Shown: piece by piece, positions 1 to 64,000 of the stretch | Layout of the letters: each line of letters starts with the position of its first letter | Numbering within the stretch: position 1 is the first letter of the stretch | Assembly (NCBI GenBank): GCA_944392595.1 | Contig: CALXXD010000002.1 | Coordinates: 65,027-129,026 of the forward strand | Source of the DNA: an uncultured Alphaproteobacteria bacterium | GTDB taxonomy: Bacteria > Pseudomonadota > Alphaproteobacteria > Rs-D84 | Direction of reading: 5' to 3' | Length of the DNA stretch: 64,000 nt | Position numbers and translations under genes: made by a program | The notes under the pieces: generated by a model | Database searches by the model: none | Seen by the model: the letters and a program-made list of their open reading frames with translations, nothing else | Told to the model about the DNA's origin: nothing

Positions 1-62
1 AATACCCACAATCCGCCAAATGATTCAACAAATTCAACGATAAAAAACAGCGGGATGTTATT

Positions 63-749
63 ATGAATACTTTTCCTGAATCACGTTTGGCGCATGAATA
101 TCTGGATGGTTTGAACGGGTGTGAAATCGGTGCAAGCCCTGAAAATCCGTTTAATATTCGGGGTGGGGCGTATTGTAATATTGACATACCTGCGACGGAC
201 AGAATTTCGCATAACGCATATTATCACAACGATTTCGCAGTAAATATTTTTGCAGATGGCGCGCATTTACCATTCAAAGATAATTGTATGGATTACGTAT
301 TGTCTTCGCATGTTGTCGAACATTTTTTTGATACGATTGGTGCAATATCAGAATGGCTGCGTGTAATTCGTCCCGGCGGATATGTGTTTATGATAATTCC
401 GCACAAAGACAGAATTTATGACATAAATCGCCCTGTGACGACGGTGTCGGAATTACTTGCCCGGCACAGCGGAAAATTAACGCGTGAAAATTATATAGTT
501 CGTAAAAATCCGGGCTATGAATTGGGTACAGATATAAATGCGGTTTATGCATCGCCTGATTTTATAAAAATATCAGACGAAATTCCCGACGGTTATATGC
601 GCCTGGACAACGATCCGCGCCATCATTTATCAGTATGGAATTATGATAATATGACAGAACTGTGTAACACAATGGGCTGGAACATAAAACACGCGTCCCC
701 CACAGATGACAAAGTCGGCAACGGATTTACAATAATATTGACGAAATAA
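63..749 (+). CDS. Class I SAM-dependent methyltransferase (Methyltransf_11-like)
   Basis: The 228-aa ORF contains ...MDYVLSSHVVEHFFD...WLRVIRPGGYVFMIIPHKD, the typical post-motif I/III region of small-molecule or glycan methyltransferases. The ATG is at 63. Confidence 0.6.
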   Translation: MNTFPESRLAHEYLDGLNGCEIGASPENPFNIRGGAYCNIDIPATDRISHNAYYHNDFAVNIFADGAHLPFKDNCMDYVLSSHVVEHFFDTIGAISEWLRVIRPGGYVFMIIPHKDRIYDINRPVTTVSELLARHSGKLTRENYIVRKNPGYELGTDINAVYASPDFIKISDEIPDGYMRLDNDPRHHLSVWNYDNMTELCNTMGWNIKHASPTDDKVGNGFTIILTK

Positions 750-847
750 AAATGAGTTTTACATTCCCATATTGCTTTTATGGCTTGATTTGCCGTGTTA
801 TACCTGTATAATTGTGAATAAAATACCAGGAAATAAGGAATACAGCA

Positions 848-1741
848 ATGAAAATATTTTTCAAAAAACGGCATCCATCTGGATTGCGTGAAATTTACCT
901 GTGCGGTATCAAAATATTCAGTTATCGAAAACGTATTCCAGGTTGGTTTCAAATGGTCTCGTACGAAGATTTACTTGCAGACTTTTTATATTATGTTCCA
1001 AATTCTGATGTTTTTCGGCCGAAAATTTTGAATGTCCCCCAGACTCTGGACAAGTTATTGCACAGTCGTGACAGTATCGCACGATATGGCGATGGCGAAA
1101 TGGAAATAATGAATGGTGGCAAGATACCGTTTCAAGATTATGATGCGGAATTAGCAAATCGCTTAAAATCTATTATAAAAACATCTTATTCAAACGTTAT
1201 GTTGGGTATTCCATATACGTATTTCTTTCCAAAATTTTTACCAGAACGCTCGGAAGAAATAAAACAGTGGAATTACACACGAATTCCAAAGTACAGACGT
1301 GATTTTTTACAATGTATAGATAAGGGATTGGAATATTGTGCCGCGGAAATATCCACCCTTGATGGCGCGTCTTCTGAAACCTATGAAATGTTCAGGAAAT
1401 TATGGAACGGTAAAAATATCGCCATAATCACATGCAAAAGTTTATGGGATAAAGTTGAATATAATATTTTTGATAATGCCCGTAAAATTCACAATATCTG
1501 GGTGCCGAACAAGAATGCGTGGTCTGATACTGAACGCGTATTATCTGAAATCTGCAAATTGCCAAAAAGTGTGATGATAATATTGATGTGTGGGCCTGCG
1601 GCCACCGTTTGGGCGGTTGATTTGGCGAAACGTGGATACCGCGCGCTGGACATCGGTCATGTCTTAAAGGGATATTATTTCTTTATGCACAACATTGATA
1701 AAAATTCAAGTGCCGAGGCCGAGTTTTATCAACCAGATTAA
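848..1741 (+). CDS. GT-D fold glycosyltransferase (DUF1792-like)
   Basis: The 297-aa ORF has an N-terminal SIARYGDGEMEIM that matches the (R/K)FGDGE signature of DUF1792/GT-D enzymes. It follows the methyltransferase on the same strand. Confidence 0.5.
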   Translation: MKIFFKKRHPSGLREIYLCGIKIFSYRKRIPGWFQMVSYEDLLADFLYYVPNSDVFRPKILNVPQTLDKLLHSRDSIARYGDGEMEIMNGGKIPFQDYDAELANRLKSIIKTSYSNVMLGIPYTYFFPKFLPERSEEIKQWNYTRIPKYRRDFLQCIDKGLEYCAAEISTLDGASSETYEMFRKLWNGKNIAIITCKSLWDKVEYNIFDNARKIHNIWVPNKNAWSDTERVLSEICKLPKSVMIILMCGPAATVWAVDLAKRGYRALDIGHVLKGYYFFMHNIDKNSSAEAEFYQPD

Positions 1742-1770
1742 TCAAGGTTATTGCCAGTTATACTTTTTGT

Positions 1771-2265
1771 ATGTATAATCATCACATGGAAATAAAAACG
1801 AATGTTATGCGGGTGTTGGACGCGCGGCATATTCCGTATGAATCTTATTCATACGTTGGCACAGGCGCGCTGAACGGTGGTGAAGTTGCCGCCGCGTTAA
1901 ATCAAAATCCGGCCCAGGTTTTCAAAACGCTGGTAACGGTTGCGCGTTCGGGCAATCACTATGTCTTTATGGTGCCTGTGTGCGCAGAATTAGATTTGAA
2001 ACGTGCCGCCACGGCGGTCGGCGAAAAATCAATTGATATGTTAAAATCGCGCGATTTATTGGGATTAACGGGATATGTACATGGCGGATGCAGTCCAATC
2101 GGCATGAAAAAACAATTCAAAACCGTGGCGGATTCGTCGGCGTTGAATTTTGACACAATTATATTCAGCGCGGGCCGCATTGGTTATCAAGTACGTGTCG
2201 CGCCGTCTGATTTATCAAAAATTATTCCGCTGACTTTTGCCGATTTGTGCGCACCACAGAATTAA
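1771..2265 (+). CDS. ybaK: Cys-tRNA(Pro)/Cys-tRNA(Cys) deacylase YbaK
   Basis: Collinear with YbaK/EbsC: VFKTLV..., GYVHGGCSPIGMKKQFKTV. An alternative start is ATG 1786 (MEIKTN), which lies 6 nt after a TTGCCA-18-TATAAT promoter-like motif at 1751-1780. Confidence 0.8.
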   Translation: MYNHHMEIKTNVMRVLDARHIPYESYSYVGTGALNGGEVAAALNQNPAQVFKTLVTVARSGNHYVFMVPVCAELDLKRAATAVGEKSIDMLKSRDLLGLTGYVHGGCSPIGMKKQFKTVADSSALNFDTIIFSAGRIGYQVRVAPSDLSKIIPLTFADLCAPQN

Positions 2266-3136
2266 AAAATTTTAATACATCGCGTTGTACTTGTGCGAAA
2301 TTCGTTTCCATCAATAATTCGTGACGCGCGCCCGGATATATGATTAAAGTTAAATTTTCAACACCGCCCGCGCGATACATTCTGTACAGTGAATTGGCGA
2401 AACGTCCGTTAAAACTTACCATATCGCGCCCGCCACTGATAATCAGCATCGGCAATTCTGGATTTGCATATCCAGACAGTTTGATTAAATTTTTGAACAA
2501 AGAATAATAAAATCCGTATGAAAAATATTGCGCGCGCATGGGGTCTGCGTTGTGTGCAGCGACCTGGGCGGCATCGCGTGTTAAACGACTGCCGCCGTGT
2601 ATTGTGCGCCCACGAATTGGTGAAAAATATTCTAAAAATCGCGCGGGGGCATCTGGACCAAATAATTTCATCCCAACAAAAGCCGCCGTCACCGCGGGCG
2701 CCAACAACGCCAACGGATATTTTGCAGAACCCGACAAACATACCCCGGCCGTGGCCAAATCGGGTTCTTGGATTATTCTTTGTGTGATAAAACTGCCATA
2801 ACTGTGTCCGAACAACAACACAGGCAACTTGTATTTTCTGCGCAGATATTTTGTAATTGCGATTTCATCGTCGGCCGTGGCGGAAAATAAATCATATTCG
2901 CCATTTGGTTTTCCTATGTTTTTTGTGTCGCCTGCGGTGCGGCCATGCGCGCGATGATCGTCGCCAAACACGATATATCCATGCTTGTTCAAAAATTTTG
3001 CGAATCTGTCATATCGCATAACATGTTCGTCCATGCCGTGAATAATTTGCACAACGCCAACGGGGCGGGGCGCATCATCCCACAGCGAACATATTAATTT
3101 TTTACCATCACGTGCGGTAAATTTAATTTCTTTCAT
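2222..3136 (-). CDS. Alpha/beta hydrolase (lysophospholipase / monoacylglycerol lipase-like)
   Basis: Has a GHSYGS nucleophile elbow and an HGMDEH...FGDDHRAHG oxyanion region. The likely start is MKEIKF (cat at 3134-3136). The longer ORF reaching 3211 has no supporting features. Confidence 0.75.
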   Translation of the reverse strand: MKEIKFTARDGKKLICSLWDDAPRPVGVVQIIHGMDEHVMRYDRFAKFLNKHGYIVFGDDHRAHGRTAGDTKNIGKPNGEYDLFSATADDEIAITKYLRRKYKLPVLLFGHSYGSFITQRIIQEPDLATAGVCLSGSAKYPLALLAPAVTAAFVGMKLFGPDAPARFLEYFSPIRGRTIHGGSRLTRDAAQVAAHNADPMRAQYFSYGFYYSLFKNLIKLSGYANPELPMLIISGGRDMVSFNGRFANSLYRMYRAGGVENLTLIIYPGARHELLMETNFAQVQRDVLKFFNSVVRTNRQKSAE

Positions 3137-3208
3137 TGCGTTACACCCCTTGGTACATTTGAATGTTATAAAAATCAGTTTATTAATAATACAGGTATGA
3201 ATTCCGTA

Positions 3209-3247
3209 CAAAACAAACCCCGCGATATTCGCGGGGTATTTTGTTTT
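3209..3247. terminator. Bidirectional rho-independent terminator after the giant gene
   Basis: Stem CCCCGCG (3218-3224), loop ATATT, stem CGCGGGG (3230-3236). T/A runs flank it on both strands. Confidence 0.7.
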
Positions 3248-3259
3248 GCGATTGCCAAA

Positions 3260-6200
3260 TTACCACATTGTGAAACCTTCGTTACAGGTTCGGACACACT
3301 TCTTTCTGGATTCGTTCCAAACCATAGTACCCGTTTCGTCACTGTATTCTTCGAATGGGCAAATCTGAACGCATTCGCCATATTCCAAATTATACAGTTC
3401 GCCTTGGTCCATACACGATGCGATTTCGCATTCTTGGACATAACTGCTGACCGCCACAGTACCATTTGCGCCGTACTTGTTTTTGCATTCGCCGCATTGT
3501 TTTGTATGGTCATTGGTCAAAGACGGGTCGCTGGTATATCCTGGGTCGCATTGCGTTGCGACACATTCGCCCCAACCATTGATATCATGATTCCATTCTT
3601 TGAATCCGACACCATTTTCAACATTGCATGGTTGGACATCAGATACACATGCGTTCGACGAAACATGGTAACCATATTCGCATTCTTTTATCATACAAGA
3701 ACCGAAACTCTTTTTGTTAAAGTCCCATGTTACTTCGGCATAGACCGCGTTTGGCGCGCTGCATTCTTGGATATTATATTCGCAACGATCGCCATTCGGA
3801 TGATATCCAGACGCACACACAGCAATCTGACATACGCCGCCATCCTTGTATGATAACGCATGTTCGCGGTTACACGGTTCGCAAACGCCGTCAATCATTT
3901 CGTACCCAGCGTTGCACGATTTTTCGATACATACGCCATCCACAATTTCGCACGGGTTACCACTTTCAGACTGACCCTGGTATTCGCATTCGTTTGGATA
4001 GAACGCTTTATCACTGACCGGTACAGCCGTACCATTGATAACATCATACGCTTCACAGGTGTGATAACACTGACTTGCATCGGTTGCGCCCGGCAATGAC
4101 AACGGCCATTCGCCATTACCCAAATCGGCACACGATTTAACATCTTGGCCCGGCACATCTGGGTCTGGATCGATTGTTCCGTCACAGAAACTGCCTTCGG
4201 GACATTCTGTGCATGCGCCATTTTCCAGTGTATATCCAACCTGGCACCGTGTAACTTGACACGTATCTGGCGCGCCATAGTAATCACGACCTGACATTTC
4301 AAGCGCATTTGCAACCTTCGCGCATTCACGCCAGCACATCGCAACGTCTTCCGTGCCTGCATCCGAATTCGGATACAATCCACCGGTCAGCGATGCGCAT
4401 GTTTTTTCAGTACCTTCGTCGCATACGCTGCCTTCTGGGCAATCGATACAAGTATTGCCCACTTGCGAAAATCCTTCGTCGCACGCGATTACGGTACAAG
4501 TTTGACAATTCAACGTATAATCGGCGTCGGATTCGTCATAGTTACAGGTCTGTTGCCCTGAACCGTTGGTGATGTCGCACGCCATATCGGTACGATAGCA
4601 ATCCGATGATGCGCCACTGGTTGTGCCGTTGGTAACGCCGCCCAGCGGACATTCGTGACGTGCCATATCCACGGCGGGACTGTAATAATTCCGACCCACC
4701 GGCACACAGTCAGTTTCCGTCAGATTGCGGTCGAAATAATAACCAGCATCACAACTTGTCATGGTTACATCTTGGCAACTGGATTCATAAATTGCACTGT
4801 CGCCTTCGCCACTGGTATAGAAGCACTTGTTTTCACCAGCACCGTGTTCAGCCTGATACGGCAAGCCATCTTGGTTACACAGTTTTATGTCTTCTGCGGT
4901 TTCGGTATCAGTCTTTCCGCCCGCAGGGCACAGATGACGTTCAGTGTCATTTTGGTTACTGTAATAATTGTTGCCAACCACACTGCAATCTTTATCGGTG
5001 CTGTTTGCCAACCAGTACCCGCCACGACACGTTTCGATTTTCCACGTATCGCAGTCGCGCTGATACACCGCATCAATGCCATCGCCACTGGTATAGAAGC
5101 ACCGTTGTGTTCCTGCACCATTCATTGCCGTATATGGAATTTCGGTCTTAAAGCAATCCTGGATTTTGGTTGCAGTTTCCGACTCGGTATTGCCGCCGTT
5201 TGGACATTGATTACGTGTGGTGATATCGTCGCCGCTGTAATATCCGCGCCCAACCGCAACGCAGTCCGTGTCGTCATTGGATTCCAGCCAATAACCTGCG
5301 ACACAACTGTCGATTGCAATATCGCGACAACTTGCACTGTACGACTTTGCAGCATCGTCCCAATTGCACGTCTGGGTCCCAGAACCGTTTGTCGCACTGT
5401 ATGCCAACTTTGTCTTATAGCACGCAGTTACAGATTCAGAATTGCTGACCGACAACCCATTTTCAGGGCAACTGTAATGACCTTCGGCCGTGCCAGTGTC
5501 GGTTGCAAAATCACCACCCGGACAGTAATGATTTGCTTCGCACGGTGCGCATTCTGAACCATTGCCGGTATAATATGTGCCGGGTGCGCAATTCATTGTG
5601 CCCTTGGACCACCTTGCAAATATGGTCGCATCGTCCGTTGTAAAGGTCAGGGCGTTTTCATTCGTCTGGAACGCGCCGGCCGCATTGACCAGTTGCACCC
5701 CGCCAGATGTTGCGCTGTAATACCCCGCAAATTCATATCCGGTCTTGGACGGCACAGTTGTCAAAGTCGTGATGTCTGATGTTGCAGCACTGTTGCTGAA
5801 CCAACCAGTCGCATATTTCAGATACACGTCACTTGGCGCGCCATTTGTGTCTGCATCTTGGTGATCCAGTGTCACCGCATAAACATTCGGCATCCACACA
5901 GCATATAACGTAACATTTGTACCATTTTCGGATATATTCAGATTGGTGGATTGCCCGGCGTAATAACATGTGCCCGTGCCATCTTTGTTTTTGCACCACT
6001 TGTTCTGACCAGAATATCCCGGACGCGTCAGCACATCGTTGGCGGGCAATTCGCATGCGCCACTGTCGAACACGCATTCGATGCTGGCGGGTGTTGAACC
6101 CGTACCGCCGTTTTTATCCAACGTCACAGTATATCTGTTGGCAACACAAGTCGGACTGTCAGAATTGTTATCCTGGACGGTATATCCTGTATCGCACGTT

Positions 6201-9200
6201 ACCGCATAAGAGCACGCCGCATATTCGGTTTTGCTTATACCAAACACAGTGTTATCTTTGGCCGCAACAGACGATGCGTGTTCCACATCCAAATCGCACG
6301 CCATATAGCAATCTGTGTAACTGTCGGCATTTTCAGACGATTCCACAATACCACCGGTTGGATTTACTGGGCATTTTGTCTGTTCTGTATCTGGATACGG
6401 GCTGTAAAATCCTGTTTCAGTGGATTCGCACAAGAACGCATTTTGTGTCTTGTAATAATAACCCGCATCGCAACTTTTTACCTTTTGTATCGAGCAAGAT
6501 ATATAGTCCGTAGCGGTCACGTGCCAGTTGCACTTTGCAGACGCCACACCATTATCAAACCCGTCATAGTCTTCAAATATCTTGTAACATTGGGTCGGTG
6601 ATACAGCGCCCGTGCCGTCTGTCATACCGCCGTCGGGACATTCATACACTGTACCGTCACCTGGGCAATAGTGGTCTTCTGGGCATTGTGTCGGGTCGCC
6701 AAATTCACAAACTGGATTTGCTGTACCGTTGCCACTGGCCACGTAATTTTCATTACATTGCACGGTGTAAGTACATTGATTATAATCGCTGCCGTTGTAA
6801 TAAGCGGGACCATCGCTGTTTGCAACGCCACCAACCGCATTTGCAACCGGTTTGGTCGCAGGGCAGGTAACAAAGCACTCGGTTACAGATTCCGCACCGG
6901 CCACAGACGACCCGTCGCCAGGACAAGTCTGGGGTCCTTTGCCTTCTTCACAGTACGATCCCTCGGGGCAATCTTCGGGTTCGCCGCTGTCCGTACCACC
7001 GGGACAATTGACGCCCGCTTCGCACATTTCGCACGTGGCGTTGATTGTGTTTTGATTCACCGCCACATAACCGGCCTCACATGTTGCGGTATATGTACAT
7101 GTTGGATACTTCGCGCCGTCCCAATATTGCCGGTCATCGGTATCACTTGCATTCGATGTCAGTGTCCCACCGGTGATATACCCAACGCGGTCGCATTCAA
7201 CATAGCAGCCATTTTGTGATGTTGCTGTTCCATCGGATGTACCGGGGGCGATACATTGTTGCGGTTCGCTGCCATCAGGCGGGCAATATTGACCCGGTTG
7301 GCATTCGCCGACAAACTTACACCATGGTACTGCGGTGTGGTTTTCTTGCACTTCGTAATCTTCATTGCAGACCACGTTATACGTACAGGTCGGATAACCG
7401 CCGGTATCAACGTCGTAATATTTTCTGCCATCGGATGTTACAGAATATGCATTATCAACATGTAATTCAATTATACATGCGTCATAGCATTCTTCGATAC
7501 TGCCTGCACCCGCATCGGACCAACCCACGCCTGTGCCAACGGGCGGACAAGTTTTCGCAATACCGCCCTCGCAGTAATCACCGGCCGTGCATTCTTCTGT
7601 TGTTGTGCCTGTGCCACCCGGGCATATAACGCCATCTTCGCACGGCGTGCATGACGCGCTTGCGCTGCTTTGATTTATTGCAACATAACCAGCATCGCAA
7701 TCTGCCGTATATGTACAGGACGGATATTCACTGCCGTTCCAATTCATTTGTGCATTTATTGGTGATAATTCGCCACCTGTAATATCACTGCTTTGGCATG
7801 TGATATAGCATTGCGTTTTATCAGACGCACTTGCCGGACTGGTTGCACCATTGCCGCACGGTACGTTACATCCAGATTGGCCAACCTGGACATTGCCTGT
7901 GCCGGGGCAATAATCGCCCGGTTTGCAATTTTGCAACACGCCACTTTCATCATAGTATTTACCAGCCTGACATTCATAAAACGTCTGTGTCCAGCACGCA
8001 TACCGTGTCGCAGAACCCATAAACACTTCTTGGAACACGCCGCTTTCACAACTTGGATCGGCGCCCCATCCGGTAAATGCGTATCCTGTGCGTTCAACGC
8101 CTTCGCGTGGTAATTCACATGGCACGCCGTGCAAACAAGTCTTGCTGGCTGGGGCGGTGCCCGTTCCTTGATTCTTGTTCAGCGTGATTGTGTATTCGTC
8201 TGGTTCGCACGTCAAACCGTTGTCGGACAAATGATAACCATCGTCACATGTGAATGTATCTTCACTGCCTTCGGTTCCACAGTTGTTCGAATTTTCAGGG
8301 CACGCCTGGCACGCGGATTCCAATACATAAAATCCAGACTTACACTGGGTCGGTACGCATGTATCGCCTTTGCCCTGGGTCATATAACCGGACACAGTAA
8401 CCGCATTCGGTACATCGGCCGCAACGCACGCACGTTGGCAATCAGCGGTTGTTTCATTGCTGCACACATCGTAATTGTCACCCGAAAATTCACCACTGCA
8501 CTGCACAAAGCAACTTGTGCATCCATTGCCATTCGGATATTGTGTGGCCGAACAATCGCATGTTCCCGATGCGCCCGTATTTTTGTCGCACGGTTCCCAC
8601 ACAGCGGTAAAGTTAATATCTGTGGTGTATTCCCAATTGAACGTGGTGCTGGGTTGGAAAGTTTCGCCCAGTCCATCAGACCATCCACCAAACGTAAATC
8701 CAGGCCGTTTGCAGGTATTTTGTCCTTTGACCTCGTAATTTTCGGCATACAACTGTGACGAGCCCCCCGGCGCATTACCAGTCGCGCCCGTGCCACACGA
8801 ATAAGATACCTTATACGCATGCGCGGTACAACTTAATCCATCCAAAGATACATCATACCCGGCATCGCACACAACGCCCGCCAAAGAACACTGCTTTGCG
8901 GATACGCTGCATTCTTTATCAACTTGGTTTTGAATACCCGTTTCAAATTCTTCGGTATTCCAAGTACATGATGCGGCATGTTCAGGACACGCGCCTTGAC
9001 CCGGGTCGGTACATGGCACATTGCATGCCATGGTACATTGATTCGGGTTTGTCGAACCCTGGGGCGCAGTATATCCACCTTCGCACGCCGGGCATGTTAT
9101 ACCACTTGCATACCGATTCGCTTCGCATACAACGCTTGCCACGGGCTTGGTGCAACTTAATTCATCCACAGTCTTGCATTCGCCAACATAATCACCATCA

Positions 9201-10651
9201 CCGGCCGCGCCGTATTTTTGTGTGCATTGCCAATTATCAGGTTCGCATGCACTGGTTTCTTGGCTGACCGCGCCGGTAACCAATTCAGGCTCTTTTTGTT
9301 CGCCGGTTACGGTAAATACTTTCTGGCATTCAGATTCCGCGGTCGTCCCCGGTCCATCGCGCCAATCGTCGGGGCATTGCAACGGCGTACTGACGTTGCC
9401 TTGGGATACTGTGTGATTGCCGATATAATATCCGCCTTTGTCCGCCAAAGACACACATTGTTCGCCGGCGGTTGCAACGTATGTTCCGGCATCGCACGTT
9501 ATCTTGCACGATTCGACGCCAGCGTGTCCGTCGGGCGTGGTATATCCAGTGTTACATGTCGTACATTGTGTCGCACCTTCGTCAGAATATTCGCCCGAAT
9601 CGCACATGTTACATGTTGAAGTATTGCCGTATGTCACCGTATGCGTGGTTTTATACGTACCGGCCGCACATTGTGTCGGGCTTTCGTCATATTCGTTGGC
9701 CAAATAATATCCGTCTTCTATGTTCTTGGCACACCCAGACAAGGACGTCGCAGGATTCCCATCGGTATATCCAGTCGGACAATCACCATAATCTGTATCC
9801 AGCACAGATGTTTCACCCTGGGACACGACGCCACCCGTCGCCCAATCGCCTGCATCAACCACGGCACAGGCGGCGTTGGCTTCTTTTACCGCCTCGGTTG
9901 GGTCACATGTTGTCTTGCACGATGCCACGCCCGCATGATCGCCCTGCGTATCGCCGCTGTTACCATATCCTGCATCCGTTAAACACGCAATACACGAAGC
10001 CGCACCAGCATCCGAGTAACTATTATCATCACACACTTCGCACGCTGGGGATGTGTCGCCATAGAAAACCTGGTGTGCCGCTTTAAAAGTCCCCGCCTGG
10101 CAACTTTCAAAACTTGTCGAACCCGCTGTCGTTAAAATCGAACCAGCCGGAACATCGATATAGCATGATTTTTGCTGATATGCACCCGCTGGTGATGTAT
10201 ATCCAGTCGGACAAGTGTTTATTCCTTGGTCTTTTGATGCATTATAGTAATATTTGCTCCCCGGGCAATAAGACCCCTCCGGACACTCGGAGCACCTCAA
10301 ACCATCTGCTGGTAAATATGTACCTGTTTCGCACAGTATGGCTGATAATTTACAATCCTGACCGGAGGTAGAGCGTTTGTTCAGCATCGCGCTATTTGAT
10401 AAATCTCCGTCAATTGTGTATCCTCTGTCGCACAGACAATAAGACTGCGTTCCGCCCGGCGATGTGGAATTTTCACCGCATGGATCGCAAGTGTTACCTA
10501 CGTTGGTTCCGCCACTCATATAATAATTCTCGTTACACGAAGTGTATTTCCGATTTTCGGGACAATCATATCCCGCGGCAAGCGCATTGCCGGCAAAAAT
10601 CAAAACGAACAACGATGCTAAAACACCCAGAAATCTGCGAATTTTCTCCAT
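3260..10651 (-). CDS. Giant secreted cysteine-rich repeat protein (VSP/furin-like GCC2_GCC3-type modules plus 4 Flg_new / InlB-B-type repeats)
   Basis: One uninterrupted ORF. The start is MEKIRRFLGVLASLFVLIFAGNALA (signal peptide) at 10651, preceded by GAGAGGAAAG. C..C..G.YC modules recur (CPEGSYCPG, CKPGDYCPG, CTAGDYCEGG, CQPGQYCPP, CPEDHYCPG, CEANHYCPGG and others). Flg_new-like units (YTVTLDKNGGTG..., YTITLNKNQGTG..., YKVSYSCGTGATG..., VYAVTLDHQD...) lie at about 8590-8820, 7990-8200, 5900-6140 and 5610-5890. Four tandem ~88-aa units lie at about 4500-5430. Confidence 0.85.
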   Translation of the reverse strand: MEKIRRFLGVLASLFVLIFAGNALAAGYDCPENRKYTSCNENYYMSGGTNVGNTCDPCGENSTSPGGTQSYCLCDRGYTIDGDLSNSAMLNKRSTSGQDCKLSAILCETGTYLPADGLRCSECPEGSYCPGSKYYYNASKDQGINTCPTGYTSPAGAYQQKSCYIDVPAGSILTTAGSTSFESCQAGTFKAAHQVFYGDTSPACEVCDDNSYSDAGAASCIACLTDAGYGNSGDTQGDHAGVASCKTTCDPTEAVKEANAACAVVDAGDWATGGVVSQGETSVLDTDYGDCPTGYTDGNPATSLSGCAKNIEDGYYLANEYDESPTQCAAGTYKTTHTVTYGNTSTCNMCDSGEYSDEGATQCTTCNTGYTTPDGHAGVESCKITCDAGTYVATAGEQCVSLADKGGYYIGNHTVSQGNVSTPLQCPDDWRDGPGTTAESECQKVFTVTGEQKEPELVTGAVSQETSACEPDNWQCTQKYGAAGDGDYVGECKTVDELSCTKPVASVVCEANRYASGITCPACEGGYTAPQGSTNPNQCTMACNVPCTDPGQGACPEHAASCTWNTEEFETGIQNQVDKECSVSAKQCSLAGVVCDAGYDVSLDGLSCTAHAYKVSYSCGTGATGNAPGGSSQLYAENYEVKGQNTCKRPGFTFGGWSDGLGETFQPSTTFNWEYTTDINFTAVWEPCDKNTGASGTCDCSATQYPNGNGCTSCFVQCSGEFSGDNYDVCSNETTADCQRACVAADVPNAVTVSGYMTQGKGDTCVPTQCKSGFYVLESACQACPENSNNCGTEGSEDTFTCDDGYHLSDNGLTCEPDEYTITLNKNQGTGTAPASKTCLHGVPCELPREGVERTGYAFTGWGADPSCESGVFQEVFMGSATRYACWTQTFYECQAGKYYDESGVLQNCKPGDYCPGTGNVQVGQSGCNVPCGNGATSPASASDKTQCYITCQSSDITGGELSPINAQMNWNGSEYPSCTYTADCDAGYVAINQSSASASCTPCEDGVICPGGTGTTTEECTAGDYCEGGIAKTCPPVGTGVGWSDAGAGSIEECYDACIIELHVDNAYSVTSDGRKYYDVDTGGYPTCTYNVVCNEDYEVQENHTAVPWCKFVGECQPGQYCPPDGSEPQQCIAPGTSDGTATSQNGCYVECDRVGYITGGTLTSNASDTDDRQYWDGAKYPTCTYTATCEAGYVAVNQNTINATCEMCEAGVNCPGGTDSGEPEDCPEGSYCEEGKGPQTCPGDGSSVAGAESVTECFVTCPATKPVANAVGGVANSDGPAYYNGSDYNQCTYTVQCNENYVASGNGTANPVCEFGDPTQCPEDHYCPGDGTVYECPDGGMTDGTGAVSPTQCYKIFEDYDGFDNGVASAKCNWHVTATDYISCSIQKVKSCDAGYYYKTQNAFLCESTETGFYSPYPDTEQTKCPVNPTGGIVESSENADSYTDCYMACDLDVEHASSVAAKDNTVFGISKTEYAACSYAVTCDTGYTVQDNNSDSPTCVANRYTVTLDKNGGTGSTPASIECVFDSGACELPANDVLTRPGYSGQNKWCKNKDGTGTCYYAGQSTNLNISENGTNVTLYAVWMPNVYAVTLDHQDADTNGAPSDVYLKYATGWFSNSAATSDITTLTTVPSKTGYEFAGYYSATSGGVQLVNAAGAFQTNENALTFTTDDATIFARWSKGTMNCAPGTYYTGNGSECAPCEANHYCPGGDFATDTGTAEGHYSCPENGLSVSNSESVTACYKTKLAYSATNGSGTQTCNWDDAAKSYSASCRDIAIDSCVAGYWLESNDDTDCVAVGRGYYSGDDITTRNQCPNGGNTESETATKIQDCFKTEIPYTAMNGAGTQRCFYTSGDGIDAVYQRDCDTWKIETCRGGYWLANSTDKDCSVVGNNYYSNQNDTERHLCPAGGKTDTETAEDIKLCNQDGLPYQAEHGAGENKCFYTSGEGDSAIYESSCQDVTMTSCDAGYYFDRNLTETDCVPVGRNYYSPAVDMARHECPLGGVTNGTTSGASSDCYRTDMACDITNGSGQQTCNYDESDADYTLNCQTCTVIACDEGFSQVGNTCIDCPEGSVCDEGTEKTCASLTGGLYPNSDAGTEDVAMCWRECAKVANALEMSGRDYYGAPDTCQVTRCQVGYTLENGACTECPEGSFCDGTIDPDPDVPGQDVKSCADLGNGEWPLSLPGATDASQCYHTCEAYDVINGTAVPVSDKAFYPNECEYQGQSESGNPCEIVDGVCIEKSCNAGYEMIDGVCEPCNREHALSYKDGGVCQIAVCASGYHPNGDRCEYNIQECSAPNAVYAEVTWDFNKKSFGSCMIKECEYGYHVSSNACVSDVQPCNVENGVGFKEWNHDINGWGECVATQCDPGYTSDPSLTNDHTKQCGECKNKYGANGTVAVSSYVQECEIASCMDQGELYNLEYGECVQICPFEEYSDETGTMVWNESRKKCVRTCNEGFTMW

Positions 10652-10788
10652 GCTTTCCTCTCTTTTATACTTAATCATAGAAAAAAATCGCCATATCACG
10701 CAAGGGAAAAAGTAAAATATTTCCAGCCACAAATAAAAATCCCCACGGGATATGCCACAGGGCGACAAGTCAAGGGATTAATTACCCA

Positions 10789-11035
10789 ACCCCGTTCTCT
10801 CTTACCACCCCGTCACGCTGACGCGTTCCATCCCTCCAACGGAGGGGAACTTAGCCCGCGACGGGAACACACTAATGCCCACCGCCCCAGAATCCACCCA
10901 CGCAAACTTTGTTTGCGCGGGGCCCGGTGTGGGGGCGGGGGGGGTGCCGTGCTTTGCACGACGGGGGGTGGGGTTTATCACCCGAAGCCACGGCGAAGGG
11001 TGACACGAGTAACGAGTTACGAGTAACCAGTAACT
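10789..11035. repeat. GC-rich multi-hairpin intergenic element, copy A (inverted relative to copy B at 30316-30598)
   Basis: Shares collinear blocks with the reverse complement of copy B: TCTCT(T/A)ACCACCCCG, CC(C)CTCCAACGGAGGGG, the hairpin CCCACG.AAA...TTT.CG.GGG, GGGGT(AG)TTTATCAC and GAGTTACGAGTAAC. It ends in four tandem heptamers, GAGTAAC GAGTTAC GAGTAAC CAGTAAC (11007-11034). Confidence 0.7.
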
Positions 11036-11058
11036 AAAACGGGGCTTTCGCCCCGTTT
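11036..11058. terminator. dnaK terminator (bidirectional hairpin)
   Basis: CGGGGC-TTTC-GCCCCG (11040-11055), flanked by an A-run and a T-run, 5 nt downstream of the dnaK stop codon. Confidence 0.75.
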
Positions 11059-11059
11059 T

Positions 11060-12964
11060 TTATTTCTTTTCAGAAAAATCTGCGTCACGCGTACCGTCGT
11101 CATTCGGTTTATCATTTGACTCGCCGGATTCAGACGATTGCTGCGCCGCTTCCTGGGACGCTTTATATACCGCTTCGCCCAGTTTCATAGACTTTTCAGT
11201 CAGCGCATCGGTCTTTGCTTTCAGACTTTCCGCCGTGGCATCGGATTTTGCCAATTCGTCGGACAGTTCTTTTTTCGCATCTTCGATGGCTTTCTTTTCG
11301 TCCGCGCTGATTTTGTCGCCGTGTTCTTTCAAAGCCTTTTCAACTGTGAATACAGCGGTCTCGGCATTATTTTTCGCCTCGGCCAATTCACGTTTCTTTT
11401 TATCAGCGTCGGCATTGGCGGCGGCTTCATCAACCATACGTTTGATTTCTTCTTCGCTTAAACCACCGTCGGATTTAATAGAAATCGCCTGTTCTTTACC
11501 GGTGCCTTTATCCTTGGCGGATACATGCACGATGCCATTCGCGTCGATGTCGAACGAGACCTCGATCTGGGGCATTCCGCGCGGTGCGGGGGCGATGCCT
11601 TCCAGATTAAATTGCCCCAGCAATTTATTATCGGCGGCCATATCGCGTTCGCCCTGGAATACGCGAATTGTAACGGCGGATTGATTATCTTCGGCCGTGC
11701 TGAATATCTGGGATTTTTTGGTTGGGATGGTTGTGTTACGATCAATCAAGCGCGTAAATACGCCACCCAAAGTTTCAATACCCAAAGACAACGGTGTCAC
11801 ATCCAGCAACAGAACGTCTTTTACATCGCCTTTTAACACGCCGCCTTGAATCGCGGCACCCAACGCAACGACCTCGTCGGGATTCACGCCTTTGTGCGGG
11901 TCGCGACCAAAGAATTCTTTGACGGTTTCTTGAACCTTTGGCATACGTGTTTGCCCACCGACCAAGATAACTTCGTTAATCTGGGATTTATCCAACCCGG
12001 CGTCTTTTAACGCTTTGCGGCATGGTTCAATTGTTTTTTGAATCAAATCATCAACCAAAGATTCCAACTTTGCACGTGTCAGCGTTGTATTGAAATGTTT
12101 CGGACCCGTCGCATCTGCAGTCAAGAACGGCAGATTAATATCCGTCGATGTTTTCGACGACAATTCGATTTTGGCTTTTTCGGCGGCTTCTTTTAACCGT
12201 TGCAGTGCCAATTTGTCGTTCGACAGGTCAATTCCAGTCTGGGATTTGAATTCGTCGATTAAATATTTCAATACGCGTGCGTCAAAATCAGAACCGCCCA
12301 ATGCTGTATCGCCGTTTGTGGATTTTACTTCGAACACGCCATCAACGATTTCCAAAATAGAAATATCAAACGTACCGCCACCCAAGTCATATACTGCAAT
12401 AGTACCGTTTTTGTTTTTATCCAAACCATACGCCAACGCGGCCGCAGTCGGTTCATTAACAATACGCAGAACATTCAACCCTGCTATACGCCCCGCGTCT
12501 TTTGTTGCCTGGCGTTGGGAATCATTAAAGTACGCCGGTACAGTAATAACCGCATCTGTTACCGTTTCGCCCAGGTATGCTTCGGCATCTTTTTTCAATT
12601 TTGCCAAAATCATAGCAGAAATCTGGGACGGTGCATATTTTTTACCATCGATTTCCACCCAAGCATCGCCATTATCGCCCGCCACAATTTTATATGGCAC
12701 GCGCGCGGCAATTTCTTTAACCGCGGGGCTGTCAAAGCGCAAGCCCATTAAACGTTTGATTTCATATACTGTGTTTTCAGGATTTGTCACAGCCTGATTC
12801 TTGGCGGTAATGCCCACCAATTGTTCGCCACCCGACGTCATCGCAACAACAGACGGTGTTGTGCGTTGTCCTTCGGAATTTTCGATAATTTTGGGATCAG
12901 ATCCATCCATGAACGCCATGGCGGAATTTGTTGTACCCAAATCGATACCCAATACTTTTGCCAT
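11060..12964 (-). CDS. dnaK: Molecular chaperone DnaK (Hsp70)
   Basis: [14 protein letters not shown]..., [20 protein letters not shown] and DLGGGTFD. Full length at 634 aa. Confidence 0.98.
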
Positions 12965-13057
12965 TTTTTCACTCCTTCAAAACTGTTTTATTTTTCGCTG
13001 CATACCATATAGTGAATAACAAATACCATTTCAAGACCACAGGAAAAAAATAATAAT

Positions 13058-13083
13058 AAAAAAACCGCCCAAACGGACGGTTT
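13058..13083 (-). terminator. rplY terminator
   Basis: The minus strand reads CCGTCC-GTTT-GGGCGG followed by T7. The stem has a T-G wobble on the minus strand only, so it is strand-specific. Confidence 0.7.
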
Positions 13084-13102
13084 AATTTTATACGCGAAAA
13101 CA

Positions 13103-13753
13103 TTATTTCTTTTCGCCCGCATCCGCGGCCGGTGCAGCAGCAGCCGGTGCAGCAGTTGCCGCAGCCGCCGCAGCCTTTGGCATATCTTCGTCGGCCATTT
13201 TACCGCCGATTGTCGCGAATGCCAATTCAGCCTGGTGCAGCCCCAATTCAACGCCCGCCGGCAAAACCAAATCAGAACCATGGACTGAATCGCCAATGTT
13301 CAAATTTGCCAAATCAATTGTGATTTTTTCTGGGATGTCATGAACCAAACCACGCAATGCAACTTTACGAACGGCAAAGTTCAACACACCGCCCATTTTA
13401 ATACCTTTGGATGTTTCAACATTGATAACTTCGACCGGCACGCTTACATTAACAGGTCTTTTAACGTCAATACGTTTGAAATCAACGTGCATAACATTGT
13501 CGCTGACCGGGTGATATTGGATATCCATCAACATGGCGTCTTCTTGGCCATTTGCGGTATCAATTTCAAATAATTTCGTACGCAAACTGGGTGTTTGCAG
13601 CAACATTTCAAAATCGCGTCCGTTCAATTCAATCGCAACGGGGGATTTTTTCTCGCCATAAATAACGGCGGGGATGTTTTTGCTTCTACGAATGCTACGT
13701 GCGGCCCCCTTGCCAGCAGCGTTGCGAATTTCTGCTTTTAATTTAATTGCCAT
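13103..13753 (-). CDS. rplY: 50S ribosomal protein L25 / general stress protein Ctc, with an Ala/Pro-rich C-terminal tail
   Basis: MAIKLKAEIRNAAGKGAARSIRRSKNIPAVIYG.... A 216-aa Ctc-form protein. Confidence 0.92.
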   Translation of the reverse strand: MAIKLKAEIRNAAGKGAARSIRRSKNIPAVIYGEKKSPVAIELNGRDFEMLLQTPSLRTKLFEIDTANGQEDAMLMDIQYHPVSDNVMHVDFKRIDVKRPVNVSVPVEVINVETSKGIKMGGVLNFAVRKVALRGLVHDIPEKITIDLANLNIGDSVHGSDLVLPAGVELGLHQAELAFATIGGKMADEDMPKAAAAAATAAPAAAAPAADAGEKK

Positions 13754-13851
13754 TTTTTGTCCTTTTTATATCAAGTTTCGTTGTGTGCGCAACCTCCAAG
13801 GGTGTTGCGCGGCGCATATTATTTACCAAAATCTTTGAAAAATCAAGGTTT

Positions 13852-14415
13852 TTATTCGTCACCGCGCTGCATAATTAAAAAACGCGCCCGCCCGTATGTT
13901 TTATCGCGCAAAATTTCCCATCCATGCGGGGGTGGGGTGAAATTTGTGGATTCTTGCTCCCATATCAAAAAAGTCCCCGCGCGTGCCCGGCGCGTTACCG
14001 TCCGAACAAAAGACGCACCCAAGTCTGCGGCGTCGTATGGCGCATCGACAAAGATTAAATCCGCCACGCCCGCATACTTTTTTACCGCCATATTGGCATC
14101 CACCAATTCAGTTGTTGCGGATGCGCCAATATTCAATAAAGCCAAATTTTTGCGCACTGTTTCGATGGATTTGAGTGACACGTCTGTAAAAATCGCGCGC
14201 GCGTTTGGGTATCGTGACAGACATTCTATGCCAAATGCGCCACTGCCGGCGAATGCGTCCCAAACGACAAATTCATCGCATGGGTTAAACAGATTTGCGC
14301 CAATCATATTAAACAAAGCCGCGCGGGCGCGATTCTGGGTTGGGCGCGCCCCATCAGGCAGGTATAATTTTCGCCCATGAAAACGACCTGAAATAATTTG
14401 CAATTTTGAATCCAT
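13852..14415 (-). CDS. rsmD: 16S rRNA (guanine966-N2)-methyltransferase RsmD
   Basis: RPTQNRARAALFNM, DAFAGSGAFGIECLSR and IFVDAPY (a DPPY-type motif). Confidence 0.85.
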   Translation of the reverse strand: MDSKLQIISGRFHGRKLYLPDGARPTQNRARAALFNMIGANLFNPCDEFVVWDAFAGSGAFGIECLSRYPNARAIFTDVSLKSIETVRKNLALLNIGASATTELVDANMAVKKYAGVADLIFVDAPYDAADLGASFVRTVTRRARAGTFLIWEQESTNFTPPPHGWEILRDKTYGRARFLIMQRGDE

Positions 14416-14432
14416 GATATAAACTGTACAAC

Positions 14433-14891
14433 ATGATGTTTATGAATCAAGCCTTTAATTCAGCACTACGCGCCGCGGCACACGATGATGTGCCAATTGG
14501 CGCAGTTATTGTGCGTAATGGAAAAATAATCGCGCGTGGCGAAAATCAGGTTCAAAAGAAAAAAAATCCAACACTGCATGCGGAAATAGTGGCGATTAAC
14601 CGCGCGTGTAAAAAATTGGAAACCAAATTTTTGGACGATTGTGATATTTATGTAACGCTTGAACCATGCGCGATGTGCGCGACGGCCATATCTTTGGCGC
14701 GGATTCGCGGCGTTTATTATGCGGCCGCGGATGAAAAGGGCGGGGGAATTGCGCATAACGCAAAAATATATGAAACCGACAAACACTTGTGGCGACCGAC
14801 TGTTACACAATTGCCAGAATATGCGGCCACATCCGCCAAAATGCTGCGTGAATTTTTCGCAATTCGCAGAAAACAAAAAAACGGCGAATAA
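14433..14891 (+). CDS. tadA: tRNA adenosine(34) deaminase TadA
   Basis: HAEIVAI...TLEPCAMCATAI zinc-binding CDA motifs. Confidence 0.92.
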   Translation: MMFMNQAFNSALRAAAHDDVPIGAVIVRNGKIIARGENQVQKKKNPTLHAEIVAINRACKKLETKFLDDCDIYVTLEPCAMCATAISLARIRGVYYAAADEKGGGIAHNAKIYETDKHLWRPTVTQLPEYAATSAKMLREFFAIRRKQKNGE

Positions 14892-14905
14892 TTCGCCGTT
14901 TTTTT
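14874..14905. terminator. Shared bidirectional terminator of the convergent tadA and gpmI genes
   Basis: Palindrome ACGGCGAATAATTCGCCGT (14881-14899), flanked by A7 and T7. It overlaps the tadA stop codon. Confidence 0.8.
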
Positions 14906-16379
14906 AATCCACCAATGAATGCCCCGTCATATCGATCGGTTGTGGAATTCCCAACAATTTCAACATTGTTGGCGCGATGTCGGCCAATCCGCCATCATGC
15001 ACCGTGTGGGGTTCTTTCGATACGACAATAAAATTCACTGGATTTGTTGTATGCGCAGTCCATGGAATGTTATTTACATCATCCCACATTTTTTCAGCAT
15101 TCCCATGGTCTGCCGTGATTAAAACAGTCCCATCCAAATCCAACACCGCCGGAATCAAGCGTGCCAATTGAGTATCTAAAAATTCCATTGCGCGGATGGT
15201 GGATGGCTCTTTACCAGTATGCCCAACCATATCACCATTTGCATAATTCAAAATGACAACGTCAAATTGCGCTAACCGCGGCAATAACGCGTCTGTTATT
15301 TCCAACGCAGACATTTCAGGTTTCAAATCAAACGTTGCGACATCTGGGGATGGAATTAAAACCTTTTCACTGCCCGCAAAATCAACGTTGCGTTCCGCAT
15401 CAAAGAAATAAGTAACGTGATTATATTTCTCGGTTTCTGCAATACGCAATTGGGATTTACCGGCCTGTGCCAAAACATCGCCCAACGTATTTTTAACTGG
15501 CTCGTCCGGCAACAGGGCGGGGCACGATTCGTTTAATCCTTCGCCATATTGCGAAAAACACAACATTTTTGCGCCTGTGCCCAACATGGCACGAACAATT
15601 TGACGTGCGCGATCGCTGCGGTAATTGCCGAATAAAAATCCGTCTTTGTCAGTAATTGGCACATCGCCATCAATAACGGTTGGACGTATAAATTCATCGG
15701 TTTCGCCGCGTGCGTATGCTGCACTCAGTGCCGAATCGATTGTTGCTGCGTGATATTCAGACGTCGCGCACGCAATCGCGTTAAACGCCAATTCAGTCCG
15801 ATCCATATTTTTATTTCTGTCCATTGTGTAATAACGCCCCGACAAAGTTCCAAAAAACGCGCGCCCATCGGATAAATACTGCGCCAAAGCATCTTTTATC
15901 ATCGTTATGTATTTTTTTGCGGATTGTGGCGGGGTATCGCGGCCGTCTGCGATAAAATGAATGCACAGACGCACCCCAGAATCCAATACGTGCCGCGCAA
16001 TTGTCATCATATCGTTAATATCCGAATGTACGCGTCCGTCGGACATCAGACCCGCCAAATGCACGATGCCATTCGAATCGCGTACTGAATTTATAAAATC
16101 GTGCAAAGGCGCGTTATTATCCCAATTTTCCAACTGAAACCGGCGCAGGAACTGATTTACAACGCGCCCCGCGCCAATTGTTATGTGCCCAACCTCGGAA
16201 TTTCCCATCGTCCCAGCGGGCAATCCAACTGATTCACCACTGGCGTCCAATTTTGAATGCGGATACCCCTGTAACAACTGGTTAAAGAATGGCATATTTG
16301 CCATCGCGACGGCATTATGATTTGATTTTTCGGCAATTCCAACGCCGTCCATAATGCACAAAACAAGCGGTTTTCTCAT
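14904..16379 (-). CDS. gpmI: 2,3-bisphosphoglycerate-independent phosphoglycerate mutase
   Basis: MRKPLVLCIMDGVGI... and NSEVGHITIGAGR. The start was chosen at the conserved N-terminus (cat at 16377-16379). Confidence 0.95.
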   Translation of the reverse strand: MRKPLVLCIMDGVGIAEKSNHNAVAMANMPFFNQLLQGYPHSKLDASGESVGLPAGTMGNSEVGHITIGAGRVVNQFLRRFQLENWDNNAPLHDFINSVRDSNGIVHLAGLMSDGRVHSDINDMMTIARHVLDSGVRLCIHFIADGRDTPPQSAKKYITMIKDALAQYLSDGRAFFGTLSGRYYTMDRNKNMDRTELAFNAIACATSEYHAATIDSALSAAYARGETDEFIRPTVIDGDVPITDKDGFLFGNYRSDRARQIVRAMLGTGAKMLCFSQYGEGLNESCPALLPDEPVKNTLGDVLAQAGKSQLRIAETEKYNHVTYFFDAERNVDFAGSEKVLIPSPDVATFDLKPEMSALEITDALLPRLAQFDVVILNYANGDMVGHTGKEPSTIRAMEFLDTQLARLIPAVLDLDGTVLITADHGNAEKMWDDVNNIPWTAHTTNPVNFIVVSKEPHTVHDGGLADIAPTMLKLLGIPQPIDMTGHSLVD

Positions 16380-16507
16380 ATTTTCCGTCCTTTTTGAAAA
16401 AAATATTTGCAATAAAAAAACTATCATATTAGTTTTTTGATTGCAAAAGAAAAAGAAAAGTTATTAAATTCAACTAGGAAGGAAATCGTAACCCACGGTG
16501 CAAGGAA

Positions 16508-16936
16508 ATGGCAGGAAAAGTATTACAATCAGAAGCAATAGATCAACATATCGGGCGTCGCGTTCAGCTGCGCCGGGTTTTAATGGGCTTGTCACAGAAG
16601 GATTTGGCGAACATCTGTGGCGTGACTTTTCAACAAATTCAGAAGTATGAATGTGCGGGCAACCGTATATCTGCGTCGCGTTTGTTTGAATTAAGTCGCG
16701 CAATGGAAACACCCATATCTTTCTTTTTCCAGGGATTGCCTGGATATATGCCTGAACCGAATCGCAGTGGTCGTGTTGGTACGACACGCGTATCGGAACC
16801 AAAACCGGGCGATTTGTTGGCAAAAAATGAATCGTTGCAATTGATTCATTTGTATTGGCGTTTGCAAACGGACGAGCAACGCAAAGCGATTATGAATATG
16901 TTGCATGCGTTGTTGAATGAACCAACAAACAAATAA
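16508..16936 (+). CDS. XRE-family helix-turn-helix transcriptional regulator
   Basis: IGRRVQLRRVLMGLSQKDLANICGVTFQQIQKYECAGNRISASRLFELSRAM is a classic Cro/CI HTH. Confidence 0.85.
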   Translation: MAGKVLQSEAIDQHIGRRVQLRRVLMGLSQKDLANICGVTFQQIQKYECAGNRISASRLFELSRAMETPISFFFQGLPGYMPEPNRSGRVGTTRVSEPKPGDLLAKNESLQLIHLYWRLQTDEQRKAIMNMLHALLNEPTNK

Positions 16937-16962
16937 ACAACGCCGATTGGCGTTGTTTTTTT
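16937..16962 (+). terminator. Terminator of the HTH regulator gene
   Basis: ACAACGCC-GATT-GGCGTTGT followed by T7. Confidence 0.8.
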
Positions 16963-16982
16963 GTGCGTTTGGATTTTCGCAC

Positions 16983-17011
16983 TTGCAATTATTTTTATCG
17001 TTCTGTATAAT
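16983..17011 (+). promoter_or_regulatory. Sigma70-like promoter of tRNA-Ser(GCU)
   Basis: TTGCAA (16983-16988), a 17-nt spacer, then TATAAT (17006-17011), about 18 nt upstream of the tRNA 5' end. Confidence 0.5.
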
Positions 17012-17028
17012 ACCCCACGCAACCACGC

Positions 17029-17117
17029 GGAGCGTTGGCAGAGTGGTAATGCAGCAGATTGCTAATCTGTGACCGTGTTTTAGCGGTCCATAGGTTCGAG
17101 TCCTATACGCTCCGCCA
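17029..17117 (+). tRNA. tRNA-Ser (anticodon GCU), CCA encoded
   Basis: Acceptor GGAGCGT/ACGCTCC, anticodon arm GCAGA-TTGCTAA-TCTGT, a long variable arm, T-arm ATAGG-TTCGAGT-CCTAT, and a G-CCA 3' end. Confidence 0.93.
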
Positions 17118-17189
17118 GGATTGTGTTTTATTACAATGACCATCAGATTTATTGATTTTTACTGTTGTTGTCGCTGAATTGTCGTTTTG

Positions 17190-17217
17190 GCAAACGTTTT
17201 CGTTTGCAATATTTTTT
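17190..17217 (+). terminator. Terminator after tRNA-Ser(GCU)
   Basis: GCAAACG-TTTT-CGTTTGC followed by AATATTTTTT. Confidence 0.6.
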
Positions 17218-17262
17218 CCATTTAACTATCATTTTTATATCAATCATCAAAGGACGCGCATA

Positions 17263-18681
17263 ATGACAATAAAATTATTTAATACCATGACCCGCAAAAC
17301 AGAAGAATTCAAACCATTGGTTCCCGGCAAAATGGGGTTTTATTCATGCGGCCCAACGGTTTATTGGGATCAGCATATCGGTAATATGCGCAGTTTTGTA
17401 AACAGTGATATTTTGAAACGTATGTTTATTGAAAATGGATACGATGTCCGCCATGTTATGAATATAACCGACGTTGGCCATTTAACCAGTGATGAAGATA
17501 CTGGGGAAGACAAAATGGAAAAAGGAGCCGCCCGTGAAAAAATGTCTGTATGGGATATTGCACAAAAGTATATAGATTCTTTTTTACGTGATATTGATTC
17601 TTTGAATATTATACGCCCAACTGTTATGCCCCGTGCAACAGATAATATCCCCGAACAAATAGACCAAGTAAAACAACTGGAAAAATTAGGTTATACATAC
17701 GAAATTCCTGGTGACGGCATATACTATGACACCAGCAAATTCCCAGATTACGGTGCATTGGGTGGCCAAAATTTATCTGAATTACGCGGTGGCGCACGAA
17801 TTGATGACAGTGGCAAAAAAAATCCGACTGATTTCGCGTTGTGGAAATTTTCACCCACGGATAAAAAACGTCAAATGGAATGGGACAGTCCTTGGGGCAT
17901 TGGGTTCCCTGGGTGGCACATTGAATGCAGCGCAATGAGTATGAAATACCTGGGGCCACATTTTGACATCCATGTTGGTGGTCAAGAACATATCAAGGTT
18001 CATCATACTGATGAAATCGCACAAAGCGAACCAATCGTTGGCAAACCATGGGTCAATTATTGGGTTCATTACGAATGGTTGTTATCCAAAGACGGCAAAA
18101 TGTCTAAATCGTCTGGTGATTTCTTAACTGTTCAAGATTTAATAGACCGTGGATACGATCCAATGGCATTTCGGTATATGCTGTTGATGGGGCATTATCG
18201 TCAACCGCTGGATTTTTCTTTTGACGCATTGGATGCCGCCAGCACAGGTTATAAATCTATTGTACGCAAAGTGGCAGAATTGTTAAAAAATGCGAATTCT
18301 GTTCAAATCAACCAAGATACATTTAACGCATGGCATGATAAAATATTAAATACAATATCTGACAATATGAAAACTGCCGAAACATTGGTGATTGTACACG
18401 AATTGTTAAAAGACACCGACACTGATGCCGCAACAAAAATTGCGCTGTTTGAATTTATTGACCGCCTGTTGGGATTGCAATTCATTGACCGTGCGAAAAA
18501 GTTAAATGATGCAGAATCAGAAGCCGCACCGGCCGAAATTGTGGCACTGGCAGATGCGCGCACCGCGGCCAAGGCGGCCAAAGATTGGGCGCGTGCCGAC
18601 GAATTACGCGCGCAAATTGATGCCGCCGGCTGGACAGTTATCGACACGCGCGACGGGGTGAAATTGGTCAAAAAAATATAA
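17263..18681 (+). CDS. cysS: Cysteine--tRNA ligase
   Basis: [18 protein letters not shown]..., [13 protein letters not shown] (HIGH-type) and KMSKSSGD (KMSKS). The start at ATG 17263 follows AAAGGA. The track's 37-aa N-terminal extension is rejected. Confidence 0.95.
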
Positions 18682-18700
18682 AAAACGTCCAGACGTCAAT

Positions 18701-18720
18701 TTGTATAAAATTTTATACAA
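18701..18720. promoter_or_regulatory. Perfect 20-bp AT palindrome (candidate operator)
   Basis: TTGTATAAAATTTTATACAA, immediately upstream of the promoter-like motif of the DUF1013 gene. Confidence 0.35.
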
Positions 18721-18727
18721 AAAAGGC

Positions 18728-18756
18728 TTGAAATAACGGGGATTTTGGTATATATT
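18728..18756 (+). promoter_or_regulatory. Sigma70-like promoter of the DUF1013 gene
   Basis: TTGAAA (18728-18733), a 17-nt spacer, then TATATT (18751-18756). Confidence 0.45.
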
Positions 18757-18784
18757 ACACCCCGTCAAGCAAGAGGAACGTTCT

Positions 18785-19315
18785 ATGAATTACCCATATA
18801 TGCCAAAATCCACCGCGCTGTGGTTGATTGAAAACACGTCATTGACGTTTGAACAAATCGCTGAATTCTGTGGCCTGCATGAATTAGAGGTTAAAAGTAT
18901 CGCTGATGCGGAAACATCAAAAATCCAGGGTTTAAATCCGATTTTGAACGGTCAATTAACGCGCGAAGATATTGCCCGGTGCGAGGCTGACCCCGATGCA
19001 CGCCTGCAATTGCGCCAGGAAATTATCGATGCCCAACAGGCTCAAAACAAACGCGGCATTGGATATACGCCAAAATTGCATCGTCAAAATCGTTTGGGTG
19101 GCATTTTATGGATTTTGAAAAATTACCCTGAATTGTCCGATGGCCAGGTTGCCCGCCTGATGCGCAGCACGAATCCGACTGTGGCATCTGTACGCAACAA
19201 AACGCATAAATCTTATTCTGAAATTCAAATCCAAAGCCCGATTGTTTTGGGATTGGTTTCTGAATCTGCTTTGCATGACGCGGTGGCCAAGGCACGCAAA
19301 CAGGCAAACAAATAA
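18785..19315 (+). CDS. DUF1013-family protein (alphaproteobacterial, TrcR-like)
   Basis: MPKSTALWLIENTSLTFEQIAEFCGLHELEVKSIADAE matches, from memory, the conserved DUF1013 N-terminus. Confidence 0.7.
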   Translation: MNYPYMPKSTALWLIENTSLTFEQIAEFCGLHELEVKSIADAETSKIQGLNPILNGQLTREDIARCEADPDARLQLRQEIIDAQQAQNKRGIGYTPKLHRQNRLGGILWILKNYPELSDGQVARLMRSTNPTVASVRNKTHKSYSEIQIQSPIVLGLVSESALHDAVAKARKQANK

Positions 19316-19351
19316 TTTTTACAACAATAACACTTACGGGAAGGTTTGTTC

Positions 19352-21436
19352 ATGGCAAAAAAACTGGACGAAGCAACCAAGTTACTTATTGATTCTTTAC
19401 CGGAAAACTTACAAAAATTGGCCACCAGTGCGGTGGATGTTGGATATTTATCAAAAATGGATTTCGATGCCGCGACCGAAGCGGACGAAGTACCAACCGA
19501 AGAACAGGACGAAGTCCTGGACTTTTTTCAGCAAGATTTGGGATTGGAAATTTTGGAAACTGATAATTTCACCCAAAATATGGACAAATATTATGACGAT
19601 GATTCTGACGAGCCGCTGGATAAAACACGCAATTTATTGAACGCAGACGCAGAACAGGTCGATGTTAATGACGAAGATTACGAACATTACGCCAAACAAT
19701 TGGAACGCAGCCAGACCGGCAATTTGGTTTTGGGCGTCCAGGATTCTGTTCAATCATACTTAAAACAAATCGGCACAGTTCAATTATTAACCGCCGCAGG
19801 CGAGGTTGCCATTGCCCAGCGTATCGAGGCCGCATCCCGTTTGATGGTTTATGGCCTGTGCGAAAGTCCGATGACAATCCAAGCCATGCTGGATTGGTAT
19901 CAGCAATTGTTAAATGAAGACATTCGTTTGCGTTACATCGTGAATCTGGAAGTAATGTATTCCAGTGATTCCGAACAAAAATCTTTGGCGGCATTGTCCG
20001 AAGCCTTGAAATCCAAGGGGGTTGAACATGTCGATGAATTGGACGACGATGATTTGGATGATTTGGAAGAATCCGCCATGGCCGACGAAGACGAAGAAGA
20101 TGAAGACGACGAAGATGATGATGGCATCAAAAAAGAAGATACGCCGCGCGGAACATCTGGTGTGCCAATTCCTGTTATGGAAGAATCTTTGATGCCGATG
20201 ATGCTGGAATTGTTTGGCAAGATTAAACGCATTTTCAACAATATGCAAAAATTACAGGCCAAACGTCTGGAAAACTTGGAAACATCCGCCACCCCGGACG
20301 AGGCACTGGAAAAGAAATACAATAAAATGCGCGTGGAATTGTTCGAACACGTCAGCAAAATCCGCCTGAACGACGATCGTATCGCGGAAATTTTGGAACA
20401 ATTAACCAAACGCGACCAGTTGTTAATGGGGCTCGAGGGCAAATTGTTGCGCTTGGCGATGGCGAATAAAATCAAGCGCGAAGATTTCTTGGCCGAATAC
20501 ACAGGTAACGAAATCAATCGCAATTGGGTTAAAAAGTTAATGCGCAGCAAAAATCCAACTTGGGCAAATTTTGCGAAAAAGCACGAACAAGACATCTTGA
20601 AAATTCAATCGGATATCACTGACATTGCGGTTGAAACCGGACAACCCACCGCCGAGTATAAAAAGGTCGTAGAACTGGTTCGCCGTGGCCAGGCCGAAGC
20701 CGCACGTGCCAAACGCGAAATGATAGAAGCCAACCTGCGTCTGGTTATCAAATTCGCAAAAAAATCCAGCAACCGCGGTTTGGGATTGGATTTTTCTGAT
20801 TTGGTCCAAGACGGTAATATCGGTTTGATGAAGGCTGTGGATAAATTTGATTATCGTTTGGGTAATAAATTTTCTACGTATGCCACCAACTGGATACAAC
20901 AGGGTATTTCGCGCAGCATCGCAGACCAGGCACGCACAATCCGTATTCCTGTGCATATGATTGACAATATTCATAAAATCCAGCGCGCGACGCGCCAATT
21001 TATGCACAAATATGGCCGCCAGCCGACCCCCGAAGAATTATCAAAGATTATCTATTTACCAGTGGATAAAATTCACAAGGCGTTAAAAGTTAATCTGAAA
21101 CCAATATCTTTAGAGGCACCCGTCGGCACCGAAGACGACAGCAGCCGTTTGGAAATCATCGCGGACGAAACCGCCAAAAACCCATTTGTATCGGCTGCGC
21201 AAAAGAATTTGCGTAAAATCGTTACACAAATTCTGTCCGAATTGGATCCCAAGGAAGAAACTGTTTTACGCCAACGTTTTGGTATGAGCACGAACAAAAC
21301 CAGCACTTTGGAAGAGGTTGGCGAATACATCGGTGTTACCCGCGAACGTATCCGTCAAATTGAACAAAAGGCGCTAAACAAGTTAAAACATCCAACACGC
21401 GCCCGCAAACTGCGCAGTTTCTTGGAAGAAGATTAA
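19352..21436 (+). CDS. rpoD: RNA polymerase sigma factor RpoD (sigma-70)
   Basis: Regions 1.2-4.2 are present ([43 protein letters not shown]). There is an acidic spacer, [13 protein letters not shown]...[16 protein letters not shown] 19352 follows GGGAAGG. The track start at 19346 is a TTG. Confidence 0.97.
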
Positions 21437-21445
21437 CAATAATGA

Positions 21446-21468
21446 ATCCCGCATAACGCGGGATTTTA
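21446..21468 (+). terminator. rpoD terminator
   Basis: ATCCCGC-ATAAC-GCGGGAT followed by TTTAT. Confidence 0.7.
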
Positions 21469-21490
21469 TATACAAAAAAGGGGGCAGAAT

Positions 21491-22174
21491 ATGAAACGTG
21501 GATATATGTTGGCAATCGAGGGCACAGACAAGGCCGGCAAACACACCCAGACAATGAAAATTATCGATTATTTGCGCGCACGTGGTGTGGCGGCCGAAAC
21601 GTTGGATTTTCCGCAATATAACGCATTTTTTGGACGTCTGGTTCGTGATTATTTGAACGGCCGGTTCGGTGCCACACGCGATTTACCGGCGGAATATACT
21701 ATGTTGCCATACGCACTGGATCGGTTACAGCACCAGCCACAAATCGCGGGGTGGCTGCGTGACGGAAAATGGGTTGTGTTGGACAGATATACGTACAGCA
21801 ATTCTTTTTCTGTCGCGAAATACCCGCGTGATAAATGGGCTGAAAAAATCGCATTTATGGAAGATTTGGAATTCAATCAATTGGGCATCATCAAACCCGA
21901 CCATAATATATATTTATACCTGGACCCCAGAATATCGTACAATATGCGTAATACCGGGTTAAAGCAATATCAAAACGGCCGCCCAGACATTCACGAAAGC
22001 GATTTCAAATTACTGTACGATGTTTCAAATGTATATAAGCAAATTGCAACCGTAAATCCAAATACTTGGACAGTTGTTGATGAAATGCGCCCCGATGGTA
22101 CGCGTATGGATGCGAACGAAGTATTTTCACATCTGCAACCGACGTTGGATAAATTATTGGCGCGCCAGCGTTAA
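21491..22174 (+). CDS. tmk: Thymidylate (dTMP) kinase-family protein
   Basis: P-loop IEGTDKAGKHTQ and the DRYTYSNS motif (DRY..S). Divergent from the canonical bacterial Tmk. Confidence 0.65.
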   Translation: MKRGYMLAIEGTDKAGKHTQTMKIIDYLRARGVAAETLDFPQYNAFFGRLVRDYLNGRFGATRDLPAEYTMLPYALDRLQHQPQIAGWLRDGKWVVLDRYTYSNSFSVAKYPRDKWAEKIAFMEDLEFNQLGIIKPDHNIYLYLDPRISYNMRNTGLKQYQNGRPDIHESDFKLLYDVSNVYKQIATVNPNTWTVVDEMRPDGTRMDANEVFSHLQPTLDKLLARQR

Positions 22175-22197
22175 AAAAAAACACGCCCACGGCGTGT
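22172..22197 (-). terminator. Terminator of tRNA-Met (minus strand)
   Basis: ACACGCC-GTG-GGCGTGT on the minus strand, followed by T9. On the plus strand the hairpin lacks a T-run. Confidence 0.7.
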
Positions 22198-22203
22198 ATT
22201 AAG

Positions 22204-22280
22204 TGGTGGGTTAGGTAGGACTTGAACCCACGACCAAAGCGTTATGAGCGCTCCGCTCTAACCAACTGAGCTACTAACCC
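22204..22280 (-). tRNA. tRNA with anticodon CAU (elongator Met or lysidine-modified Ile2), CCA encoded
   Basis: The minus strand reads GGGTTAG-TA-GCTCAGTTGGTTAGAGC-G-GAGCG-CTCATAA-CGCTT-TGGTC-GTGGG-TTCAAGT-CCTAC-CTAACCC-A-CCA. It lacks initiator features (no C1:A72 mismatch, no 3xGC anticodon stem). Confidence 0.9.
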
Positions 22281-22365
22281 ACGGACGCCATTATATATCA
22301 TTTGGCATTTGTTGCAAGTGATTTTTATTATCTGCTTTATTTTTTTACCGTCGTATGACAATATT

Positions 22366-23646
22366 ATGACTATGTTTAACCCAGTTACGATTTTAAGCGA
22401 TACACAAATGGCGGCGTTCAATACGATTGAACACACAAATTCAAATCTTTTAATCTTGGGCCAGGCGGGAACAGGCAAATCAACATTTGTAAATTATCTT
22501 AAATCTGCATCGAAAAAGCGTATTATTTGCGCATGCCCAACGGCTGTATCTGCGCTGAATGTTGGCGGTCAAACAATTCATTCGCTGTTCCAGATTCAAC
22601 CGCGTGATTTCATTATGCCCCAGTTATTAAAATTAAAGGCAAAACCACGAAATATTTTAACCGCCACAGATGTATTAATTATCGACGAAATATCAATGGT
22701 TGCGCCTGATTTATTGGATGCGATTGATATTTTGGCACGTATGGCGCGTCGCAACAATGCGCCATTTGGCGGCATCCAGGTTGTTGCCATCGGTGATTTG
22801 TTTCAATTGCCACCGGTTATCACACGTGACGCGATGGAATATTATCGTGCTGAATACGAACATGACAATGCGTACTTTTTTGATGCGAACGTATATAAAC
22901 GCGCTGATTTTCTGCGATATGATTTTGATATGGTGTATCGCCAAAGCGATGCTGAATTGCTGGAAAATTTGCGCAGATTGCGTCATAACGACGTCGGTGC
23001 GTTGGAATTTTTCAATCGGTGTAAAATTGATGACGCGTCGCGTCGGGAAAATGCGGTGCTGATAACGCCTTTTCGCGCGGTGGCCGAACGCATAAATGCG
23101 TCGCGATTGGCACAAATTAACGCGCCCCAGGTTACATATAACGGTGAATTAAACGGCAATTTCCCAGAACGCGATACGCCCGCCCCGATGAGTTTGACAT
23201 TAAAAGTCGGCGCATTGGTTGTATTTGTTAAAAATGGCGACAAATGGCATAACGGATCGATGGGATTGGTGCGTGATTTGGGTGCGCGCGAAATAACGGT
23301 GGAATTATTGAATAAAACGCGCGATGTGGTGACTGTTCGGCCCGAGACTTGGCAAAAGATAGAATACACACGTGATGAAAACGACAAAATCCAAGAAAAC
23401 GAGGTCGGCAGTTTCAAGCAATTTCCATTAAACCTGGGGTATGCAATGACGATACACAAAGCCCAGGGAAAAACGCTGGATGCGGTTGTTGTTGATATTT
23501 CGCGTGGCGCGTTTGCACATGGTCAGACATACGTTGCATTATCGCGTACGCGCAGCGCGTCTGATATGCACATGGCGTCGCCGTTGCGCCCGCGCGATGT
23601 TATTTTTGACGACCGGGTTTTGGAATTTGTCGATGCAAATCATTAA
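22366..23646 (+). CDS. PIF1/RecD-like SF1B DNA helicase
   Basis: Walker A LILGQAGTGKST, Walker B LIIDEISMV, GDLFQLPPV, TIHKAQGKTLD and YVALSRTRS. The start is taken at MTMFNP. Confidence 0.85.
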   Translation: MTMFNPVTILSDTQMAAFNTIEHTNSNLLILGQAGTGKSTFVNYLKSASKKRIICACPTAVSALNVGGQTIHSLFQIQPRDFIMPQLLKLKAKPRNILTATDVLIIDEISMVAPDLLDAIDILARMARRNNAPFGGIQVVAIGDLFQLPPVITRDAMEYYRAEYEHDNAYFFDANVYKRADFLRYDFDMVYRQSDAELLENLRRLRHNDVGALEFFNRCKIDDASRRENAVLITPFRAVAERINASRLAQINAPQVTYNGELNGNFPERDTPAPMSLTLKVGALVVFVKNGDKWHNGSMGLVRDLGAREITVELLNKTRDVVTVRPETWQKIEYTRDENDKIQENEVGSFKQFPLNLGYAMTIHKAQGKTLDAVVVDISRGAFAHGQTYVALSRTRSASDMHMASPLRPRDVIFDDRVLEFVDANH

Positions 23647-24679
23647 TCATCATTTTATACAGCATATCGCCCGAATGTTTCAGCGTATCAAAATCAACAC
23701 CATTGCCATTTGTTAAATCACGCACAGAATGCGTTGTGACACTGCGTTTGGCGTCTTCTGCGGCGCGCACGATTGCATTACGTTCGGCTGTAAAAATAAT
23801 TTTACCATCGTCTGTCAAAGGCCATATTTCTTCATCAAATGGCAACAATCCTATATAATCATGTTCTTTGAACGCGCGTTCTTTTAATCGGCCTGCGATG
23901 AACAAATTTCCATATTTTGAATCAAAAAAAGCAGGCACAACATCCCCAGAATTTTCGCCCATCCAATCAGACATATAATTATTATGATGGGCCATCATGC
24001 TGTCTTCTGCGGATGCGAATGATATTGTAAAAAAACGTTGATTAACCAGGGGTGCAATCGGGCTGTGCTGAATCACCAAAACCGCCGATTGAATTTTTTT
24101 AATATTTTGTTCATCAAATCCCAATTTTTGCATTTCGTCATACATATAATTCGCCAATTGCCATGCCACAGCCGCACCGTGACAATGCGCATATATTTTC
24201 ATCCGGGACATATTTTTTACGGCCGTTGCCATATCAAATGGTTTGCCCGCGTTATCAACGATGCGTGGCCGTACAAGAATATCAAATAATTGTTTGATAT
24301 ATTGCGGGGTTGGCTCGTTTTGTTGCATATTGTCCAAAATTTTTGCATTTTTATCGCGTGCAATCGGCGAATCTGAATTTTCGATTCTGCGCCGTGCAGT
24401 TCGAAACAATGCCGCGCGTTCCGCACCTGGATTGCGCGACCCAAACTGATAAGCCACAGAATAAACACCAACATCAGGTATATTGTTTTCGTACAATAAT
24501 ATTTGCAAACGTTTTGCATACGAATTTGCACCGCGCAAATCGTTGGTCAATTCGCCACCAAACACAACAAAAACAGGTTTATCAATGGGTAAAGATTTTA
24601 TAACACTTGCCCCGTACGGCGCATCATCAGATTTTGTTACGCGTTGGATAATTGTGATGCTGCTTTTGGAATAAGTCAT
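23600..24679 (-). CDS. Hypothetical protein, possible alpha/beta-hydrolase fold with a Cys nucleophile
   Basis: 359-aa ORF. It has a beta-strand KPVFVVFGGE and a nucleophile-elbow-like KIYAHCHGAA (Sm-x-Cys-x-Sm). I recognise no family. Its 3' end overlaps the helicase 3' end by 47 bp. Confidence 0.5.
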   Translation of the reverse strand: MTYSKSSITIIQRVTKSDDAPYGASVIKSLPIDKPVFVVFGGELTNDLRGANSYAKRLQILLYENNIPDVGVYSVAYQFGSRNPGAERAALFRTARRRIENSDSPIARDKNAKILDNMQQNEPTPQYIKQLFDILVRPRIVDNAGKPFDMATAVKNMSRMKIYAHCHGAAVAWQLANYMYDEMQKLGFDEQNIKKIQSAVLVIQHSPIAPLVNQRFFTISFASAEDSMMAHHNNYMSDWMGENSGDVVPAFFDSKYGNLFIAGRLKERAFKEHDYIGLLPFDEEIWPLTDDGKIIFTAERNAIVRAAEDAKRSVTTHSVRDLTNGNGVDFDTLKHSGDMLYKMMINDLHRQIPKPGRQK

Positions 24680-25062
24680 AAATTTTTCTCCATCAAAATT
24701 GCGTCGATACCATCATAATACTTTGGACGTACGCCAACCTGGACATAACCATTATGTTCATATAGCGCACGGGCAGGGCGATTATTTTCCGCAACTTCCA
24801 AAAACATTTTTGATGCGCCACGTTTTTTTGCATCGTTTTCAGCCAACACCAACATAGCCGCTGCAATCCCGCCGCGGCGCGCGTCTGGATGAACACCAAT
24901 TGTAATTATTTCTGCTTCGTCGGCCACAACGCGCCAAACGATAAATCCATTTTGACTGGCGATAATATCACAACCTGATTTTTTCAAATCCGCAAAATCA
25001 GATGCCGACCAGGGCTTGTTCGGAAAACATACGCTATGAAGTTTTTCCAATTCATTCAGCAT
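24676..25062 (-). CDS. rimI: Ribosomal-protein-alanine N-acetyltransferase RimI
   Basis: GNAT motif A, IGVHPDARRGGIAAAML...ARALYEHNGY. The start is MLNELEKLH (cat at 25060-25062) and overlaps the tsaB stop codon. Confidence 0.85.
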   Translation of the reverse strand: MLNELEKLHSVCFPNKPWSASDFADLKKSGCDIIASQNGFIVWRVVADEAEIITIGVHPDARRGGIAAAMLVLAENDAKKRGASKMFLEVAENNRPARALYEHNGYVQVGVRPKYYDGIDAILMEKNL

Positions 25063-25603
25063 TTTGACAACTTTGTTCCGCATAACTGGGGCGCAAATAC
25101 ATCGGCACAACAGGCGCATTTTCACCACGTGCCAATTTATCAGACACAATTTTTGCACCCGCACATAAATTAAAAGGCTTGTGCCCAACTGTTCGCGGGC
25201 ATTCCATTTGTTTTACTTCCACTTCGTCAATTCCCATGGTGCATGGCGCAAGATTTTTTGACGCGACAAAAAAATCCCCACGTCCTGAATCAATTGCAAC
25301 AAAAGCGTCCGGCGCATCGTGCAGATACAATTCAAACGCACTTATTGGCACAACTGGAATATTTAATCCCATCCCCAAACCTTTGGCGTATGCGATTCCC
25401 AAACGAATACCTGTAAAACTGCCAGGACCAACAACAACGCCGATTGCGGTTAAATCAGACCACTTTGCGCCGCATTCGCCCAAAAATTTTTCGCACTCGA
25501 TTGGTAAAGCAACGGATTGTTTATCTGTATCAATGTGTTTGAATTTCGTATCGTCCATTGCGAATTCCAAACCGTTGCCTGATGTATTTATAACCAAAAT
25601 CAT
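25052..25603 (-). CDS. tsaB: tRNA t6A37 biosynthesis protein TsaB
   Basis: MILVINTSGNGLEFAM... and VVGPGSFTGIRLGIAYAKGL. Confidence 0.88.
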   Translation of the reverse strand: MILVINTSGNGLEFAMDDTKFKHIDTDKQSVALPIECEKFLGECGAKWSDLTAIGVVVGPGSFTGIRLGIAYAKGLGMGLNIPVVPISAFELYLHDAPDAFVAIDSGRGDFFVASKNLAPCTMGIDEVEVKQMECPRTVGHKPFNLCAGAKIVSDKLARGENAPVVPMYLRPSYAEQSCQNAE

Positions 25604-25613
25604 TTTTGTCCCC

Positions 25614-27368
25614 TTATGCGCGCACGCCGAATCCAATACGTTTGGCCATTGCGGCGCTGTGGCGTGTGCGTAATAATTCGTCGATTTTTTCCGGCGTAAA
25701 TTCAGTTTTTACATCTTCGCCATCATGTTCCAATAATGTCCGACGCAACAAAGCCGTTAATTCGCGCTGTAATTCACGCACGCCGTCTTCGGATGTATAG
25801 TTGCGAATTAAATACCGCAACGCATCGTCACTGATGATAATATTATCAGGATTCCAACCAGTATCATCAGCGGCGCGTTTAATCAGGTGTTCGCGCGCGA
25901 TTTGGACTTTTTCATCTTCGCTGTAACCCGGAATTTCGATAATTTCCATACGGTCTTTTAATGCGTTTGACATATTCAAACTGTTCGCGGTTGCAATAAA
26001 CAACACGTTCGACAGATCAAAATCAACTTCCAGATAATGATCACGGAAAGTCTTGTTCTGCTCGGGGTCTAAAATTTCCAGCAAAGCGGATTCAGGATCA
26101 CCGCGCCAATCGCGTCCCATTTTATCAATCTCGTCCAGAACGATAACCGGATTATTGGATTTGCAGCGTTTTAACGCATCCATAATCCGCCCGGTTTGCG
26201 CGCCAATATATGTCTTGCGATGCCCGCGAAAATGTGCTTCATCAGAAATTCCACCCAGTGAAATCCGCTGATATTTACGTCCCAACGCGCACGCGATGGA
26301 TTTGCACAGCGATGTTTTACCAACGCCAGGCGCGCCGACAAAGCACAAAATGCTGCCGCGATTGCCGCCTGTTTTTTTCATAACAGCAATATGTTCCAAA
26401 ATACGTTCTTTGACCGGAACCATACCCGAATGTTCTGAATCCAGCACCGCGCGCGCAGTTTTTAAATCAATCGGCGCGGCATCAGATTTATCCCATGGCA
26501 TGGACAATAATTCTTCCAAATACGTTTTTAACAATCCGCCTTCGTTTGACATAGGCGACATACTGCGCATACGTTTCCATTCAGAAATCGCTTTTTCTTT
26601 GGCGTCGCGTGGCATGGCACTGCGTTCGATTCGCTTGCGCAGACTTTCCGTATCCATTTCGTCATCTTCGCCCATTTCACGCTGAATAGCGCGCATTTTT
26701 TCCTGTAAAATCGCTTCGCGCCGACCGTTTTCCATTTGCTGTTGAACGCGTCTGTTGATTGACGTTTCAATACGAACGGTTTCAGCCATCAAAGTAATTT
26801 TTTCCAGCATAATCATTAATTTTTCGCGCCATGACTGTGCCCGCAAGATTCGGACTGCATCTTCAACGTCAAATTCGCATGTTTGAATAACTGCATCGAT
26901 GAATGCGGCCAACGGATAATCGTTGATAATCGCGCGCATCTTTTCCAATTTGAATTTGCGATTCTGGGTCAGATTTTGGATGTTTTCAGCCACTTTGTTC
27001 CGCAAAGCAATTGTTTGATTATCAGTACTGTCGTCAATAATGGCCAGCGGTGTTGTTTGTGCTGTAAATATACCCTTTTCAACCGATAAATCCGATAATG
27101 TAACAACATCAGTTGTACGAATAATTGCATGCAGCGTACCATCGGGCAAACGCAAAATCTGGGCAATATCGCCGATTGTGCCAATGTCATACAAATCATT
27201 CGGCGCCCCAGGATACGACCACGAACGCTGCGGCGTAATTACCAATTTCAGATTATCCCTGGCGGCGGCCTCTAAACAAGCAATCGACGCCGGATTATCC
27301 ACATAAATTGGCACGGTTAAACCGGGATGAACAATTAAATCACGAAATGGTAAAATATAGTTTTTCAT
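25614..27368 (-). CDS. Lon-like AAA+ protein (LON N-domain plus ATPase) lacking the S16 peptidase domain
   Basis: LON substrate-binding N-domain (LPFRDLIVHPGLTVPIYV). AAA+ module with GAPGVGKTSL and VIVLDEIDKMG. The protein ends ...AKRIGFGVRA*, at the position where Lon proteases start the protease domain. tsaB begins 10 nt downstream. Confidence 0.8.
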   Translation of the reverse strand: MKNYILPFRDLIVHPGLTVPIYVDNPASIACLEAAARDNLKLVITPQRSWSYPGAPNDLYDIGTIGDIAQILRLPDGTLHAIIRTTDVVTLSDLSVEKGIFTAQTTPLAIIDDSTDNQTIALRNKVAENIQNLTQNRKFKLEKMRAIINDYPLAAFIDAVIQTCEFDVEDAVRILRAQSWREKLMIMLEKITLMAETVRIETSINRRVQQQMENGRREAILQEKMRAIQREMGEDDEMDTESLRKRIERSAMPRDAKEKAISEWKRMRSMSPMSNEGGLLKTYLEELLSMPWDKSDAAPIDLKTARAVLDSEHSGMVPVKERILEHIAVMKKTGGNRGSILCFVGAPGVGKTSLCKSIACALGRKYQRISLGGISDEAHFRGHRKTYIGAQTGRIMDALKRCKSNNPVIVLDEIDKMGRDWRGDPESALLEILDPEQNKTFRDHYLEVDFDLSNVLFIATANSLNMSNALKDRMEIIEIPGYSEDEKVQIAREHLIKRAADDTGWNPDNIIISDDALRYLIRNYTSEDGVRELQRELTALLRRTLLEHDGEDVKTEFTPEKIDELLRTRHSAAMAKRIGFGVRA

Positions 27369-27412
27369 AGCAGGATTAATATAAGAATTTTTTTACAGTT
27401 TTTCAAGTGTCT

Positions 27413-27440
27413 ATAAAAACAGCCCCCACGGGGCCGTTTT
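27413..27440 (-). terminator. Terminator of the small membrane-protein gene
   Basis: The minus strand reads GCCCC-GTG-GGGGC followed by TGTTTTT. Confidence 0.6.
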
Positions 27441-27462
27441 ATGATTTTTTACATCGATATTA

Positions 27463-27693
27463 TTAACGACGACGACCGTATCCACCATTGTATTGAGCAT
27501 TGTTGCTGGAACGTTTTGATAAATAGCGCGCTGCAATCAACACCAACCATTCAAATGATAATACGCCCATCCATCCCAGTTTTGCGTCCCAACCCGGAAC
27601 CCAGCCCAAAACATAAACGATTTGAGCGATAAATGAAACATACAACAACCCGAACATACCCGTAAAGAAAACTTTTTTTACTTTTCCGAACAT
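27463..27693 (-). CDS. Small membrane protein (2 predicted TM segments, basic GYGRRR tail)
   Basis: 76-aa ORF with hydrophobic segments FFTGMFGLLYVSFIAQIVYVL and WMGVLSFEWLVLIAA. It has its own terminator. Confidence 0.5.
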   Translation of the reverse strand: MFGKVKKVFFTGMFGLLYVSFIAQIVYVLGWVPGWDAKLGWMGVLSFEWLVLIAARYLSKRSSNNAQYNGGYGRRR

Positions 27694-27721
27694 AACTTAT
27701 TCCTTTCGTTATAAATATTGT

Positions 27722-28050
27722 ATCAATCCAGTTGCTGGGTTTCTGTTGCCGGGCACCCAGCAGCCCCGCAATAGGCTTAAACGGATATAACTAACAATTG
27801 CCAATTATACCCAAACGCCAATTAGGCAGCCATTGCAAGGCGAACGTTGTCGTTCGCAGCGATTCTATCGCCATTCAGTTTTTATTCGGCTTTTAACGAC
27901 GCCACGTCGGATTCAACCGATTTGCCTTTACTTCGCCTGTCGAAACTATGTCAGCCCCCATATTTTTATTGGTGGAGCTGTGGGGTACCGCCCCCCAGTC
28001 CAAAACGACTATTCCGCAACGGATTCAGAATCATCATCGCTTTCGCGACA
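27722..28050 (-). ncRNA. ssrA: tmRNA (ssrA), circularly permuted two-piece alphaproteobacterial type
   Basis: Read on the minus strand. The acceptor piece ends ...GGGGGGCGGTACCCCACAGCTCCACCA, with the 3' A at 27970. After a 10-nt spacer the coding piece starts GGGGCTGACATAGTTTCGACAGG at 27959. The tag ORF is GCG AAC GAC AAC GTT CGC CTT GCA ATG GCT GCC TAA (27857 to 27822), which translates to ANDNVRLAMAA*. The outer boundaries are approximate. Confidence 0.85.
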
Positions 28051-28093
28051 GCGTAAATTATAATATTTAATGGTGGCAATTGCAAGTTTTTAA

Positions 28094-29606
<1,513 letters not shown>

Positions 29607-29665
29607 TTTTCAGTTTTTTTCTGATAAAATTCCACAGGCTAATGAAGTAAAAAGGAGAACAAAAT

Positions 29666-30289
29666 ATGGCATCATTAAAAGGCACCCAGACTGAAAAAAA
29701 TCTGCTGATTGCGTTTGCCGGTGAATCACAGGCACGTAATCGCTATACATTCTTTGCGTCCAAGGCCAAAGACGAAGGTTTCCAGGCAATTGGTAAAATT
29801 TTCTTGGAAACGGCTGAACAGGAAAAAGAACACGCGTCCCGCTTGTTCAAATTTCTGGAAGGCGGCGATCTGGAAATCACTGCATCTTATCCTGCGGGCA
29901 AAATCGGCACAACATTGGAAAATTTGCAGGCGGCTGCATTTGGCGAACACGAAGAAAACACAAATATGTATCCGAAATTTGCACAAATCGCGGCCCAGGA
30001 AGGCTTTGATTCAATCGCAGAAATTCTGAAAAACATCGGTTATGCGGAACGTTATCACGAATCCCGCTATCGCGCGTTGATTGAAGCAATCGAAACCGGA
30101 ACATTGTTCAAACAGGATAAAATCGTTATGTGGCGTTGCACAAACTGCGGTATGTGGCACATTGGAACCGAGGCACCAAAAGTATGCCCGGCATGTCTGC
30201 ATCCACAGGGCTATTTCATCAGCGAAGGTACAATTTCCCGCTGTGACACGAACGAAGGTTTTTGTGAATATGCAAAAATCGACGATTAA
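29666..30289 (+). CDS. rbr: Rubrerythrin
   Basis: Has an N-terminal ferritin-like diiron domain (LKGTQTEKNLLIAFAGESQARNRY, EHEE) and a C-terminal rubredoxin-like domain (CTNCG...CPAC). There is also a ~20-aa Cys-containing tail. Confidence 0.92.
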   Translation: MASLKGTQTEKNLLIAFAGESQARNRYTFFASKAKDEGFQAIGKIFLETAEQEKEHASRLFKFLEGGDLEITASYPAGKIGTTLENLQAAAFGEHEENTNMYPKFAQIAAQEGFDSIAEILKNIGYAERYHESRYRALIEAIETGTLFKQDKIVMWRCTNCGMWHIGTEAPKVCPACLHPQGYFISEGTISRCDTNEGFCEYAKIDD

Positions 30290-30294
30290 AAAAT

Positions 30295-30315
30295 CCCGCC
30301 GATTGGCGGGTTTTT
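30295..30315 (+). terminator. Rubrerythrin terminator
   Basis: CCCGCC-GATT-GGCGGG followed by T5. Confidence 0.8.
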
Positions 30316-30598
30316 AGTTACTCGTAACTCGTGATAAACTACCCCGGCCCAACCACCCACGAAAATCGCATTTTCGTGGGCCCCGGTATCGTGCCACCCC
30401 TCCGTTGGAGGGGTGGCGGCTTGCCGCCGGGGTGGTTAGAGACTGCGGGCTTGGGCACTTAGTCCCCTTTGTCATCGCGAGGAAGTGAAACGACCGTGGC
30501 GATCCAGTGAATAAAAAAGCACTGCGGGCGAATGCCCGCAGACATATTGCACTGGATTGCCGCAGTCGTACGCCAACGTGTTAATTACAAGTAACTAA
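30316..30598. repeat. GC-rich multi-hairpin intergenic element, copy B (MITE-like, imperfect terminal inverted repeats)
   Basis: The ends are AGTTACTCGTAA (30316-30327) and TTACAAGTAACT (30586-30597), matching 11/12 as inverted repeats. Internal hairpins are CCCACGAAAAT/ATTTTCGTGGG, CCCCTCC/GGAGGGG, GGCGGC/GCCGCC, CTGCGGGC/GCCCGCAG and CCAGTG...CACTGG. The left 130 bp is collinear with copy A in reverse orientation. Confidence 0.7.
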
Positions 30599-30602
30599 AA
30601 AA

Positions 30603-31028
30603 TCACACCAGTCCGGTTTCCATTTCGTCGCCGACATAAAATTTATATGATTTCGGAACAAATTCCAACAAAGTCAAATTCGCGTCGTCTGCACCGCTGT
30701 AACCAAAATCACGGAAACTGTCGCGCCAATATTTTTCCTTTTCTGCCAACTCGTCAATCACGCGCATTTCGCCAAATAAACGCACAGCATACCGCGTATT
30801 GGCATTAAAATAATACAAACAGCATTTCGCGTTACGCCGCAGTTGCGCCATTTTTGGGCTGTCGCCATTTGTTATAAAATGCAGTTTCAAATCCGTCACA
30901 TCCGCATTCAGCGCATTCATAACTGTTCGTGCCTCAGGGAATTCGTCCAACCGATTGGTGGCCAAAATCACATCGTCACACGATTTGACTATATCAACGA
31001 TGGATTGAATTTCATTAGTTTCCTGCAT
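30603..31028 (-). CDS. Pyridoxamine 5'-phosphate oxidase-family (FMN-binding split-barrel) protein
   Basis: MQETNEIQSIVDIVKSCDDVILATNRLDEFPEARTVMNAL...CLYYFNANTRYAVRLFGEM is the typical general-stress-protein-26/PNPOx-like pattern. Confidence 0.6.
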   Translation of the reverse strand: MQETNEIQSIVDIVKSCDDVILATNRLDEFPEARTVMNALNADVTDLKLHFITNGDSPKMAQLRRNAKCCLYYFNANTRYAVRLFGEMRVIDELAEKEKYWRDSFRDFGYSGADDANLTLLEFVPKSYKFYVGDEMETGLV

Positions 31029-31476
31029 TTTTGCCCTCCATTTCATCCAGTATATCGTCCAACATACGCAACGCGCTGTCTTGGCACGCACGCCCACGCC
31101 AAGTCATAATTTCTTCGCCTGTTTTTTGATCGGCGATTGACACATTAAAATTCCACCACCAAAATCCATTAAACGGACACCAGAACGGGTTAAACTTTTC
31201 CCTGCGTTCAGACACCTTTACCCTGTAACGAGTATTTTCCGGGATAATGGCAGAATCCAATTCTATATCACCATCAACCTCGTGCGTTTTTGCGTTTGTG
31301 CCAACAACAACATTGTAACCACGCGCGCGCATCTTGTCTTTGATGCTTCGTTTCATGCCGTAACCGCCACGATCGGCGTAAAACACCTGGGACACATCCA
31401 AAGAATCCGGCTTGACATAAACGCTGTTACAGGCGGTCAAAGACAAAATCATAAACAAAGCAAATAATCGTTTCAT
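31015..31476 (-). CDS. Hypothetical lipoprotein
   Basis: MKRLFALFMILSLTAC contains a lipobox. ATG 31476 is preferred over the upstream GTG at 31485. Confidence 0.55.
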   Translation of the reverse strand: MKRLFALFMILSLTACNSVYVKPDSLDVSQVFYADRGGYGMKRSIKDKMRARGYNVVVGTNAKTHEVDGDIELDSAIIPENTRYRVKVSERREKFNPFWCPFNGFWWWNFNVSIADQKTGEEIMTWRGRACQDSALRMLDDILDEMEGKNAGN

Positions 31477-31531
31477 ATCAAACACCTTTTGCCACAGTTT
31501 ATACGAAACAACACAAAAAATACAAGCCTAA

Positions 31532-31603
31532 ATAAATTAAACCGCCATGCGGCGGTTGAATTTCTGGCGCACCCGGCGGTTGAATTTCTGGCGCACCCGG
31601 CGG
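31532..31603 (-). repeat. Repeat block: terminator hairpin plus two tandem 24-nt copies that contain the last 15 nt of tRNA-Arg
   Basis: TTGAATTTCTGGCGCACCCGGCGG occurs twice in tandem (31556-31579 and 31580-31603). The 47 nt at 31532-31578 recur at 31725-31771. Confidence 0.85.
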
Positions 31604-31719
31604 ATTCCCTCGCACGATATTGTCATATCGGCTGCGGGGCAACCGTTACGTTTCGAACTGCGCGTTGCTTGTTCTCAACTACTTGTTGTCGAACGCTGCG
31701 CGTCCAAATCGCGGGGTGC
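31589..31719 (-). other. 131-nt segment bounded by tRNA-Arg-like acceptor ends (tRNA-like remnant)
   Basis: The minus strand reads GCACCCCGCG...CCGGGTGCGCCA. Only the acceptor halves resemble tRNA-Arg. The interior has hairpins (for example CGATAT-GACA-ATATCG) but no D, anticodon or T arms. Confidence 0.3.
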
Positions 31720-31757
31720 AATACATAAATTAAACCGCCATGCGGCGGTTGAATTTC

Positions 31758-31834
31758 TGGCGCACCCGGCGCGATTCGAACGCGCAATCCCCGCCTTCGG
31801 AGGGCGATGCTCTATCCAGTTAAGCCACGGGTGC
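31758..31834 (-). tRNA. tRNA-Arg (anticodon CCG), CCA encoded
   Basis: The minus strand reads GCACCCG-TG-GCTTAACTGGATAGAGC-A-TCGCC-CTCCGAA-GGCGG-GGATT-GCGCG-TTCGAAT-CGCGC-CGGGTGC-G-CCA. It is followed by the hairpin AACCGCC-GCAT-GGCGGTT (31733-31750). Confidence 0.93.
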
Positions 31835-31876
31835 AATGTACGAGAGTATTATAATTATTTACATTAAAATTGCAAT

Positions 31877-32960
31877 CTATTTCCGCGTCTGGTCACGTTG
31901 CAGGCACGCAATCATAAAATCATCCAAATCGCCGTCTAAAACCGCATCAGAATCTGTTTTTTCAACACCTGTACGTACGTCTTTTACCAACTGATACGGG
32001 TACAGAACATAATTTCTTATCTGACTGCCCCATTCGATTTTCTTTTGTTGCGCCAGTGCGGCGTTTTCAATCTCGGCCCGTTTTTGCCGTTCCAGTTCAT
32101 ACAAACGACTGCGCAGCATTTTCATTGCCATTTCTTTATTTTGAATCTGGCTGCGTTCATTTTGGCATGTCACAACAACGCCCGTCGGGATGTGTGTTAT
32201 TCGCACGGCGCTGTCTGTTTTATTAACATGTTGCCCGCCCGCGCCCGATGAACGATATGTATCAATGCGTAAATCTTTGTCGTTAATTTCGATTTCGATT
32301 GAATCATCTATATCCGGCCACACATCCACAGACGCAAAACTGGTCTGACGCTTGCCATTCGCATTAAAAGGCGAAATTCGCACCAAACGATGCACGCCGA
32401 TTTCGTTTTTCAGCCACCCAAACGCGCGTTCGCCCGATATACGATATGTGATATTTTTTATCCCAGCGGTATCGCCGGCGTGCTCTTCCACCACTTCGCA
32501 CGTAAATCCGTGGCGTTCAGCCCATCGCGCATACATACGCGCCAACATCTGGGCCCAATCTTGGGCTTCCGTTCCGCCGGCACCGGCCTGGATGAATAAA
32601 AACGCACCATTGTTATCCGCAGGATCTGAAAACAACGTGATAAATTTTGCGCGATGCGCCGTATCGGCCAGTTTCTGAATGGCGGCCCCAACATCGGCGT
32701 CATCTGGGGCGATTTCATACAATTCAGACAAGTTTTTATATTCAGATTCCATTTCGCGCAAATTGTTCAACGACTTTTCCAAATTGGATTTTTTCTGTAA
32801 TAACGCGCGCGCATTGTCTGGGTTGTCCCATAAATCAGGATTGTTTGACTGTTCAGTTAATTCCGCGACTTGCTGTTCCAAATTATCGGGGTCAAAGAAA
32901 CCCCCTGACGGCGGAAATGTCGTCATGAATTTGTGATAAAACTTCGTTCAGCATAATCAT
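31877..32960 (-). CDS. prfB: Peptide chain release factor 2, with programmed +1 ribosomal frameshift
   Basis: Frame 0 reads ATG(32960) ...AGG GGG TTT CTT TGA C, with the TGA at 32894-32892. A +1 shift joins it to the 349-aa ORF (DPDNLEQQV...), which carries the SPF and GGQ motifs. Confidence 0.95.
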
Positions 32961-33081
32961 ATCGCGTACATAATACCAATTTGATTGACTAAATCAATAA
33001 AATTGTATTCTGGGCCAAAATCAGTGATTGCGTTTTTTTCCGTAATATGATAAAATTTGTGAAACGAGAGGGGATTTTATC

Positions 33082-34332
33082 ATGAAACATTCTTTGTTCG
33101 TATTCGGATTAATGGCGATATTCTGTGCCACGCCGGCTTTGGCGGTCAATGCGGGAACGGTTGCATCAAATGGTATGGCGCGCGGAACGGCGGCGTACAA
33201 CACAACAACCGGCACAACAAACACGGTCAATCGTGGATATGCAGGATTGGCAAACGCATACGTCACGAACCAGCGTAACACGTATTATATGGTAACCCAG
33301 CCTGATGTTGATACCGCGTGCCGTAACAAGATTTTTGAATGTTTGTCTGAATATTGCGGCGATGTAACGGTCGTACCGGGTCAGCGTTCCGGCCGTTGTC
33401 AATATGCCACCGAAAGCGAACTGTATAATTACGCGTTGCTGTGCTTGCAGCGTGACACATCCCCGTTGTTACCGCAATATACATCCGGATTGATCGCCAG
33501 TGCAGGGGGAATGAATACCGCGGCGCGTCTGTGTCCATCGTATGTCCAGCAAGAAGTTATGTCGTACCTGTCTATGTCGAATATGGCGGACGAATTGTCA
33601 AAATCCCACAGTGATTTATGTCTGCAACGCCGGCAAGAGTTAGAGGCTGCAATGGCATGCCATTCTGTCGCGTTGGCATACGGCAACGAAACAACCAGTA
33701 TGCTGACCACACAATTAACCGACGCATGTGGCGCGGGCGTTCCCGGCGGGTCGGCAGAAATGGTGACTCGTTTCGCAAATGCGGGTAATGTTGGTGCGAA
33801 CGTTTGGGGATGGGCAGAAAAGATTTTGAATCTGGATATGAATAACAAGGGCGAAGATTGGCAAATGGCGGTCGATTCCGTTTTGGCCAGTTACGCCAAT
33901 CGTATGAATTTGGCGTGTGGCGACGATTTGCAAATAAATACTGCATCTTATTCTACATCGGATTCGTCCCAGCCAACAACACTGCAAACTGTTGCGGCAT
34001 TGGCGACGGGTGTTGCGTTCCCATCGACTGCGCCGAATGTTGAAAATCCATATCAAAATCAAAGTTTGTATATGGAACAAACAACAATGTCCGAAATGTA
34101 CGATTACAACACCGCTTACCAGGTTGTCCAGGCCGCAATGAGTAATCCTGTCACGACCCAGAACGCATTTTTATCAACTGCGCAATTAAGTGATATGCAA
34201 ACTGCATACACCCGCGGAACCAAGGTGTTCATTATGCGCGACAGTGCGCGTTGCTATATAATTCCGGTTGCAACATTAACAACCCAGGAATCAAACTTGA
34301 TTGCGCAAATGTTTGCATCGTGTGTGAATTAA
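33082..34332 (+). CDS. Secreted hypothetical protein (416 aa)
   Basis: Signal peptide MKHSLFVFGLMAIFCATPALA. Paired cysteines, T/N/Q-rich. I recognise no family. Confidence 0.6.
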   Translation: MKHSLFVFGLMAIFCATPALAVNAGTVASNGMARGTAAYNTTTGTTNTVNRGYAGLANAYVTNQRNTYYMVTQPDVDTACRNKIFECLSEYCGDVTVVPGQRSGRCQYATESELYNYALLCLQRDTSPLLPQYTSGLIASAGGMNTAARLCPSYVQQEVMSYLSMSNMADELSKSHSDLCLQRRQELEAAMACHSVALAYGNETTSMLTTQLTDACGAGVPGGSAEMVTRFANAGNVGANVWGWAEKILNLDMNNKGEDWQMAVDSVLASYANRMNLACGDDLQINTASYSTSDSSQPTTLQTVAALATGVAFPSTAPNVENPYQNQSLYMEQTTMSEMYDYNTAYQVVQAAMSNPVTTQNAFLSTAQLSDMQTAYTRGTKVFIMRDSARCYIIPVATLTTQESNLIAQMFASCVN

Positions 34333-34341
34333 AAAAATAAT

Positions 34342-34364
34342 ACCGCCCGTTTGGGCGGTTTTTA
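34342..34364 (+). terminator. Terminator
   Basis: ACCGCCC-GTTT-GGGCGGT followed by TTTT. Confidence 0.8.
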
Positions 34365-34414
34365 TTCCGCATAAAACTTGAACGCGGTGTTATTTTTTGA
34401 TATAATTATCCATA

Positions 34415-35578
34415 ATGAAACTTTCACGACGTGCGGTTTTACAGGCATCTGGTTTGACGGCGGTAATTGTTGCGTTACTGCCGCGGGTGGCTTTTGCTGC
34501 ACGCAACGCGTTGCGCAATGTTCGTACAGGTGTCCAGCCTGGCAATAAAACACGCCTGGTAATTGAAACATCGGAACGGCCGTCGTATTCTTTGTCGTAT
34601 GCGCCGAATCAATTAACCGTTACTTTGTCAAACACCGCCGCCAACGCATCGTTGGCACCGGCAATGGCATCGGGCACACTGGTCACCGCAATAACCCAAG
34701 TTCAATCCGGCGACAAATTACAAATTATTGCAAATTTATCAAAACCTATCGACGCGATTCCGCGCGATAATATTTTGTTGCTGAACCCAAATGGCGATAA
34801 CGATTATCGTTTGGTGCTGGATTTTACGGCTGGTTCGGGTGCGGGGACGGCCACGGCAGCAACTGCAACCGCCGCCAAAACCGCCAAAGCAACGCCTGCG
34901 CGTAAATATGTTATTGTGATTGATGCCGGCCATGGCGGTAAAGACCCCGGCTGTATTGGTCGTGGCGGAACCCAGGAAAAAACCGTTGTATTATCGGTTG
35001 CAAAAAAATTAAAAACCAAACTGGATGCAGCGGGATTTCAAACTTATTTAACCCGCAGCAATGACACCTACCTGAAATTGGCACATCGTGCATCTATTGG
35101 CGAACAAAAACACGCTGATTTATTTTTGTCATTGCACGCAAACGCAAACCCCAGCCGCGCGATGAAGGGATTTTCGATTTATACATTGTCTGAAAAGGCT
35201 TCGGACGAAGAGGCGGCAAAACTGGCCGATGCAGAAAACGCCGCGGACAAAATCGACGTAAGTGGATTTGAACAATTCGATAAAGATATTCGTATTGCAC
35301 TGTCGTCATTGCAACAACATGCGGTGGCTGAAATGTCGGTTGAATACGCCAATGGTGCGGCATCCGCGTTCAAGCGCGCAAACATCAGACAACAGCCCGG
35401 TCCCGATGTTCGCCACGCACCATTCGCAGTATTGCGTTCGACTGTGCCTGGGGCATTGTTGGAATTGGGACATTTATCGAACGCAGACGAAGAAAAACTG
35501 CTGAAATCCGCTGCGCATCAGGATAAATTGGTGGATGCGATTGTAAAATCCATCCGCACATATAATTTTGATGTTTAA
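34415..35578 (+). CDS. amiC: N-acetylmuramoyl-L-alanine amidase (Tat signal, AMIN domain, Amidase_3)
   Basis: Twin-arginine signal MKLSRRAVLQASG...AFA. AMIN-like RLVIETSERPSYSL. Catalytic region VIVIDAGHGGKDPGCIG...SLHANA. Confidence 0.9.
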   Translation: MKLSRRAVLQASGLTAVIVALLPRVAFAARNALRNVRTGVQPGNKTRLVIETSERPSYSLSYAPNQLTVTLSNTAANASLAPAMASGTLVTAITQVQSGDKLQIIANLSKPIDAIPRDNILLLNPNGDNDYRLVLDFTAGSGAGTATAATATAAKTAKATPARKYVIVIDAGHGGKDPGCIGRGGTQEKTVVLSVAKKLKTKLDAAGFQTYLTRSNDTYLKLAHRASIGEQKHADLFLSLHANANPSRAMKGFSIYTLSEKASDEEAAKLADAENAADKIDVSGFEQFDKDIRIALSSLQQHAVAEMSVEYANGAASAFKRANIRQQPGPDVRHAPFAVLRSTVPGALLELGHLSNADEEKLLKSAAHQDKLVDAIVKSIRTYNFDV

Positions 35579-35581
35579 TAC

Positions 35582-35609
35582 TTGCAAATAAAAACGAAAT
35601 CTGTATAAT
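35582..35609 (+). promoter_or_regulatory. Sigma70-like promoter of tRNA-Ser(CGA)
   Basis: TTGCAA (35582-35587), a 16-nt spacer, then TATAAT (35604-35609), 12 nt upstream of the tRNA. Confidence 0.5.
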
Positions 35610-35620
35610 CACACATCGTC

Positions 35621-35710
35621 GGAGACGTGGCAGAGTGGTTGAATGCGCGCGACTCGAAATCGCGTATACGGGCAACCGTATCAAGGGTTCAAATCCCTTC
35701 GTCTCCGCCA
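35621..35710 (+). tRNA. tRNA-Ser (anticodon CGA), CCA encoded
   Basis: GGAGACG...anticodon arm CGCGA-CTCGAAA-TCGCG, a long variable arm, T-arm AGGGT-TCAAATC-CCTT, and acceptor CGTCTCC-G-CCA. Confidence 0.93.
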
Positions 35711-35716
35711 GGAACT

Positions 35717-35738
35717 ATACCGCATCGCGGTATTTTTT
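35717..35738 (+). terminator. Terminator after tRNA-Ser(CGA)
   Basis: ATACCGC-ATC-GCGGTAT followed by T6. A second hairpin plus T-run lies at 35782-35807. Confidence 0.7.
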
Positions 35739-35802
35739 ATTGAATTATCAGCCGTTTTATGATATAATTGCACGTAACAATCGGACGCCAACGCGTCCGT
35801 AT

Positions 35803-35843
35803 TTTTTATCCCGCCCGCGGGATTTTTTTTATTTAGCAAAAGG
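35803..35843 (+). repeat. 40-bp direct repeat, copy 1 (hairpin ATCCCGC-CC-GCGGGAT, T-run, ATTTAGCAAAAGG)
   Basis: TTTTTATCCCGCCCGCGGGATTTTTTT(T)ATTTAGCAAAAGG. It is identical to 36370-36409 except for T-run length. Confidence 0.9.
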
Positions 35844-35995
35844 AAACGAATACCTACGGTCGTGATGGTTTTACTATTCATGGTGGTTTATTCCCAGGTT
35901 CCGCGGGCTGTATAGATTTAACAGGACAAATCAGTATGTTTATATCATGGTTGGAAAGCACTGGAAAAGACCTGGTCGTTTATGTAGAATATTAA
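35837..35995 (+). pseudogene. 5'-truncated remnant of an L,D-transpeptidase-fold (YkuD/Tlde1-like) gene
   Basis: The frame is open only from the TAG at 35834-35836 and reads QKETNTYGRDGFTIHGGLFPGSAGCIDLTGQISMFISWLESTGKDLVVYVEY*. It contains an H-G-G...S-x-G-C-I catalytic-type motif. There is no start codon upstream of the motif, and the frame begins inside repeat copy 1. Confidence 0.5.
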
Positions 35996-36002
35996 TACAT
36001 CA

Positions 36003-36350
36003 ATGGTATCAAAAACAATGGATAAAGACAATCAGACTGTTTTATATACGAAAAGCGTACTGTATTTAGCGATAGTATTGTTTTTTATAAACGATACACG
36101 AAACTTACTGCTAAATCACAAGTGGAATGGTATGTTGTCCTGGATAACATTCGATACAAAGTACTTAATTACATTAGATCTTGTGTTATCATTTATCTTT
36201 TTACTGATGTTTGTATTGACCATATTTCCAACTGTCAAAATATACAAATGGAAAACATTATGGATTTTTCTGTTATCCGTTCCAGCAATGTTCATAATGT
36301 TTTTGGTGTATATATACTTTTTATTCCCACTATTACACCTGATATTTTAA
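36003..36350 (+). CDS. Small multi-TM membrane protein (candidate cognate immunity protein)
   Basis: 115 aa and visibly AT-rich, with 3-4 hydrophobic segments (VLYLAIVLFFI, LDLVLSFIFLLMFVLTIF, LWIFLLSVPAMFIMFLVYIYFLF). The ATG lies 8 nt after the stop codon of the remnant. Confidence 0.5.
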   Translation: MVSKTMDKDNQTVLYTKSVLYLAIVLFFINDTRNLLLNHKWNGMLSWITFDTKYLITLDLVLSFIFLLMFVLTIFPTVKIYKWKTLWIFLLSVPAMFIMFLVYIYFLFPLLHLIF

Positions 36351-36369
36351 TTCATATTAAATAGATACA

Positions 36370-36409
36370 TTTTTATCCCGCCCGCGGGATTTTTTTATTT
36401 AGCAAAAGG
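36370..36409 (+). repeat. 40-bp direct repeat, copy 2 (immediately upstream of the GH108 gene)
   Basis: See copy 1. Here it is followed by TGAAACACC-ATG (36419). Confidence 0.9.
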
Positions 36410-36418
36410 TGAAACACC

Positions 36419-36970
36419 ATGTACAACAAAAATTATAAAATAAACGACACAAACTTTGATATGGCTTACGAAAAACTTGCTGAACGCGAAGGCGGCTATA
36501 CCGAAGGCACAGACCAAATTGATGACGAGCCAACCAATATGGGAATTACCCAAACCACACTGACCAATTATTCTGCAAAACACCCAGAATCAAACATGCC
36601 GTCTGATGTAAAACATTTAACGCCAAATCAAGCGCGCGAAATATATAAATCAGAATACTGGGATAACACCAATATACCGCAAATAAATAACCCACGCATA
36701 CGGAACGCAGTATTTGACATGAGTGTCATGAGTGGCCCAACAATTCCAACAAAAACAATCCAGCAAACATTAAACGAACAAATGAATGCCAATTTACCTG
36801 AAACAGGATACCTGGGCAAGCAAACTATAACCGCATTAAATGCGATTCCTGACAATAAAGTAAATGATTTTATGAAATCACTGATAGGGAACAGAATAGA
36901 ATCATTGCAAACTATGTCCAATTGGTCAACAGCCCAAGGCGGCTGGACACGACGAACAAAATCATATTAA
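36419..36970 (+). CDS. Glycoside hydrolase family 108 N-acetylmuramidase with a C-terminal PG_binding_3-like domain
   Basis: LAEREGGYTEGTDQIDDEPTNMGITQ matches the EGGY...D.GG.T..GI signature of GH108. The C-terminal part reads ...LGKQTITALNAIP...GNRIESLQ.... Confidence 0.7.
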   Translation: MYNKNYKINDTNFDMAYEKLAEREGGYTEGTDQIDDEPTNMGITQTTLTNYSAKHPESNMPSDVKHLTPNQAREIYKSEYWDNTNIPQINNPRIRNAVFDMSVMSGPTIPTKTIQQTLNEQMNANLPETGYLGKQTITALNAIPDNKVNDFMKSLIGNRIESLQTMSNWSTAQGGWTRRTKSY

Positions 36971-37407
36971 TTGTCTTGTTTTATCCACATGCCCTCAATT
37001 GTGGCTGACATACCACAAAATGCACCATCTGAATCTGGATTTTTATACTCCAGGTTCAGATTACCATTTGGCAATAATTCAAAATTAATTCCAACCGGAA
37101 CAAAATATTCTAAATCTTTGGACTTGTCATACATATATTTTTTTGAATCATATACACCATTGGCAGGCGTGTTCAACACAATCACACCGTTCGCTTCACA
37201 GATATGAAATTTACGCCATGATTGCAATTTAAAATCGCATTTACCGTTGTCGCAATTGGATATTTCCATTTTTCCGCCAAAATCACAATCTGCACTGTTC
37301 AATTGCCAAACACCACCCCAATCATGAATTGTGTCATCGACAATGGCACACCCGCCCATCACAGACAGCAATACAAAAACAAATAAACAACGCAACTTTT
37401 TCATCAC
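36967..37407 (-). CDS. Hypothetical lipoprotein
   Basis: MMKKLRCLFVFVLLSVMGGC contains a lipobox. Cys-rich. It converges on the GH108 gene and overlaps it by 4 bp. Confidence 0.55.
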   Translation of the reverse strand: MMKKLRCLFVFVLLSVMGGCAIVDDTIHDWGGVWQLNSADCDFGGKMEISNCDNGKCDFKLQSWRKFHICEANGVIVLNTPANGVYDSKKYMYDKSKDLEYFVPVGINFELLPNGNLNLEYKNPDSDGAFCGMSATIEGMWIKQDN

Positions 37408-37509
37408 TGAAATTGTACATCTTTTATATAACCACAGTCAAACGAGTTTTTTGTCCGTCCAATCAAAAACAATTTGATTTTTTGTGGGATGCGATACAAT
37501 ATTGCCGAT

Positions 37510-37854
37510 ATGAAATCTTTTAACGACCAGGTTTATGACATTGTTGCGCGAATCCCGGCGGGGCGGGTGGCGACGTATGGACAAATTGCGCGCATGATTG
37601 GGCGGCCACGTATGGCGCGATTTGTTGGATACGCATCAAACAATAAAAACAGTTGGCATCTGCCGTGGCATCGCGTGGTGTTTAAAGATGGATCGCTGTG
37701 CGGGCCCGGATTTTTCGAACAACAATACAAAGCCCTGAAATCCGAAGGCGTAAAATTCACCCGTGATAAACGCGTAAAAATGGACGAATACCAATGGAAT
37801 CCCGAACGCGATGGCGTCCCAATGGACATCCGCGATTTCCCATTAGTGTTTTAA
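37510..37854 (+). CDS. atl: Alkyltransferase-like protein (ATL; MGMT-family DNA-binding domain with Cys replaced by Trp)
   Basis: VYDIVARIPAGRVATYGQIARMIG...LPWHRVV. PWHRV replaces the PCHRV active site, as in YbaZ/Atl1. Confidence 0.8.
   Translation: MKSFNDQVYDIVARIPAGRVATYGQIARMIGRPRMARFVGYASNNKNSWHLPWHRVVFKDGSLCGPGFFEQQYKALKSEGVKFTRDKRVKMDEYQWNPERDGVPMDIRDFPLVF
37751..37854 (+). repeat. Inverted repeat, left arm (last 34 codons plus stop of atl)
   Basis: 104 bp that is 101/104 identical to the reverse complement of 45189-45292. Confidence 0.95.
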
Positions 37855-38595
37855 CTTTTTCCAAATTTCATCGGCCGGCAAATCGCGCAGTGTTAAATAC
37901 CAAGATTTTACATCTACATCTTTGCTTTTGTTCCGCATACGAATATTCATTTCGCGCTGGGTTGTTGGTGCCGGCACAACCACGGGTTCCCCGGGCTGCC
38001 AATCTGCGGGTGTGGATACACCAAATGCGTCTGTGACCTGTAACGCGGTTAATACGCGCAAGATTTCATCAAAATTACGCCCGGTTGTAAGCGGATAATA
38101 CAAAATCGTTCGTATAATACCCGCCGGGTCAATTATAAACACTGCACGTACCGCGCGGGTATCAGACGCATGCGGATGAATCATTCCGTATTTGCGCGCC
38201 ACTTCCATTTTCATATCGTCTATTATCGGGAAAGATATTTGAACGTCGCGCATCCCGCGATATTCCAAATTTCGCACAGAATCTAGCCACGCCAAATGCC
38301 CGGGCAAAGTCCCAATCGACAAACCAATTATGTCTGTATTTAATTCTTTGAATTTATCCAATATGGATTGAAATGTGATGAATTCAGTCGTACAAACGGG
38401 CGTAAAATCCGCAGGATGCGAAAACAACACCACCCATCGCCCCATATAATCAGACGGAAACCGCACAACGCCGTTCGTTGTATTTGCCACAAATTCAGGT
38501 GCCGCATCCCCGATTAAAGGCATCTGGGGCGTGTTTTTTATCGCGTTATCATCCATATTCATGGCGCATCCGCCACATTTACAATGTTCGTGCAT
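37843..38595 (-). CDS. Peroxiredoxin (Prx6/1-Cys-type AhpC/TSA family)
   Basis: FSHPADFTPVCTTE active site. The start at 38595 follows AAGGAGAA and adds a Cys-rich MHEHCKCGGCAM N-terminus. The 3' end overlaps atl by 12 bp. Confidence 0.9.
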   Translation of the reverse strand: MHEHCKCGGCAMNMDDNAIKNTPQMPLIGDAAPEFVANTTNGVVRFPSDYMGRWVVLFSHPADFTPVCTTEFITFQSILDKFKELNTDIIGLSIGTLPGHLAWLDSVRNLEYRGMRDVQISFPIIDDMKMEVARKYGMIHPHASDTRAVRAVFIIDPAGIIRTILYYPLTTGRNFDEILRVLTALQVTDAFGVSTPADWQPGEPVVVPAPTTQREMNIRMRNKSKDVDVKSWYLTLRDLPADEIWKKLKH

Positions 38596-38747
38596 AATTT
38601 TTCTCCTTTATATTTTGATATATGCAAGATTATAAATTGTCGTACCGCCGATTAACACAGGCATGTAATCATAAAAAACTTTATTCTTGATAAAATGTGA
38701 TAAGATATAAATAATATACTGGTTAAAAGCATAAAAGGAAAAAAGAA

Positions 38748-39026
38748 ATGAAGCGTTCTGATATTATACGATCCATCCAGGTCCAATTCAAACACATGCG
38801 CGCAAACGATGCGGCCGCGATATTGGATACTGTTGCGGATCAGATGATTGAATCTGTTGCAGACGGCAATCGCATCGAAGTTCGTGGTTTTGGCACGTTT
38901 CAGCCGCGCCCACGCGCAACCAAGGTTGGATACAATCCATGCACTGGCCAACCAATGCACTTGGATGCCAGTACAACAATATTATTCAAACCCAGCCGCG
39001 AATTAACCAAGGAAATGAACGAGTAA
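38748..39026 (+). CDS. ihfB: Integration host factor subunit beta
   Basis: RIEVRGFGTFQPRPRATKVGYNPCTGQPMHL...LFKPSRELT is collinear with IHF-beta/HU-family arms. Confidence 0.88.
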   Translation: MKRSDIIRSIQVQFKHMRANDAAAILDTVADQMIESVADGNRIEVRGFGTFQPRPRATKVGYNPCTGQPMHLDASTTILFKPSRELTKEMNE

Positions 39027-39030
39027 AAAA

Positions 39031-40773
39031 ATGTTATTTGGTAAAAAATCAGGTATAAAAAATCGCAACCGCGAACGTTACGAACGCATACGCCGCCTGA
39101 TGTGGATAAAGTGCGAATCATGCGGTCATTTGGTTTATTACAAAGATTATAAAACCAATCATTATATCTGCCCACGTTGCGGGCGCGCATTTATCATGAC
39201 ACCGAAACAGCGGTTTGATTTGCTGTTCGATAATATTGAATGGGAGCGTATCAAGTTACCAACTGCATCGGACGACCCATTGCACTTTGTCGATCGTAAA
39301 TCTTATCGTGATCGTTTGGCCGAATCACGCGCAGAAACTGGATATAACGACGCAATCACCACGGCCGACGGCACAATTGACGGCATTCCGACAACAGTGT
39401 GCGTGTTAAACGGAGATTTTATGTTGGGATCTATGGGACGTACGGCCGGCGACAGCATCGTGGCCAGTATGGAACACGCCATCGAAACGCGCCGTCCTTT
39501 CATTATGGTGACATGCAGTGGCGGCGCCCGTATGCAGGAAAATATATTATCGTTAATGCAAATGGCGCGCACAGTCGTGGCGGTTAATAAACTGCACGCA
39601 AATGGAATACCGTACATAGTCCTGCTGACTGATCCAACATTTGGCGGTGTAACGGCATCATTTGCGATGCTGGGCGATATTCATATCGCAGAACGTGGTG
39701 CGCGCATCGGTTTTGCAGGCCGCCGTGTTATCGAACAAAATATCCGCGAAAAATTGCCGTCTAATTTCCAGACTGCGGAATACCTGTACGACCATGGTAT
39801 GGTGGATATGGTGGTTGCGCGCGATGAATTGCATAATACTTTGGGTAAAATATTACGTGTATTAACAAAGCAACCACATACCCCGGGCGCAATTAACGTA
39901 AAAACACCGGTCCAGGATAATAAAAAAGTCCGCGGAATGGGCGAGACAGACGCGTACGACAAAGTATTACTGGCACGTAACGAAAACCGGCCGCACTTCT
40001 TGGACTATATTAACGGCATAGTCGAAGATTGGACATACTTGGCGGGCGACAGATTATTTGGCGAAGACCCGGCCATGTGTGGCGGCATTGGGTATTGGCG
40101 CGACATTCCGGCCGTTATTATCGGTCAAGAAAAGGGTCGCACAATTGAAACACGTCAATTGCATCGCTTTGGTATGCCCAACCCCGAAGGTTACCGCAAA
40201 GCTCAGCGTCTAATGCGTTTGGCCGAAAAATTTAATCTGCCACTGGTATCGTTGTTTGACACAGCTGGCGCATTCGCGGGCAGTGCCGCCGAAGAACGCG
40301 GCCAGTCCCAGGCCATTGCGGCATCGATTTCAACCGGTCTGTCCATCAAAACACCATACGTCGCCGTCAATGTGGGCGAGGGCGGCAGCGGCGGCGCAAT
40401 CGCAATTGGCACAGGCGACCGAGTATTGATGCTGGAAAACACGATTTATTCGGTGATTGCGCCTGAATCCTGCGCCAGTATTTTATGGAAAGACAATAAA
40501 TACAAAGCCACCGCGGCCGCAGCCATGAAATTGACTGCGCGCGATATGGCCGATTTGAACGTCATCGACAAGATTGTTGATGAACCGTCGGGCGGTGCGC
40601 ACACCGATTGGCAAACCACAATGGAAATGTTGGCAACGGCTGTATCTGACCAGATTACAGAATTGCAAAAAATCCCAGCGGATGAATTGCCCGCACGCCG
40701 TGCTGAAAAGTTTTTGGCCATGACCCGCGACGTAGAATTCTGCGCCCCGGAACACGACACCGAAGACAAGTAA
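39031..40773 (+). CDS. accDA: Acetyl-CoA carboxylase carboxyltransferase, fused beta (AccD) and alpha (AccA) subunits
   Basis: The N-terminal half has the AccD zinc ribbon (CESCGH...CPRCG) and the CT-beta core. From about residue 310 an AccA-like half follows (ARNENRPHFLDYI...LAGDRLFGEDPAMCGGIG...GQEKGR...GGSGGA). It is one 580-aa ORF. Confidence 0.88.
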   Translation: MLFGKKSGIKNRNRERYERIRRLMWIKCESCGHLVYYKDYKTNHYICPRCGRAFIMTPKQRFDLLFDNIEWERIKLPTASDDPLHFVDRKSYRDRLAESRAETGYNDAITTADGTIDGIPTTVCVLNGDFMLGSMGRTAGDSIVASMEHAIETRRPFIMVTCSGGARMQENILSLMQMARTVVAVNKLHANGIPYIVLLTDPTFGGVTASFAMLGDIHIAERGARIGFAGRRVIEQNIREKLPSNFQTAEYLYDHGMVDMVVARDELHNTLGKILRVLTKQPHTPGAINVKTPVQDNKKVRGMGETDAYDKVLLARNENRPHFLDYINGIVEDWTYLAGDRLFGEDPAMCGGIGYWRDIPAVIIGQEKGRTIETRQLHRFGMPNPEGYRKAQRLMRLAEKFNLPLVSLFDTAGAFAGSAAEERGQSQAIAASISTGLSIKTPYVAVNVGEGGSGGAIAIGTGDRVLMLENTIYSVIAPESCASILWKDNKYKATAAAAMKLTARDMADLNVIDKIVDEPSGGAHTDWQTTMEMLATAVSDQITELQKIPADELPARRAEKFLAMTRDVEFCAPEHDTEDK

Positions 40774-40775
40774 AA

Positions 40776-40798
40776 ACGGGGTGAATACCCCGTTTTTT
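40776..40798 (+). terminator. accDA terminator
   Basis: ACGGGG-TGAATA-CCCCGT followed by T6. Confidence 0.8.
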
Positions 40799-40837
40799 AT
40801 AGAATCAAAATACAATTTATGATAAAATGCAGTCAAG

Positions 40838-41770
40838 ATGATGTGGCGGGGATTTATTGCTTTTTCAACATTGTTGTTATGTGGCACCGCAAATGCGGAT
40901 GTACTGCCGTTATATGACGCACTGCGTGCAACATATACCGCATGCGTCGGTATCGATGATGAATTGGCGGATCTTAAAACAATGGCGGGGATAAACACCG
41001 CGGTCACGGGCGTCGGCACGGCCGCAGGCGTTGGTGCAACCGTCACTGGATTTGTAAAGGCCGAAAAAGATAAACAAATCGAAGTCACTTTATCCAAATT
41101 ACGCGAATTGGAACAACAAAATAATCTTTCCATATCAACCGCATCAGAATATGAAACATGGGTGGTCGATTTTGAAACATTAAGCACAGATAACGCCATT
41201 TTAACCCAGATTCAAAATGCGGTTAATGAACGAAATAAATTATTAACCCAATCTATTAAATTGGGAAATTGGCGCACGGGGTTATTGGCTGCGAACACGG
41301 CGACCAATGTCGCGGGTGCTGCGATTGCGGGCACAAACCGCGTTGATGCCGATTTACAAACACAAATTGACAATTGCATAACCGCCGTCACGAATTTACA
41401 AAATTCTATTGCCCAGGCGCGCATTGACGGCCAAGACGTGACCGAGGCTGAACAAATCGCAACCACATGCAACGAATACAAATACGTCGATATAACGCCG
41501 ATAAATAACCGCGGTCGTAATTCTATGATTTCATCGATTGTTGGTGCTGCGACTGGATTGGCGGGTACAGTTACCAGTGCGGTTGCAAACACCGAAAAAA
41601 CGCGCAGTGGTGACGAACAACGTGAAAAGAATCTGAACACGGCATCAAATGTTTTGTCAATTGGTGCAACAACATCATCGGCCGTGGCGACTGTATTTAA
41701 CGCCACTCAAATTGCGGCAATTAAAAAAGTTGCCGACGTTGCGTCCGCCTGCACAGGGGTATTGCGTTGA
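40838..41770 (+). CDS. Secreted hypothetical protein with four Gly/Ala/Thr-rich glycine-zipper-like hydrophobic segments
   Basis: Signal peptide MMWRGFIAFSTLLLCGTANA. Segments GINTAVTGVGTAAGVGATVTGFV, LLAANTATNVAGAAIAGT, ISSIVGAATGLAGTVTSAVA and VLSIGATTSSAVATVF. The stop codon overlaps the start of the next ORF (TTGA). Confidence 0.6.
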   Translation: MMWRGFIAFSTLLLCGTANADVLPLYDALRATYTACVGIDDELADLKTMAGINTAVTGVGTAAGVGATVTGFVKAEKDKQIEVTLSKLRELEQQNNLSISTASEYETWVVDFETLSTDNAILTQIQNAVNERNKLLTQSIKLGNWRTGLLAANTATNVAGAAIAGTNRVDADLQTQIDNCITAVTNLQNSIAQARIDGQDVTEAEQIATTCNEYKYVDITPINNRGRNSMISSIVGAATGLAGTVTSAVANTEKTRSGDEQREKNLNTASNVLSIGATTSSAVATVFNATQIAAIKKVADVASACTGVLR

Positions 41771-44700
41771 AACGTATATTGTTTTGTGTTTTATTATCAT
41801 TTGTGACATATTCTGCACGTGCGGAAAGTTGGATGTTGTTTTCCGCGGCCGCGGTTGAAGATTCCATTAACACCATGGTTGAACCAGAATATCGCGCGGC
41901 CACTGCGGACGAATATGAAAAACAAATGGATTCAACAAACGGCAAAATAACCGCAAGTGGCATTTTAAGTGTCTGCGCAACTGCTGGTTGGGCAATCAAC
42001 ACGGACGAAGGCTTTTATTTCTGTCGCGGTTTTGTCGACAACATTGCGGAATTATCGGGTGTGTCATCAAACGCCGCAAAACAATGCAAGCAAATGAACG
42101 GTATCCGTACTGTATTGGACGATGGTTCAAATCAATGTATTGGTCGCGATGGGACTGTGTTGGTGTATTCAAACGCGTGCCGTGGCGGCGATGGTGAATG
42201 TGTGGAATTTTTCGCAGACCTGCGAACCCAAGTTCCCAACGCTTTGGAATTTATATACGAATACGGTAAATCGAATAATTTGAAATTCACATGCTCGAAC
42301 GAGATTGTCGATATCCACAAAATCGGCAGTGATTATATAAAATGCAGCGCTAATAAAACCGCATACGAATTCAAATTTGATACATTGAATCAGTCATATA
42401 ACCGGCGTATGGTTGATTCTGAAAACGCGGCATTGTGCAAAATGTTTGGCGGCACGGTTGCGGGCACTGATGATTATTGGACAATGTGTGATATGGAACG
42501 CGCCAAGTGCGACAAATTGGCGACATTTGCCCCAACAATTGGTCACAGTGCAATGTACCAGGGTTCATGCCGCATATCGCGCACTGTAAATACGCGTGAT
42601 AATATATTTTTGAATCACATTGACGGCGTGGATAGTTATGTATTTTATGATGTAAAAATACGTTCTGGGGTCGCGAAACCGATGCTGGAACAGTATTTAA
42701 CATCCATATTCCCAGATGAAGAATACATAACATGTGATTCTGATATAGTTGAATTAAACGATCCAACATCATTGGGCACGAATTGGATAATGCAATGCAC
42801 CGTCGGCACCCAACAGGTTGATTTTATATTCGATGAATTGGCAACCCAATCCGACGCACAAACTATGACGGGCATGGACATAATGCAGTGTATTATAAAC
42901 GGCGGCACATTTAACGGCGAAACTTGTCGTGGATTAACGGCAACAGAATGTGATGCATTGGATGCGAAATTGCGTGCGTCTGGTTCGGAAAATGGCGCAT
43001 ATTATGACGACGACATGCGTGCATGTGTATTGGGTAACGCAATGGCGACGTATCAGCGCAATGTTGTCGCGGGCTACGTGATTGGCGCGGTGGTTATTGT
43101 TGGTGGCACGGTATTAACAATTGCCAGTGGCGGCGCTGCTGCACCAGTTGTAATAAACGGGGTTGCTATGTTGGCCGGGGATTTGGCAATAAATTATACC
43201 ATTGACGCCAATCACCGCAGATTAAGCGAAAAAGCCGCTAAGAAGTTTGTAGATTTTGTGACGGACGCGAACGCATGTACAACGGAACAGTGCGCACTGG
43301 ATGTATTGGAAAAACACTATGCGACACTGTCGGGCGTTATGAGTGACTTGAACACAGACGACCGTGCAGTTGTTGATGAAACAATGGACAGGTTAATAGG
43401 CTTAATTCAAACAGAGTTTGTGGCATGTGGAAAAAATGACGCTGGACAAACGGTATATGCCAGCCCGGCCGATTGCGCAATGCAGCAATCAAAATTAACA
43501 TTGCTGGATCACATTGATCCGATTTCAGAAGTCGCCCTGATAATCGGCAGTGTTATATATGACCCCGGTTACGTAGTCGCACGATTTACACGATTGAAAA
43601 ATGTTACAAAAACCATAACTCAAACTGTAAATACACTGGATGCATTGACATCGCAAATGACCCGCGGCATAGATAACGCATTGCAAACGTTGGATGATAT
43701 AAATGATGCCAGAATAGCACTGCAAAACCAAGCCGAAACGGTTAAGCAATTATTGGTTAATAATGTTGATTTAATCAAAAACGCATCGACAATAGAAGAA
43801 GCACAAAGATATGCCGATAATGCGACCCAATTGGCATTTGCACTGCAAAATCGTGCTGACGATGCGACATCAGCGGTATCTGCGTTGTTGCGCGAAAATC
43901 CCGCCAATGAATTAACGGCGGAATCATTGCGTTCTGCACAACAATACGCAGATGAAATCTCGGCCATCGCACGACAGTCCCAAGAAATCGCTGACGAATC
44001 AACGCGCGCGCTGGATGCGAAACGCCTGCAACTGAATGCGTCCAAAAGAAGCGATATGGATGCGGCTTTGGCCCATGCGGATGCGCGCCGTACTAATACA
44101 AGCGAATATATCACGGAACCTGTTATGTATTTCAGGGCCATACAGCAGACAGATAAAAGCCCCGAAGAAATCGTACAAATATTAAACAATGCCGGTATTC
44201 GTGCATCAACAGATGTTTCTGACCAATCTGCATGGGTTATTAACAGGTCGTCCGTATCTGGCTCTTACGAATTGGTGTCGCCGTTTATGGCACCAGAAAC
44301 CGCAACGCAACAATTTGATATTGTAAATGATATATTGCGTCAAAACAGTATCCGAACAAGCGGTGCGGTTACGCCAACAACCATATCGCAAATTGATCCA
44401 ACGGTTGTAACTGGCACATCCCGGGACCAGGCTATGATAAATATCAGAAATTATTTTGATAATAATCCAACTTTATACGAGCAAACAGGATTAACACCCA
44501 AATCAACCAATGATGAATTGCTGGGCGCGTTAATAGAAAACATCCGACATAATAACCAATTTACTGCCGCAGAATATATAAGATCCGATTATGCGGGACA
44601 AGATGTTTTATATCGCGGACAAAAATTTTCAACGTCTGATCCGGGTTCTGCGTATGCAAATATGTCGCCAAAGGCTGGCACCACGGGCAACGCATTGGGA

Positions 44701-45192
44701 ACTACTGATCATGTCTATGCTGTATCTTATGCTGGCACTGGTGCAATCAGCAATGGCGGCGCTGGACTGTCCGCCGAGCATATTGGCGTACAAGAAGTCG
44801 GTAATCGTCGTGTGGGATTTCTTAATGTATATAAAAACAGTGACAAAAATGTTTTTTATAATAACGCAATAATAGAAGATTTAAGTGACGATATTTTGAA
44901 AAATCCTTTGTCTTCATCTGGTGCTTCAAATATCCCTGAAACGCTTATAACACCACAGGATAATCCAGTAATAGACAGATATATTGTGGTAAATGATGGG
45001 TATTTTAAATTGGAAAACGACAATGAAATTGATAGATTGGTTATGGATGCATTTGCGCCGGATTTAAGCAAAACATATAATGCCGATATGATACGAAGAA
45101 TCGAAAATGTTGAAAGCGGTATGACGAACGGCGTGCCTCAAACATATAATTTGCCAGAAAATGTAATAAACAGTGTATCCCCGGGGAATTAA
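41767..45192 (+). CDS. Large (1,141 aa) secreted/membrane hypothetical protein
   Basis: TTG start with signal peptide MKRILFCVLLSFVTYSARA. It has a Cys-rich N-terminal ~400 aa, a Gly-zipper TM region (VVAGYVIGAVVIVGGTVLTIASGGAAAPVVINGVAMLAGDLAI), a coiled-coil middle and a C-terminal domain I do not recognise. Confidence 0.65.
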   Translation: MKRILFCVLLSFVTYSARAESWMLFSAAAVEDSINTMVEPEYRAATADEYEKQMDSTNGKITASGILSVCATAGWAINTDEGFYFCRGFVDNIAELSGVSSNAAKQCKQMNGIRTVLDDGSNQCIGRDGTVLVYSNACRGGDGECVEFFADLRTQVPNALEFIYEYGKSNNLKFTCSNEIVDIHKIGSDYIKCSANKTAYEFKFDTLNQSYNRRMVDSENAALCKMFGGTVAGTDDYWTMCDMERAKCDKLATFAPTIGHSAMYQGSCRISRTVNTRDNIFLNHIDGVDSYVFYDVKIRSGVAKPMLEQYLTSIFPDEEYITCDSDIVELNDPTSLGTNWIMQCTVGTQQVDFIFDELATQSDAQTMTGMDIMQCIINGGTFNGETCRGLTATECDALDAKLRASGSENGAYYDDDMRACVLGNAMATYQRNVVAGYVIGAVVIVGGTVLTIASGGAAAPVVINGVAMLAGDLAINYTIDANHRRLSEKAAKKFVDFVTDANACTTEQCALDVLEKHYATLSGVMSDLNTDDRAVVDETMDRLIGLIQTEFVACGKNDAGQTVYASPADCAMQQSKLTLLDHIDPISEVALIIGSVIYDPGYVVARFTRLKNVTKTITQTVNTLDALTSQMTRGIDNALQTLDDINDARIALQNQAETVKQLLVNNVDLIKNASTIEEAQRYADNATQLAFALQNRADDATSAVSALLRENPANELTAESLRSAQQYADEISAIARQSQEIADESTRALDAKRLQLNASKRSDMDAALAHADARRTNTSEYITEPVMYFRAIQQTDKSPEEIVQILNNAGIRASTDVSDQSAWVINRSSVSGSYELVSPFMAPETATQQFDIVNDILRQNSIRTSGAVTPTTISQIDPTVVTGTSRDQAMINIRNYFDNNPTLYEQTGLTPKSTNDELLGALIENIRHNNQFTAAEYIRSDYAGQDVLYRGQKFSTSDPGSAYANMSPKAGTTGNALGTTDHVYAVSYAGTGAISNGGAGLSAEHIGVQEVGNRRVGFLNVYKNSDKNVFYNNAIIEDLSDDILKNPLSSSGASNIPETLITPQDNPVIDRYIVVNDGYFKLENDNEIDRLVMDAFAPDLSKTYNADMIRRIENVESGMTNGVPQTYNLPENVINSVSPGN

Positions 45193-45292
45193 AACACCAA
45201 TGGGAAATCGCGGATGTCCATTGGGACGCCATCGCGTTCGGGATTCCATTGGAATTCGTCCATCTTTACGCGTTTATCACGGGTGAATTTTA
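45189..45292 (-). repeat. Inverted repeat, right arm (orphan copy of the atl 3' end)
   Basis: The reverse complement encodes KFTRDKRVKMDEFQWNPERDGVPMDIRDFPLVF*, with one Y-to-F change and two silent changes relative to atl. Its TTAA end supplies the stop codon of the 1,141-aa ORF. Confidence 0.95.
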
Positions 45293-45317
45293 TTCGGTGC
45301 TTTGTATTTCCAGACGT

Positions 45318-45349
45318 GCCCTGCAAAATGATTACAGGGCGCGGTTTTT
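45318..45349 (+). terminator. Terminator of the 310/1,141-aa gene pair
   Basis: GCCCTG, an 11-nt loop, CAGGGC, then GCGGTTTTT. Confidence 0.55.
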
Positions 45350-45361
45350 ATTATAAAAATA

Positions 45362-47296
45362 TTATACATGACCCTTTAATGCGATATAAATTTGCCCCAG
45401 GTCGGTTTTCGCCAACGCGCCTGCCAATTTATCAGTCCCATCGGCCGCGCGTGCCGCATTCAAAACTTTATCAAAACCACGCACGAATTGCGTCGCCTGG
45501 GAACGGAAAACACTGTCGTTTTTCAGCATTTCGCGCACCTGTTTCTTGTCCGCCGCAGACATTATTTTCGCAAACCATTTTGAAAAAATCGTTTTATCGC
45601 CCGCATGATATTTTTTCCATACTACGTCTGGAATTTCCACGCCGGCCGCACGGGTCAAATCCATAGTTTGCTCGTGCAATTTTTCCATCATTTTATCACT
45701 TTGCTTCAAAAAGTCCCCCGGACTTACGCGTCCGTATGCCGCCGATGTCGCAGGCGTCGCGCCCATCGCGTCCATTGGCGCAGTCGCGCGCGCAACCATC
45801 ATTTGTTTATTCAACGTCTGCATAGTATTAACCGCCTGGGAATAATCAGACATTAAATCTATCATTTGTTGGCGCGATGTGCCGGCCAAATCTTCCAATT
45901 TCACGGCTGAATCCGCAATCGCAGTGGTCGATTCTGCAACCGTTTGCTTCATCAACGCGATTTTTTCGTTCAGATTTTCAACAATTTTCTGCAAATTGTC
46001 ACCTGTATTCACTGAATCACGCGCCAAATCGGGCAGGGCAGCAAAATACTTTTCTATCAATTCCGACAAAGGCTGTAACTGTGCCGTTGTTTCCGCCGAC
46101 ATTTTTATCAGATTTTCCGACTGTCCCGACAATTGCGTATGCGCTGTATTCATTTCGATTAAAGTTTCGCGCACCCCCGTCGCCATCGCACGCACAGATT
46201 CTGAAAACGCCCCCGCCGCGGTCTTGGTATTTTCCAGCGTTGAATTCGCAACGCCTGACACAGTCTTTAATTCGCCCACAATATCGTTTGTAAAACCGGT
46301 AATATCTTTGTTGAAATGGTTGCACAATTCGGTTAATTCGCGCGATATATTGCGTACAGCAGCCTCGGTCGATGTTGCTGCCCCCATCAACGTTTCGACC
46401 GCATCGGTTAATTTGCGAACCTGGGATTCAACAGATGTCTCGGACAGCCGCACTTGGCCCGCAACGACGTTTGCAGTATTGGTCAGCGTATTAACTTGGC
46501 CGGTTAATTGCTTTTTCGCCTGTTTTCCAAACGCATCCAATTTATTCAGATGTTCATCCAACCGCTTGTTATTATTGTCCATTGTTTCGCTGTACCCATC
46601 CGCCGCAGTCTTTACGGATTCAAATCCAGATGCCGTTGTTGCCGATAATTCAGACAATTTTTGCTGCATATTTTCGCATTCCGCGGACAAAGTCTGCATT
46701 TGTTCCGTATTGGAACTGAATTCATTCTGCAATTTTTCAGACAAAGTATTGCCGTTTTCAATCCACTGGGTCATACTGTCGTGGATGCGTGCGGTACGTT
46801 CAGTCGTATCATTCGTGGTCGCATCGATTTTGCCCAGCATATCGGTTACAGACGCACTGAATTTGTCAGTCGCCAATTCGACATCGCGCCAACCATTGGA
46901 ATTAACAATTCCGTTCAACCCATTGACTGTATTTTCCAAACGTTGGGCCATTGTGGCCATTTTTTTTGTCGCTTCATCGGTTGTGGCGATCAATTGCGCG
47001 TTTTGCGCATCCAGATTATTTTTCAGCTCGGTCGCAGTGGCAATCTGGGCATTTAATGTTTCGCGAACATTTTGAAAATTCGATTCCATTTTAATCATTT
47101 CATCCGCAACCAAAGCATTAAACACACGCACAGCATCATTTACCCGCGCCCGTTCGGGACGTGTTAATAAATCCAACACAGATTGCATCACCCGTTGGGA
47201 TCTGCGCGAAACAAAGAATAAAACAATCAACGCGATTAATAATAATCCGCCCAACGCCCCGCCAACAATCAAAATAATATCTGAAATTTGCATCAA
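45362..47296 (-). CDS. Membrane-anchored long coiled-coil protein (hypothetical)
   Basis: N-terminal TM segment IILIVGGALGGLLLIALIVLFFV. About 450 aa of heptad-like T/N/Q/E-rich helix follow, then a C-terminal globular ~130 aa (WKKYHAGDKTIFSKWFAKI...). Confidence 0.65.
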   Translation of the reverse strand: MMQISDIILIVGGALGGLLLIALIVLFFVSRRSQRVMQSVLDLLTRPERARVNDAVRVFNALVADEMIKMESNFQNVRETLNAQIATATELKNNLDAQNAQLIATTDEATKKMATMAQRLENTVNGLNGIVNSNGWRDVELATDKFSASVTDMLGKIDATTNDTTERTARIHDSMTQWIENGNTLSEKLQNEFSSNTEQMQTLSAECENMQQKLSELSATTASGFESVKTAADGYSETMDNNNKRLDEHLNKLDAFGKQAKKQLTGQVNTLTNTANVVAGQVRLSETSVESQVRKLTDAVETLMGAATSTEAAVRNISRELTELCNHFNKDITGFTNDIVGELKTVSGVANSTLENTKTAAGAFSESVRAMATGVRETLIEMNTAHTQLSGQSENLIKMSAETTAQLQPLSELIEKYFAALPDLARDSVNTGDNLQKIVENLNEKIALMKQTVAESTTAIADSAVKLEDLAGTSRQQMIDLMSDYSQAVNTMQTLNKQMMVARATAPMDAMGATPATSAAYGRVSPGDFLKQSDKMMEKLHEQTMDLTRAAGVEIPDVVWKKYHAGDKTIFSKWFAKIMSAADKKQVREMLKNDSVFRSQATQFVRGFDKVLNAARAADGTDKLAGALAKTDLGQIYIALKGHV

Positions 47297-47392
47297 ATCC
47301 CCCCGTGTCTGTACCGCGAAATATGCGGTTTTATATATCCTTGCAGTTCTATGGAATATATACTAAAATCCCCATAATAAAGCAAGGGCATA

Positions 47393-50071
47393 ATGGTAAA
47401 AAAATTCAATCTTTCGCCGGAACAAGACGCGGCCGCCAATCCAACGGACAACGTATGGGTCCAGGCGAACGCCGGCACCGGTAAAACCAGCGTTTTGGTG
47501 CAACGTTTGCTGCGAATATTTTTTCGCACACCTGATATTACAGATTGCGGCGTGCTGTGTCTTACATATACCAAGGCTGCGGCCGGCGAAATGCGCAACC
47601 GTATTTTACGCGAACTGCAAAAATGGGCAATGGCAACAGACGACGAATTGGTCGATTTGTTGGACGGCGTGGCAATGAACAAGCCCGCCACATCAGATGA
47701 CATCGCGCGCGCACGCGGAATATTTTTTACATATATTGATAACCCAGATTTGTTGAAAATTAAAACCATTCACAGTTTTTGCGAAGAAATCCTGCGTCAA
47801 TTCCCAACCGAGGCCGGCATTTCACCCGCTTGGTCAATGGTATCGGACGATGCACAACGAATTTTATTACAAGACGCATTTTCGCGATTGATAAATAAAT
47901 CAAATAACGCACGCACACGCGATGCTTTTGTTCATATCGTTGAACGGATTGACGAAAACAGCCTGGGCAAATTATTGGGGATTTTAAGCAATCATTATAA
48001 AGATTTTTTTCAAATAACAGACGTTGTTAAGTATCGCAAATATTTCATTGATACAATTACAGAATTTTTGAAATTAAATACTCCGATTCAAACTGATATT
48101 TCAACCGAACATCTGCAAAAAATCATCTTGGATACCCAAAATTGCATAAACGCATCAAAAACACCGGGCAAGACATTAATAAATATTGTCAATACAACAA
48201 AACAATACATTGACAAAACTATTGATTTTGAAGAATACGCCAACGCATACTTAAAGTCCGATAAAACACCAAATTCCACCGTCGCCAAAGCATTGGCAAA
48301 AGCCGGCGCATTAATGGCCATTGACGAGCAAAAAAGACTATCTGAAATTTATCAACAACGCTTTGCCGTCGAAATATTTGATGACACGATGGCGTTATTT
48401 GATTTATCGGCTGAATTTGCAAACATATATAAATCGATCAAGAACGAACGAAACCTTTTGGATTTCGAAGATTTAATTTTATACACACGCAAATTATTTT
48501 CTTCGCCAGACGTTATGGGATGGGTATTGTCGCAATTAAACATTCGTCTGACACATATTTTGGTCGATGAAGCCCAAGACACAAGTCCCGACCAATGGGA
48601 CGTATTGCGTATGCTGACATCAGACTTCTTTACCGACGGCGACACGTCCGACAATCCGCATTCTTTGTTCGTTGTGGGCGATACCAAACAATCGATTTAT
48701 GCTTTCCAAGGCGCAGACCCACGCGCTTTTGACGCAACACGCGCCAATATCGCCGAACAAATCAAACAAAATATGCGCACGTTGCATGAAATTCCACTGA
48801 CACAAAGTTTTCGCTCTATGCCGCCGATACTTTATACGGTCGATGCATTTTTTGGCGACGATACAATTCGCGAAAAGACAGGATTTATAAACAACACCCA
48901 CAAATATGTAAAAAACGACCCTGATGCTTTTGTGGAGTTGCACGAATTAATGGGGAACGGCGGGATTGATATGGATGGCGACGAATACATTTCGACAATC
49001 GCAGACAACATCCAATCCGTACTGAACGAAGGCAAATTTACCCCGGGCGATATTATGGTGCTGGTGCAAAATCGCGAACCCATGTCACCGAAATTGGTAA
49101 AAGAATTAAAACGTCGCAACATTCCCGTCGCGGGCAGCGACCGGATAAAATTACCCAATTTTCCGGCAATTCGCGACCTGTTGAACCTGGTTCGATTTTG
49201 CATAAATACGGCCGATGATTACAGTTTATGTTGTGTGTTAAAAAGTCCGATTTTCAGATTGTCTGAACGCGATATTTTTAATATTTGCAAAATGCGAAAT
49301 GATGAAAATAATATTAAAAAACGTCAATCGGAACAATACACGCCAACGACTGTTTTTGATATTTTGACCACAACCAACCCAGATATTCGTTCGCGATTGG
49401 AAATAATCATAAATTGGTCCAGCACAATGTCGCCATATTCGTTTTTTACAAACGTATTAAATACAAACGACACGCGAAAAAATATGATTGCTGCATTGGG
49501 CGAACAAATCATTGACCCACTCGAAGAATTTTTAACAATATGTCTGGCGTACGAGCGTACTCAAAGCGGCACAATGCGCGATTTTATAAAATGGTTCATC
49601 ACCGGCGGCAGTGTTATCAAGCGCGACATGGATGCTGCGCCCGGCGTCCGCATTGTCACTATCCACAGCAGTAAAGGTCTGGAAGCCCCGGTTATATTCT
49701 TGATTGATACGGTCAGAATGCCAAAAATCGAAAATGTATTTCGTATTACACCAGAATTGCAAAGCGCAAAAATTCGCGCGCACGGCAACGGGTTGCCAAC
49801 GCCGTGGATATGGTTTCCACGACAAAATAAATCCGCCGACACTTACCAGATTGCCGCATCGTCGCGCGCCCGGGCACAAACGGCCGAACATTACAGATTG
49901 CTTTACGTTGCGATGACGCGCGCGATAAATCGGCTGTATATATACGGTTATGCGACACGCAACAATAACGCCACTGATTTAACATGGTATTACGAGTTGT
50001 GGCGCGTGCTGTCCAACGACAAATATGCACAAAAAATCGATAACGGTATCAGGATACAAAATGTCAAATAA
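47393..50071 (+). CDS. addA: AddA-type (UvrD/Rep SF1A) helicase, helicase portion only
   Basis: NAGTGKTSVL (Walker A), ILVDEAQDTSPDQW, TIHSSKGLEAPVIF and LLYVAMTRAINRL. It stops at a TAA (50069-50071) before any nuclease motif. Confidence 0.85.
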   Translation: MVKKFNLSPEQDAAANPTDNVWVQANAGTGKTSVLVQRLLRIFFRTPDITDCGVLCLTYTKAAAGEMRNRILRELQKWAMATDDELVDLLDGVAMNKPATSDDIARARGIFFTYIDNPDLLKIKTIHSFCEEILRQFPTEAGISPAWSMVSDDAQRILLQDAFSRLINKSNNARTRDAFVHIVERIDENSLGKLLGILSNHYKDFFQITDVVKYRKYFIDTITEFLKLNTPIQTDISTEHLQKIILDTQNCINASKTPGKTLINIVNTTKQYIDKTIDFEEYANAYLKSDKTPNSTVAKALAKAGALMAIDEQKRLSEIYQQRFAVEIFDDTMALFDLSAEFANIYKSIKNERNLLDFEDLILYTRKLFSSPDVMGWVLSQLNIRLTHILVDEAQDTSPDQWDVLRMLTSDFFTDGDTSDNPHSLFVVGDTKQSIYAFQGADPRAFDATRANIAEQIKQNMRTLHEIPLTQSFRSMPPILYTVDAFFGDDTIREKTGFINNTHKYVKNDPDAFVELHELMGNGGIDMDGDEYISTIADNIQSVLNEGKFTPGDIMVLVQNREPMSPKLVKELKRRNIPVAGSDRIKLPNFPAIRDLLNLVRFCINTADDYSLCCVLKSPIFRLSERDIFNICKMRNDENNIKKRQSEQYTPTTVFDILTTTNPDIRSRLEIIINWSSTMSPYSFFTNVLNTNDTRKNMIAALGEQIIDPLEEFLTICLAYERTQSGTMRDFIKWFITGGSVIKRDMDAAPGVRIVTIHSSKGLEAPVIFLIDTVRMPKIENVFRITPELQSAKIRAHGNGLPTPWIWFPRQNKSADTYQIAASSRARAQTAEHYRLLYVAMTRAINRLYIYGYATRNNNATDLTWYYELWRVLSNDKYAQKIDNGIRIQNVK

Positions 50072-50507
50072 ATTGAACGAGATATTATCAGAAATCAAAC
50101 GCGCCGATTACGCCACAGACACAGGGCGTAAATTGCACGCAAAAATGCAAAAAATCAAAGCCGGTGACACAGAATCCCATGGCAACGATGAATTGATTGC
50201 AAAAATAACAAAAAATCCGCAACTGATGAAATTTTTTACACCCACATCACGTACCGAGGTCCCAATCGCAGGCAACATAAACGGCAAATTTATCAGCCGC
50301 CGCATTGACCGCCTGGTAATTGACGACGAAACAAAAAACATTTACGTACTGGATTATAAATCAGACACCGACAAAACGGCATATCGCGACAAATACGCCG
50401 CCCAAATTCGCGAATATATCGCTTTGCTGCGCGACGCATATCCCGATTACACGACACACGGATACATATTATGGTTACAAGATTTTGAATTGGTTGAATT
50501 TTCATAA
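50061..50507 (+). CDS. AddA C-terminal PD-(D/E)XK (RecB-type) nuclease domain as a separate ORF
   Basis: TGRKLHAKMQ... then GKFISRRIDRLVIDDETKNIYVLDYKSD ... YAAQIREY, giving D...D-Y-K and Q..Y motifs. ATG 50061 follows AGGA by 6 nt and overlaps the upstream ORF by 11 nt in another frame. Confidence 0.75.
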   Translation: MSNKLNEILSEIKRADYATDTGRKLHAKMQKIKAGDTESHGNDELIAKITKNPQLMKFFTPTSRTEVPIAGNINGKFISRRIDRLVIDDETKNIYVLDYKSDTDKTAYRDKYAAQIREYIALLRDAYPDYTTHGYILWLQDFELVEFS

Positions 50508-50548
50508 AAATCTTGAATTATTTTACATTAAACGACTATAATCACGAC

Positions 50549-52204
50549 ATGCTGACACGGTTATACATTTCGAACATAGTACTGATTGAAAAACTGAATC
50601 TGGAATTCGGGGCGGGGCTGAATATACTGACGGGCGAAACGGGTGCGGGCAAAAGTATTTTAATGGACGCATTGGCGCTGGCATTGGGCGCGCGTTCAGA
50701 CGCCGGCCTGGTGCGCCATGGATGCGATACTGCGTCCGTCATCGCAGAATTCGACTCGATTGACGACAAATTAAAATCTTTGTTGGATGAAAACGGAATC
50801 GAATTCGAAGATGCGTTAATTTTGCGTCGAACATTGTCGTCAGACGGCAAAAGTCGTGCATGGGCAAACGATACACCTGTGTCAATAAAGTTATTAAAGC
50901 AAATTGGCGATAATCTGGTCGAGATACACGGACAATTTGCGAATCATGCACTGTTAAATCCGGCAACACACCGCGAATCTTTGGATTTGTTCGGAATTAA
51001 AAACAATCAAAATTACAATCAGTTACTTTTATACGTTAATAAAAACTATCAAGAATATTATAACGCACAAAAACGATTGGATGAGTTGCGTGAAACTTTA
51101 CAAAAATCGGCATCGGAACGGGAATTTTTGGAACATAACGTGCGCGAATTGGAATCATTAAACGTTCAAATCGGTGAAGAAGAAACATTGGCCGCCAAAC
51201 GCACAGCCATGATGAACGCAGAAAAAGATGCCGCAATATTGTCTGATGCAGCCGCGGAATTAAACCCGCATGGTACGTCGTTGGAATCTGTAATTTTTTC
51301 GGTCGCACATATTTTGGAACGTATAAAAACCGACCCAAATCCATATTCTGAACAAATTGACGCATTATACAACGCCGCGCAAATCGTATCGGATGTGGCG
51401 GAAAAATTAACGCCAACCGATGTTGATACAGCAACACTGGACGAAATCGAAGAAAGATTGTTCGCAATTCGCGCCGCCGCGCGCAAGCATCGTGTTTCTG
51501 CGGATGAATTGCCTGAAAAATTAAAACAAATGTCGGCTGAATTAAACGCGATTGAAAATTCAGACGCCGAGTTAAAAAAATTAACCGCCGATATGGCAAA
51601 CAAAAAATCAGAATTCGAAAAATCGGCCGCTGACTTATCGTCTGCACGCATTGCCGCGGGCGAAATGTTACGCAAACAAATTTTGGCGGAATTGCCGGAT
51701 CTGAAATTGGGCGCGGCCGATTTTATCGTATCGCGCACAGACGCAACCCCATCCGCGCACGGAATTGACGACGTTGTATTTATGATAAAAACAAACCCAG
51801 GCATGCCATTCGCACCATTGCACCGCGCAGCATCTGGTGGCGAATTGGCTCGTTTTATGTTGGCGCTGCGCGTGGTATTGGCGGATGGCGGCAATGCGCA
51901 CACATTTGTATTTGACGAAATCGATACCGGCATCAGTGGCGCAACCGCATCGGCGGTTGGCAACCGATTAAACAGATTGGCAAAATCGTCCCAGGCATTG
52001 GTCATAACCCATTCTGCCCAGGTTGCGGGATATGCAGACAAACATTTCAAAATTTCAAAACATTCTGCGAACGATACGACAACAACAGACGTTGCCGAAA
52101 TTCACGGCGACGACCGAATTAACGAAATCGCACGCATCATAAGTGGGGCGCAAATTACACCTGAATCATTGGCAACGGCGCGCACGTTGATTAAAAACAA
52201 TTGA
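50549..52204 (+). CDS. recN: DNA repair protein RecN
   Basis: MLTRLYISNIVLIEKLNLEFGAGLNILTGETGAGKSIL, a coiled-coil middle, and ASGGELARFMLAL...VFDEIDTGISG. Confidence 0.95.
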   Translation: MLTRLYISNIVLIEKLNLEFGAGLNILTGETGAGKSILMDALALALGARSDAGLVRHGCDTASVIAEFDSIDDKLKSLLDENGIEFEDALILRRTLSSDGKSRAWANDTPVSIKLLKQIGDNLVEIHGQFANHALLNPATHRESLDLFGIKNNQNYNQLLLYVNKNYQEYYNAQKRLDELRETLQKSASEREFLEHNVRELESLNVQIGEEETLAAKRTAMMNAEKDAAILSDAAAELNPHGTSLESVIFSVAHILERIKTDPNPYSEQIDALYNAAQIVSDVAEKLTPTDVDTATLDEIEERLFAIRAAARKHRVSADELPEKLKQMSAELNAIENSDAELKKLTADMANKKSEFEKSAADLSSARIAAGEMLRKQILAELPDLKLGAADFIVSRTDATPSAHGIDDVVFMIKTNPGMPFAPLHRAASGGELARFMLALRVVLADGGNAHTFVFDEIDTGISGATASAVGNRLNRLAKSSQALVITHSAQVAGYADKHFKISKHSANDTTTTDVAEIHGDDRINEIARIISGAQITPESLATARTLIKNN

Positions 52205-52291
52205 AAAAATAAAAATATTATTCAATAATATGCACGACATATCCAGTGGATTGGCCTAGAACACCAAAACATTGAAATACCACGAAATATT

Positions 52292-52396
52292 GTCCCGACA
52301 AACCAGGTCGGGATGTCGCCACTCGCAAGATGGCGAGGGTCATCAATGTTTGACTGTTCTAACTCCCGACCACTGAAATATGTGGTCTTTTTTTTT
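52292..52396 (+). promoter_or_regulatory. Attenuator-like leader (two hairpins plus an intrinsic terminator with an alternative pairing) upstream of the PAP2 gene
   Basis: P1 is TCCCGAC (52293-52299) paired with GTCGGGA (52307-52313). P2 is TCGCCA (52316-52321) paired with TGGCGA (52331-52336). The terminator is GACCAC (52368-52373) paired with GTGGTC (52382-52387), followed by T9. A second TCCCGAC at 52364-52370 overlaps the terminator 5' arm and could pair with 52307-52313. Confidence 0.45.
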
Positions 52397-52415
52397 ACAC
52401 AAAGGATAGGAAAAT

Positions 52416-52958
52416 ATGTCAAAACGTAGAACTTTTGCCATACTTTCTGTTGGGGTGACATTGACACTTTCCAACAACGCACTTGCGGGGCCATTCACAG
52501 ACCCAAACAAACTGGGCGATTTGATGATGGTTATGGCCCCAGCGTATGCATTGGGTATGACAGTAATTGAGAAAGATTGGGCAGGCACATTGCAACTGGC
52601 AGGTTCTATCGCGGTCGCCCAAGTGGCAACCGAGGGTATAAAGATGCTGGAACTGGAACAACGTCCCAACGGGTCAGATTGGAAATCGTTCCCCAGTGGT
52701 CATTCTGCAGGTGCGTTTTCGGCCGCAATGTTTGTGCATAAACGTTACGGATGGAAGCCCGCGCTGATTCCATACGCGATGGCGTTGGCCACAGGTTGGT
52801 CACGCGTAAATGCGCGGGCGCATTATTGGCACGATGTATTGGGCGGTGCCGCGGTCAGCGCACTTTTTACATGGCTGTTGGTCGGCAAATATGACAACCG
52901 TGTAACAGTTGCCGCCGATGGCGATGGAATCAAACTGGGGTTCAAAACAACATTTTAA
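52416..52958 (+). CDS. PAP2-family lipid phosphatase
   Basis: Signal peptide, then the motifs KMLELEQRP, PSGHS and SRVNARAHYWHDV (KxxxxxxRP / PSGH / SRxxxxxHxxxD). Confidence 0.85.
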   Translation: MSKRRTFAILSVGVTLTLSNNALAGPFTDPNKLGDLMMVMAPAYALGMTVIEKDWAGTLQLAGSIAVAQVATEGIKMLELEQRPNGSDWKSFPSGHSAGAFSAAMFVHKRYGWKPALIPYAMALATGWSRVNARAHYWHDVLGGAAVSALFTWLLVGKYDNRVTVAADGDGIKLGFKTTF

Positions 52959-54206
52959 TCACTGCTTTATTTGCACAGTGATAACACCATCGGCAAATTC
53001 GATGGCCGCAGGATGTGCGCCGTCTGCGCGACTGATAATTTGATTTTTATCGTCGCGCACGATTGCGTACCCGCGCGCCAACACGTTTTTATAACTTAAC
53101 GAATTCAACATTTGCCCCAGATGATTAACCGATTGCGCCAAAGACGCAACTTTGTTCTGAAAAACATTCTGAAATCCGGCCACCACATCCATACGCCCAC
53201 GCGCGGCAACAATTTTGCCGTTTATGATAATATTTAATGTACGCGCAACATCGTCGATACGTTGCTGATGCTCCATAATCAACTGACGTGGATTTTTAAC
53301 AACAATTGACTCCATACGATTTTTCGCATTGGTCAATCGCGTTGTAAAATTATTCGATAACCTGTGCCACAAATTATCCAATTCTTGGATTAAAGACAGT
53401 TTTGTTGGAACAACCATCTCGGCCGCGCCGGTTGGCGTTGGCGCGCGCACATCGGCCGCATAGTCAATCAGCATCCAATCAGGTTCATGTCCCACACCTG
53501 AAATCAGCGGTATTTCACTGGCCGCCGCAGCACGAACAACAATTTCTTCGGAAAAGGGCAATAAATCTTCCAATGCGCCACCGCCACGTGCGACGATAAT
53601 TACATCCACGTTCTTTGCACGATTAAAATATTCAATACCGGCGGCAACCTCGGCTGCGGCGGTCGCGCCCTGGACAGTGGCGGGATATAAAACAACAGTC
53701 ACCGGGAAACGTTCGCGCAAACGATTTTGAATGTCTTGGAATGCCGCGCCCGTCGGACTGGTTACCACACCAATACGCTGGGGCAGGTGCGGCAAAGGCT
53801 TTTTACGCGACGCATCAAACAACCCCTCGGCCGCCAATTTACGCTTGCGTTCTTCCAACATTTTCAAAATTGCGCCCGCACCCGCCATTTCAATTTCAGA
53901 ACATATAATCTGATAATTACTGCGCGCGGGATACGTTGTAAAACGACCGGTTATAATAACTTCCAACCCATCTTCCAACTTAAAAGGAACGGGCGTTCCG
54001 CGCCAAATTATGGCGGAAATGGCGGCCCCAGAATCCTTTATAGTCATATAAGTATGCCCAGATGATGCCCGTGTAATTTGCGACAATTCACCACGAATGC
54101 GAATCCGCGGAAAAGCGGTTTCAACAACATTCTTTAACAATGCTGATGCATCAGAAACACTGAAAATCATATCAGGCTGAACAAAAGGCTGTGGTTTCTC
54201 CATCAT
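52959..54206 (-). CDS. xseA: Exodeoxyribonuclease VII large subunit
   Basis: N-terminal OB fold (FPRIRIRGELSQITRASSGHTYMTIKD), IGVVTSPTGAAFQDI and the catalytic core. The start is at MMEKPQ (54206). Confidence 0.92.
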   Translation of the reverse strand: MMEKPQPFVQPDMIFSVSDASALLKNVVETAFPRIRIRGELSQITRASSGHTYMTIKDSGAAISAIIWRGTPVPFKLEDGLEVIITGRFTTYPARSNYQIICSEIEMAGAGAILKMLEERKRKLAAEGLFDASRKKPLPHLPQRIGVVTSPTGAAFQDIQNRLRERFPVTVVLYPATVQGATAAAEVAAGIEYFNRAKNVDVIIVARGGGALEDLLPFSEEIVVRAAAASEIPLISGVGHEPDWMLIDYAADVRAPTPTGAAEMVVPTKLSLIQELDNLWHRLSNNFTTRLTNAKNRMESIVVKNPRQLIMEHQQRIDDVARTLNIIINGKIVAARGRMDVVAGFQNVFQNKVASLAQSVNHLGQMLNSLSYKNVLARGYAIVRDDKNQIISRADGAHPAAIEFADGVITVQIKQ

Positions 54207-54210
54207 AATT

Positions 54211-54729
54211 TTATCGTCTGTCCAATTCTTGTTTGATTTCTGCAATAAACTTTTCTTTATTTGGTGTACGCATATCCTGCATACGTCTGTTAATGGGTTC
54301 GCCAACCTCGTACGGGACGCGCAGCGGCGCAAATTGGTCGCCGGTTACATCGAACGGCACATCCAACGCATAATTTTGCAGATATACGACGGGTGCATGC
54401 TCCCACGCGCCAAGTTTTATCGCAGACGGCCGCCAAATACTGTCGCCGCCATACAGATTATAAATACATATTGTGGAAAGCGCGCAAAAACCCTTTGGAT
54501 ACGGAACAAATCCATTAAACGGCAAATTACCCACATACCTTTTACGAAACGCCGCATCGCGGAATTTACTGCGCAAAACGTACGTAATATCCTGTAACCG
54601 ATATTCCAATAAATATTCATCCCGCACCCGTGCGTCAATTTGCGCGGCCAAAGCCATTACTTTACGTGTGGCGGCATCATATTGTTTCAAATATTCGTCT
54701 GTTGTCATAATGTGCAGATTATAGCACAT
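54211..54729 (-). CDS. Hypothetical protein, paralogue 2 (Cys-His-Asp signature)
   Basis: GFCALSTICIYNLYGGDSIWR...WEHAPVVYLQNYALDVPFDVTGDQF aligns by eye with the neighbouring ORF. An alternative start is ATG 54708 (MTTDEY). Confidence 0.55.
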   Translation of the reverse strand: MCYNLHIMTTDEYLKQYDAATRKVMALAAQIDARVRDEYLLEYRLQDITYVLRSKFRDAAFRKRYVGNLPFNGFVPYPKGFCALSTICIYNLYGGDSIWRPSAIKLGAWEHAPVVYLQNYALDVPFDVTGDQFAPLRVPYEVGEPINRRMQDMRTPNKEKFIAEIKQELDRR

Positions 54730-54747
54730 TTACCGATAAAAACAAGT

Positions 54748-55287
54748 TTATCTGTGGCGATGCGACAAAGCATTTATAAATGCAATACGCTTTAAGTTTA
54801 TTCCCAATCCCCGCGCAAAAATATATGCACGTTCAAAATCAAAATTGCTGTCAGTGAAGGTTCCGCATTTATCATACGGAATTTTTATATACTGACCACC
54901 ATCATCTATAAACTGGTCAAATGTTAAATCCAACGGTTGGCCGGTAAATTTATTTTCCAACCAAACATGGTTAAATTTTTCATGATTTATCCATTTTAAT
55001 CGCCAAATTTCGCCACCATCGGGCATACGGAACAAATGATTCCAAGCATAACTGGCAATTCCGCAAAAACCGGCTGAAAACGCACCACGCGCAATACGGG
55101 CATTTTCGTATTTTTGATTTACAGTCCAACGGCGCAGATTCTTGTTACAAAACGCAGCACGAAAATCACACACCATTTCAACCATATCGTATTTTGAATT
55201 AAAATCATTCGGCAAATTCAACCACTGAGATTGAACCTGGTTCGCCAACAATTCTGTAGCGGCGTTATACCGCGTCATATCCGTCAT
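54748..55287 (-). CDS. Hypothetical protein, paralogue 1 (Cys-His-Asp signature, transglutaminase/NAT-like pattern)
   Basis: GFCGIASYAWNHLFRMPDGGEIWR...FNHVWLENKFTGQPLDLTFDQF. Confidence 0.55.
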   Translation of the reverse strand: MTDMTRYNAATELLANQVQSQWLNLPNDFNSKYDMVEMVCDFRAAFCNKNLRRWTVNQKYENARIARGAFSAGFCGIASYAWNHLFRMPDGGEIWRLKWINHEKFNHVWLENKFTGQPLDLTFDQFIDDGGQYIKIPYDKCGTFTDSNFDFERAYIFARGLGINLKRIAFINALSHRHR

Positions 55288-55288
55288 C

Positions 55289-56419
55289 TTACAACTCCGT
55301 CAAAGGCCAACGGGGGCGGGGCGCAATTGGCGTGGTTACCACACGACCCAACCGATAATTTTCAATCCCGGCCCACGCAATCATTGCGCCATTATCAGTA
55401 CATAAATTCATCGGTGGCGCAGCAAATGTTACATTATGCTTTTTGGCCAAATTTTCCATTGCACTGCGCACAGCACTGTTTTTGGCAACACCACCCGCAA
55501 CAACCAAAGTCCGCGGATTTGCAGTAATCACACGCGCATCGCCAAACGCATTTTCCAATCGGTTAATAATACAATCAACAACAGCCGCCTGGAAAGATGC
55601 ACAAAAATCATTTATAAATTCATCTGAATACGGCGACGTTTCGCGCGACAAAAATGTACGCGCAGCGGTTTTAATACCGCTGAACGAAAAATCACAACCA
55701 GGCTTATCACACAACGGCCGCGGAAAATTAAACGCACGCGGATTGCCCATGGCTGCGCGCTTATCAACAACCGGTCCGCCCGGATACCCCAGTCCCAACA
55801 TTTTTGCAACTTTGTCAAACGCTTCGCCCGCGCTGTCATCCAAAGTTTGACCAATCATTTCATACTGACCGACACCACGCACCAATAAAATCTGGCAATG
55901 GCCGCCGGACGCCAACATCAACAAATAAGGAAAATCAACATCAACCGCGCCATCTGTGCCATTGGCCGCCGCTGAATGCAAACGCGGAACCAGTGCGTGA
56001 CCTTCAAGATGATTAACCGCAACCAACGGTTTTTGCATGGATTGCGCAATCCCGGTCGCCGCCATCCAACCAACCAAGACCCCACCAATCAATCCCGGCC
56101 CGGCCGTGGCCGCAATCACGTCAATATCATTCAAATTTTTACCCGCCGCATCCAATGTTCTTTTTATAACATCGTCAATCGCCAAAATATGCGCACGCGC
56201 CGCCAATTCAGGCACCACGCCGCCATACTTTTGATGTTCTGGGATTTGAGAATAAATTATATGCGACAAAATATTTCGATTGGAATCGACAATCGCGGCC
56301 GATGTTTCATCACACGAAGATTCAATCCCCAAACACAGTATCGGACGCGCTGTGTCGTGTGCGCCCCCGGCCGCCGCCAAAGCCCCCATATCCATCTGAA
56401 TTATTTTGTCTGCACTCAT
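55289..56419 (-). CDS. tsaD: tRNA N6-adenosine threonylcarbamoyltransferase TsaD
   Basis: LGIESSCDETSAAIV, VNHLEGHAL and GGVAKNSAVR. Confidence 0.96.
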   Translation of the reverse strand: MSADKIIQMDMGALAAAGGAHDTARPILCLGIESSCDETSAAIVDSNRNILSHIIYSQIPEHQKYGGVVPELAARAHILAIDDVIKRTLDAAGKNLNDIDVIAATAGPGLIGGVLVGWMAATGIAQSMQKPLVAVNHLEGHALVPRLHSAAANGTDGAVDVDFPYLLMLASGGHCQILLVRGVGQYEMIGQTLDDSAGEAFDKVAKMLGLGYPGGPVVDKRAAMGNPRAFNFPRPLCDKPGCDFSFSGIKTAARTFLSRETSPYSDEFINDFCASFQAAVVDCIINRLENAFGDARVITANPRTLVVAGGVAKNSAVRSAMENLAKKHNVTFAAPPMNLCTDNGAMIAWAGIENYRLGRVVTTPIAPRPRWPLTEL

Positions 56420-57105
56420 TTTATTTCCACCAACGTTACACCAATATTATTTTTGTTTTTTGCGCGCGCCGCAACATATTCATAAAAATCAACATCCATA
56501 ACACGTCCATATTGCGACGAAGCATGACGCAGCACACCATTCGGCAACAAAAAACCAACATGCACCACCGCCAAATCAGTCCCTATTGTATCACTTTTAT
56601 TTGAATTTCCAGTAATAAAAAGAACTATCAGGGCATCATCTGTGTTTATTCGCCCCAATTTTTCATACGGTATATATTCCAAATCGATTTCGCGAACTGG
56701 AAATTCAGAATCCATTTTATGCACAACGCGCAACCAATTTTGTTTGTCGATTATGACATGTCGCACGGCCACATCACCGTATTTTGACGACACATTTTCG
56801 ACCAAATCTGCATTATTTTCCAACCAATCAGATTCAATAAAATGATTCCGAGAAAGAAAATTAACATCGCCATTTTTATATCTGATTTTATTTAAGTTTT
56901 TTAATTTTCCATTTGCCAAAGAAGTCTCGACAAAAGTAACACAATCGAACGCGTCTTTGCGTATCAGTGGGTCTGCATCATACCCATAACCTTCGCCCAA
57001 CGGATCGGCGACATATTTTGCCCCCAGATATTTATGTCCAATATCATAATTGGTTGCACAACCCACAATTAAAAACGCAAAAACGAATAAGGAAAAAAAT
57101 TTCAT
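56416..57105 (-). CDS. DUF1460-family lipoprotein (amidase-like domain)
   Basis: Lipobox FLIVGCA. YVADPLGEG...DAFDCVTFVETSLA matches the DUF1460 core as I remember it. Confidence 0.6.
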   Translation of the reverse strand: MKFFSLFVFAFLIVGCATNYDIGHKYLGAKYVADPLGEGYGYDADPLIRKDAFDCVTFVETSLANGKLKNLNKIRYKNGDVNFLSRNHFIESDWLENNADLVENVSSKYGDVAVRHVIIDKQNWLRVVHKMDSEFPVREIDLEYIPYEKLGRINTDDALIVLFITGNSNKSDTIGTDLAVVHVGFLLPNGVLRHASSQYGRVMDVDFYEYVAARAKNKNNIGVTLVEIK

Positions 57106-57107
57106 AC

Positions 57108-57413
57108 TTACTTATTTTTATTTACCTGAATCCCGGTATAGCACAATGCAACCGCGTCGCGCACGGCCATATCATTTGATTCAGGCAACGTCGCAATTTT
57201 ATCAACGCATTGAACCAACAATTCCAAATCTTCATTACTGGCGGTGATAATTTGCGCAGCCGCCGTCCGACGTACCAAATCCGCACCACGCCATTGTTTC
57301 AGACTGGCCGTTTCCAATTCGCCCGACCGCATAGCAAAGAAAAACACCACAACAACAAAAATCAACGCTGCGATGCCGATAAAAATTTTCAAAAAACGCT
57401 TAAAAAAATTCAT
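57108..57413 (-). CDS. Small membrane-anchored hypothetical protein
   Basis: 101 aa, with the N-terminal TM segment IFIGIAALIFVVVVFFFA. Confidence 0.45.
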   Translation of the reverse strand: MNFFKRFLKIFIGIAALIFVVVVFFFAMRSGELETASLKQWRGADLVRRTAAAQIITASNEDLELLVQCVDKIATLPESNDMAVRDAVALCYTGIQVNKNK

Positions 57414-57427
57414 ACCGCACCCCGCAA

Positions 57428-57787
57428 TTATTCACAATTTACCAACCAAACATCATAATCAGCATTCTGCAAAGGATTATTACCAGGCTCATTCGCACTC
57501 ATCCAACCGCTGAAAATTTTTCCCTGGTCAGATTTATTAATTTCAACAAACATAAAATAATCCTGGGCATCAAACGGGTCAGTTTGCTTGCACGATTGCA
57601 CCAACAAAGTCAATTTTTCGTAAGTTTGCGGCAATCCAACGGGCAAAGATACGGTCTGGACTTTTCCCGCGGCCTTGTTCATAATGCGCACAACCGCGGT
57701 TTGTTTATCAACATACGCATTCGCATCGCCACCGGTCACCACAACCAACGCCGTTACCAACAATAAAGATTTTATTAAATTTTTCAT
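57428..57787 (-). CDS. DUF2155-family periplasmic protein
   Basis: Signal peptide MKNLIKSLLLVTALVVVTGGDANA, then AVVRIMNKAAGKVQTVSLPVG...LLVQSC...FMFVEI...GWM. Confidence 0.65.
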   Translation of the reverse strand: MKNLIKSLLLVTALVVVTGGDANAYVDKQTAVVRIMNKAAGKVQTVSLPVGLPQTYEKLTLLVQSCKQTDPFDAQDYFMFVEINKSDQGKIFSGWMSANEPGNNPLQNADYDVWLVNCE

Positions 57788-57830
57788 AATTATAATGTTA
57801 CATTTGCGCGCATATAAAGTCAAACGCTTA

Positions 57831-57857
57831 AAAACAAAAATCCCGCAGACGCGGGAT
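57831..57857 (-). terminator. rplS operon terminator
   Basis: The minus strand reads ATCCCGC-GTCT-GCGGGAT followed by TTTTGTTTT. Confidence 0.8.
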
Positions 57858-57882
57858 TTTTATATAATTTGCAAATTGCGAA

Positions 57883-58284
57883 TTATTTATCAGCGTTCTT
57901 TTCCGCTTTTTCAGCGGCCGTAGCGGACAAATCTTCCACAATACGCGCCTTTTTGCCAGACAATCCACGCAAAAAGAACAATTTAGCACGACGAACTTTA
58001 CCGGTACGCACTTTTTCGATTTTTGCAATCGCAGGGCTGTACAGCGGGAATTTGCGTTCCACACCAACGCCGTATGATTCACGACGCACAGTAAAAGACG
58101 CATTGTTGCCTTCGCCACCATCACGTGCGATAACAACACCTTCGAACACCTGGATACGGAATTTATCGCCATCCTTGATTCGCACATGCACTTTGACGGT
58201 ATCCCCAGATTTGAACGCAGGGATTTTTTTGTCACCGCGCAGTTTTTCGATTTGCGCCTGTTCGATTTTTTTAATAATGCTCAT
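57883..58284 (-). CDS. rplS: 50S ribosomal protein L19
   Basis: [33 protein letters not shown]...[10 protein letters not shown]. Confidence 0.97.
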
Positions 58285-58967
58285 TTTTCATTTTCCTTTA
58301 TTAAATCCGGACGACGTTGTTTTGTTATCTCGTCCGATTGTTGTTTCCGCCACCGTTCAATATTGCCGTGGTGACCGGACAGCAGGACTTCTGGGACATT
58401 GCGTCCGCGCCATGCCGACGGGCGGGTGTATAACGGCCATTCCAGCCCCCCGATTTCAAAACTTTCGTTGGCTGTGGCATCTGCGCCACCGCCCAGCACA
58501 TTATCCATCACGCGAACGACGCTGTCAATAAAAACTTGCGCCGCAATTTCGCCACCCGACAGTATATAATCGCCGATAGATAACTCCATTATATCATATT
58601 CTTCGATGATTCGTTCATCAATTCCTTCGTACCGCCCACACAGCAAGGTGTAATTTGCATCTTTATCCGCCGCAAATTCACGCACCATTTTTTGCGTCAA
58701 ACGTGGCCCACGCGGTGAAAAATATATGATTTTGCCGCGATTTTTAATTGAATCGATTGCGTCACCCAATACATCAGGCCGCATAACTTGCCCCACGCCG
58801 CCACCGAATTGTTCATCATCGACACTGCCGTAATTATCATGTGCAAAATCACGAATATTTATTGCGTCATACGACCACACGCCGTTGTTCATCGCGCGTC
58901 CAACAACCCCGCCGCCCAACGTACCGGGAAACATTTCTGGAAAAATGGTCAGTATATTAAAGTGCAT
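58281..58967 (-). CDS. trmD: tRNA (guanine37-N1)-methyltransferase TrmD
   Basis: [15 protein letters not shown]..., [24 protein letters not shown] and HHGNIERWR. Confidence 0.96.
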
Positions 58968-58968
58968 T

Positions 58969-59235
58969 TTAACGAATCCGATTTTTGCATTTTTGGCATA
59001 AATATTCAGACAAATTTATCATGCTTTTTGTTGCGTCTTTTTCTTTTAACGCAGCAACACTGACCGCGCGTAACCTGTTCGCAATGTACCGGTATGTTGT
59101 ATAGTGCGTTTTGCACGCATCCAACAAATTAAATATTGGGCACGATGTATCATCTGCACAAGTGGCGACCAAATCATTATAACCATAATCACCGAACTTG
59201 AAAAATACTTGAATACCTGATTTTTTATCTGCCAT
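58969..59235 (-). CDS. Hypothetical small Cys-containing protein (88 aa) inside the rimM-trmD junction
   Basis: Tightly packed, with a 1-nt gap to trmD and an 11-nt overlap with the upstream ORF. Six Cys residues, including CQKC near the C-terminus. Confidence 0.45.
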   Translation of the reverse strand: MADKKSGIQVFFKFGDYGYNDLVATCADDTSCPIFNLLDACKTHYTTYRYIANRLRAVSVAALKEKDATKSMINLSEYLCQKCKNRIR

Positions 59236-59608
59236 TTTGATTCCTTTTTGCTAAATCTGCGATAATCATTTGACGTTCGTATTCTGGGATACCAATTTGT
59301 TTAACGGGATTATATCCATACAAAGCGTACGTGATTTCACCATTCAAATAAACACGACTTCCATCACACTGCACAGTCCGTCCCATTATCGCAGAAGCAT
59401 ACGGACACACCGTATTTTTTGAAATAATCCGACGCCCATATTTATCCACATTGTAATCCATAAACTGGGGACAGGTAAAAACACAAGACGCCATTCGTAC
59501 GCCAGTCTTGGAAACATACGGTGTTTTCGGCACATACGCGTATATGAATCTTTCAGATTCCAATATAAAAGTTCTGGGCAAACCCTGCATTTTATTTTTC
59601 ATATTCAA
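59225..59608 (-). CDS. Hypothetical protein (127 aa) inside the rimM-trmD junction
   Basis: The start overlaps the rimM stop by 4 nt. I recognise no family. Confidence 0.45.
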   Translation of the reverse strand: MNMKNKMQGLPRTFILESERFIYAYVPKTPYVSKTGVRMASCVFTCPQFMDYNVDKYGRRIISKNTVCPYASAIMGRTVQCDGSRVYLNGEITYALYGYNPVKQIGIPEYERQMIIADLAKRNQNGR

Positions 59609-60072
59609 CCCCGAATATAAATGGTTTTATTTTCTAAATCCACATAGACACTGTTAAAAGCAATCAAATCGCCGTTATCCAGTTCCAATATGTCCCCACC
59701 GCCATAGTTCTGGATATTATCCACCACACCAATTTGCACACCGTCACGCACGACCGGCACGCCAATCAAATCAGCATGATAATATTCGCCGGGGGCGGGT
59801 TGGGGCAAATCATCGCGATTTATAAACAATTCTGCGCCGCGTAATAATTCAGCCGCATTACGATCATTTACACCATCAATTCGCGCAATAATAACGGCCG
59901 ATGCCGGCACAGCACGCACAAAATGAAACGCACCATCTGCAAACTGTGGTGACATAACACGCAAATCCCGCATATCTGTTGGATTTGCAGTATAAGTATT
60001 AACACGCACTTCGCCACGTATTCCCTGGGGTGCGACAATTTTACCAACCAAGATTTTTTTATTATCGGCCAT
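59605..60072 (-). CDS. rimM: 16S rRNA processing protein RimM
   Basis: LVGKIVAPQGIRGEVRV... and a C-terminal PRC-barrel (LIGVPVV...GVVDNIQNYGGGDILEL). Confidence 0.9.
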   Translation of the reverse strand: MADNKKILVGKIVAPQGIRGEVRVNTYTANPTDMRDLRVMSPQFADGAFHFVRAVPASAVIIARIDGVNDRNAAELLRGAELFINRDDLPQPAPGEYYHADLIGVPVVRDGVQIGVVDNIQNYGGGDILELDNGDLIAFNSVYVDLENKTIYIRG

Positions 60073-60261
60073 TTATCTTTGTTGTTGCTTTTTTAATTTA
60101 TACAGACGACTGCAATATTTCGACATAGCGGGACAATCGCCATTTTCGTAAATATAGTATCTGTAATTACGCGCGGCGGCGAAATCGATTTGACGACGGC
60201 ATTCCCACGCACGGAAAGAATAATCGCATTCTACATTTTTATCAACTGGACATTTTGGCAT
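60073..60261 (-). CDS. Hypothetical small Cys-rich protein (62 aa) between rpsP and rimM
   Basis: MPKCPVDKNVECDYSFRAWECRR...GDCPAMSKYCSR. Its stop abuts the rimM ATG. It is not KH-domain-like. Confidence 0.4.
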   Translation of the reverse strand: MPKCPVDKNVECDYSFRAWECRRQIDFAAARNYRYYIYENGDCPAMSKYCSRLYKLKKQQQR

Positions 60262-60293
60262 TTTAACACAATCCTTTATTTAATCAGAAATTT

Positions 60294-60316
60294 ATGCCCG
60301 GGGCACGCCCGGGCAT
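60294..60316 (-). promoter_or_regulatory. Strong 9-bp GC hairpin between rpsP and the downstream genes (possible attenuator or processing site)
   Basis: ATGCCCGGG-GCACG-CCCGGGCAT. No T-run follows on the minus strand. Confidence 0.4.
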
Positions 60317-60324
60317 ACGCAAAA

Positions 60325-60807
60325 TTATTCAGCAACCGATGCAGATTCTTCCGTAACTGGTGCTTCGGCCGGTGCTTCTTCGGCAGCCGGCGCAGATTCT
60401 TCGGCCGGGGCCTCGGCTGCGGCCTTGGCGGCGGCTTCTGCTGCTGCTTGTTCTTCGGCTATTTTGGCCAATTTGTCTTGTTTATCTTTGATTTTCTGCA
60501 AAGTTTTTTCAGATTGCAGATTCTTTTTCGTCTGGTTCGGCACAACACGCGCAGCAACCAAACCGGCATTCGCCAAGAAACGATAAACACGGTCAGACGG
60601 TTTTGCACCTTTGCCCAACCATTCTTTGATTTCGTCGATTTTCAACACAACGCGTTTTTCATTATCGCGCGGCAACATAGGGTCATATTTACCGACAGTC
60701 GCCAAAATATTGCCTGAATTACGCGCATTACGTGAATCAGTCACAACCACATGATAATACGGGCGTTTTTTTGCACCGAAACGCGCCAATCTGATAACAG
60801 TTGCCAT
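60325..60807 (-). CDS. rpsP: 30S ribosomal protein S16 with an Ala/Glu-rich C-terminal extension
   Basis: MATVIRLARFGAKKRPYYHVVVTDSRNARNSG.... Confidence 0.96.
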   Translation of the reverse strand: MATVIRLARFGAKKRPYYHVVVTDSRNARNSGNILATVGKYDPMLPRDNEKRVVLKIDEIKEWLGKGAKPSDRVYRFLANAGLVAARVVPNQTKKNLQSEKTLQKIKDKQDKLAKIAEEQAAAEAAAKAAAEAPAEESAPAAEEAPAEAPVTEESASVAE

Positions 60808-61061
60808 AATTTTGCTCCTTTTAATTTTAACTGTTTAATCCATACAGAAAGCCACGCACCAAGGACGAATACTCGTCGGATGATGTACCATACGCATACC
60901 GCGTACTGGGGTAACAGTGATGGCAATCTTTGGGATTTGCGTTACCGATTATTACCCACAAAAGCAAAAAAGTCAAATATTTTGTAATTTTTTACGTGCA
61001 ATACGTTTTTTTTTGCTATACTTAACGACGTGATAACACACAAAACCCAAGGAGAAAAATC

Positions 61062-61472
61062 ATGAAAAAACTGTCATTATTGGCAATCGCGGCTGTGGCT
61101 TTGGTTGCATGCGGCGAACAAAAACCAACACCAGCAGACTTTGCAACAATTGAAACAGAAATCAACAACGCGGCATCGGCCGAACAACCAATTGCAATCG
61201 TTGCATTGGGCGCGGCTGGTGACTATGTAATTTCATTGCCTGCGAACGAAGCCGTTTTGGCCGTCGCAGCCAAAGAAAAATCGGCAACATTTTTGTCCAT
61301 CGAAAACCCTGCGCAGTATATTGCCGAAGGCACATGTTTGCTGAACATTATCCCAGATAACACAATGGCGGCGATGAACAAGCCTGAAAACAAGTGCAAT
61401 TTCCGCCTGTTCTGTGGCACAGCCGAAGATATGGCCGGCGAAGCGTATGCCGTTGAATTGTGTGCTGAATAA
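61062..61472 (+). CDS. Hypothetical lipoprotein
   Basis: MKKLSLLAIAAVALVAC contains a lipobox. GGAGAA lies upstream. Confidence 0.6.
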   Translation: MKKLSLLAIAAVALVACGEQKPTPADFATIETEINNAASAEQPIAIVALGAAGDYVISLPANEAVLAVAAKEKSATFLSIENPAQYIAEGTCLLNIIPDNTMAAMNKPENKCNFRLFCGTAEDMAGEAYAVELCAE

Positions 61473-61488
61473 TAAAAAAGAATCAAAT

Positions 61489-61517
61489 AAAAAAAATCCC
61501 ACGATTGTGGGATTTTT
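61489..61517. terminator. Bidirectional terminator between the lipoprotein gene and gdh
   Basis: ATCCCAC-GATT-GTGGGAT (61496-61513), flanked by A7 and T4. Confidence 0.8.
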
Positions 61518-61539
61518 ATTTTGCATATATATCACAGGT

Positions 61540-62793
61540 TTAATACCAACCGCGCAATTTCATTGCGCCCGCCACGCGCTTAATCGAGTGCATATAAGCA
61601 GCCTCGCGCATGGAAACGTTGTATTCTTCCTTGATTTTATAAATGGCGTCGAACGCATCTTTCATTGCGATTTCTTCTTTTTCTTCGACTTCTTTTTCGC
61701 CCCAATAATAACCATAGCGATTTTGTACCCATTCAAAGTAAGAAACCGTCACACCACCGGCATTCGCCAAAATATCAGGCACCACAGTCACGCCGTTTGC
61801 CAACAATATTTCTTCGCCTTCCAGTGTGGTTGGACCGTTCGCACCTTCGACAACCAATTTAGTTTTGATTAACGGCGCAGTATCTTTGTTGATTGTATTT
61901 TCCATCGCGCACGGCGACAAAACATCAACATCCAATCCCCAGAATTGTTCGATACTGATTTCGGACGCACCCGGGAATCCTTTGATACTGCCTTTATTAT
62001 CAGCCTTGAATTTCATCAAAGCATCGATATCGATACCGTCTTCGTTATACAGCGTTGTATTCCATTCAGCAATGGACACGATTTTCGCACCCATGTCATG
62101 GCTGCATTTCGCGGTAAAACTGCCAACGTTGCCAAATCCCTGGATGGCGATACGCGCACCGCGCATTTCTTTGCCTTGTTTTTCCAATGCCTTGGCAATG
62201 ATGATGGAAATACCCAACCCGGTCGCAGCATTACGTCCCTTGGAACCCGCTAATTCAACCGGTTTGCCTGTGAAAGTACCAAACGAAGATTCGCCCGACA
62301 ATTTGATATATTCATCAATCATCCAAGCCATGATTTGCCCATTGGTATTAACATCGGGTGCGGGCACATCGCGCTTTTCACCCAAAATCGGATAAATTGC
62401 ATCAACATAACCGCGGCACAGACGTTCCAATTCGCCGGCTGACAATTCTTTTGGATCAACGATAATTCCGCCTTTGCCGCCACCGTATGGAATACCAGTC
62501 ACAGAACATTTGAACGTCATCCAAATGGACAGGGCGGCAACCTCGTCACGTGTTACATTTGGATGGAAACGCACGCCACCCTTGGACGGACCAATGGCAG
62601 TATTATGCTGGGCACGAAAACCTGTAAAAGTACGAATTGAACCATCGTCCATTTTAACCGGAATCGAAACCTCTATGATACGTTGTGGATATTTCAGAAT
62701 TTCATAAACATCCGCCGGCATCCCCAGTTTTTCACATGCAACCTTGACCCGTTGCTGGGCGCCGATTAACGGATTCATATTTTCATTTGCCAT
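61540..62793 (-). CDS. gdhA: Glutamate dehydrogenase (Glu/Leu/Phe/Val dehydrogenase family)
   Basis: KGGVRFHPNVTRDEVAALSIWMTFKCSVTGIPYGGGKGGI and the Rossmann motif GFGNVG. Confidence 0.93.
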   Translation of the reverse strand: MANENMNPLIGAQQRVKVACEKLGMPADVYEILKYPQRIIEVSIPVKMDDGSIRTFTGFRAQHNTAIGPSKGGVRFHPNVTRDEVAALSIWMTFKCSVTGIPYGGGKGGIIVDPKELSAGELERLCRGYVDAIYPILGEKRDVPAPDVNTNGQIMAWMIDEYIKLSGESSFGTFTGKPVELAGSKGRNAATGLGISIIIAKALEKQGKEMRGARIAIQGFGNVGSFTAKCSHDMGAKIVSIAEWNTTLYNEDGIDIDALMKFKADNKGSIKGFPGASEISIEQFWGLDVDVLSPCAMENTINKDTAPLIKTKLVVEGANGPTTLEGEEILLANGVTVVPDILANAGGVTVSYFEWVQNRYGYYWGEKEVEEKEEIAMKDAFDAIYKIKEEYNVSMREAAYMHSIKRVAGAMKLRGWY

Positions 62794-62876
62794 AATTATT
62801 CCCCCTTTATTGGTTTATATACAGCAATAAGAAAGCATAGGCCTATCCGACAAAAAAATCAACAACAAATAAAAAC

Positions 62877-62905
62877 TGGACATTTTTTCGCGTGTGTTAT
62901 AGAAT
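62877..62905 (+). promoter_or_regulatory. Sigma70-like promoter of tRNA-Gly
   Basis: TGGACA (62877-62882), a 17-nt spacer, then TAGAAT (62900-62905). Confidence 0.45.
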
Positions 62906-62915
62906 CACACAACAC

Positions 62916-62989
62916 GCGGGCGTGGTATAATGGCAGCACGTCAGCTTCCCAAGCTGAAGACGAGGGTTCGATTCCCTTCGCCCGCACCA
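62916..62989 (+). tRNA. tRNA-Gly (anticodon CCC), CCA encoded
   Basis: GCGGGCG-TG-GTATAATGGCAGCAC-G-TCAGC-TTCCCAA-GCTGA-AGAC-GAGGG-TTCGATT-CCCTT-CGCCCGC-A-CCA. Confidence 0.93.
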
Positions 62990-63023
62990 AAAAATTAAAC
63001 CGACCTTGCGTCGGTTTTGTTTT
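62971..63023 (+). repeat. 53-bp direct repeat, copy 1 (last 19 nt of tRNA-Gly plus its terminator)
   Basis: ATTCCCTTCGCCCGCACCAAAAAATTAAACCGACCTTGCGTCGGTTTTGTTTT. An identical copy lies exactly 200 bp downstream. Confidence 0.95.
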
Positions 63024-63170
63024 TTGGATTGTCGGCGACGGAATTGAACCCGACAAAGCCGCGCCAGCGGCGCAGGGTTCGGAACGCAGCGCGTCAGCGC
63101 GCAGTGAAAGGGGCCCGCCGAAATCACCAAGAGCTCCAGCGATTGGATTGATTTCGGCAGGGAATTATAC

Positions 63171-63223
63171 ATTCCCTTCGCCCGCACCAAAAAATTAAAC
63201 CGACCTTGCGTCGGTTTTGTTTT
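63171..63223 (+). repeat. 53-bp direct repeat, copy 2
   Basis: Identical to 62971-63023. It is preceded by a T-arm-like hairpin, AGGGAA-TTATACA-TTCCCT. Confidence 0.95.
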
Positions 63224-63425
63224 ATTTTTTGAATTTTGGAAACAATAACGGGGTTCTTTTTTTATATTCAACATATTCGTCTTTGAAATCGTTATATAAT
63301 CTGGGTTCTTCAAATTTTTTTACATGCCACACCATATATGAAATAAATACAATTGGCACAATCAACGCCGGAAAGAACACCAAAAACAGTAAAACACCAA
63401 CGAAGTATCCAAATATATTTTTCAT
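63222..63425 (-). CDS. Small membrane protein resembling the C-terminal part of ICMT/PEMT-family methyltransferases (possibly a truncated gene)
   Basis: 67 aa. ...HVKKFEEPRLYNDFKDEYVEYKKRTPLLFP resembles the EE..L...FG.EY..Y...T motif. The family is normally at least 150 aa. Confidence 0.35.
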   Translation of the reverse strand: MKNIFGYFVGVLLFLVFFPALIVPIVFISYMVWHVKKFEEPRLYNDFKDEYVEYKKRTPLLFPKFKK

Positions 63426-63432
63426 AATGCGC

Positions 63433-63690
63433 TTACCTGACTTTCTGATTTAATTCGCGTTGCAGTTTTTCCATTTTTGTAATCGCGGCGCGCATTATTT
63501 TTTTATTTGCACGCGATGATAACAAATTTTTACGCAACTGTTCCAATTGCCGCATAATGGCATACGCACCCGCCGCATCGGCACGCCGTATTAACGATTC
63601 CGCCATTGCCACAATTTCCGCAGACTCAACCTGTTGCATATCAACAGTCGGCTTAAAAAATTGTTGCTTTTCTTGGCGTTTTTCGTTCAT
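63433..63690 (-). CDS. Hypothetical protein (85 aa, helical)
   Basis: The ORF abuts the LysM ORF, with its start directly after the LysM stop codon. No motif. Confidence 0.4.
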   Translation of the reverse strand: MNEKRQEKQQFFKPTVDMQQVESAEIVAMAESLIRRADAAGAYAIMRQLEQLRKNLLSSRANKKIMRAAITKMEKLQRELNQKVR

Positions 63691-63999
63691 TTAATCACCC
63701 ACGCTTGCATTTGTTGGAATTTGTAAATTTTGATCTGGGAAAATCAAGTTTGGATTTTCGATATTATTGCGATCTGCGATAATGCTGAACAAAACACCAC
63801 GACGCAGGAAATTACGCGCAATAATCCACAAACAATCCCCGCGACGCACTGTATAGAAAGTGTCATCATCGCCGGTCATATTCGGCATTTCGAATTTATG
63901 TGTAACTTCGGCAATAGTACGCCCATCGCCATCATGCAAACGCACAGTCAATTTATATTCTGCGCCCGGCGTTAATTTATTATCAACATCTGCGCCCAA
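63691..63999 (-). CDS. LysM domain protein (5' end beyond the window)
   Basis: YTVRRGDCLWIIARNF...NIENPNLIFPDQNLQIP is a LysM motif. The ORF is open to the window edge, so the TTG at 63999 is probably not the real start. Confidence 0.6.
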   Translation of the reverse strand: MGADVDNKLTPGAEYKLTVRLHDGDGRTIAEVTHKFEMPNMTGDDDTFYTVRRGDCLWIIARNFLRRGVLFSIIADRNNIENPNLIFPDQNLQIPTNASVGD

Positions 64000-64000
64000 T

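Follow-up and report, generated by a model that had tools for sequence, protein, structure and literature searches.

MST1, the mastigoneme filament subunit of Chlamydomonas (8wa2), is an extracellular protein with an extended tandem of ephrin-receptor-CRD-type Cys-rich modules, and this tandem forms a disulfide ladder that was credited with the robustness of the filament (PMC10602792). MST1 also carries nine Ig-like domains, a glycosylated polyproline helix and a PKD2 anchor, and it polymerises into filaments. The VSPs of Giardia are Cys-rich as well, with a variable N-terminal and a conserved C-terminal part, a C-terminal transmembrane helix and a conserved CRGKA tail, and are encoded in ~200 copies per genome. 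The T5SS autotransporters and the T1SS RTX adhesins (LapA, SiiE) are large, acidic, modular rods; the giant repeat adhesins of Gram-negative bacteria are usually without high Cys content.

Here, a giant protein encoded in a 64-kb window (the whole stretch of DNA that was analysed) from Candidatus Enterousia, a gut bacterium of the Alphaproteobacteria (order Rs-D84), was compared with these systems. The protein and MST1 are alike in their extended Cys-rich tandems, and the likeness is one of working principle and module type, not of family membership: the Ig-like domains, the polyproline helix and the PKD2 anchor are found only in MST1, which alone of the two is known to polymerise. With the T5SS and T1SS adhesins, the giant protein shares size, a modular rod, acidity and presumed adhesion; it differs from them in its Cys richness and in having no GGxGxD repeats, no C-terminal barrel and no partner transporter nearby, and it is not a T1SS substrate, because it carries a Sec signal peptide. 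Like the VSPs, it is Cys-rich, belongs to an anaerobic microbe of the gut and combines a conserved C-terminal part with a variable N-terminal one, but it lacks their transmembrane helix and CRGKA tail, shows no sign of switching and is about four times longer. The LPXTG motif of sortase-anchored proteins is missing, and the host is an alphaproteobacterium.

The closest relatives are annotated as 'InlB B-repeat-containing protein' in MAGs of uncultured Alphaproteobacteria or Candidatus Enterousia, and have the same architecture and promoter (39-62% identity where collinear, 99% to P0001). The giant protein is a member of this family, from which it differs in nothing essential. The family is defined by a conserved promoter and leader that are restricted to the upstream regions of its genes, a conserved signal peptide and N-terminal cap, a variable mosaic middle and a conserved all-beta C-terminal domain of ~330 aa. 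Literature searches found no paper describing giant proteins of Enterousia.

An intact and native gene with its own promoter

The sequence-only reading of the window had described a single uninterrupted ORF of ~7.4 kb, which was confirmed: the ORF of 7,392 nt holds 2,463 unbroken codons on the minus strand plus the TAA stop (Table 1). Frameshifts in other reads or a chimeric assembly had been raised there as a threat to the reading, and a long repetitive metagenomic ORF is suspect a priori, although nothing was found in favour of an assembly chimera or of a pseudogene read through by chance. The identical 2,463-aa protein was present on at least 23 contigs from independent samples (28 blocks of the sequence collection), with the same neighbours, and its 90% cluster has 167 members; exactly 2,463 aa were recorded for 12 of the 15 members listed, the others being 2,258 and 2,490 aa long. 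Collinear homologues are also known, at the identities given above. No DNA-level tandem repeats were found in the gene, so the repeats of the protein are old and diverged and pose no assembly hazard. The exact recurrence on independent contigs rules out a chimera, the giant gene is real and intact, and the probability of an artefact is negligible.

The gene is also native to its host genome, since its GC3 (0.47) is at the level of dnaK, rpoD and obg and since it occupies a syntenic housekeeping position: it lies beside dnaK, a hydrolase gene and ybaK, and 27-44 of 80 loci, across many species, have the same housekeeping neighbours. It is inherited vertically and belongs to the core genes of Candidatus Enterousia. 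The host assignment is matched by the alpha-type permuted tmRNA of the window and by the GTDB matches, which are gut MAGs of Candidatus Enterousia or of uncultured Alphaproteobacteria. Candidatus Enterousia have genomes of 0.75-1.0 Mb, for which a partner-dependent lifestyle was proposed, and Candidatus Enterousia/Rs-D84 lack a respiratory chain and several glycolysis genes (PMC12306168). A 7.4-kb gene takes up ~0.8% of the host genome, and it is kept intact at a fixed site across many species.

Table 1. Positions of the giant gene, its control elements and the regions of its product in the window (aa numbering includes the signal peptide)
Feature	Protein (aa)	Position	Strand	Evidence or details
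Intrinsic terminator		3217..3237	(-)	9-bp stem, 7 GC pairs, then TTGTTTT
Giant-protein CDS	1-2463	3260..10651	(-)	ATG at 10651, TAA at 3262-3260, 2,463 codons, no interruption
Family-defining C-terminal domain	2133-2463	3263..4255	(-)	Conservation, AF2, hhalign
CxxGxYC module and four tandem ~92-aa units	1686-2060	4472..5596	(-)	Self-BLAST, AF2
Flg_new 3 and 4	1507-1585, ~1587-1680	5612..6133	(-)	PF09479, E 1.2e-7, 2 stretches, fragment aa 1441-1743
About six degenerate ~100-aa units, C-x-x-G-x-Y-C start, DUF7631-like	894-1500	6152..7972	(-)	Self-BLAST
Flg_new 2	820-885	7997..8194	(-)	PF09479, E 2.5e-6 on fragment; best whole-protein stretch
Flg_new 1	613-683	8603..8815	(-)	PF09479; fragment alone 17.8 bits vs cut-off 27
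N-terminal cap (AGYxCPxxxKYTSC) and divergent Ephrin_rec_like/TNFR-like Cys-rich repeats	26-612	8816..10576	(-)	
Strain polymorphism hotspot, two alternative sequence blocks	87-135	10247..10393	(-)	13 variants
Signal peptide, predicted SPase I cut between ALA and AG	1-25	10577..10651	(-)	Read from sequence
Family-specific promoter and short leader		10652..10710	(-)	Alignment of 49 upstream regions

The aligned upstream regions share a near-invariant CTTGC(A/G), an 18-nt spacer and TA(G/T)(A/G)AT, followed by AAATAYAAAAGAGAGGAAR..ATG. In the giant gene, which has this family promoter and leader, a T-rich stretch precedes the -35 element TTGCGT (10703-10698); the spacer of 18 nt ends in a T-run, and the -10 element TATGAT (10679-10674) is followed by a leader of 22 nt with the Shine-Dalgarno sequence AAGAGAGGAA, 5-14 nt 5' of the ATG. 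This element and the hairpin downstream of the stop codon agree with the earlier claim that the gene has its own RBS and terminator. A 31-nt promoter pattern occurred once in the window (10655-10685; 0 expected). Each of 32 loci has a single copy, which lies directly 5' of the giant gene in 31 loci and just past the end of the giant gene in the remaining one (L079). The family promoter escaped the generic promoter scan, because its -35 element matches at only 3 of 6 positions, and Rfam returned sub-threshold noise only for the upstream region. Phase variation through the T-run of the spacer was considered and rejected: the spacer measured 18 nt in three promoters (counted by eye) and the run comprises merely 4-8 T.

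Cys-rich modules and putative disulfides

Pfam and NCBIfam were run on the whole protein, and Pfam also on ten overlapping fragments of 303 aa. Flg_new (PF09479) was the sole Pfam family above threshold, scoring 55.6 bits (cut-off 27, E 5.7e-15) over 4 stretches of the whole protein; these are the four Flg_new repeats that the sequence-only reading had located, and the position of the fourth is taken from that reading. NCBIfam TIGR02543 stayed below its cut-off (14.6 vs 20.95). No Pfam model matched the ~100-aa units, the ~92-aa units or the C-terminal stack, and no ligand-binding, lectin or enzymatic domain was found in the protein.

The N-terminal region (aa 26-612) is less conserved than any other part of the protein. 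The family signature M(G/E)KxRxFLG...AAGYxCPxxKKYTSC, which spans signal peptide and cap, is present. Sub-threshold Pfam matches in this region were to PF07699, PF23091, PF07562 and PF24634; for Cys-rich repeats (C-x-x-G-x-Y/F..., C-x2-C), such matches lie at aa ~100-450 and 1688-1833. The pattern is like that of Ephrin_rec_like (PF07699), TNFR_ELAPOR1_6th (PF23091) and NCD3G (PF07562), all of them below the curated cut-offs. The earlier comparison with GCC2_GCC3, now Ephrin_rec_like, probably holds as an indirect resemblance, through relatives, and fails as a direct match (13.2-13.5 bits, E 0.06-0.08, against a gathering threshold of 23.1 bits): the relatives P0065 (down to E 1e-40) and P0117 (weaker, 128 bits) BLAST-align to aa 27-470, and their aligned stretches clearly pass PF07699 (63.7 and 96.4 bits), NCD3G and TNFR_ELAPOR1. 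The other two families named there, Giardia VSP (PF03302) and furin-like (PF00757), gave no Pfam match at E<=10 with the whole protein or with the ten fragments. The five Cys motifs that it had quoted are all present (aa 123, 909, 1117, 1323 and 1704), and the strict CxxGxYC motif occurs eight times, with two further variants.

In self-BLAST, the ~100-aa units of the middle region were 28-55% identical among themselves; the same C-x-x-G-x-Y-C motif is found in the relative P0114, which matches PF24634 at E 2e-8. The tandem units at aa ~1708-2060 reached up to 50% identity, which places four Cys-rich units where they had been expected, with a period of ~92 aa instead of the ~88 aa claimed. An AF2 model of aa 1686-2140 (pLDDT 92.4) is an all-beta rod in which each ~92-aa unit forms a three-stranded sheet with Cys-rich connectors; the pTM was 0.58-0.59 for this model and for that of the C-terminal domain.

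The best Foldseek match of the rod was MST1 (8wa2, E 5e-5, prob 1.0), with a sequence identity of 14-15% and TM-scores of 0.19-0.23, which are low because both are rods. ELAPOR1 (9vqm) followed at E 5e-4, and the EphA2 CRD (E 0.17) and OX40 came further down and were non-significant. This fold resemblance, together with the weak sequence resemblance to ELAPOR1 and the weaker or non-significant ones to the EphA2 CRD, OX40 and NCD3G, is what speaks for a recent acquisition from a eukaryote, in which the protein would mimic ephrin receptor, TNFR or ELAPOR-like receptors to manipulate host signalling. We consider such an origin very improbable. The housekeeping-level GC3 and the synteny across many species argue against it, modules of the same types occur as well in the bacterial giant proteins P0065, P0086 and P0117, and the resemblance is to generic disulfide-rich modules and to no specific receptor. 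No PDB sequence match was obtained with the whole protein (E<=0.1) or with a profile of aa 1686-2140, and the C-terminal domain described below is carried by hundreds of bacterial proteins.

The 'hundreds of cysteines' of the sequence-only reading are literally 194 (7.9% of the protein, nearly two hundred), and the Cys richness that it stressed is real, the other credible genes of the window reaching 0-3.6%. The total is even, 17 CxxC motifs are present, and Cys positions are 98-99% conserved, against ~50% for other residues. Together with the confident beta-hairpin models, the even count and the conservation would fit a pairing of the Cys residues in ~97 putative disulfides; some of them may coordinate metal instead. 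A Dsb-like CxxC thioredoxin motif was searched by regex in the window and its flanks, a small fraction of the genome, and none was found. With no respiratory chain in the host and no such motif in this limited stretch of DNA, the protein raises the question of how an anaerobe would oxidise ~97 Cys pairs, which tells against the disulfide-stapled fibre favoured below.

A conserved C-terminal domain and a variable N-terminal part

Identity to collinear homologues climbs from 21-39% at aa 100-700 to 68-76% at aa 2200-2463. Among the 13 strain variants (96.5-99.3% identical), variable positions are enriched at the other end: 47 of 155 lie in aa 1-250 (chi-square p = 9e-13), and block replacement is visible at the hotspot given in Table 1. 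No Cys varies among them, and the signal peptide is invariant.

The C-terminal domain consists of one unit of ~90 aa, which matches the preceding unit in hhalign, and a unique stack of four-Cys hairpin modules of ~45 aa (starting at aa 2246, 2279, 2324, 2368 and 2413) that ends in a truncated module, CNEGFTMW. It is 44-79% identical across ~40 relatives, with all 31 Cys conserved, and the family ending C-x-R-T-C-x-x-G-[YF]-x-x-W (...GYTxW) is found in the giant protein as well. In 103 of 120 homologues, and in almost every representative listed, the protein ends with this domain; at E<=1e-30, at least 293 representatives (50% clusters) carry it, nearly all of them from Enterousia/Rs-D84 gut MAGs. 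The passengers that precede it vary (Flg_new, Ephrin_rec_like, PKD, CHB_HEX_C), as does the Cys content of the proteins (3.7-8.8%). These numbers, with the native and syntenic gene, leave the earlier remark that the pattern is not that of typical proteobacterial adhesins half right.

The domain has no Pfam or NCBIfam model and no PDB sequence match with the C-terminal profile, and it deserves a family model of its own. AF2 modelled the last 331 aa (pLDDT 91.8) as a soluble-looking all-beta stack of short hairpins with neither barrel nor helix; Foldseek against PDB and BFVD returned nothing at E<1e-3, the top noise being TcsL, ADAM22 and adenovirus fibres. A few relatives also carry profile positions ~132-237 internally, as a repeat. 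Given this recurrence and the soluble-looking hairpin stack, the domain may serve as a conserved stalk and not as an anchor. The terminal Trp was considered as an OMP beta-signal, an idea weakened by the origin of CNEGFTMW as the start of a truncated ~45-aa module and by the model without a barrel. The conserved C-terminal domain, the family-specific promoter and the N-to-C gradient are absent from the sequence-only reading.

The number of copies appears to be small: among 79 kept loci with the C-terminal domain, only 4 genomes contributed two each, which suggests few copies per genome. A VSP-like multigene switching family was rejected on this count.

Export, location and proposed role

The signal peptide, MEKIRRFLGVLASLFVLIFAGNALA followed by AGY, was judged by rule from the sequence. 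Three basic residues, a hydrophobic core of 15 residues and A-L-A before the predicted cut bear out the clean Sec signal peptide claimed earlier, and the form M(G/E)KxRxFLGxxxSLF... is conserved in most relatives. Removal of the peptide would leave a mature chain of ~2,438 aa, which corrects the ~2,460 aa of that claim. It is the sole hydrophobic segment of the protein, the next-best Kyte-Doolittle window scoring 1.0. The reported absence of an autotransporter barrel, of RTX and LPXTG motifs and of a transmembrane anchor was upheld: motif searches found no GGxGxD and no LPx[TSA]G in the giant protein, and a type V beta-barrel was seen neither by Pfam (whole protein and fragments) nor in the C-terminal model. 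Beside the giant gene, no outer-membrane translocator, secretin, TpsB, T1SS or anchor gene was found in 80 loci, and only housekeeping genes recurred when the neighbours were clustered for a secretion or anchoring partner. Pfam recognised no secretion system and no Dsb in the rest of the window, where five ORFs had no match. Mla components and TolR-like genes in the flanking DNA of relatives suggest that the host has a two-membrane envelope. How a diderm displays a protein of 2,400 residues without a known secretion signature is a further question raised by the gene.

We favour, with a probability of about 0.55, a disulfide-stapled surface fibre that is held by its C-terminal domain and carries a variable distal tip. 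The gene would be transcribed as a single-gene unit from the family-specific promoter and translated from a strong ribosome-binding site, and the product would be exported by Sec with cleavage of the signal peptide. The chain could then fold into a long acidic rod of ~40 or more small beta-rich modules (Ephrin-receptor/TNFR-like modules, ~100-aa and ~92-aa Cys-rich units and four Flg_new domains), stapled by the ~97 putative disulfides, which may confer resistance to gut proteases and shear, as in the MST1 mastigoneme filament. The C-terminal domain would be the cell-proximal end, holding or targeting the fibre at the cell envelope, and the polymorphic and poorly conserved N-terminal part would be the distal tip, probably in contact with a ligand on a partner cell, a host surface or mucus and under diversifying pressure. 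Gene integrity, taxonomy, synteny, module composition, the conserved promoter and C-terminal domain and the conservation gradient are observed, whereas disulfide bonding, surface location, polarity of attachment and an adhesive role are inferred.

A scaffold in the periplasm or envelope that never crosses the outer membrane would explain why a Sec signal peptide is the only export signal and why neither a signature of outer-membrane translocation nor neighbouring secretion genes were found. Disulfides of diderm bacteria are formed in the periplasm, which also fits such a scaffold. A rod of ~2,440 residues far exceeds the width of the periplasm, however, the modules are of extracellular type (Flg_new and Ephrin_rec_like, with PKD in relatives), and the strain-level diversification of one end points to selection from outside, all of which makes this location improbable.

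A stronger competitor, if still rather unlikely, is a coat or matrix protein that is released or loosely bound; it would be shed, or would form a protective, protease-resistant layer or a matrix between cells, instead of acting as a specifically anchored adhesin. The protein has no anchor signature of any kind and a soluble-looking C-terminal model, it is very acidic (D+E 332 vs K+R 115), a strong RBS and a strong, conserved promoter suggest that it is abundant, and the protein that it matches best in fold assembles itself into filaments. Yet a uniform coat would account less well than a polar, tip-exposed molecule for the sharp N-to-C gradient with its N-terminal hotspot, and a strictly terminal domain that is common to different passengers resembles a docking or sorting module. 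The tip-exposed surface fibre remains the preferred reading.

More tentatively, and with the odds well against it, the fibre could be a bacterial counterpart of a eukaryotic 'hair': disulfide-laddered, used by a partner-dependent gut bacterium with a genome of ~0.9 Mb for holding on to its partner or host, mounted by its C-terminus on the outer membrane and diversifying its tip by allelic block exchange. Its length would be of the order of 100 nm, a rough estimate from the module count rather than a computed value. If so, the C-terminal domain would be an undescribed docking or sorting domain, and would imply an unrecognised surface-display route or receptor in diderms. 

Bacteria of Candidatus Enterousia/Rs-D84 occur widely in the guts of humans and animals, and, to our knowledge, nothing is known of how they attach to, or talk with, anything. 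An intact gene at a fixed site, with a highly conserved promoter and a fast-evolving tip, makes the giant protein the obvious candidate for the contact organelle.

Gene, promoter and genomic setting

The giant gene was found on the minus strand as one uninterrupted open reading frame of 2,463 codons. An alternative TTG start proposed by the ORF finder (frame reaching 10768) was dismissed: the ATG at 10651 was taken as the start because AAGAGAGGAA sits before it and the homologues begin at an equivalent Met. The N-terminus (MEKIRRFLGVLASLFVLIFAGNALA/AGY) carries all three parts of a Sec signal peptide, as judged by rule, and this predicted signal is the only hydrophobic segment of the protein. 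The single long frame, the signal peptide and the gene's own terminator, all three proposed by the sequence-only reading, were thus recovered, and its mature length of ~2,460 aa was corrected to about 2,438 aa.

The 75 nt upstream of the gene are strikingly conserved, even where the proteins share only ~40% identity. Reading towards the ATG, a run rich in T is followed by CTTGC(A/G), by 18 nt of spacer whose last bases are a T-run, and by TA(G/T)(A/G)AT and AAATAYAAAAGAGAGGAAR. This layout was read as a putative -35/-10 promoter with a leader of ~20 nt and a strong Shine-Dalgarno sequence. The promoter pattern of 31 nt occurs once in the 64-kb window (chance expectation 0) and once per locus in 32 loci, directly 5' of the giant gene in 31 of them. 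In L079, a locus from another genome, the promoter/leader pattern (11268-11298, plus strand) lies immediately 3' of the giant gene's stop codon; its place just past the gene's end suggests two family genes in tandem, with a paralogue downstream.

The gene is not an artefact. An assembly chimera was ruled out by two observations: the identical 2,463-aa protein recurs on at least 23 contigs (in 28 blocks of public assemblies), and its 90%-identity cluster numbers 167 members, 12 of the 15 listed having precisely that length. The neighbours of the identical copies are constant (L25, dnaK, giant gene, hydrolase, ybaK, GT-D). Recent import was weighed against codon composition and synteny. The GC3 of the gene (0.47) equals that of dnaK, rpoD and obg, and its raised overall GC stems from codon position 2 and hence from amino-acid composition. 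Counted across 80 loci, the recurring neighbours were an HI0933-like flavoprotein (44), a PIF1-like helicase (40), an alpha/beta hydrolase (34), ybaK (27) and dnaK (12). Matching GC3 and recurring housekeeping neighbours thus mark the giant gene as a syntenic part of the native core genome, rather than one recently imported.

The window carries housekeeping genes throughout and an alphaproteobacterial two-piece tmRNA (tag peptide AANDNVRLAMAA). A scan of one genome per GTDB species gave 174 coding stretches for the C-terminal domain (aa 2133-2463). Nearly every listed record with this domain is a MAG named 'Candidatus Enterousia', uncultured Alphaproteobacteria or 'Rickettsiales', and the listed MAGs came from chicken, human, mouse, ruminant and horse gut. 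Four family-gene contigs (L011, L033, L045, L058) are filed under MAGs titled 'Clostridia bacterium', 'Bacteroides fragilis' and 'Muribaculaceae bacterium'; they are probably mis-binned, because gene and promoter are of Enterousia type. Enterousia belongs to the order Rs-D84, has genomes of 0.75-1.0 Mb, lacks the TCA cycle, respiratory chains and several glycolysis genes, and has been proposed to live in dependence on a partner (PMC12306168).

Features of the giant gene, its protein and the rest of the window (nt, window positions; aa, residues of the giant protein)
Feature	Position	Strand	Observation
Giant gene	10651 (ATG) to 3262-3260 (TAA)	-	
Terminator hairpin	after stop codon of giant gene	-	
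Flg_new stretches	aa 613-683, 820-885, 1507-1585, ~1587-1680		Pfam
~100-aa units, about six	aa 894-1500		self-comparison
~92-aa units, four in tandem	aa ~1708-2060		self-comparison
AF2 model	aa 1686-2140		pLDDT 92.4; each ~92-aa unit a three-stranded sheet, Cys-rich connectors
AF2 model	aa 2133-2463		pLDDT 91.8; all short beta-hairpins
Identity by region	aa 1-100		~50%
Identity by region	aa 100-700		21-39%
Identity by region	aa 800-1400		41-55%
Identity by region	aa 1400-2100		58-67%
Identity by region	aa 2200-2463		68-76%
Permuted tmRNA	27730-28089	-	RF01849, 160.8 bits
GT-D fold glycosyltransferase	848-1741	+	PF08759, E 9e-47
306-nt element	10730-11035	-	59% GC
Terminator-like hairpin of element	10762-10741		
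Partial copy of element	30397-30466		~74-nt stretch, 76% identity
Exported/membrane protein	33082-34332	+	416 aa, predicted
Exported/membrane protein	40838-41770	+	310 aa, predicted
Exported/membrane protein	41767-45192	+	1,141 aa, predicted
Exported/membrane protein	45362-47296	-	644 aa, predicted

A lineage-specific family of cysteine-rich modular proteins

The protein contains 194 Cys (7.9%, compared with 0-3.6% in the other credible genes of the window), so that the cysteine richness first noticed from the sequence stood and the count of "hundreds" did not. Its composition is strongly acidic (D+E 332, K+R 115), with G, T, A, S and D abundant. The CxxGxYC motif is present in eight strict copies and two variants, including all five examples quoted by the sequence-only reading, and the four Flg_new stretches agree with the repeats it had placed on the DNA; Flg_new (E 5.7e-15) is the only family of the giant protein that passes Pfam. 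Self-comparison, also proposed there, revealed degenerate repeats along the whole protein (25-55% identity); at the DNA level, the gene is free of tandem repeats, and its direct repeats are short and weak.

Fragments of the giant protein gave sub-threshold Pfam matches (E 0.01-0.1) to TNFR_ELAPOR1_6th, NCD3G, Ephrin_rec_like (PF07699, formerly GCC2_GCC3), DUF7631 and EGF-like models. Stretches of two distant relatives, P0065 (E 1e-40) and P0117 (128 bits), were aligned by BLAST to aa 27-470, and these stretches match PF07699 at 63.7 and 96.4 bits, respectively; NCD3G and TNFR_ELAPOR1 also passed. The suggested GCC2_GCC3 likeness may hold, though only through these intermediates, the giant protein itself being below threshold. 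The CPxGxYCPGG motif of P0114, another relative, matches DUF7631 (E 2e-8). These matches make the N-terminal third a probable array of divergent Cys-rich repeats of ephrin-receptor/TNFR type and tie the cysteine motif to this Pfam DUF. The resemblance to Giardia VSPs and furin-like repeats was not borne out, as neither Pfam model matched the giant protein even at E<=10. P0065, P0086 and P0117 come from other organisms and carry long Ephrin_rec_like, NCD3G and TNFR_ELAPOR1 arrays, preceded in P0065 and P0086 by a type IV pilin-like N-terminus (KSGFTLIEIIGVIIIIGIIAI...); because of this arrangement, the 'eukaryote-style' modules are seen to serve other bacterial surface appendages too.

Homologues of the giant protein (364 at E<=1e-3) commonly share both ends and differ in the middle. 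The family N-terminus reads M(G/E)KxRxFLG...signal...AAGYxCPxxKKYTSC. The last ~330 aa are 44-79% identical over 41 non-redundant relatives, with all 31 Cys kept. This domain closes the chain in 103 of 120 homologues, whose last residues are almost always ...GYTxW. An exhaustive profile search with it (1.84 billion representatives) gave 840 proteins at E<=1e-3, of which 293 reached E<=1e-30, and the domain is terminal in nearly all the matches listed. Passengers preceding it include Flg_new (11 of 13 sampled), Ephrin_rec_like (4 of 13), PKD and CHB_HEX_C, and the Cys content of the proteins ranges from 3.7 to 8.8%. The giant protein is clearly a member of an uncharacterised lineage-specific family, labelled 'InlB B-repeat-containing protein' in databases; literature searches found no publications on these proteins. 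A second large Cys-rich set (P0104, P0107, P0108, P0111, P0112, P0115, P0118-P0120) has the same signal peptide and N-terminal cap, with Ephrin_rec_like-type repeats (33-45% identity to aa 100-450) and another conserved C-terminus, ...SLNVKIGDTTYYGNM...YSVHDDSM, replacing the GYTxW domain; some members lie on contigs of ~0.9-1.0 Mb.

Structure models, proposed polarity and export

Both AF2 models are confident, and their pTM of ~0.58 fits elongated rods. The model of aa 1686-2140 matched the Chlamydomonas mastigoneme in the PDB (8wa2; E 5e-5 and 4e-4, probability 1.0 and 0.99) and ELAPOR1 (E 5e-4); matches to the EphA2 CRD and OX40 (E 0.17-0.8) were not significant. For the C-terminal domain, sequence search of the PDB found no relative, and no fold in the PDB or BFVD matched below E 1e-3. 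By profile comparison, its first ~90 residues are another copy of the preceding unit; aa ~2246-2463 are built of stacked four-Cys modules of ~45 aa, and the chain stops on a truncated next module (CNEGFTMW).

Identity to 13 collinear homologues was profiled by region. A set of 13 strain variants, 96.5-99.3% identical, has 155 variable positions, of which 47 fall within aa 1-250 (chi-square p = 9e-13). At aa 87-135 a block is seen to be replaced; neither the signal peptide nor any Cys varies. A conserved C-terminus with many passengers and a diversifying N-terminus would be expected of a C-terminally fixed fibre, whose N-terminal tip would meet ligands or host defences.

The sequence and the C-terminal AF2 model contain no barrel, RTX, LPXTG or transmembrane segment, in agreement with the sequence-only reading, and no secretion or anchoring gene adjoins the giant gene in the window or any of the 80 loci. 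A two-membrane envelope is likely, as MlaD, MlaE, TolR-like proteins and an auxiliary lipoprotein of Mla type are encoded in the flanking DNA of relatives. Some ~97 predicted Cys pairs would need oxidising in an anaerobe without a respiratory chain; no Dsb-type proteins were found in the small part of any genome covered (window and flanks). Two small secreted Cys-containing proteins with no Pfam match are encoded near the giant gene in some loci only: a 143-aa protein with a signal peptide (L026 9919-10350 and four other loci) and a 111-aa lipoprotein (L044 12627-12962 and nine other loci).

The giant protein does not qualify as a VSP, furin-like, autotransporter, RTX or LPXTG protein. It may work most like the disulfide-laddered extracellular filaments of MST1 type, as well as giant bacterial adhesins. 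MST1 is the mastigoneme filament subunit; its ephrin-receptor-like Cys-rich tandem bears a ladder of disulfides spaced ~11 A apart, by which the authors explain the robustness of the extracellular hair (PMC10602792). Giant modular surface proteins are a known kind; what we rated as new here is the dedicated promoter, the conserved domain at the C-terminus and an unusual predicted disulfide load. The protein's significance would rise if the C-terminal domain were a new surface-display signal, or the presumed fibre the attachment organelle of these partner-dependent gut bacteria.

Other features of the window

Two genes past the giant gene's 3' end, on the other strand, is the GT-D fold glycosyltransferase, and the same arrangement occurs in L080. 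As it is absent from the neighbour clusters listed for the 80 loci, a role in glycosylating the Thr/Ser-rich giant protein is no more than possible.

A 306-nt element separates the promoter of the giant gene from the dnaK terminator. It is GC-rich for this genome (44% GC), with C8 and C5 runs, a terminator-like hairpin at its end and no Rfam match. Short pieces recur in the loci L013, L036, L002 and L014; the element could encode a small structured RNA or belong to a dispersed repeat.

None of the four exported/membrane proteins has a Pfam match above the curated cut-off. The genes for the 310-aa and 1,141-aa proteins, which overlap by 4 nt, resemble an operon.

Follow-up and report, generated by a model that had tools for sequence, protein, structure and literature searches.

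Introduction

How does the catalytic end of a peptidoglycan-directed toxin, lacking a start codon, come to lie behind a tRNA gene, and what are the open reading frames next to it? We examined this question in a 64,000-nucleotide stretch of contig CALXXD010000002.1 (the window), which belongs to an uncultured gut alphaproteobacterium of the GTDB lineage Rs-D84, and in genomes of its congeners. Our answer is that the islet is probably a lineage-specific polymorphic toxin locus in disarmed form, aimed at peptidoglycan and inserted at tRNA-Ser(CGA). We conclude that the toxin family is unpublished and that the window contains one of its members, now disarmed.

The Insert at tRNA-Ser(CGA)

An AT-rich insert of 1.8 kb lies directly 3' of the tRNA gene (Table 1). 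The GC content across positions 35750-37550 is 0.29-0.40, against ~0.44-0.52 in the flanks. In congener G017 the site is empty: only 20 nt separate the tRNA end from the ATG of the next gene. On the left the insert is bounded by the 3' end of tRNA-Ser(CGA), and on the right it ends just 5' of the ATG of the MGMT/Atl-like gene. The drop in GC and the empty site agree with the initial annotation of this DNA, which had placed an AT-rich islet right after the tRNA.

Table 1. Features of the insert and its flanks (positions in the window).
Feature	Position	Strand	Evidence or remark
tRNA-Ser(CGA)	35621..35710	+	ARAGORN, as tRNA-Ser(cga); Rfam tRNA, 61 bits
Hairpin 1 and T-run	35717..35741	+	Ends transcription of the tRNA or, at other loci, of whatever sits upstream
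Leader promoter, TTGAAT-17-TATAAT, extended -10 (TG)	35740..35768	+	Promoter scan
Leader hairpin 2 and U-run	35782..35807	+	Terminator scan
Repeat copy A: hairpin 3 (ATCCCGC..GCGGGAT), U-run and ATTTAGCAAAAGG (RBS)	35803..35843	+	
Dead Tlde1/YkuD-type C-terminal tip, without start codon	35840..35995	+	ORF reading, Pfam, congener comparison
TM115, 3-TM, ~30-residue loop, candidate Tlde1-tip immunity protein	36003..36350	+	Hydropathy
Repeat copy B: hairpin 3, U-run and RBS, 5' of GH108	36370..36409	+	
Headless GH108 N-acetylmuramidase warhead, EGGY, no signal peptide, no N-module	36419..36970	+	Pfam
Secreted Cys-rich protein, candidate GH108 immunity protein/inhibitor	36967..37407	-	Signal peptide, Cys20
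Promoter-like site of the secreted-protein gene	37412..37441	-	TTGACT-18-TACAAT, 10/12 (promoter scan)
MGMT/Atl-like DNA-binding gene, right flank	37511..37854	+	Pfam DNA_binding_1; adjoins the tRNA in G017

The Tlde1-Type Tip

The first frame of the insert has 52 codons and reads QKETNTYGRDGFTIHGGLFPGSAGCIDLTGQISMFISWLESTGKDLVVYVEY, followed by a stop; it has no ATG, GTG or TTG start, and a TAG stands immediately 5' of it. It carries the catalytic His...Ser-x-Gly-Cys motif (IHGG...SAGCID), so that our reading confirms the start-less frame with the H-x-G...S-x-G-C-I pattern described before. The kinship with the L,D-transpeptidase fold proposed for the fragment was also recovered, by way of a homologue. 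On its own, the tip matches Pfam Tlde1_dom at positions 67-112 (or 64-112) of 120, and its score of 19.5 bits (E 0.0014) falls short of the 30.1-bit cut-off. A 150-aa protein of congener G004 shares 76% identity with the tip over residues 100-150 and passes the cut-offs for both Tlde1_dom (40.4 bits) and YkuD (33.3 bits). Because this homologue exceeds both cut-offs, the gene from which the tip descends can be assigned to the Tlde1 family. The tip comprises the last ~51 residues of a domain of ~140 residues; it retains the catalytic H and C and is not a complete Tlde1 catalytic domain with a start codon. A phmmer search of PDB sequences with the congener Tlde1 domain as query returned no Tlde1 chain and nothing meaningful. 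One assembly calls an 84-aa ORF at the tip locus.

Intact Toxins in Congeners

Full-length toxins of congeners are 340-470 aa long and consist of a lineage-specific N-module of ~200 aa and a Tlde1, GH108 or GH24 warhead, that is, one N-module is joined to alternative C-termini, as in polymorphic toxins. The only recognizable part of the N-module is a MuF-type Cys/His zinc-knuckle motif of ~50 residues (PF04233 positions 61-111, at 20.8 bits against a cut-off of 29.6 bits; PHROG head-protein families at residues 133-185). Each warhead has its own kind of partner: Tlde1 is accompanied by a 3-TM protein, GH108 by a convergent secreted beta-rich protein, and GH24 by a small lipoprotein. In a survey of the genus, 29 Tlde1 domains lay within open frames of 269-497 aa, and ~18 Tlde1 tips shared their start place (residues 75-119). 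A nucleotide-conserved block could be aligned across seven of the tips and two full-length genes. Congeners G004 and G019 harbor arrays in the order full toxin, TM gene, tip, TM gene, tip, in which the start-less tips each have a partner gene and share the homology block with the main gene. The initial annotation had seen in the fragment an orphan Tlde1-type toxin C-terminus with a membrane partner, of the kind displaced in polymorphic toxin systems; the ~18 similar tips and the arrays bear out this reading. An integrase alone lies near one congener toxin island.

A profile of the N-module found matches in 32 of 81 congeners and, in the 977-kb genome to which the window belongs (98.7% complete), nothing even at E<=10. 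Neither the N-module of the normal toxin form nor its absence from this genome had been noticed before. The initial annotation had proposed a search of the genome and its relatives for a full-length gene behind the same leader; tblastn and profile searches found no full-length Tlde1 and no second GH108 in the former, and the latter include congener G098, where a long N-module::Tlde1 gene stands behind a similar leader. Since its genome has no N-module, the organism should be unable to field these toxins itself. T6SS genes had been named as another item to look for: the marker TssC/VipB (PF05943) was absent from all 41 genomes searched, including this one, and the E. coli control was positive.

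Origin of the Fragment

The locus in sister genome G098 is syntenic with the window: the long N-module::Tlde1 gene ends in the same tip (90% amino acid identity), and the TM gene, both hairpin copies and GH108 are present in the same order. The fragment in the window is therefore the product of a ~0.9-kb deletion through microhomology. At the junction, the RBS of the leader is joined to the Tlde1 codons T-N-T-Y-G, with a microhomology of ~8-10 nt; the deleted state is identical in all three assemblies compared (the window and two other metagenome assemblies of the same species). The ancestral locus would have had a leader driving an N-module::Tlde1 gene and would have been inserted where tRNA-Ser(CGA) ends. 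The deletion ran from the leader RBS into the nucleotide-conserved block VWLEPSKETNTYGRD; the N-module was lost together with the N-terminal two-thirds of the Tlde1 domain, and the dead tip remained. The toxin is damaged by a different lesion in each of this genome (G000), G098 and G139; all three retain an intact TM gene.

The initial annotation had offered a different origin, in which recombination through the shared 40-bp leader put GH108 in the place of a Tlde1 effector while the old immunity gene stayed. The 40-bp repeats that flank the tip and TM115 do form the layout expected from a single crossover with a circular cassette, and in G000 as in G098 the two copies have a species-specific variant of the hairpin loop in common, a hint that they exchange sequence. 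However, a swap is unnecessary, because G098 already carries both hairpin copies, and GH108 3' of its long gene. Furthermore, copy A continues the full conserved leader that is known 5' of N-module genes elsewhere, the left junction of the tip is the microhomology between RBS and codons and not an edge of the repeat, and the G139 locus likewise disfavors an exchange. We consider the swap very improbable and retain deletion as the origin of the fragment.

The Leader and Its Hairpins

A terminator scan recovered the three terminator-like hairpins (35717-35733, 35782-35799, and 35808-35823) that had been described as consecutive terminators behind the tRNA. All three are present, but the second and third lie 3' of a promoter, which had been overlooked, and are not terminators of the tRNA. 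They are part of a conserved leader that is composed of an extended -10 promoter and two hairpin/U-runs. In ten leaders from nine species, TTG and TTT.TG.TA.AAT are invariant in the promoter. The pairing of hairpin 2 is preserved between species although the sequence of the stem differs, and counterparts of hairpin 1, variable in sequence, stand 5' of the leader promoter at other loci. In intact loci the tail of copy A is followed by the ATG of the N-module, the same tail and ATG being found in G012, G098, and G006b; homologous hairpin leaders also stand 5' of GH108 in G004 and G098. In an Rfam search the tRNA was the sole match, and the leader fell into no family.

The 40-bp repeat was found at both of its previously reported positions. 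The two copies are identical at 40 of 41 positions, the difference being one extra T. Blastn and pattern searches gave exactly two copies in the genome, against a chance expectation of 0; because no others were returned, we rejected the possibility that the repeat is a common genome-wide terminator motif. The repeat is the third leader hairpin together with the RBS, and it preceded both genes already in the sister genome. The sole further occurrence of the leader in this genome is 5' of a T7-type tail-fibre gene, at C1:57300-57440.

The Retained Genes

TM115 (115 aa) begins 7 nt past the stop of the tip, with an alternative start at ATG 36018. Hydropathy gave three hydrophobic segments, in accord with the membrane protein that had been predicted just 3' of the tip. 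Homologues occur in 39 of 251 congeners; each of those that were placed against the Tlde1 hits lay directly 3' of a Tlde1 domain or tip. No family match was found in Pfam, PHROG, or NCBIfam. TM115 lacks a strong RBS of its own, and its expression is uncertain because of the weak RBS and the two terminator-like hairpins upstream. The present role of TM115 would probably be membrane immunity against the matching Tlde1 variant of neighbors. Tldi1 of Salmonella is soluble, and a multi-pass membrane protein would be unusual as an immunity protein against a periplasmic enzyme.

Besides TM115, the islet appears to retain a headless GH108 and its putative periplasmic partner. The earlier call of a GH108 muramidase with a PG-binding domain stands in its first part (PF05838, E 2.9e-17, 63.4 bits against a cut-off of 21.2 bits, with the EREGGY motif); the PG-binding domain is weakly detectable (PG_binding_1, E 0.019). 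Among congeners the GH108 domain is fused to the N-module in ~20, as the C-terminal part of 300-419-aa proteins, and is standalone in ~10. The GH108 of the window is a headless warhead of the same toxin family, a relationship that the initial annotation missed. The partner (146 aa) is convergent with GH108 here and in G004, G019, G091, and G098. Its orientation is as first described, and it has a signal peptide with Cys20; it is a lipoprotein only in some species, this one included, whereas others have an ordinary signal peptide. It has eight homologues and belongs to no family in Pfam, PHROGs, or NCBIfam. A low-confidence structural model (pLDDT 62) has eight beta strands, and a Foldseek search with this model returned generic 8-strand barrels and no match to a lysozyme inhibitor.

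In comparison with G098, dN/dS is 0.14 for TM115 and 0.09 for GH108 (dS 0.27-0.56), which indicates purifying selection on both. Because GH108 is under this selection without a delivery module, and its partner is internally deleted in G098, the headless enzyme seems to have another role.

A rival reading is a remnant phage-lysis or type-10-secretion cassette, with TM115 as the holin, GH108 as a TtsA-like, holin-dependent muramidase and the lipoprotein as a spanin-like or accessory component, which releases phage-like particles or proteins. GH108 matches the PHROG endolysin family phrog_315 and, weakly, the NCBIfam model 'holin-associated N-acetylmuramidase' (59 bits against a cut-off of 240 bits). 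Its relatives in the PDB are 7dnp, 6v40, and 6v3z; the last two, whose records read PG_binding_3 domain-containing protein and Sen1395, we take to be TtsA-type muramidases. The selection on a headless GH108 without a signal peptide, the small 3-TM protein upstream of it, and the T7-type portal and tail-fibre gene in this genome would also fit such a cassette. However, in the loci examined the TM family stands behind Tlde1 domains and tips and not behind GH108, N-module::GH108 loci have no TM gene, and TM genes duplicate along with toxin tips. The fusion of GH108 to the N-module points away from lysis as well, and the lipoprotein, which is encoded convergently and predicted to be all-beta, has no TM segment at its C-terminus. 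In these loci the TM protein is thus not coupled to the muramidase, nor is the lipoprotein of the spanin type. The initial annotation had suggested checking whether GH108 belongs to a prophage lysis cassette; it does not, and between the tRNA and the housekeeping gene the 1.8-kb insert contains no phage genes. We regard a lysis cassette as unlikely.

The islet might also be inert and decaying, with none of its ORFs expressed or functional. The toxin is dead, the remaining genes sit behind two terminator-like hairpins, the partner of GH108 has suffered its deletion in G098, and G017 lacks the islet with no visible consequence. The low dN/dS ratios of GH108 and TM115 at the observed dS argue against decay, as do the three ORFs of TM115, GH108 and the Cys-rich partner, which are intact in the window and in the two other assemblies of this species. 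Moreover, the genome is smaller than 1 Mb, and reduced genomes would usually be expected to discard dead DNA. Inert debris is an improbable explanation, and we favor a disarmed toxin locus.

Discussion

The T6SS is the known carrier of Tlde1-type enzymes, and MuF toxins are known from prophages. In the lineage studied here the T6SS is missing and the locus contains no prophage; it nevertheless keeps a rich, recombining arsenal presumably directed at peptidoglycan. Three independent losses of the toxin through differing lesions, with the candidate immunity gene kept each time, provide an example of disarmament that bears on the rise of immunity-only "cheaters" in gut communities. For annotation, the 52-codon frame should not be named a gene.

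The tandem-terminator leader, common only to the toxin islet and the phage tail-fibre gene, offers a lead on delivery. Tentatively, and with more doubt than confidence, we suggest that toxin islets and the T7-type tail-fibre gene may form one regulon, with a strong promoter and two terminators that are read through only in the presence of an active antiterminator. The N-module proteins might then travel as cargo in a domesticated podovirus-like particle that is inherited vertically (a killer gene-transfer agent); this species would have kept the particle and the antidotes and lost the warhead carrier.

Comparison with Known Systems

Orphan toxin-CT/immunity modules have been described in Rhs and CDI (CdiA) loci (Poole et al. 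2011, as cited in PMC5576092; Zhang et al. 2012, PMC3482391). As in those loci, the congener family has a constant N-terminal part and variable C-terminal tips, and start-less tips are arrayed downstream, each with its own small partner gene and with a conserved block of homology at the junction. In contrast, an entire congener protein spans just 340-470 aa, and what is swapped may be a whole warhead or no more than the final ~55 residues of the Tlde1 fold, in which both catalytic residues lie. Neither a T5SS nor a T6SS is present, and in the window the main gene is missing from the array.

MuF polymorphic toxins belong to temperate phages (Jamet et al. 2017, PMC5576092). Like them, the congener N-module has the Cys/His motif found C-terminally in minor head proteins of the MuF/SPP1-gp7 type, and behind it come a toxin domain and then a small gene. 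However, the match covers ~50 residues and is below the Pfam cut-off, and the loci are tRNA-linked islets of 2-6 kb and not prophages. The window has neither an N-terminal PF04233 domain nor a prophage location, the N-module being absent genome-wide. The warheads of the congener family would hit peptidoglycan, whereas Jamet et al. 2017 (PMC5576092) make no mention of peptidoglycan, lysozyme, or orphan modules.

Tlde1a/Tldi1a is a T6SS effector-immunity pair of Salmonella Typhimurium (PF10908; bioRxiv 10.1101/2022.08.05.502956, PMC9638812). The L,D-transpeptidase-like fold, the H...SxGC motif and the partner gene directly 3' are common to both systems. Unlike in Salmonella, there is no T6SS in the sample of the genus and order that could deliver the toxin, the partner is a 3-TM membrane protein and not a soluble periplasmic one, and the window holds the last third of the domain. 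GH108 enzymes of the TtsA type (6v40, 6v3z) resemble the GH108 of the window: both combine a catalytic domain with a PG-binding-type region at the C-terminus and lack a signal peptide. The similarity amounts to only 33-41 bits, however, and the domain described here also occurs fused to the N-module and has a dedicated convergent secreted partner.

Orphan immunity genes and acquired interbacterial defence clusters were reportedly described in gut Bacteroidales by Ross et al. in 2019. There, as here, immunity genes are retained without the cognate toxin and would shield their host from the weapons of neighbors in the gut. In the lineage studied here, however, the candidate immunity gene is not gathered in a recombinase-linked array; it appears to have been stranded by the decay of the resident toxin, through three independent lesions in three species.

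Layout and insertion site of the islet

The GC content is 0.29-0.40 from tRNA-Ser(cga) to approximately position 37550, versus 0.44-0.52 in both flanks. Scans and Pfam searches confirmed the layout observed in the initial annotation (tRNA, start-less frame, ORF with transmembrane segments, GH108, convergent ORF, and repeat). The start-less frame matched positions 67-112 of the 120 in Pfam Tlde1_dom (E 0.0014), a match too weak to reach the cut-off. Exactly two copies of the 40-bp repeat are present in the 977-kb genome.

Features of the islet (window positions)
Feature	Position	Remarks
tRNA-Ser(cga)	35621-35710	ARAGORN
Terminator-like hairpins (n=4)	35717-35733, 35782-35799, 35808-35823, 36375-36390	scan
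Promoter TTGAAT-17-TATAAT, extended -10 TG	35740-35768	scan; between hairpins 1 and 2
Start-less frame, QKETNTYGRDGFTIHGGLFPGSAGCIDLTGQISMFISWLESTGKDLVVYVEY*	stop at 35995	TAG directly 5'
115-aa protein (TM115)	36003-36350	three hydrophobic segments
GH108 muramidase	36419-36970	E 2.9e-17, EGGY motif; without signal peptide
146-aa partner protein, convergent	36967-37407	signal peptide, Cys20
40-bp repeat, two copies	35803-35843 and 36370-36409	copies differ by one T

The islet is an insertion. Congener G017 provides the closest empty site: 20 nt separate the tRNA CCGCCA from the ATG of the MGMT-like gene (37511 in the window). Other congeners carry related islets 3' of tRNA-Ser(cga) or tRNA-Ser(gga). 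In congener G098, the 3' end of the tRNA is present a second time just 5' of the islet, and in congener G004 an integrase adjoins the island; both are signs of past site-specific integration. The G098 copy (aatcccttcatctccgcca) ends a 180-bp insert between tRNA and islet (locus L053, G098:C2, 157-336) and looks like an att-type duplication from another integrative element.

In most congeners, including G003, G004, G006, G008, G013-16, G019, and G021-24, tRNA-Ser(CGA) with its promoter (window 35581-35710) points the other way with respect to the amidase and MGMT-like genes; G007, G011, G012, G017, G018, and G020 have the orientation of the window. The segment at the 3' end (37751-37854) of the MGMT-like gene recurs as a 104-bp, 97% identical, inverted copy 7.3 kb away (45189-45292, minus strand), between two convergent genes; an inversion or rearrangement may have left it there. 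The window also contains a permuted (two-piece) tmRNA gene at 27731-28062, as expected for Alphaproteobacteria.

Origin of the start-less tip

The islet of G098 is syntenic and is flanked by the same tRNA and MGMT-like genes. It contains the leader, a long gene joining an N-module (the ~200-aa N-terminal part of congener toxins) to Tlde1, a TM protein, a second hairpin copy, GH108, and the partner. Identities between window and G098 are 90% for the tip (the last ~51 residues of the Tlde1 domain), 84% for the TM protein, and 95% for GH108. In a three-way alignment, the window matches the G098 leader up to AAAAGGAAA and then continues with the Tlde1 codons T-N-T-Y-G-R-D; the parental sequences have ~8-10 nt in common at the junction. 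The tip is thus the product of a deletion of roughly 0.9 kb, rather than of the effector swap through a shared leader that had been proposed initially. Both hairpin copies are older than the deletion. Two other assemblies of the same species show the same deleted state. In a conspecific assembly (L122, JGI 3300000304, 2724-2978), TAC replaces the TAG 5' of the tip, and leader and dead tip are merged into a called 84-aa "gene", probably an annotation artefact.

Seven tips from other genomes and two full-length genes align over the block TGGTTGGAACCATCAAAAGAAACCAATACATACGGTCGTGATGA, within which most tips start. Conservation in this block extends to third codon positions, and at least three different sequences flank the tips on the left. 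This marks a recombination or deletion hot spot delimiting the swappable tip of ~55 residues.

Intact toxins and arrays in congeners

The G004 array begins with a leader, an N-module with the MuF motif fused to a GH24 lysozyme, a lipoprotein, a complete 150-aa Tlde1 domain scoring above the Tlde1_dom and YkuD cut-offs, and TM117; it continues with a start-less Tlde1 tip, TM118, a second tip, a hairpin leader, GH108, and a convergent secreted protein. The window tip and residues 100-150 of the G004 Tlde1 domain share 76% identity; for GH108 and partner, identity to the G004 proteins is 58% and 46%.

Among 81 congeners, 29 Tlde1 domains terminate open frames of 269-497 aa, and ~18 matches are C-terminal tips that start at residues 75-119, in frames of 36-135 aa. 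GH108 is fused (300-419 aa) in ~20 genomes, including G091 with the same convergent partner, and standalone in ~10. The N-module profile matches 32 of the 81 (26 matches are full-length); the genome holding the window has no match even at E<=10. The likeness of the N-module to phage MuF/minor-head proteins is confined to residues ~133-185. In public records, the N-module of same-genus relatives occurs in entries named Candidatus Enterousia or gut "Alphaproteobacteria bacterium" MAGs; outside this lineage, nothing of it was found beyond the MuF-type motif.

Partners and proposed disarmament

TM115-family proteins are present in 39 of 251 congeners, and all members whose positions were compared with Tlde1 matches sit directly 3' of a Tlde1 domain or tip. 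Identical tips are paired with identical TM proteins in G004 and G019, and similar tips with similar TM proteins in G098, G139, and the genome of the window (G000). Each warhead (C-terminal toxin domain) type has its own partner type, which fits a toxin-immunity logic rather than a holin-endolysin logic. A weak promoter-like site (TGGAAA-17-TAGAAT, 35962-35990) is located in the 3' end of the tip just 5' of TM115; its hexamers can also be read in G098 and G004. The candidate immunity gene might have an internal promoter here, or the site may simply reflect coding constraint.

The dN/dS ratios between G000 and G098 are 0.14 (TM115) and 0.09 (GH108), at dS 0.27-0.56. The lesion of the Tlde1 toxin differs in three genomes: G000 has the deletion described above, G098 a frameshifting deletion at the 5' end, and G139 has lost the zinc knuckle in frame. 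In all three the TM gene is intact. We therefore regard the islet as disarmed; it would keep candidate immunity to a neighbour's Tlde1 variant, together with the headless GH108 (lacking an N-module) and its periplasmic partner. The headless GH108 may have a role of its own, because in G098 the partner is internally deleted and GH108 is intact. PDB relatives of the window GH108 are 6v40 and 6v3z, which we take to be TtsA-type release muramidases. At L013 (minus strand of G019:C14, 10100-10312), the N-terminal 23 residues of the N-module (MQTPKILQDLISSPEYGDKNSET) are joined to the last 47 of GH108 in a 70-aa chimera beside an intact convergent partner gene, another deletion disarming a toxin and sparing its partner.

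Leader and delivery

The promoter is common to ten leaders from nine species, as are two GC hairpins, each followed by a U-run, and the RBS AAAAGG; stem sequences vary and pairing is kept. In some loci, the leader also precedes headless warheads. The genome of the window has 607 terminator-like sites and three tandem pairs only, two of which lie 3' of a TGnTAnAAT promoter: the islet and C1:57335-57388. The latter belongs to a leader outside the window (C1:57300-57438, minus strand; extended -10 promoter, two tandem hairpin/U-runs, AAAAGGA RBS) in front of the gene for a 313-aa protein whose N-terminal domain is of the T7 tail-fibre type (Pfam E 2.3e-5). A T7-type portal (PF12236, 262 bits) is encoded at C8:38795-39982, also outside the window. 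Of 25 genomes across the order, 23 have a single copy of this portal, against 0 of 14 control genomes; the distribution suggests that a phage-like gene set is inherited vertically. The toxin family would be tied to a domesticated podovirus-like particle by regulation only. An extended -10 promoter of this kind, with a leader containing a single hairpin/U-run, also precedes an EcoRI-type adenine methyltransferase gene outside the window (C7:42442-42546).

Comparison with known systems

TssC was absent from the 41 relatives examined. In published papers, MuF toxins belong exclusively to temperate phages, and peptidoglycan warheads or orphan modules are not mentioned; the subject of the Tlde1 papers is T6SS, and a text search of the Enterousia genome paper found no mention of toxin, phage, or secretion system. 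The toxin family is therefore a variant of polymorphic toxin systems that these papers do not describe, and it is represented in the window by a decayed copy.
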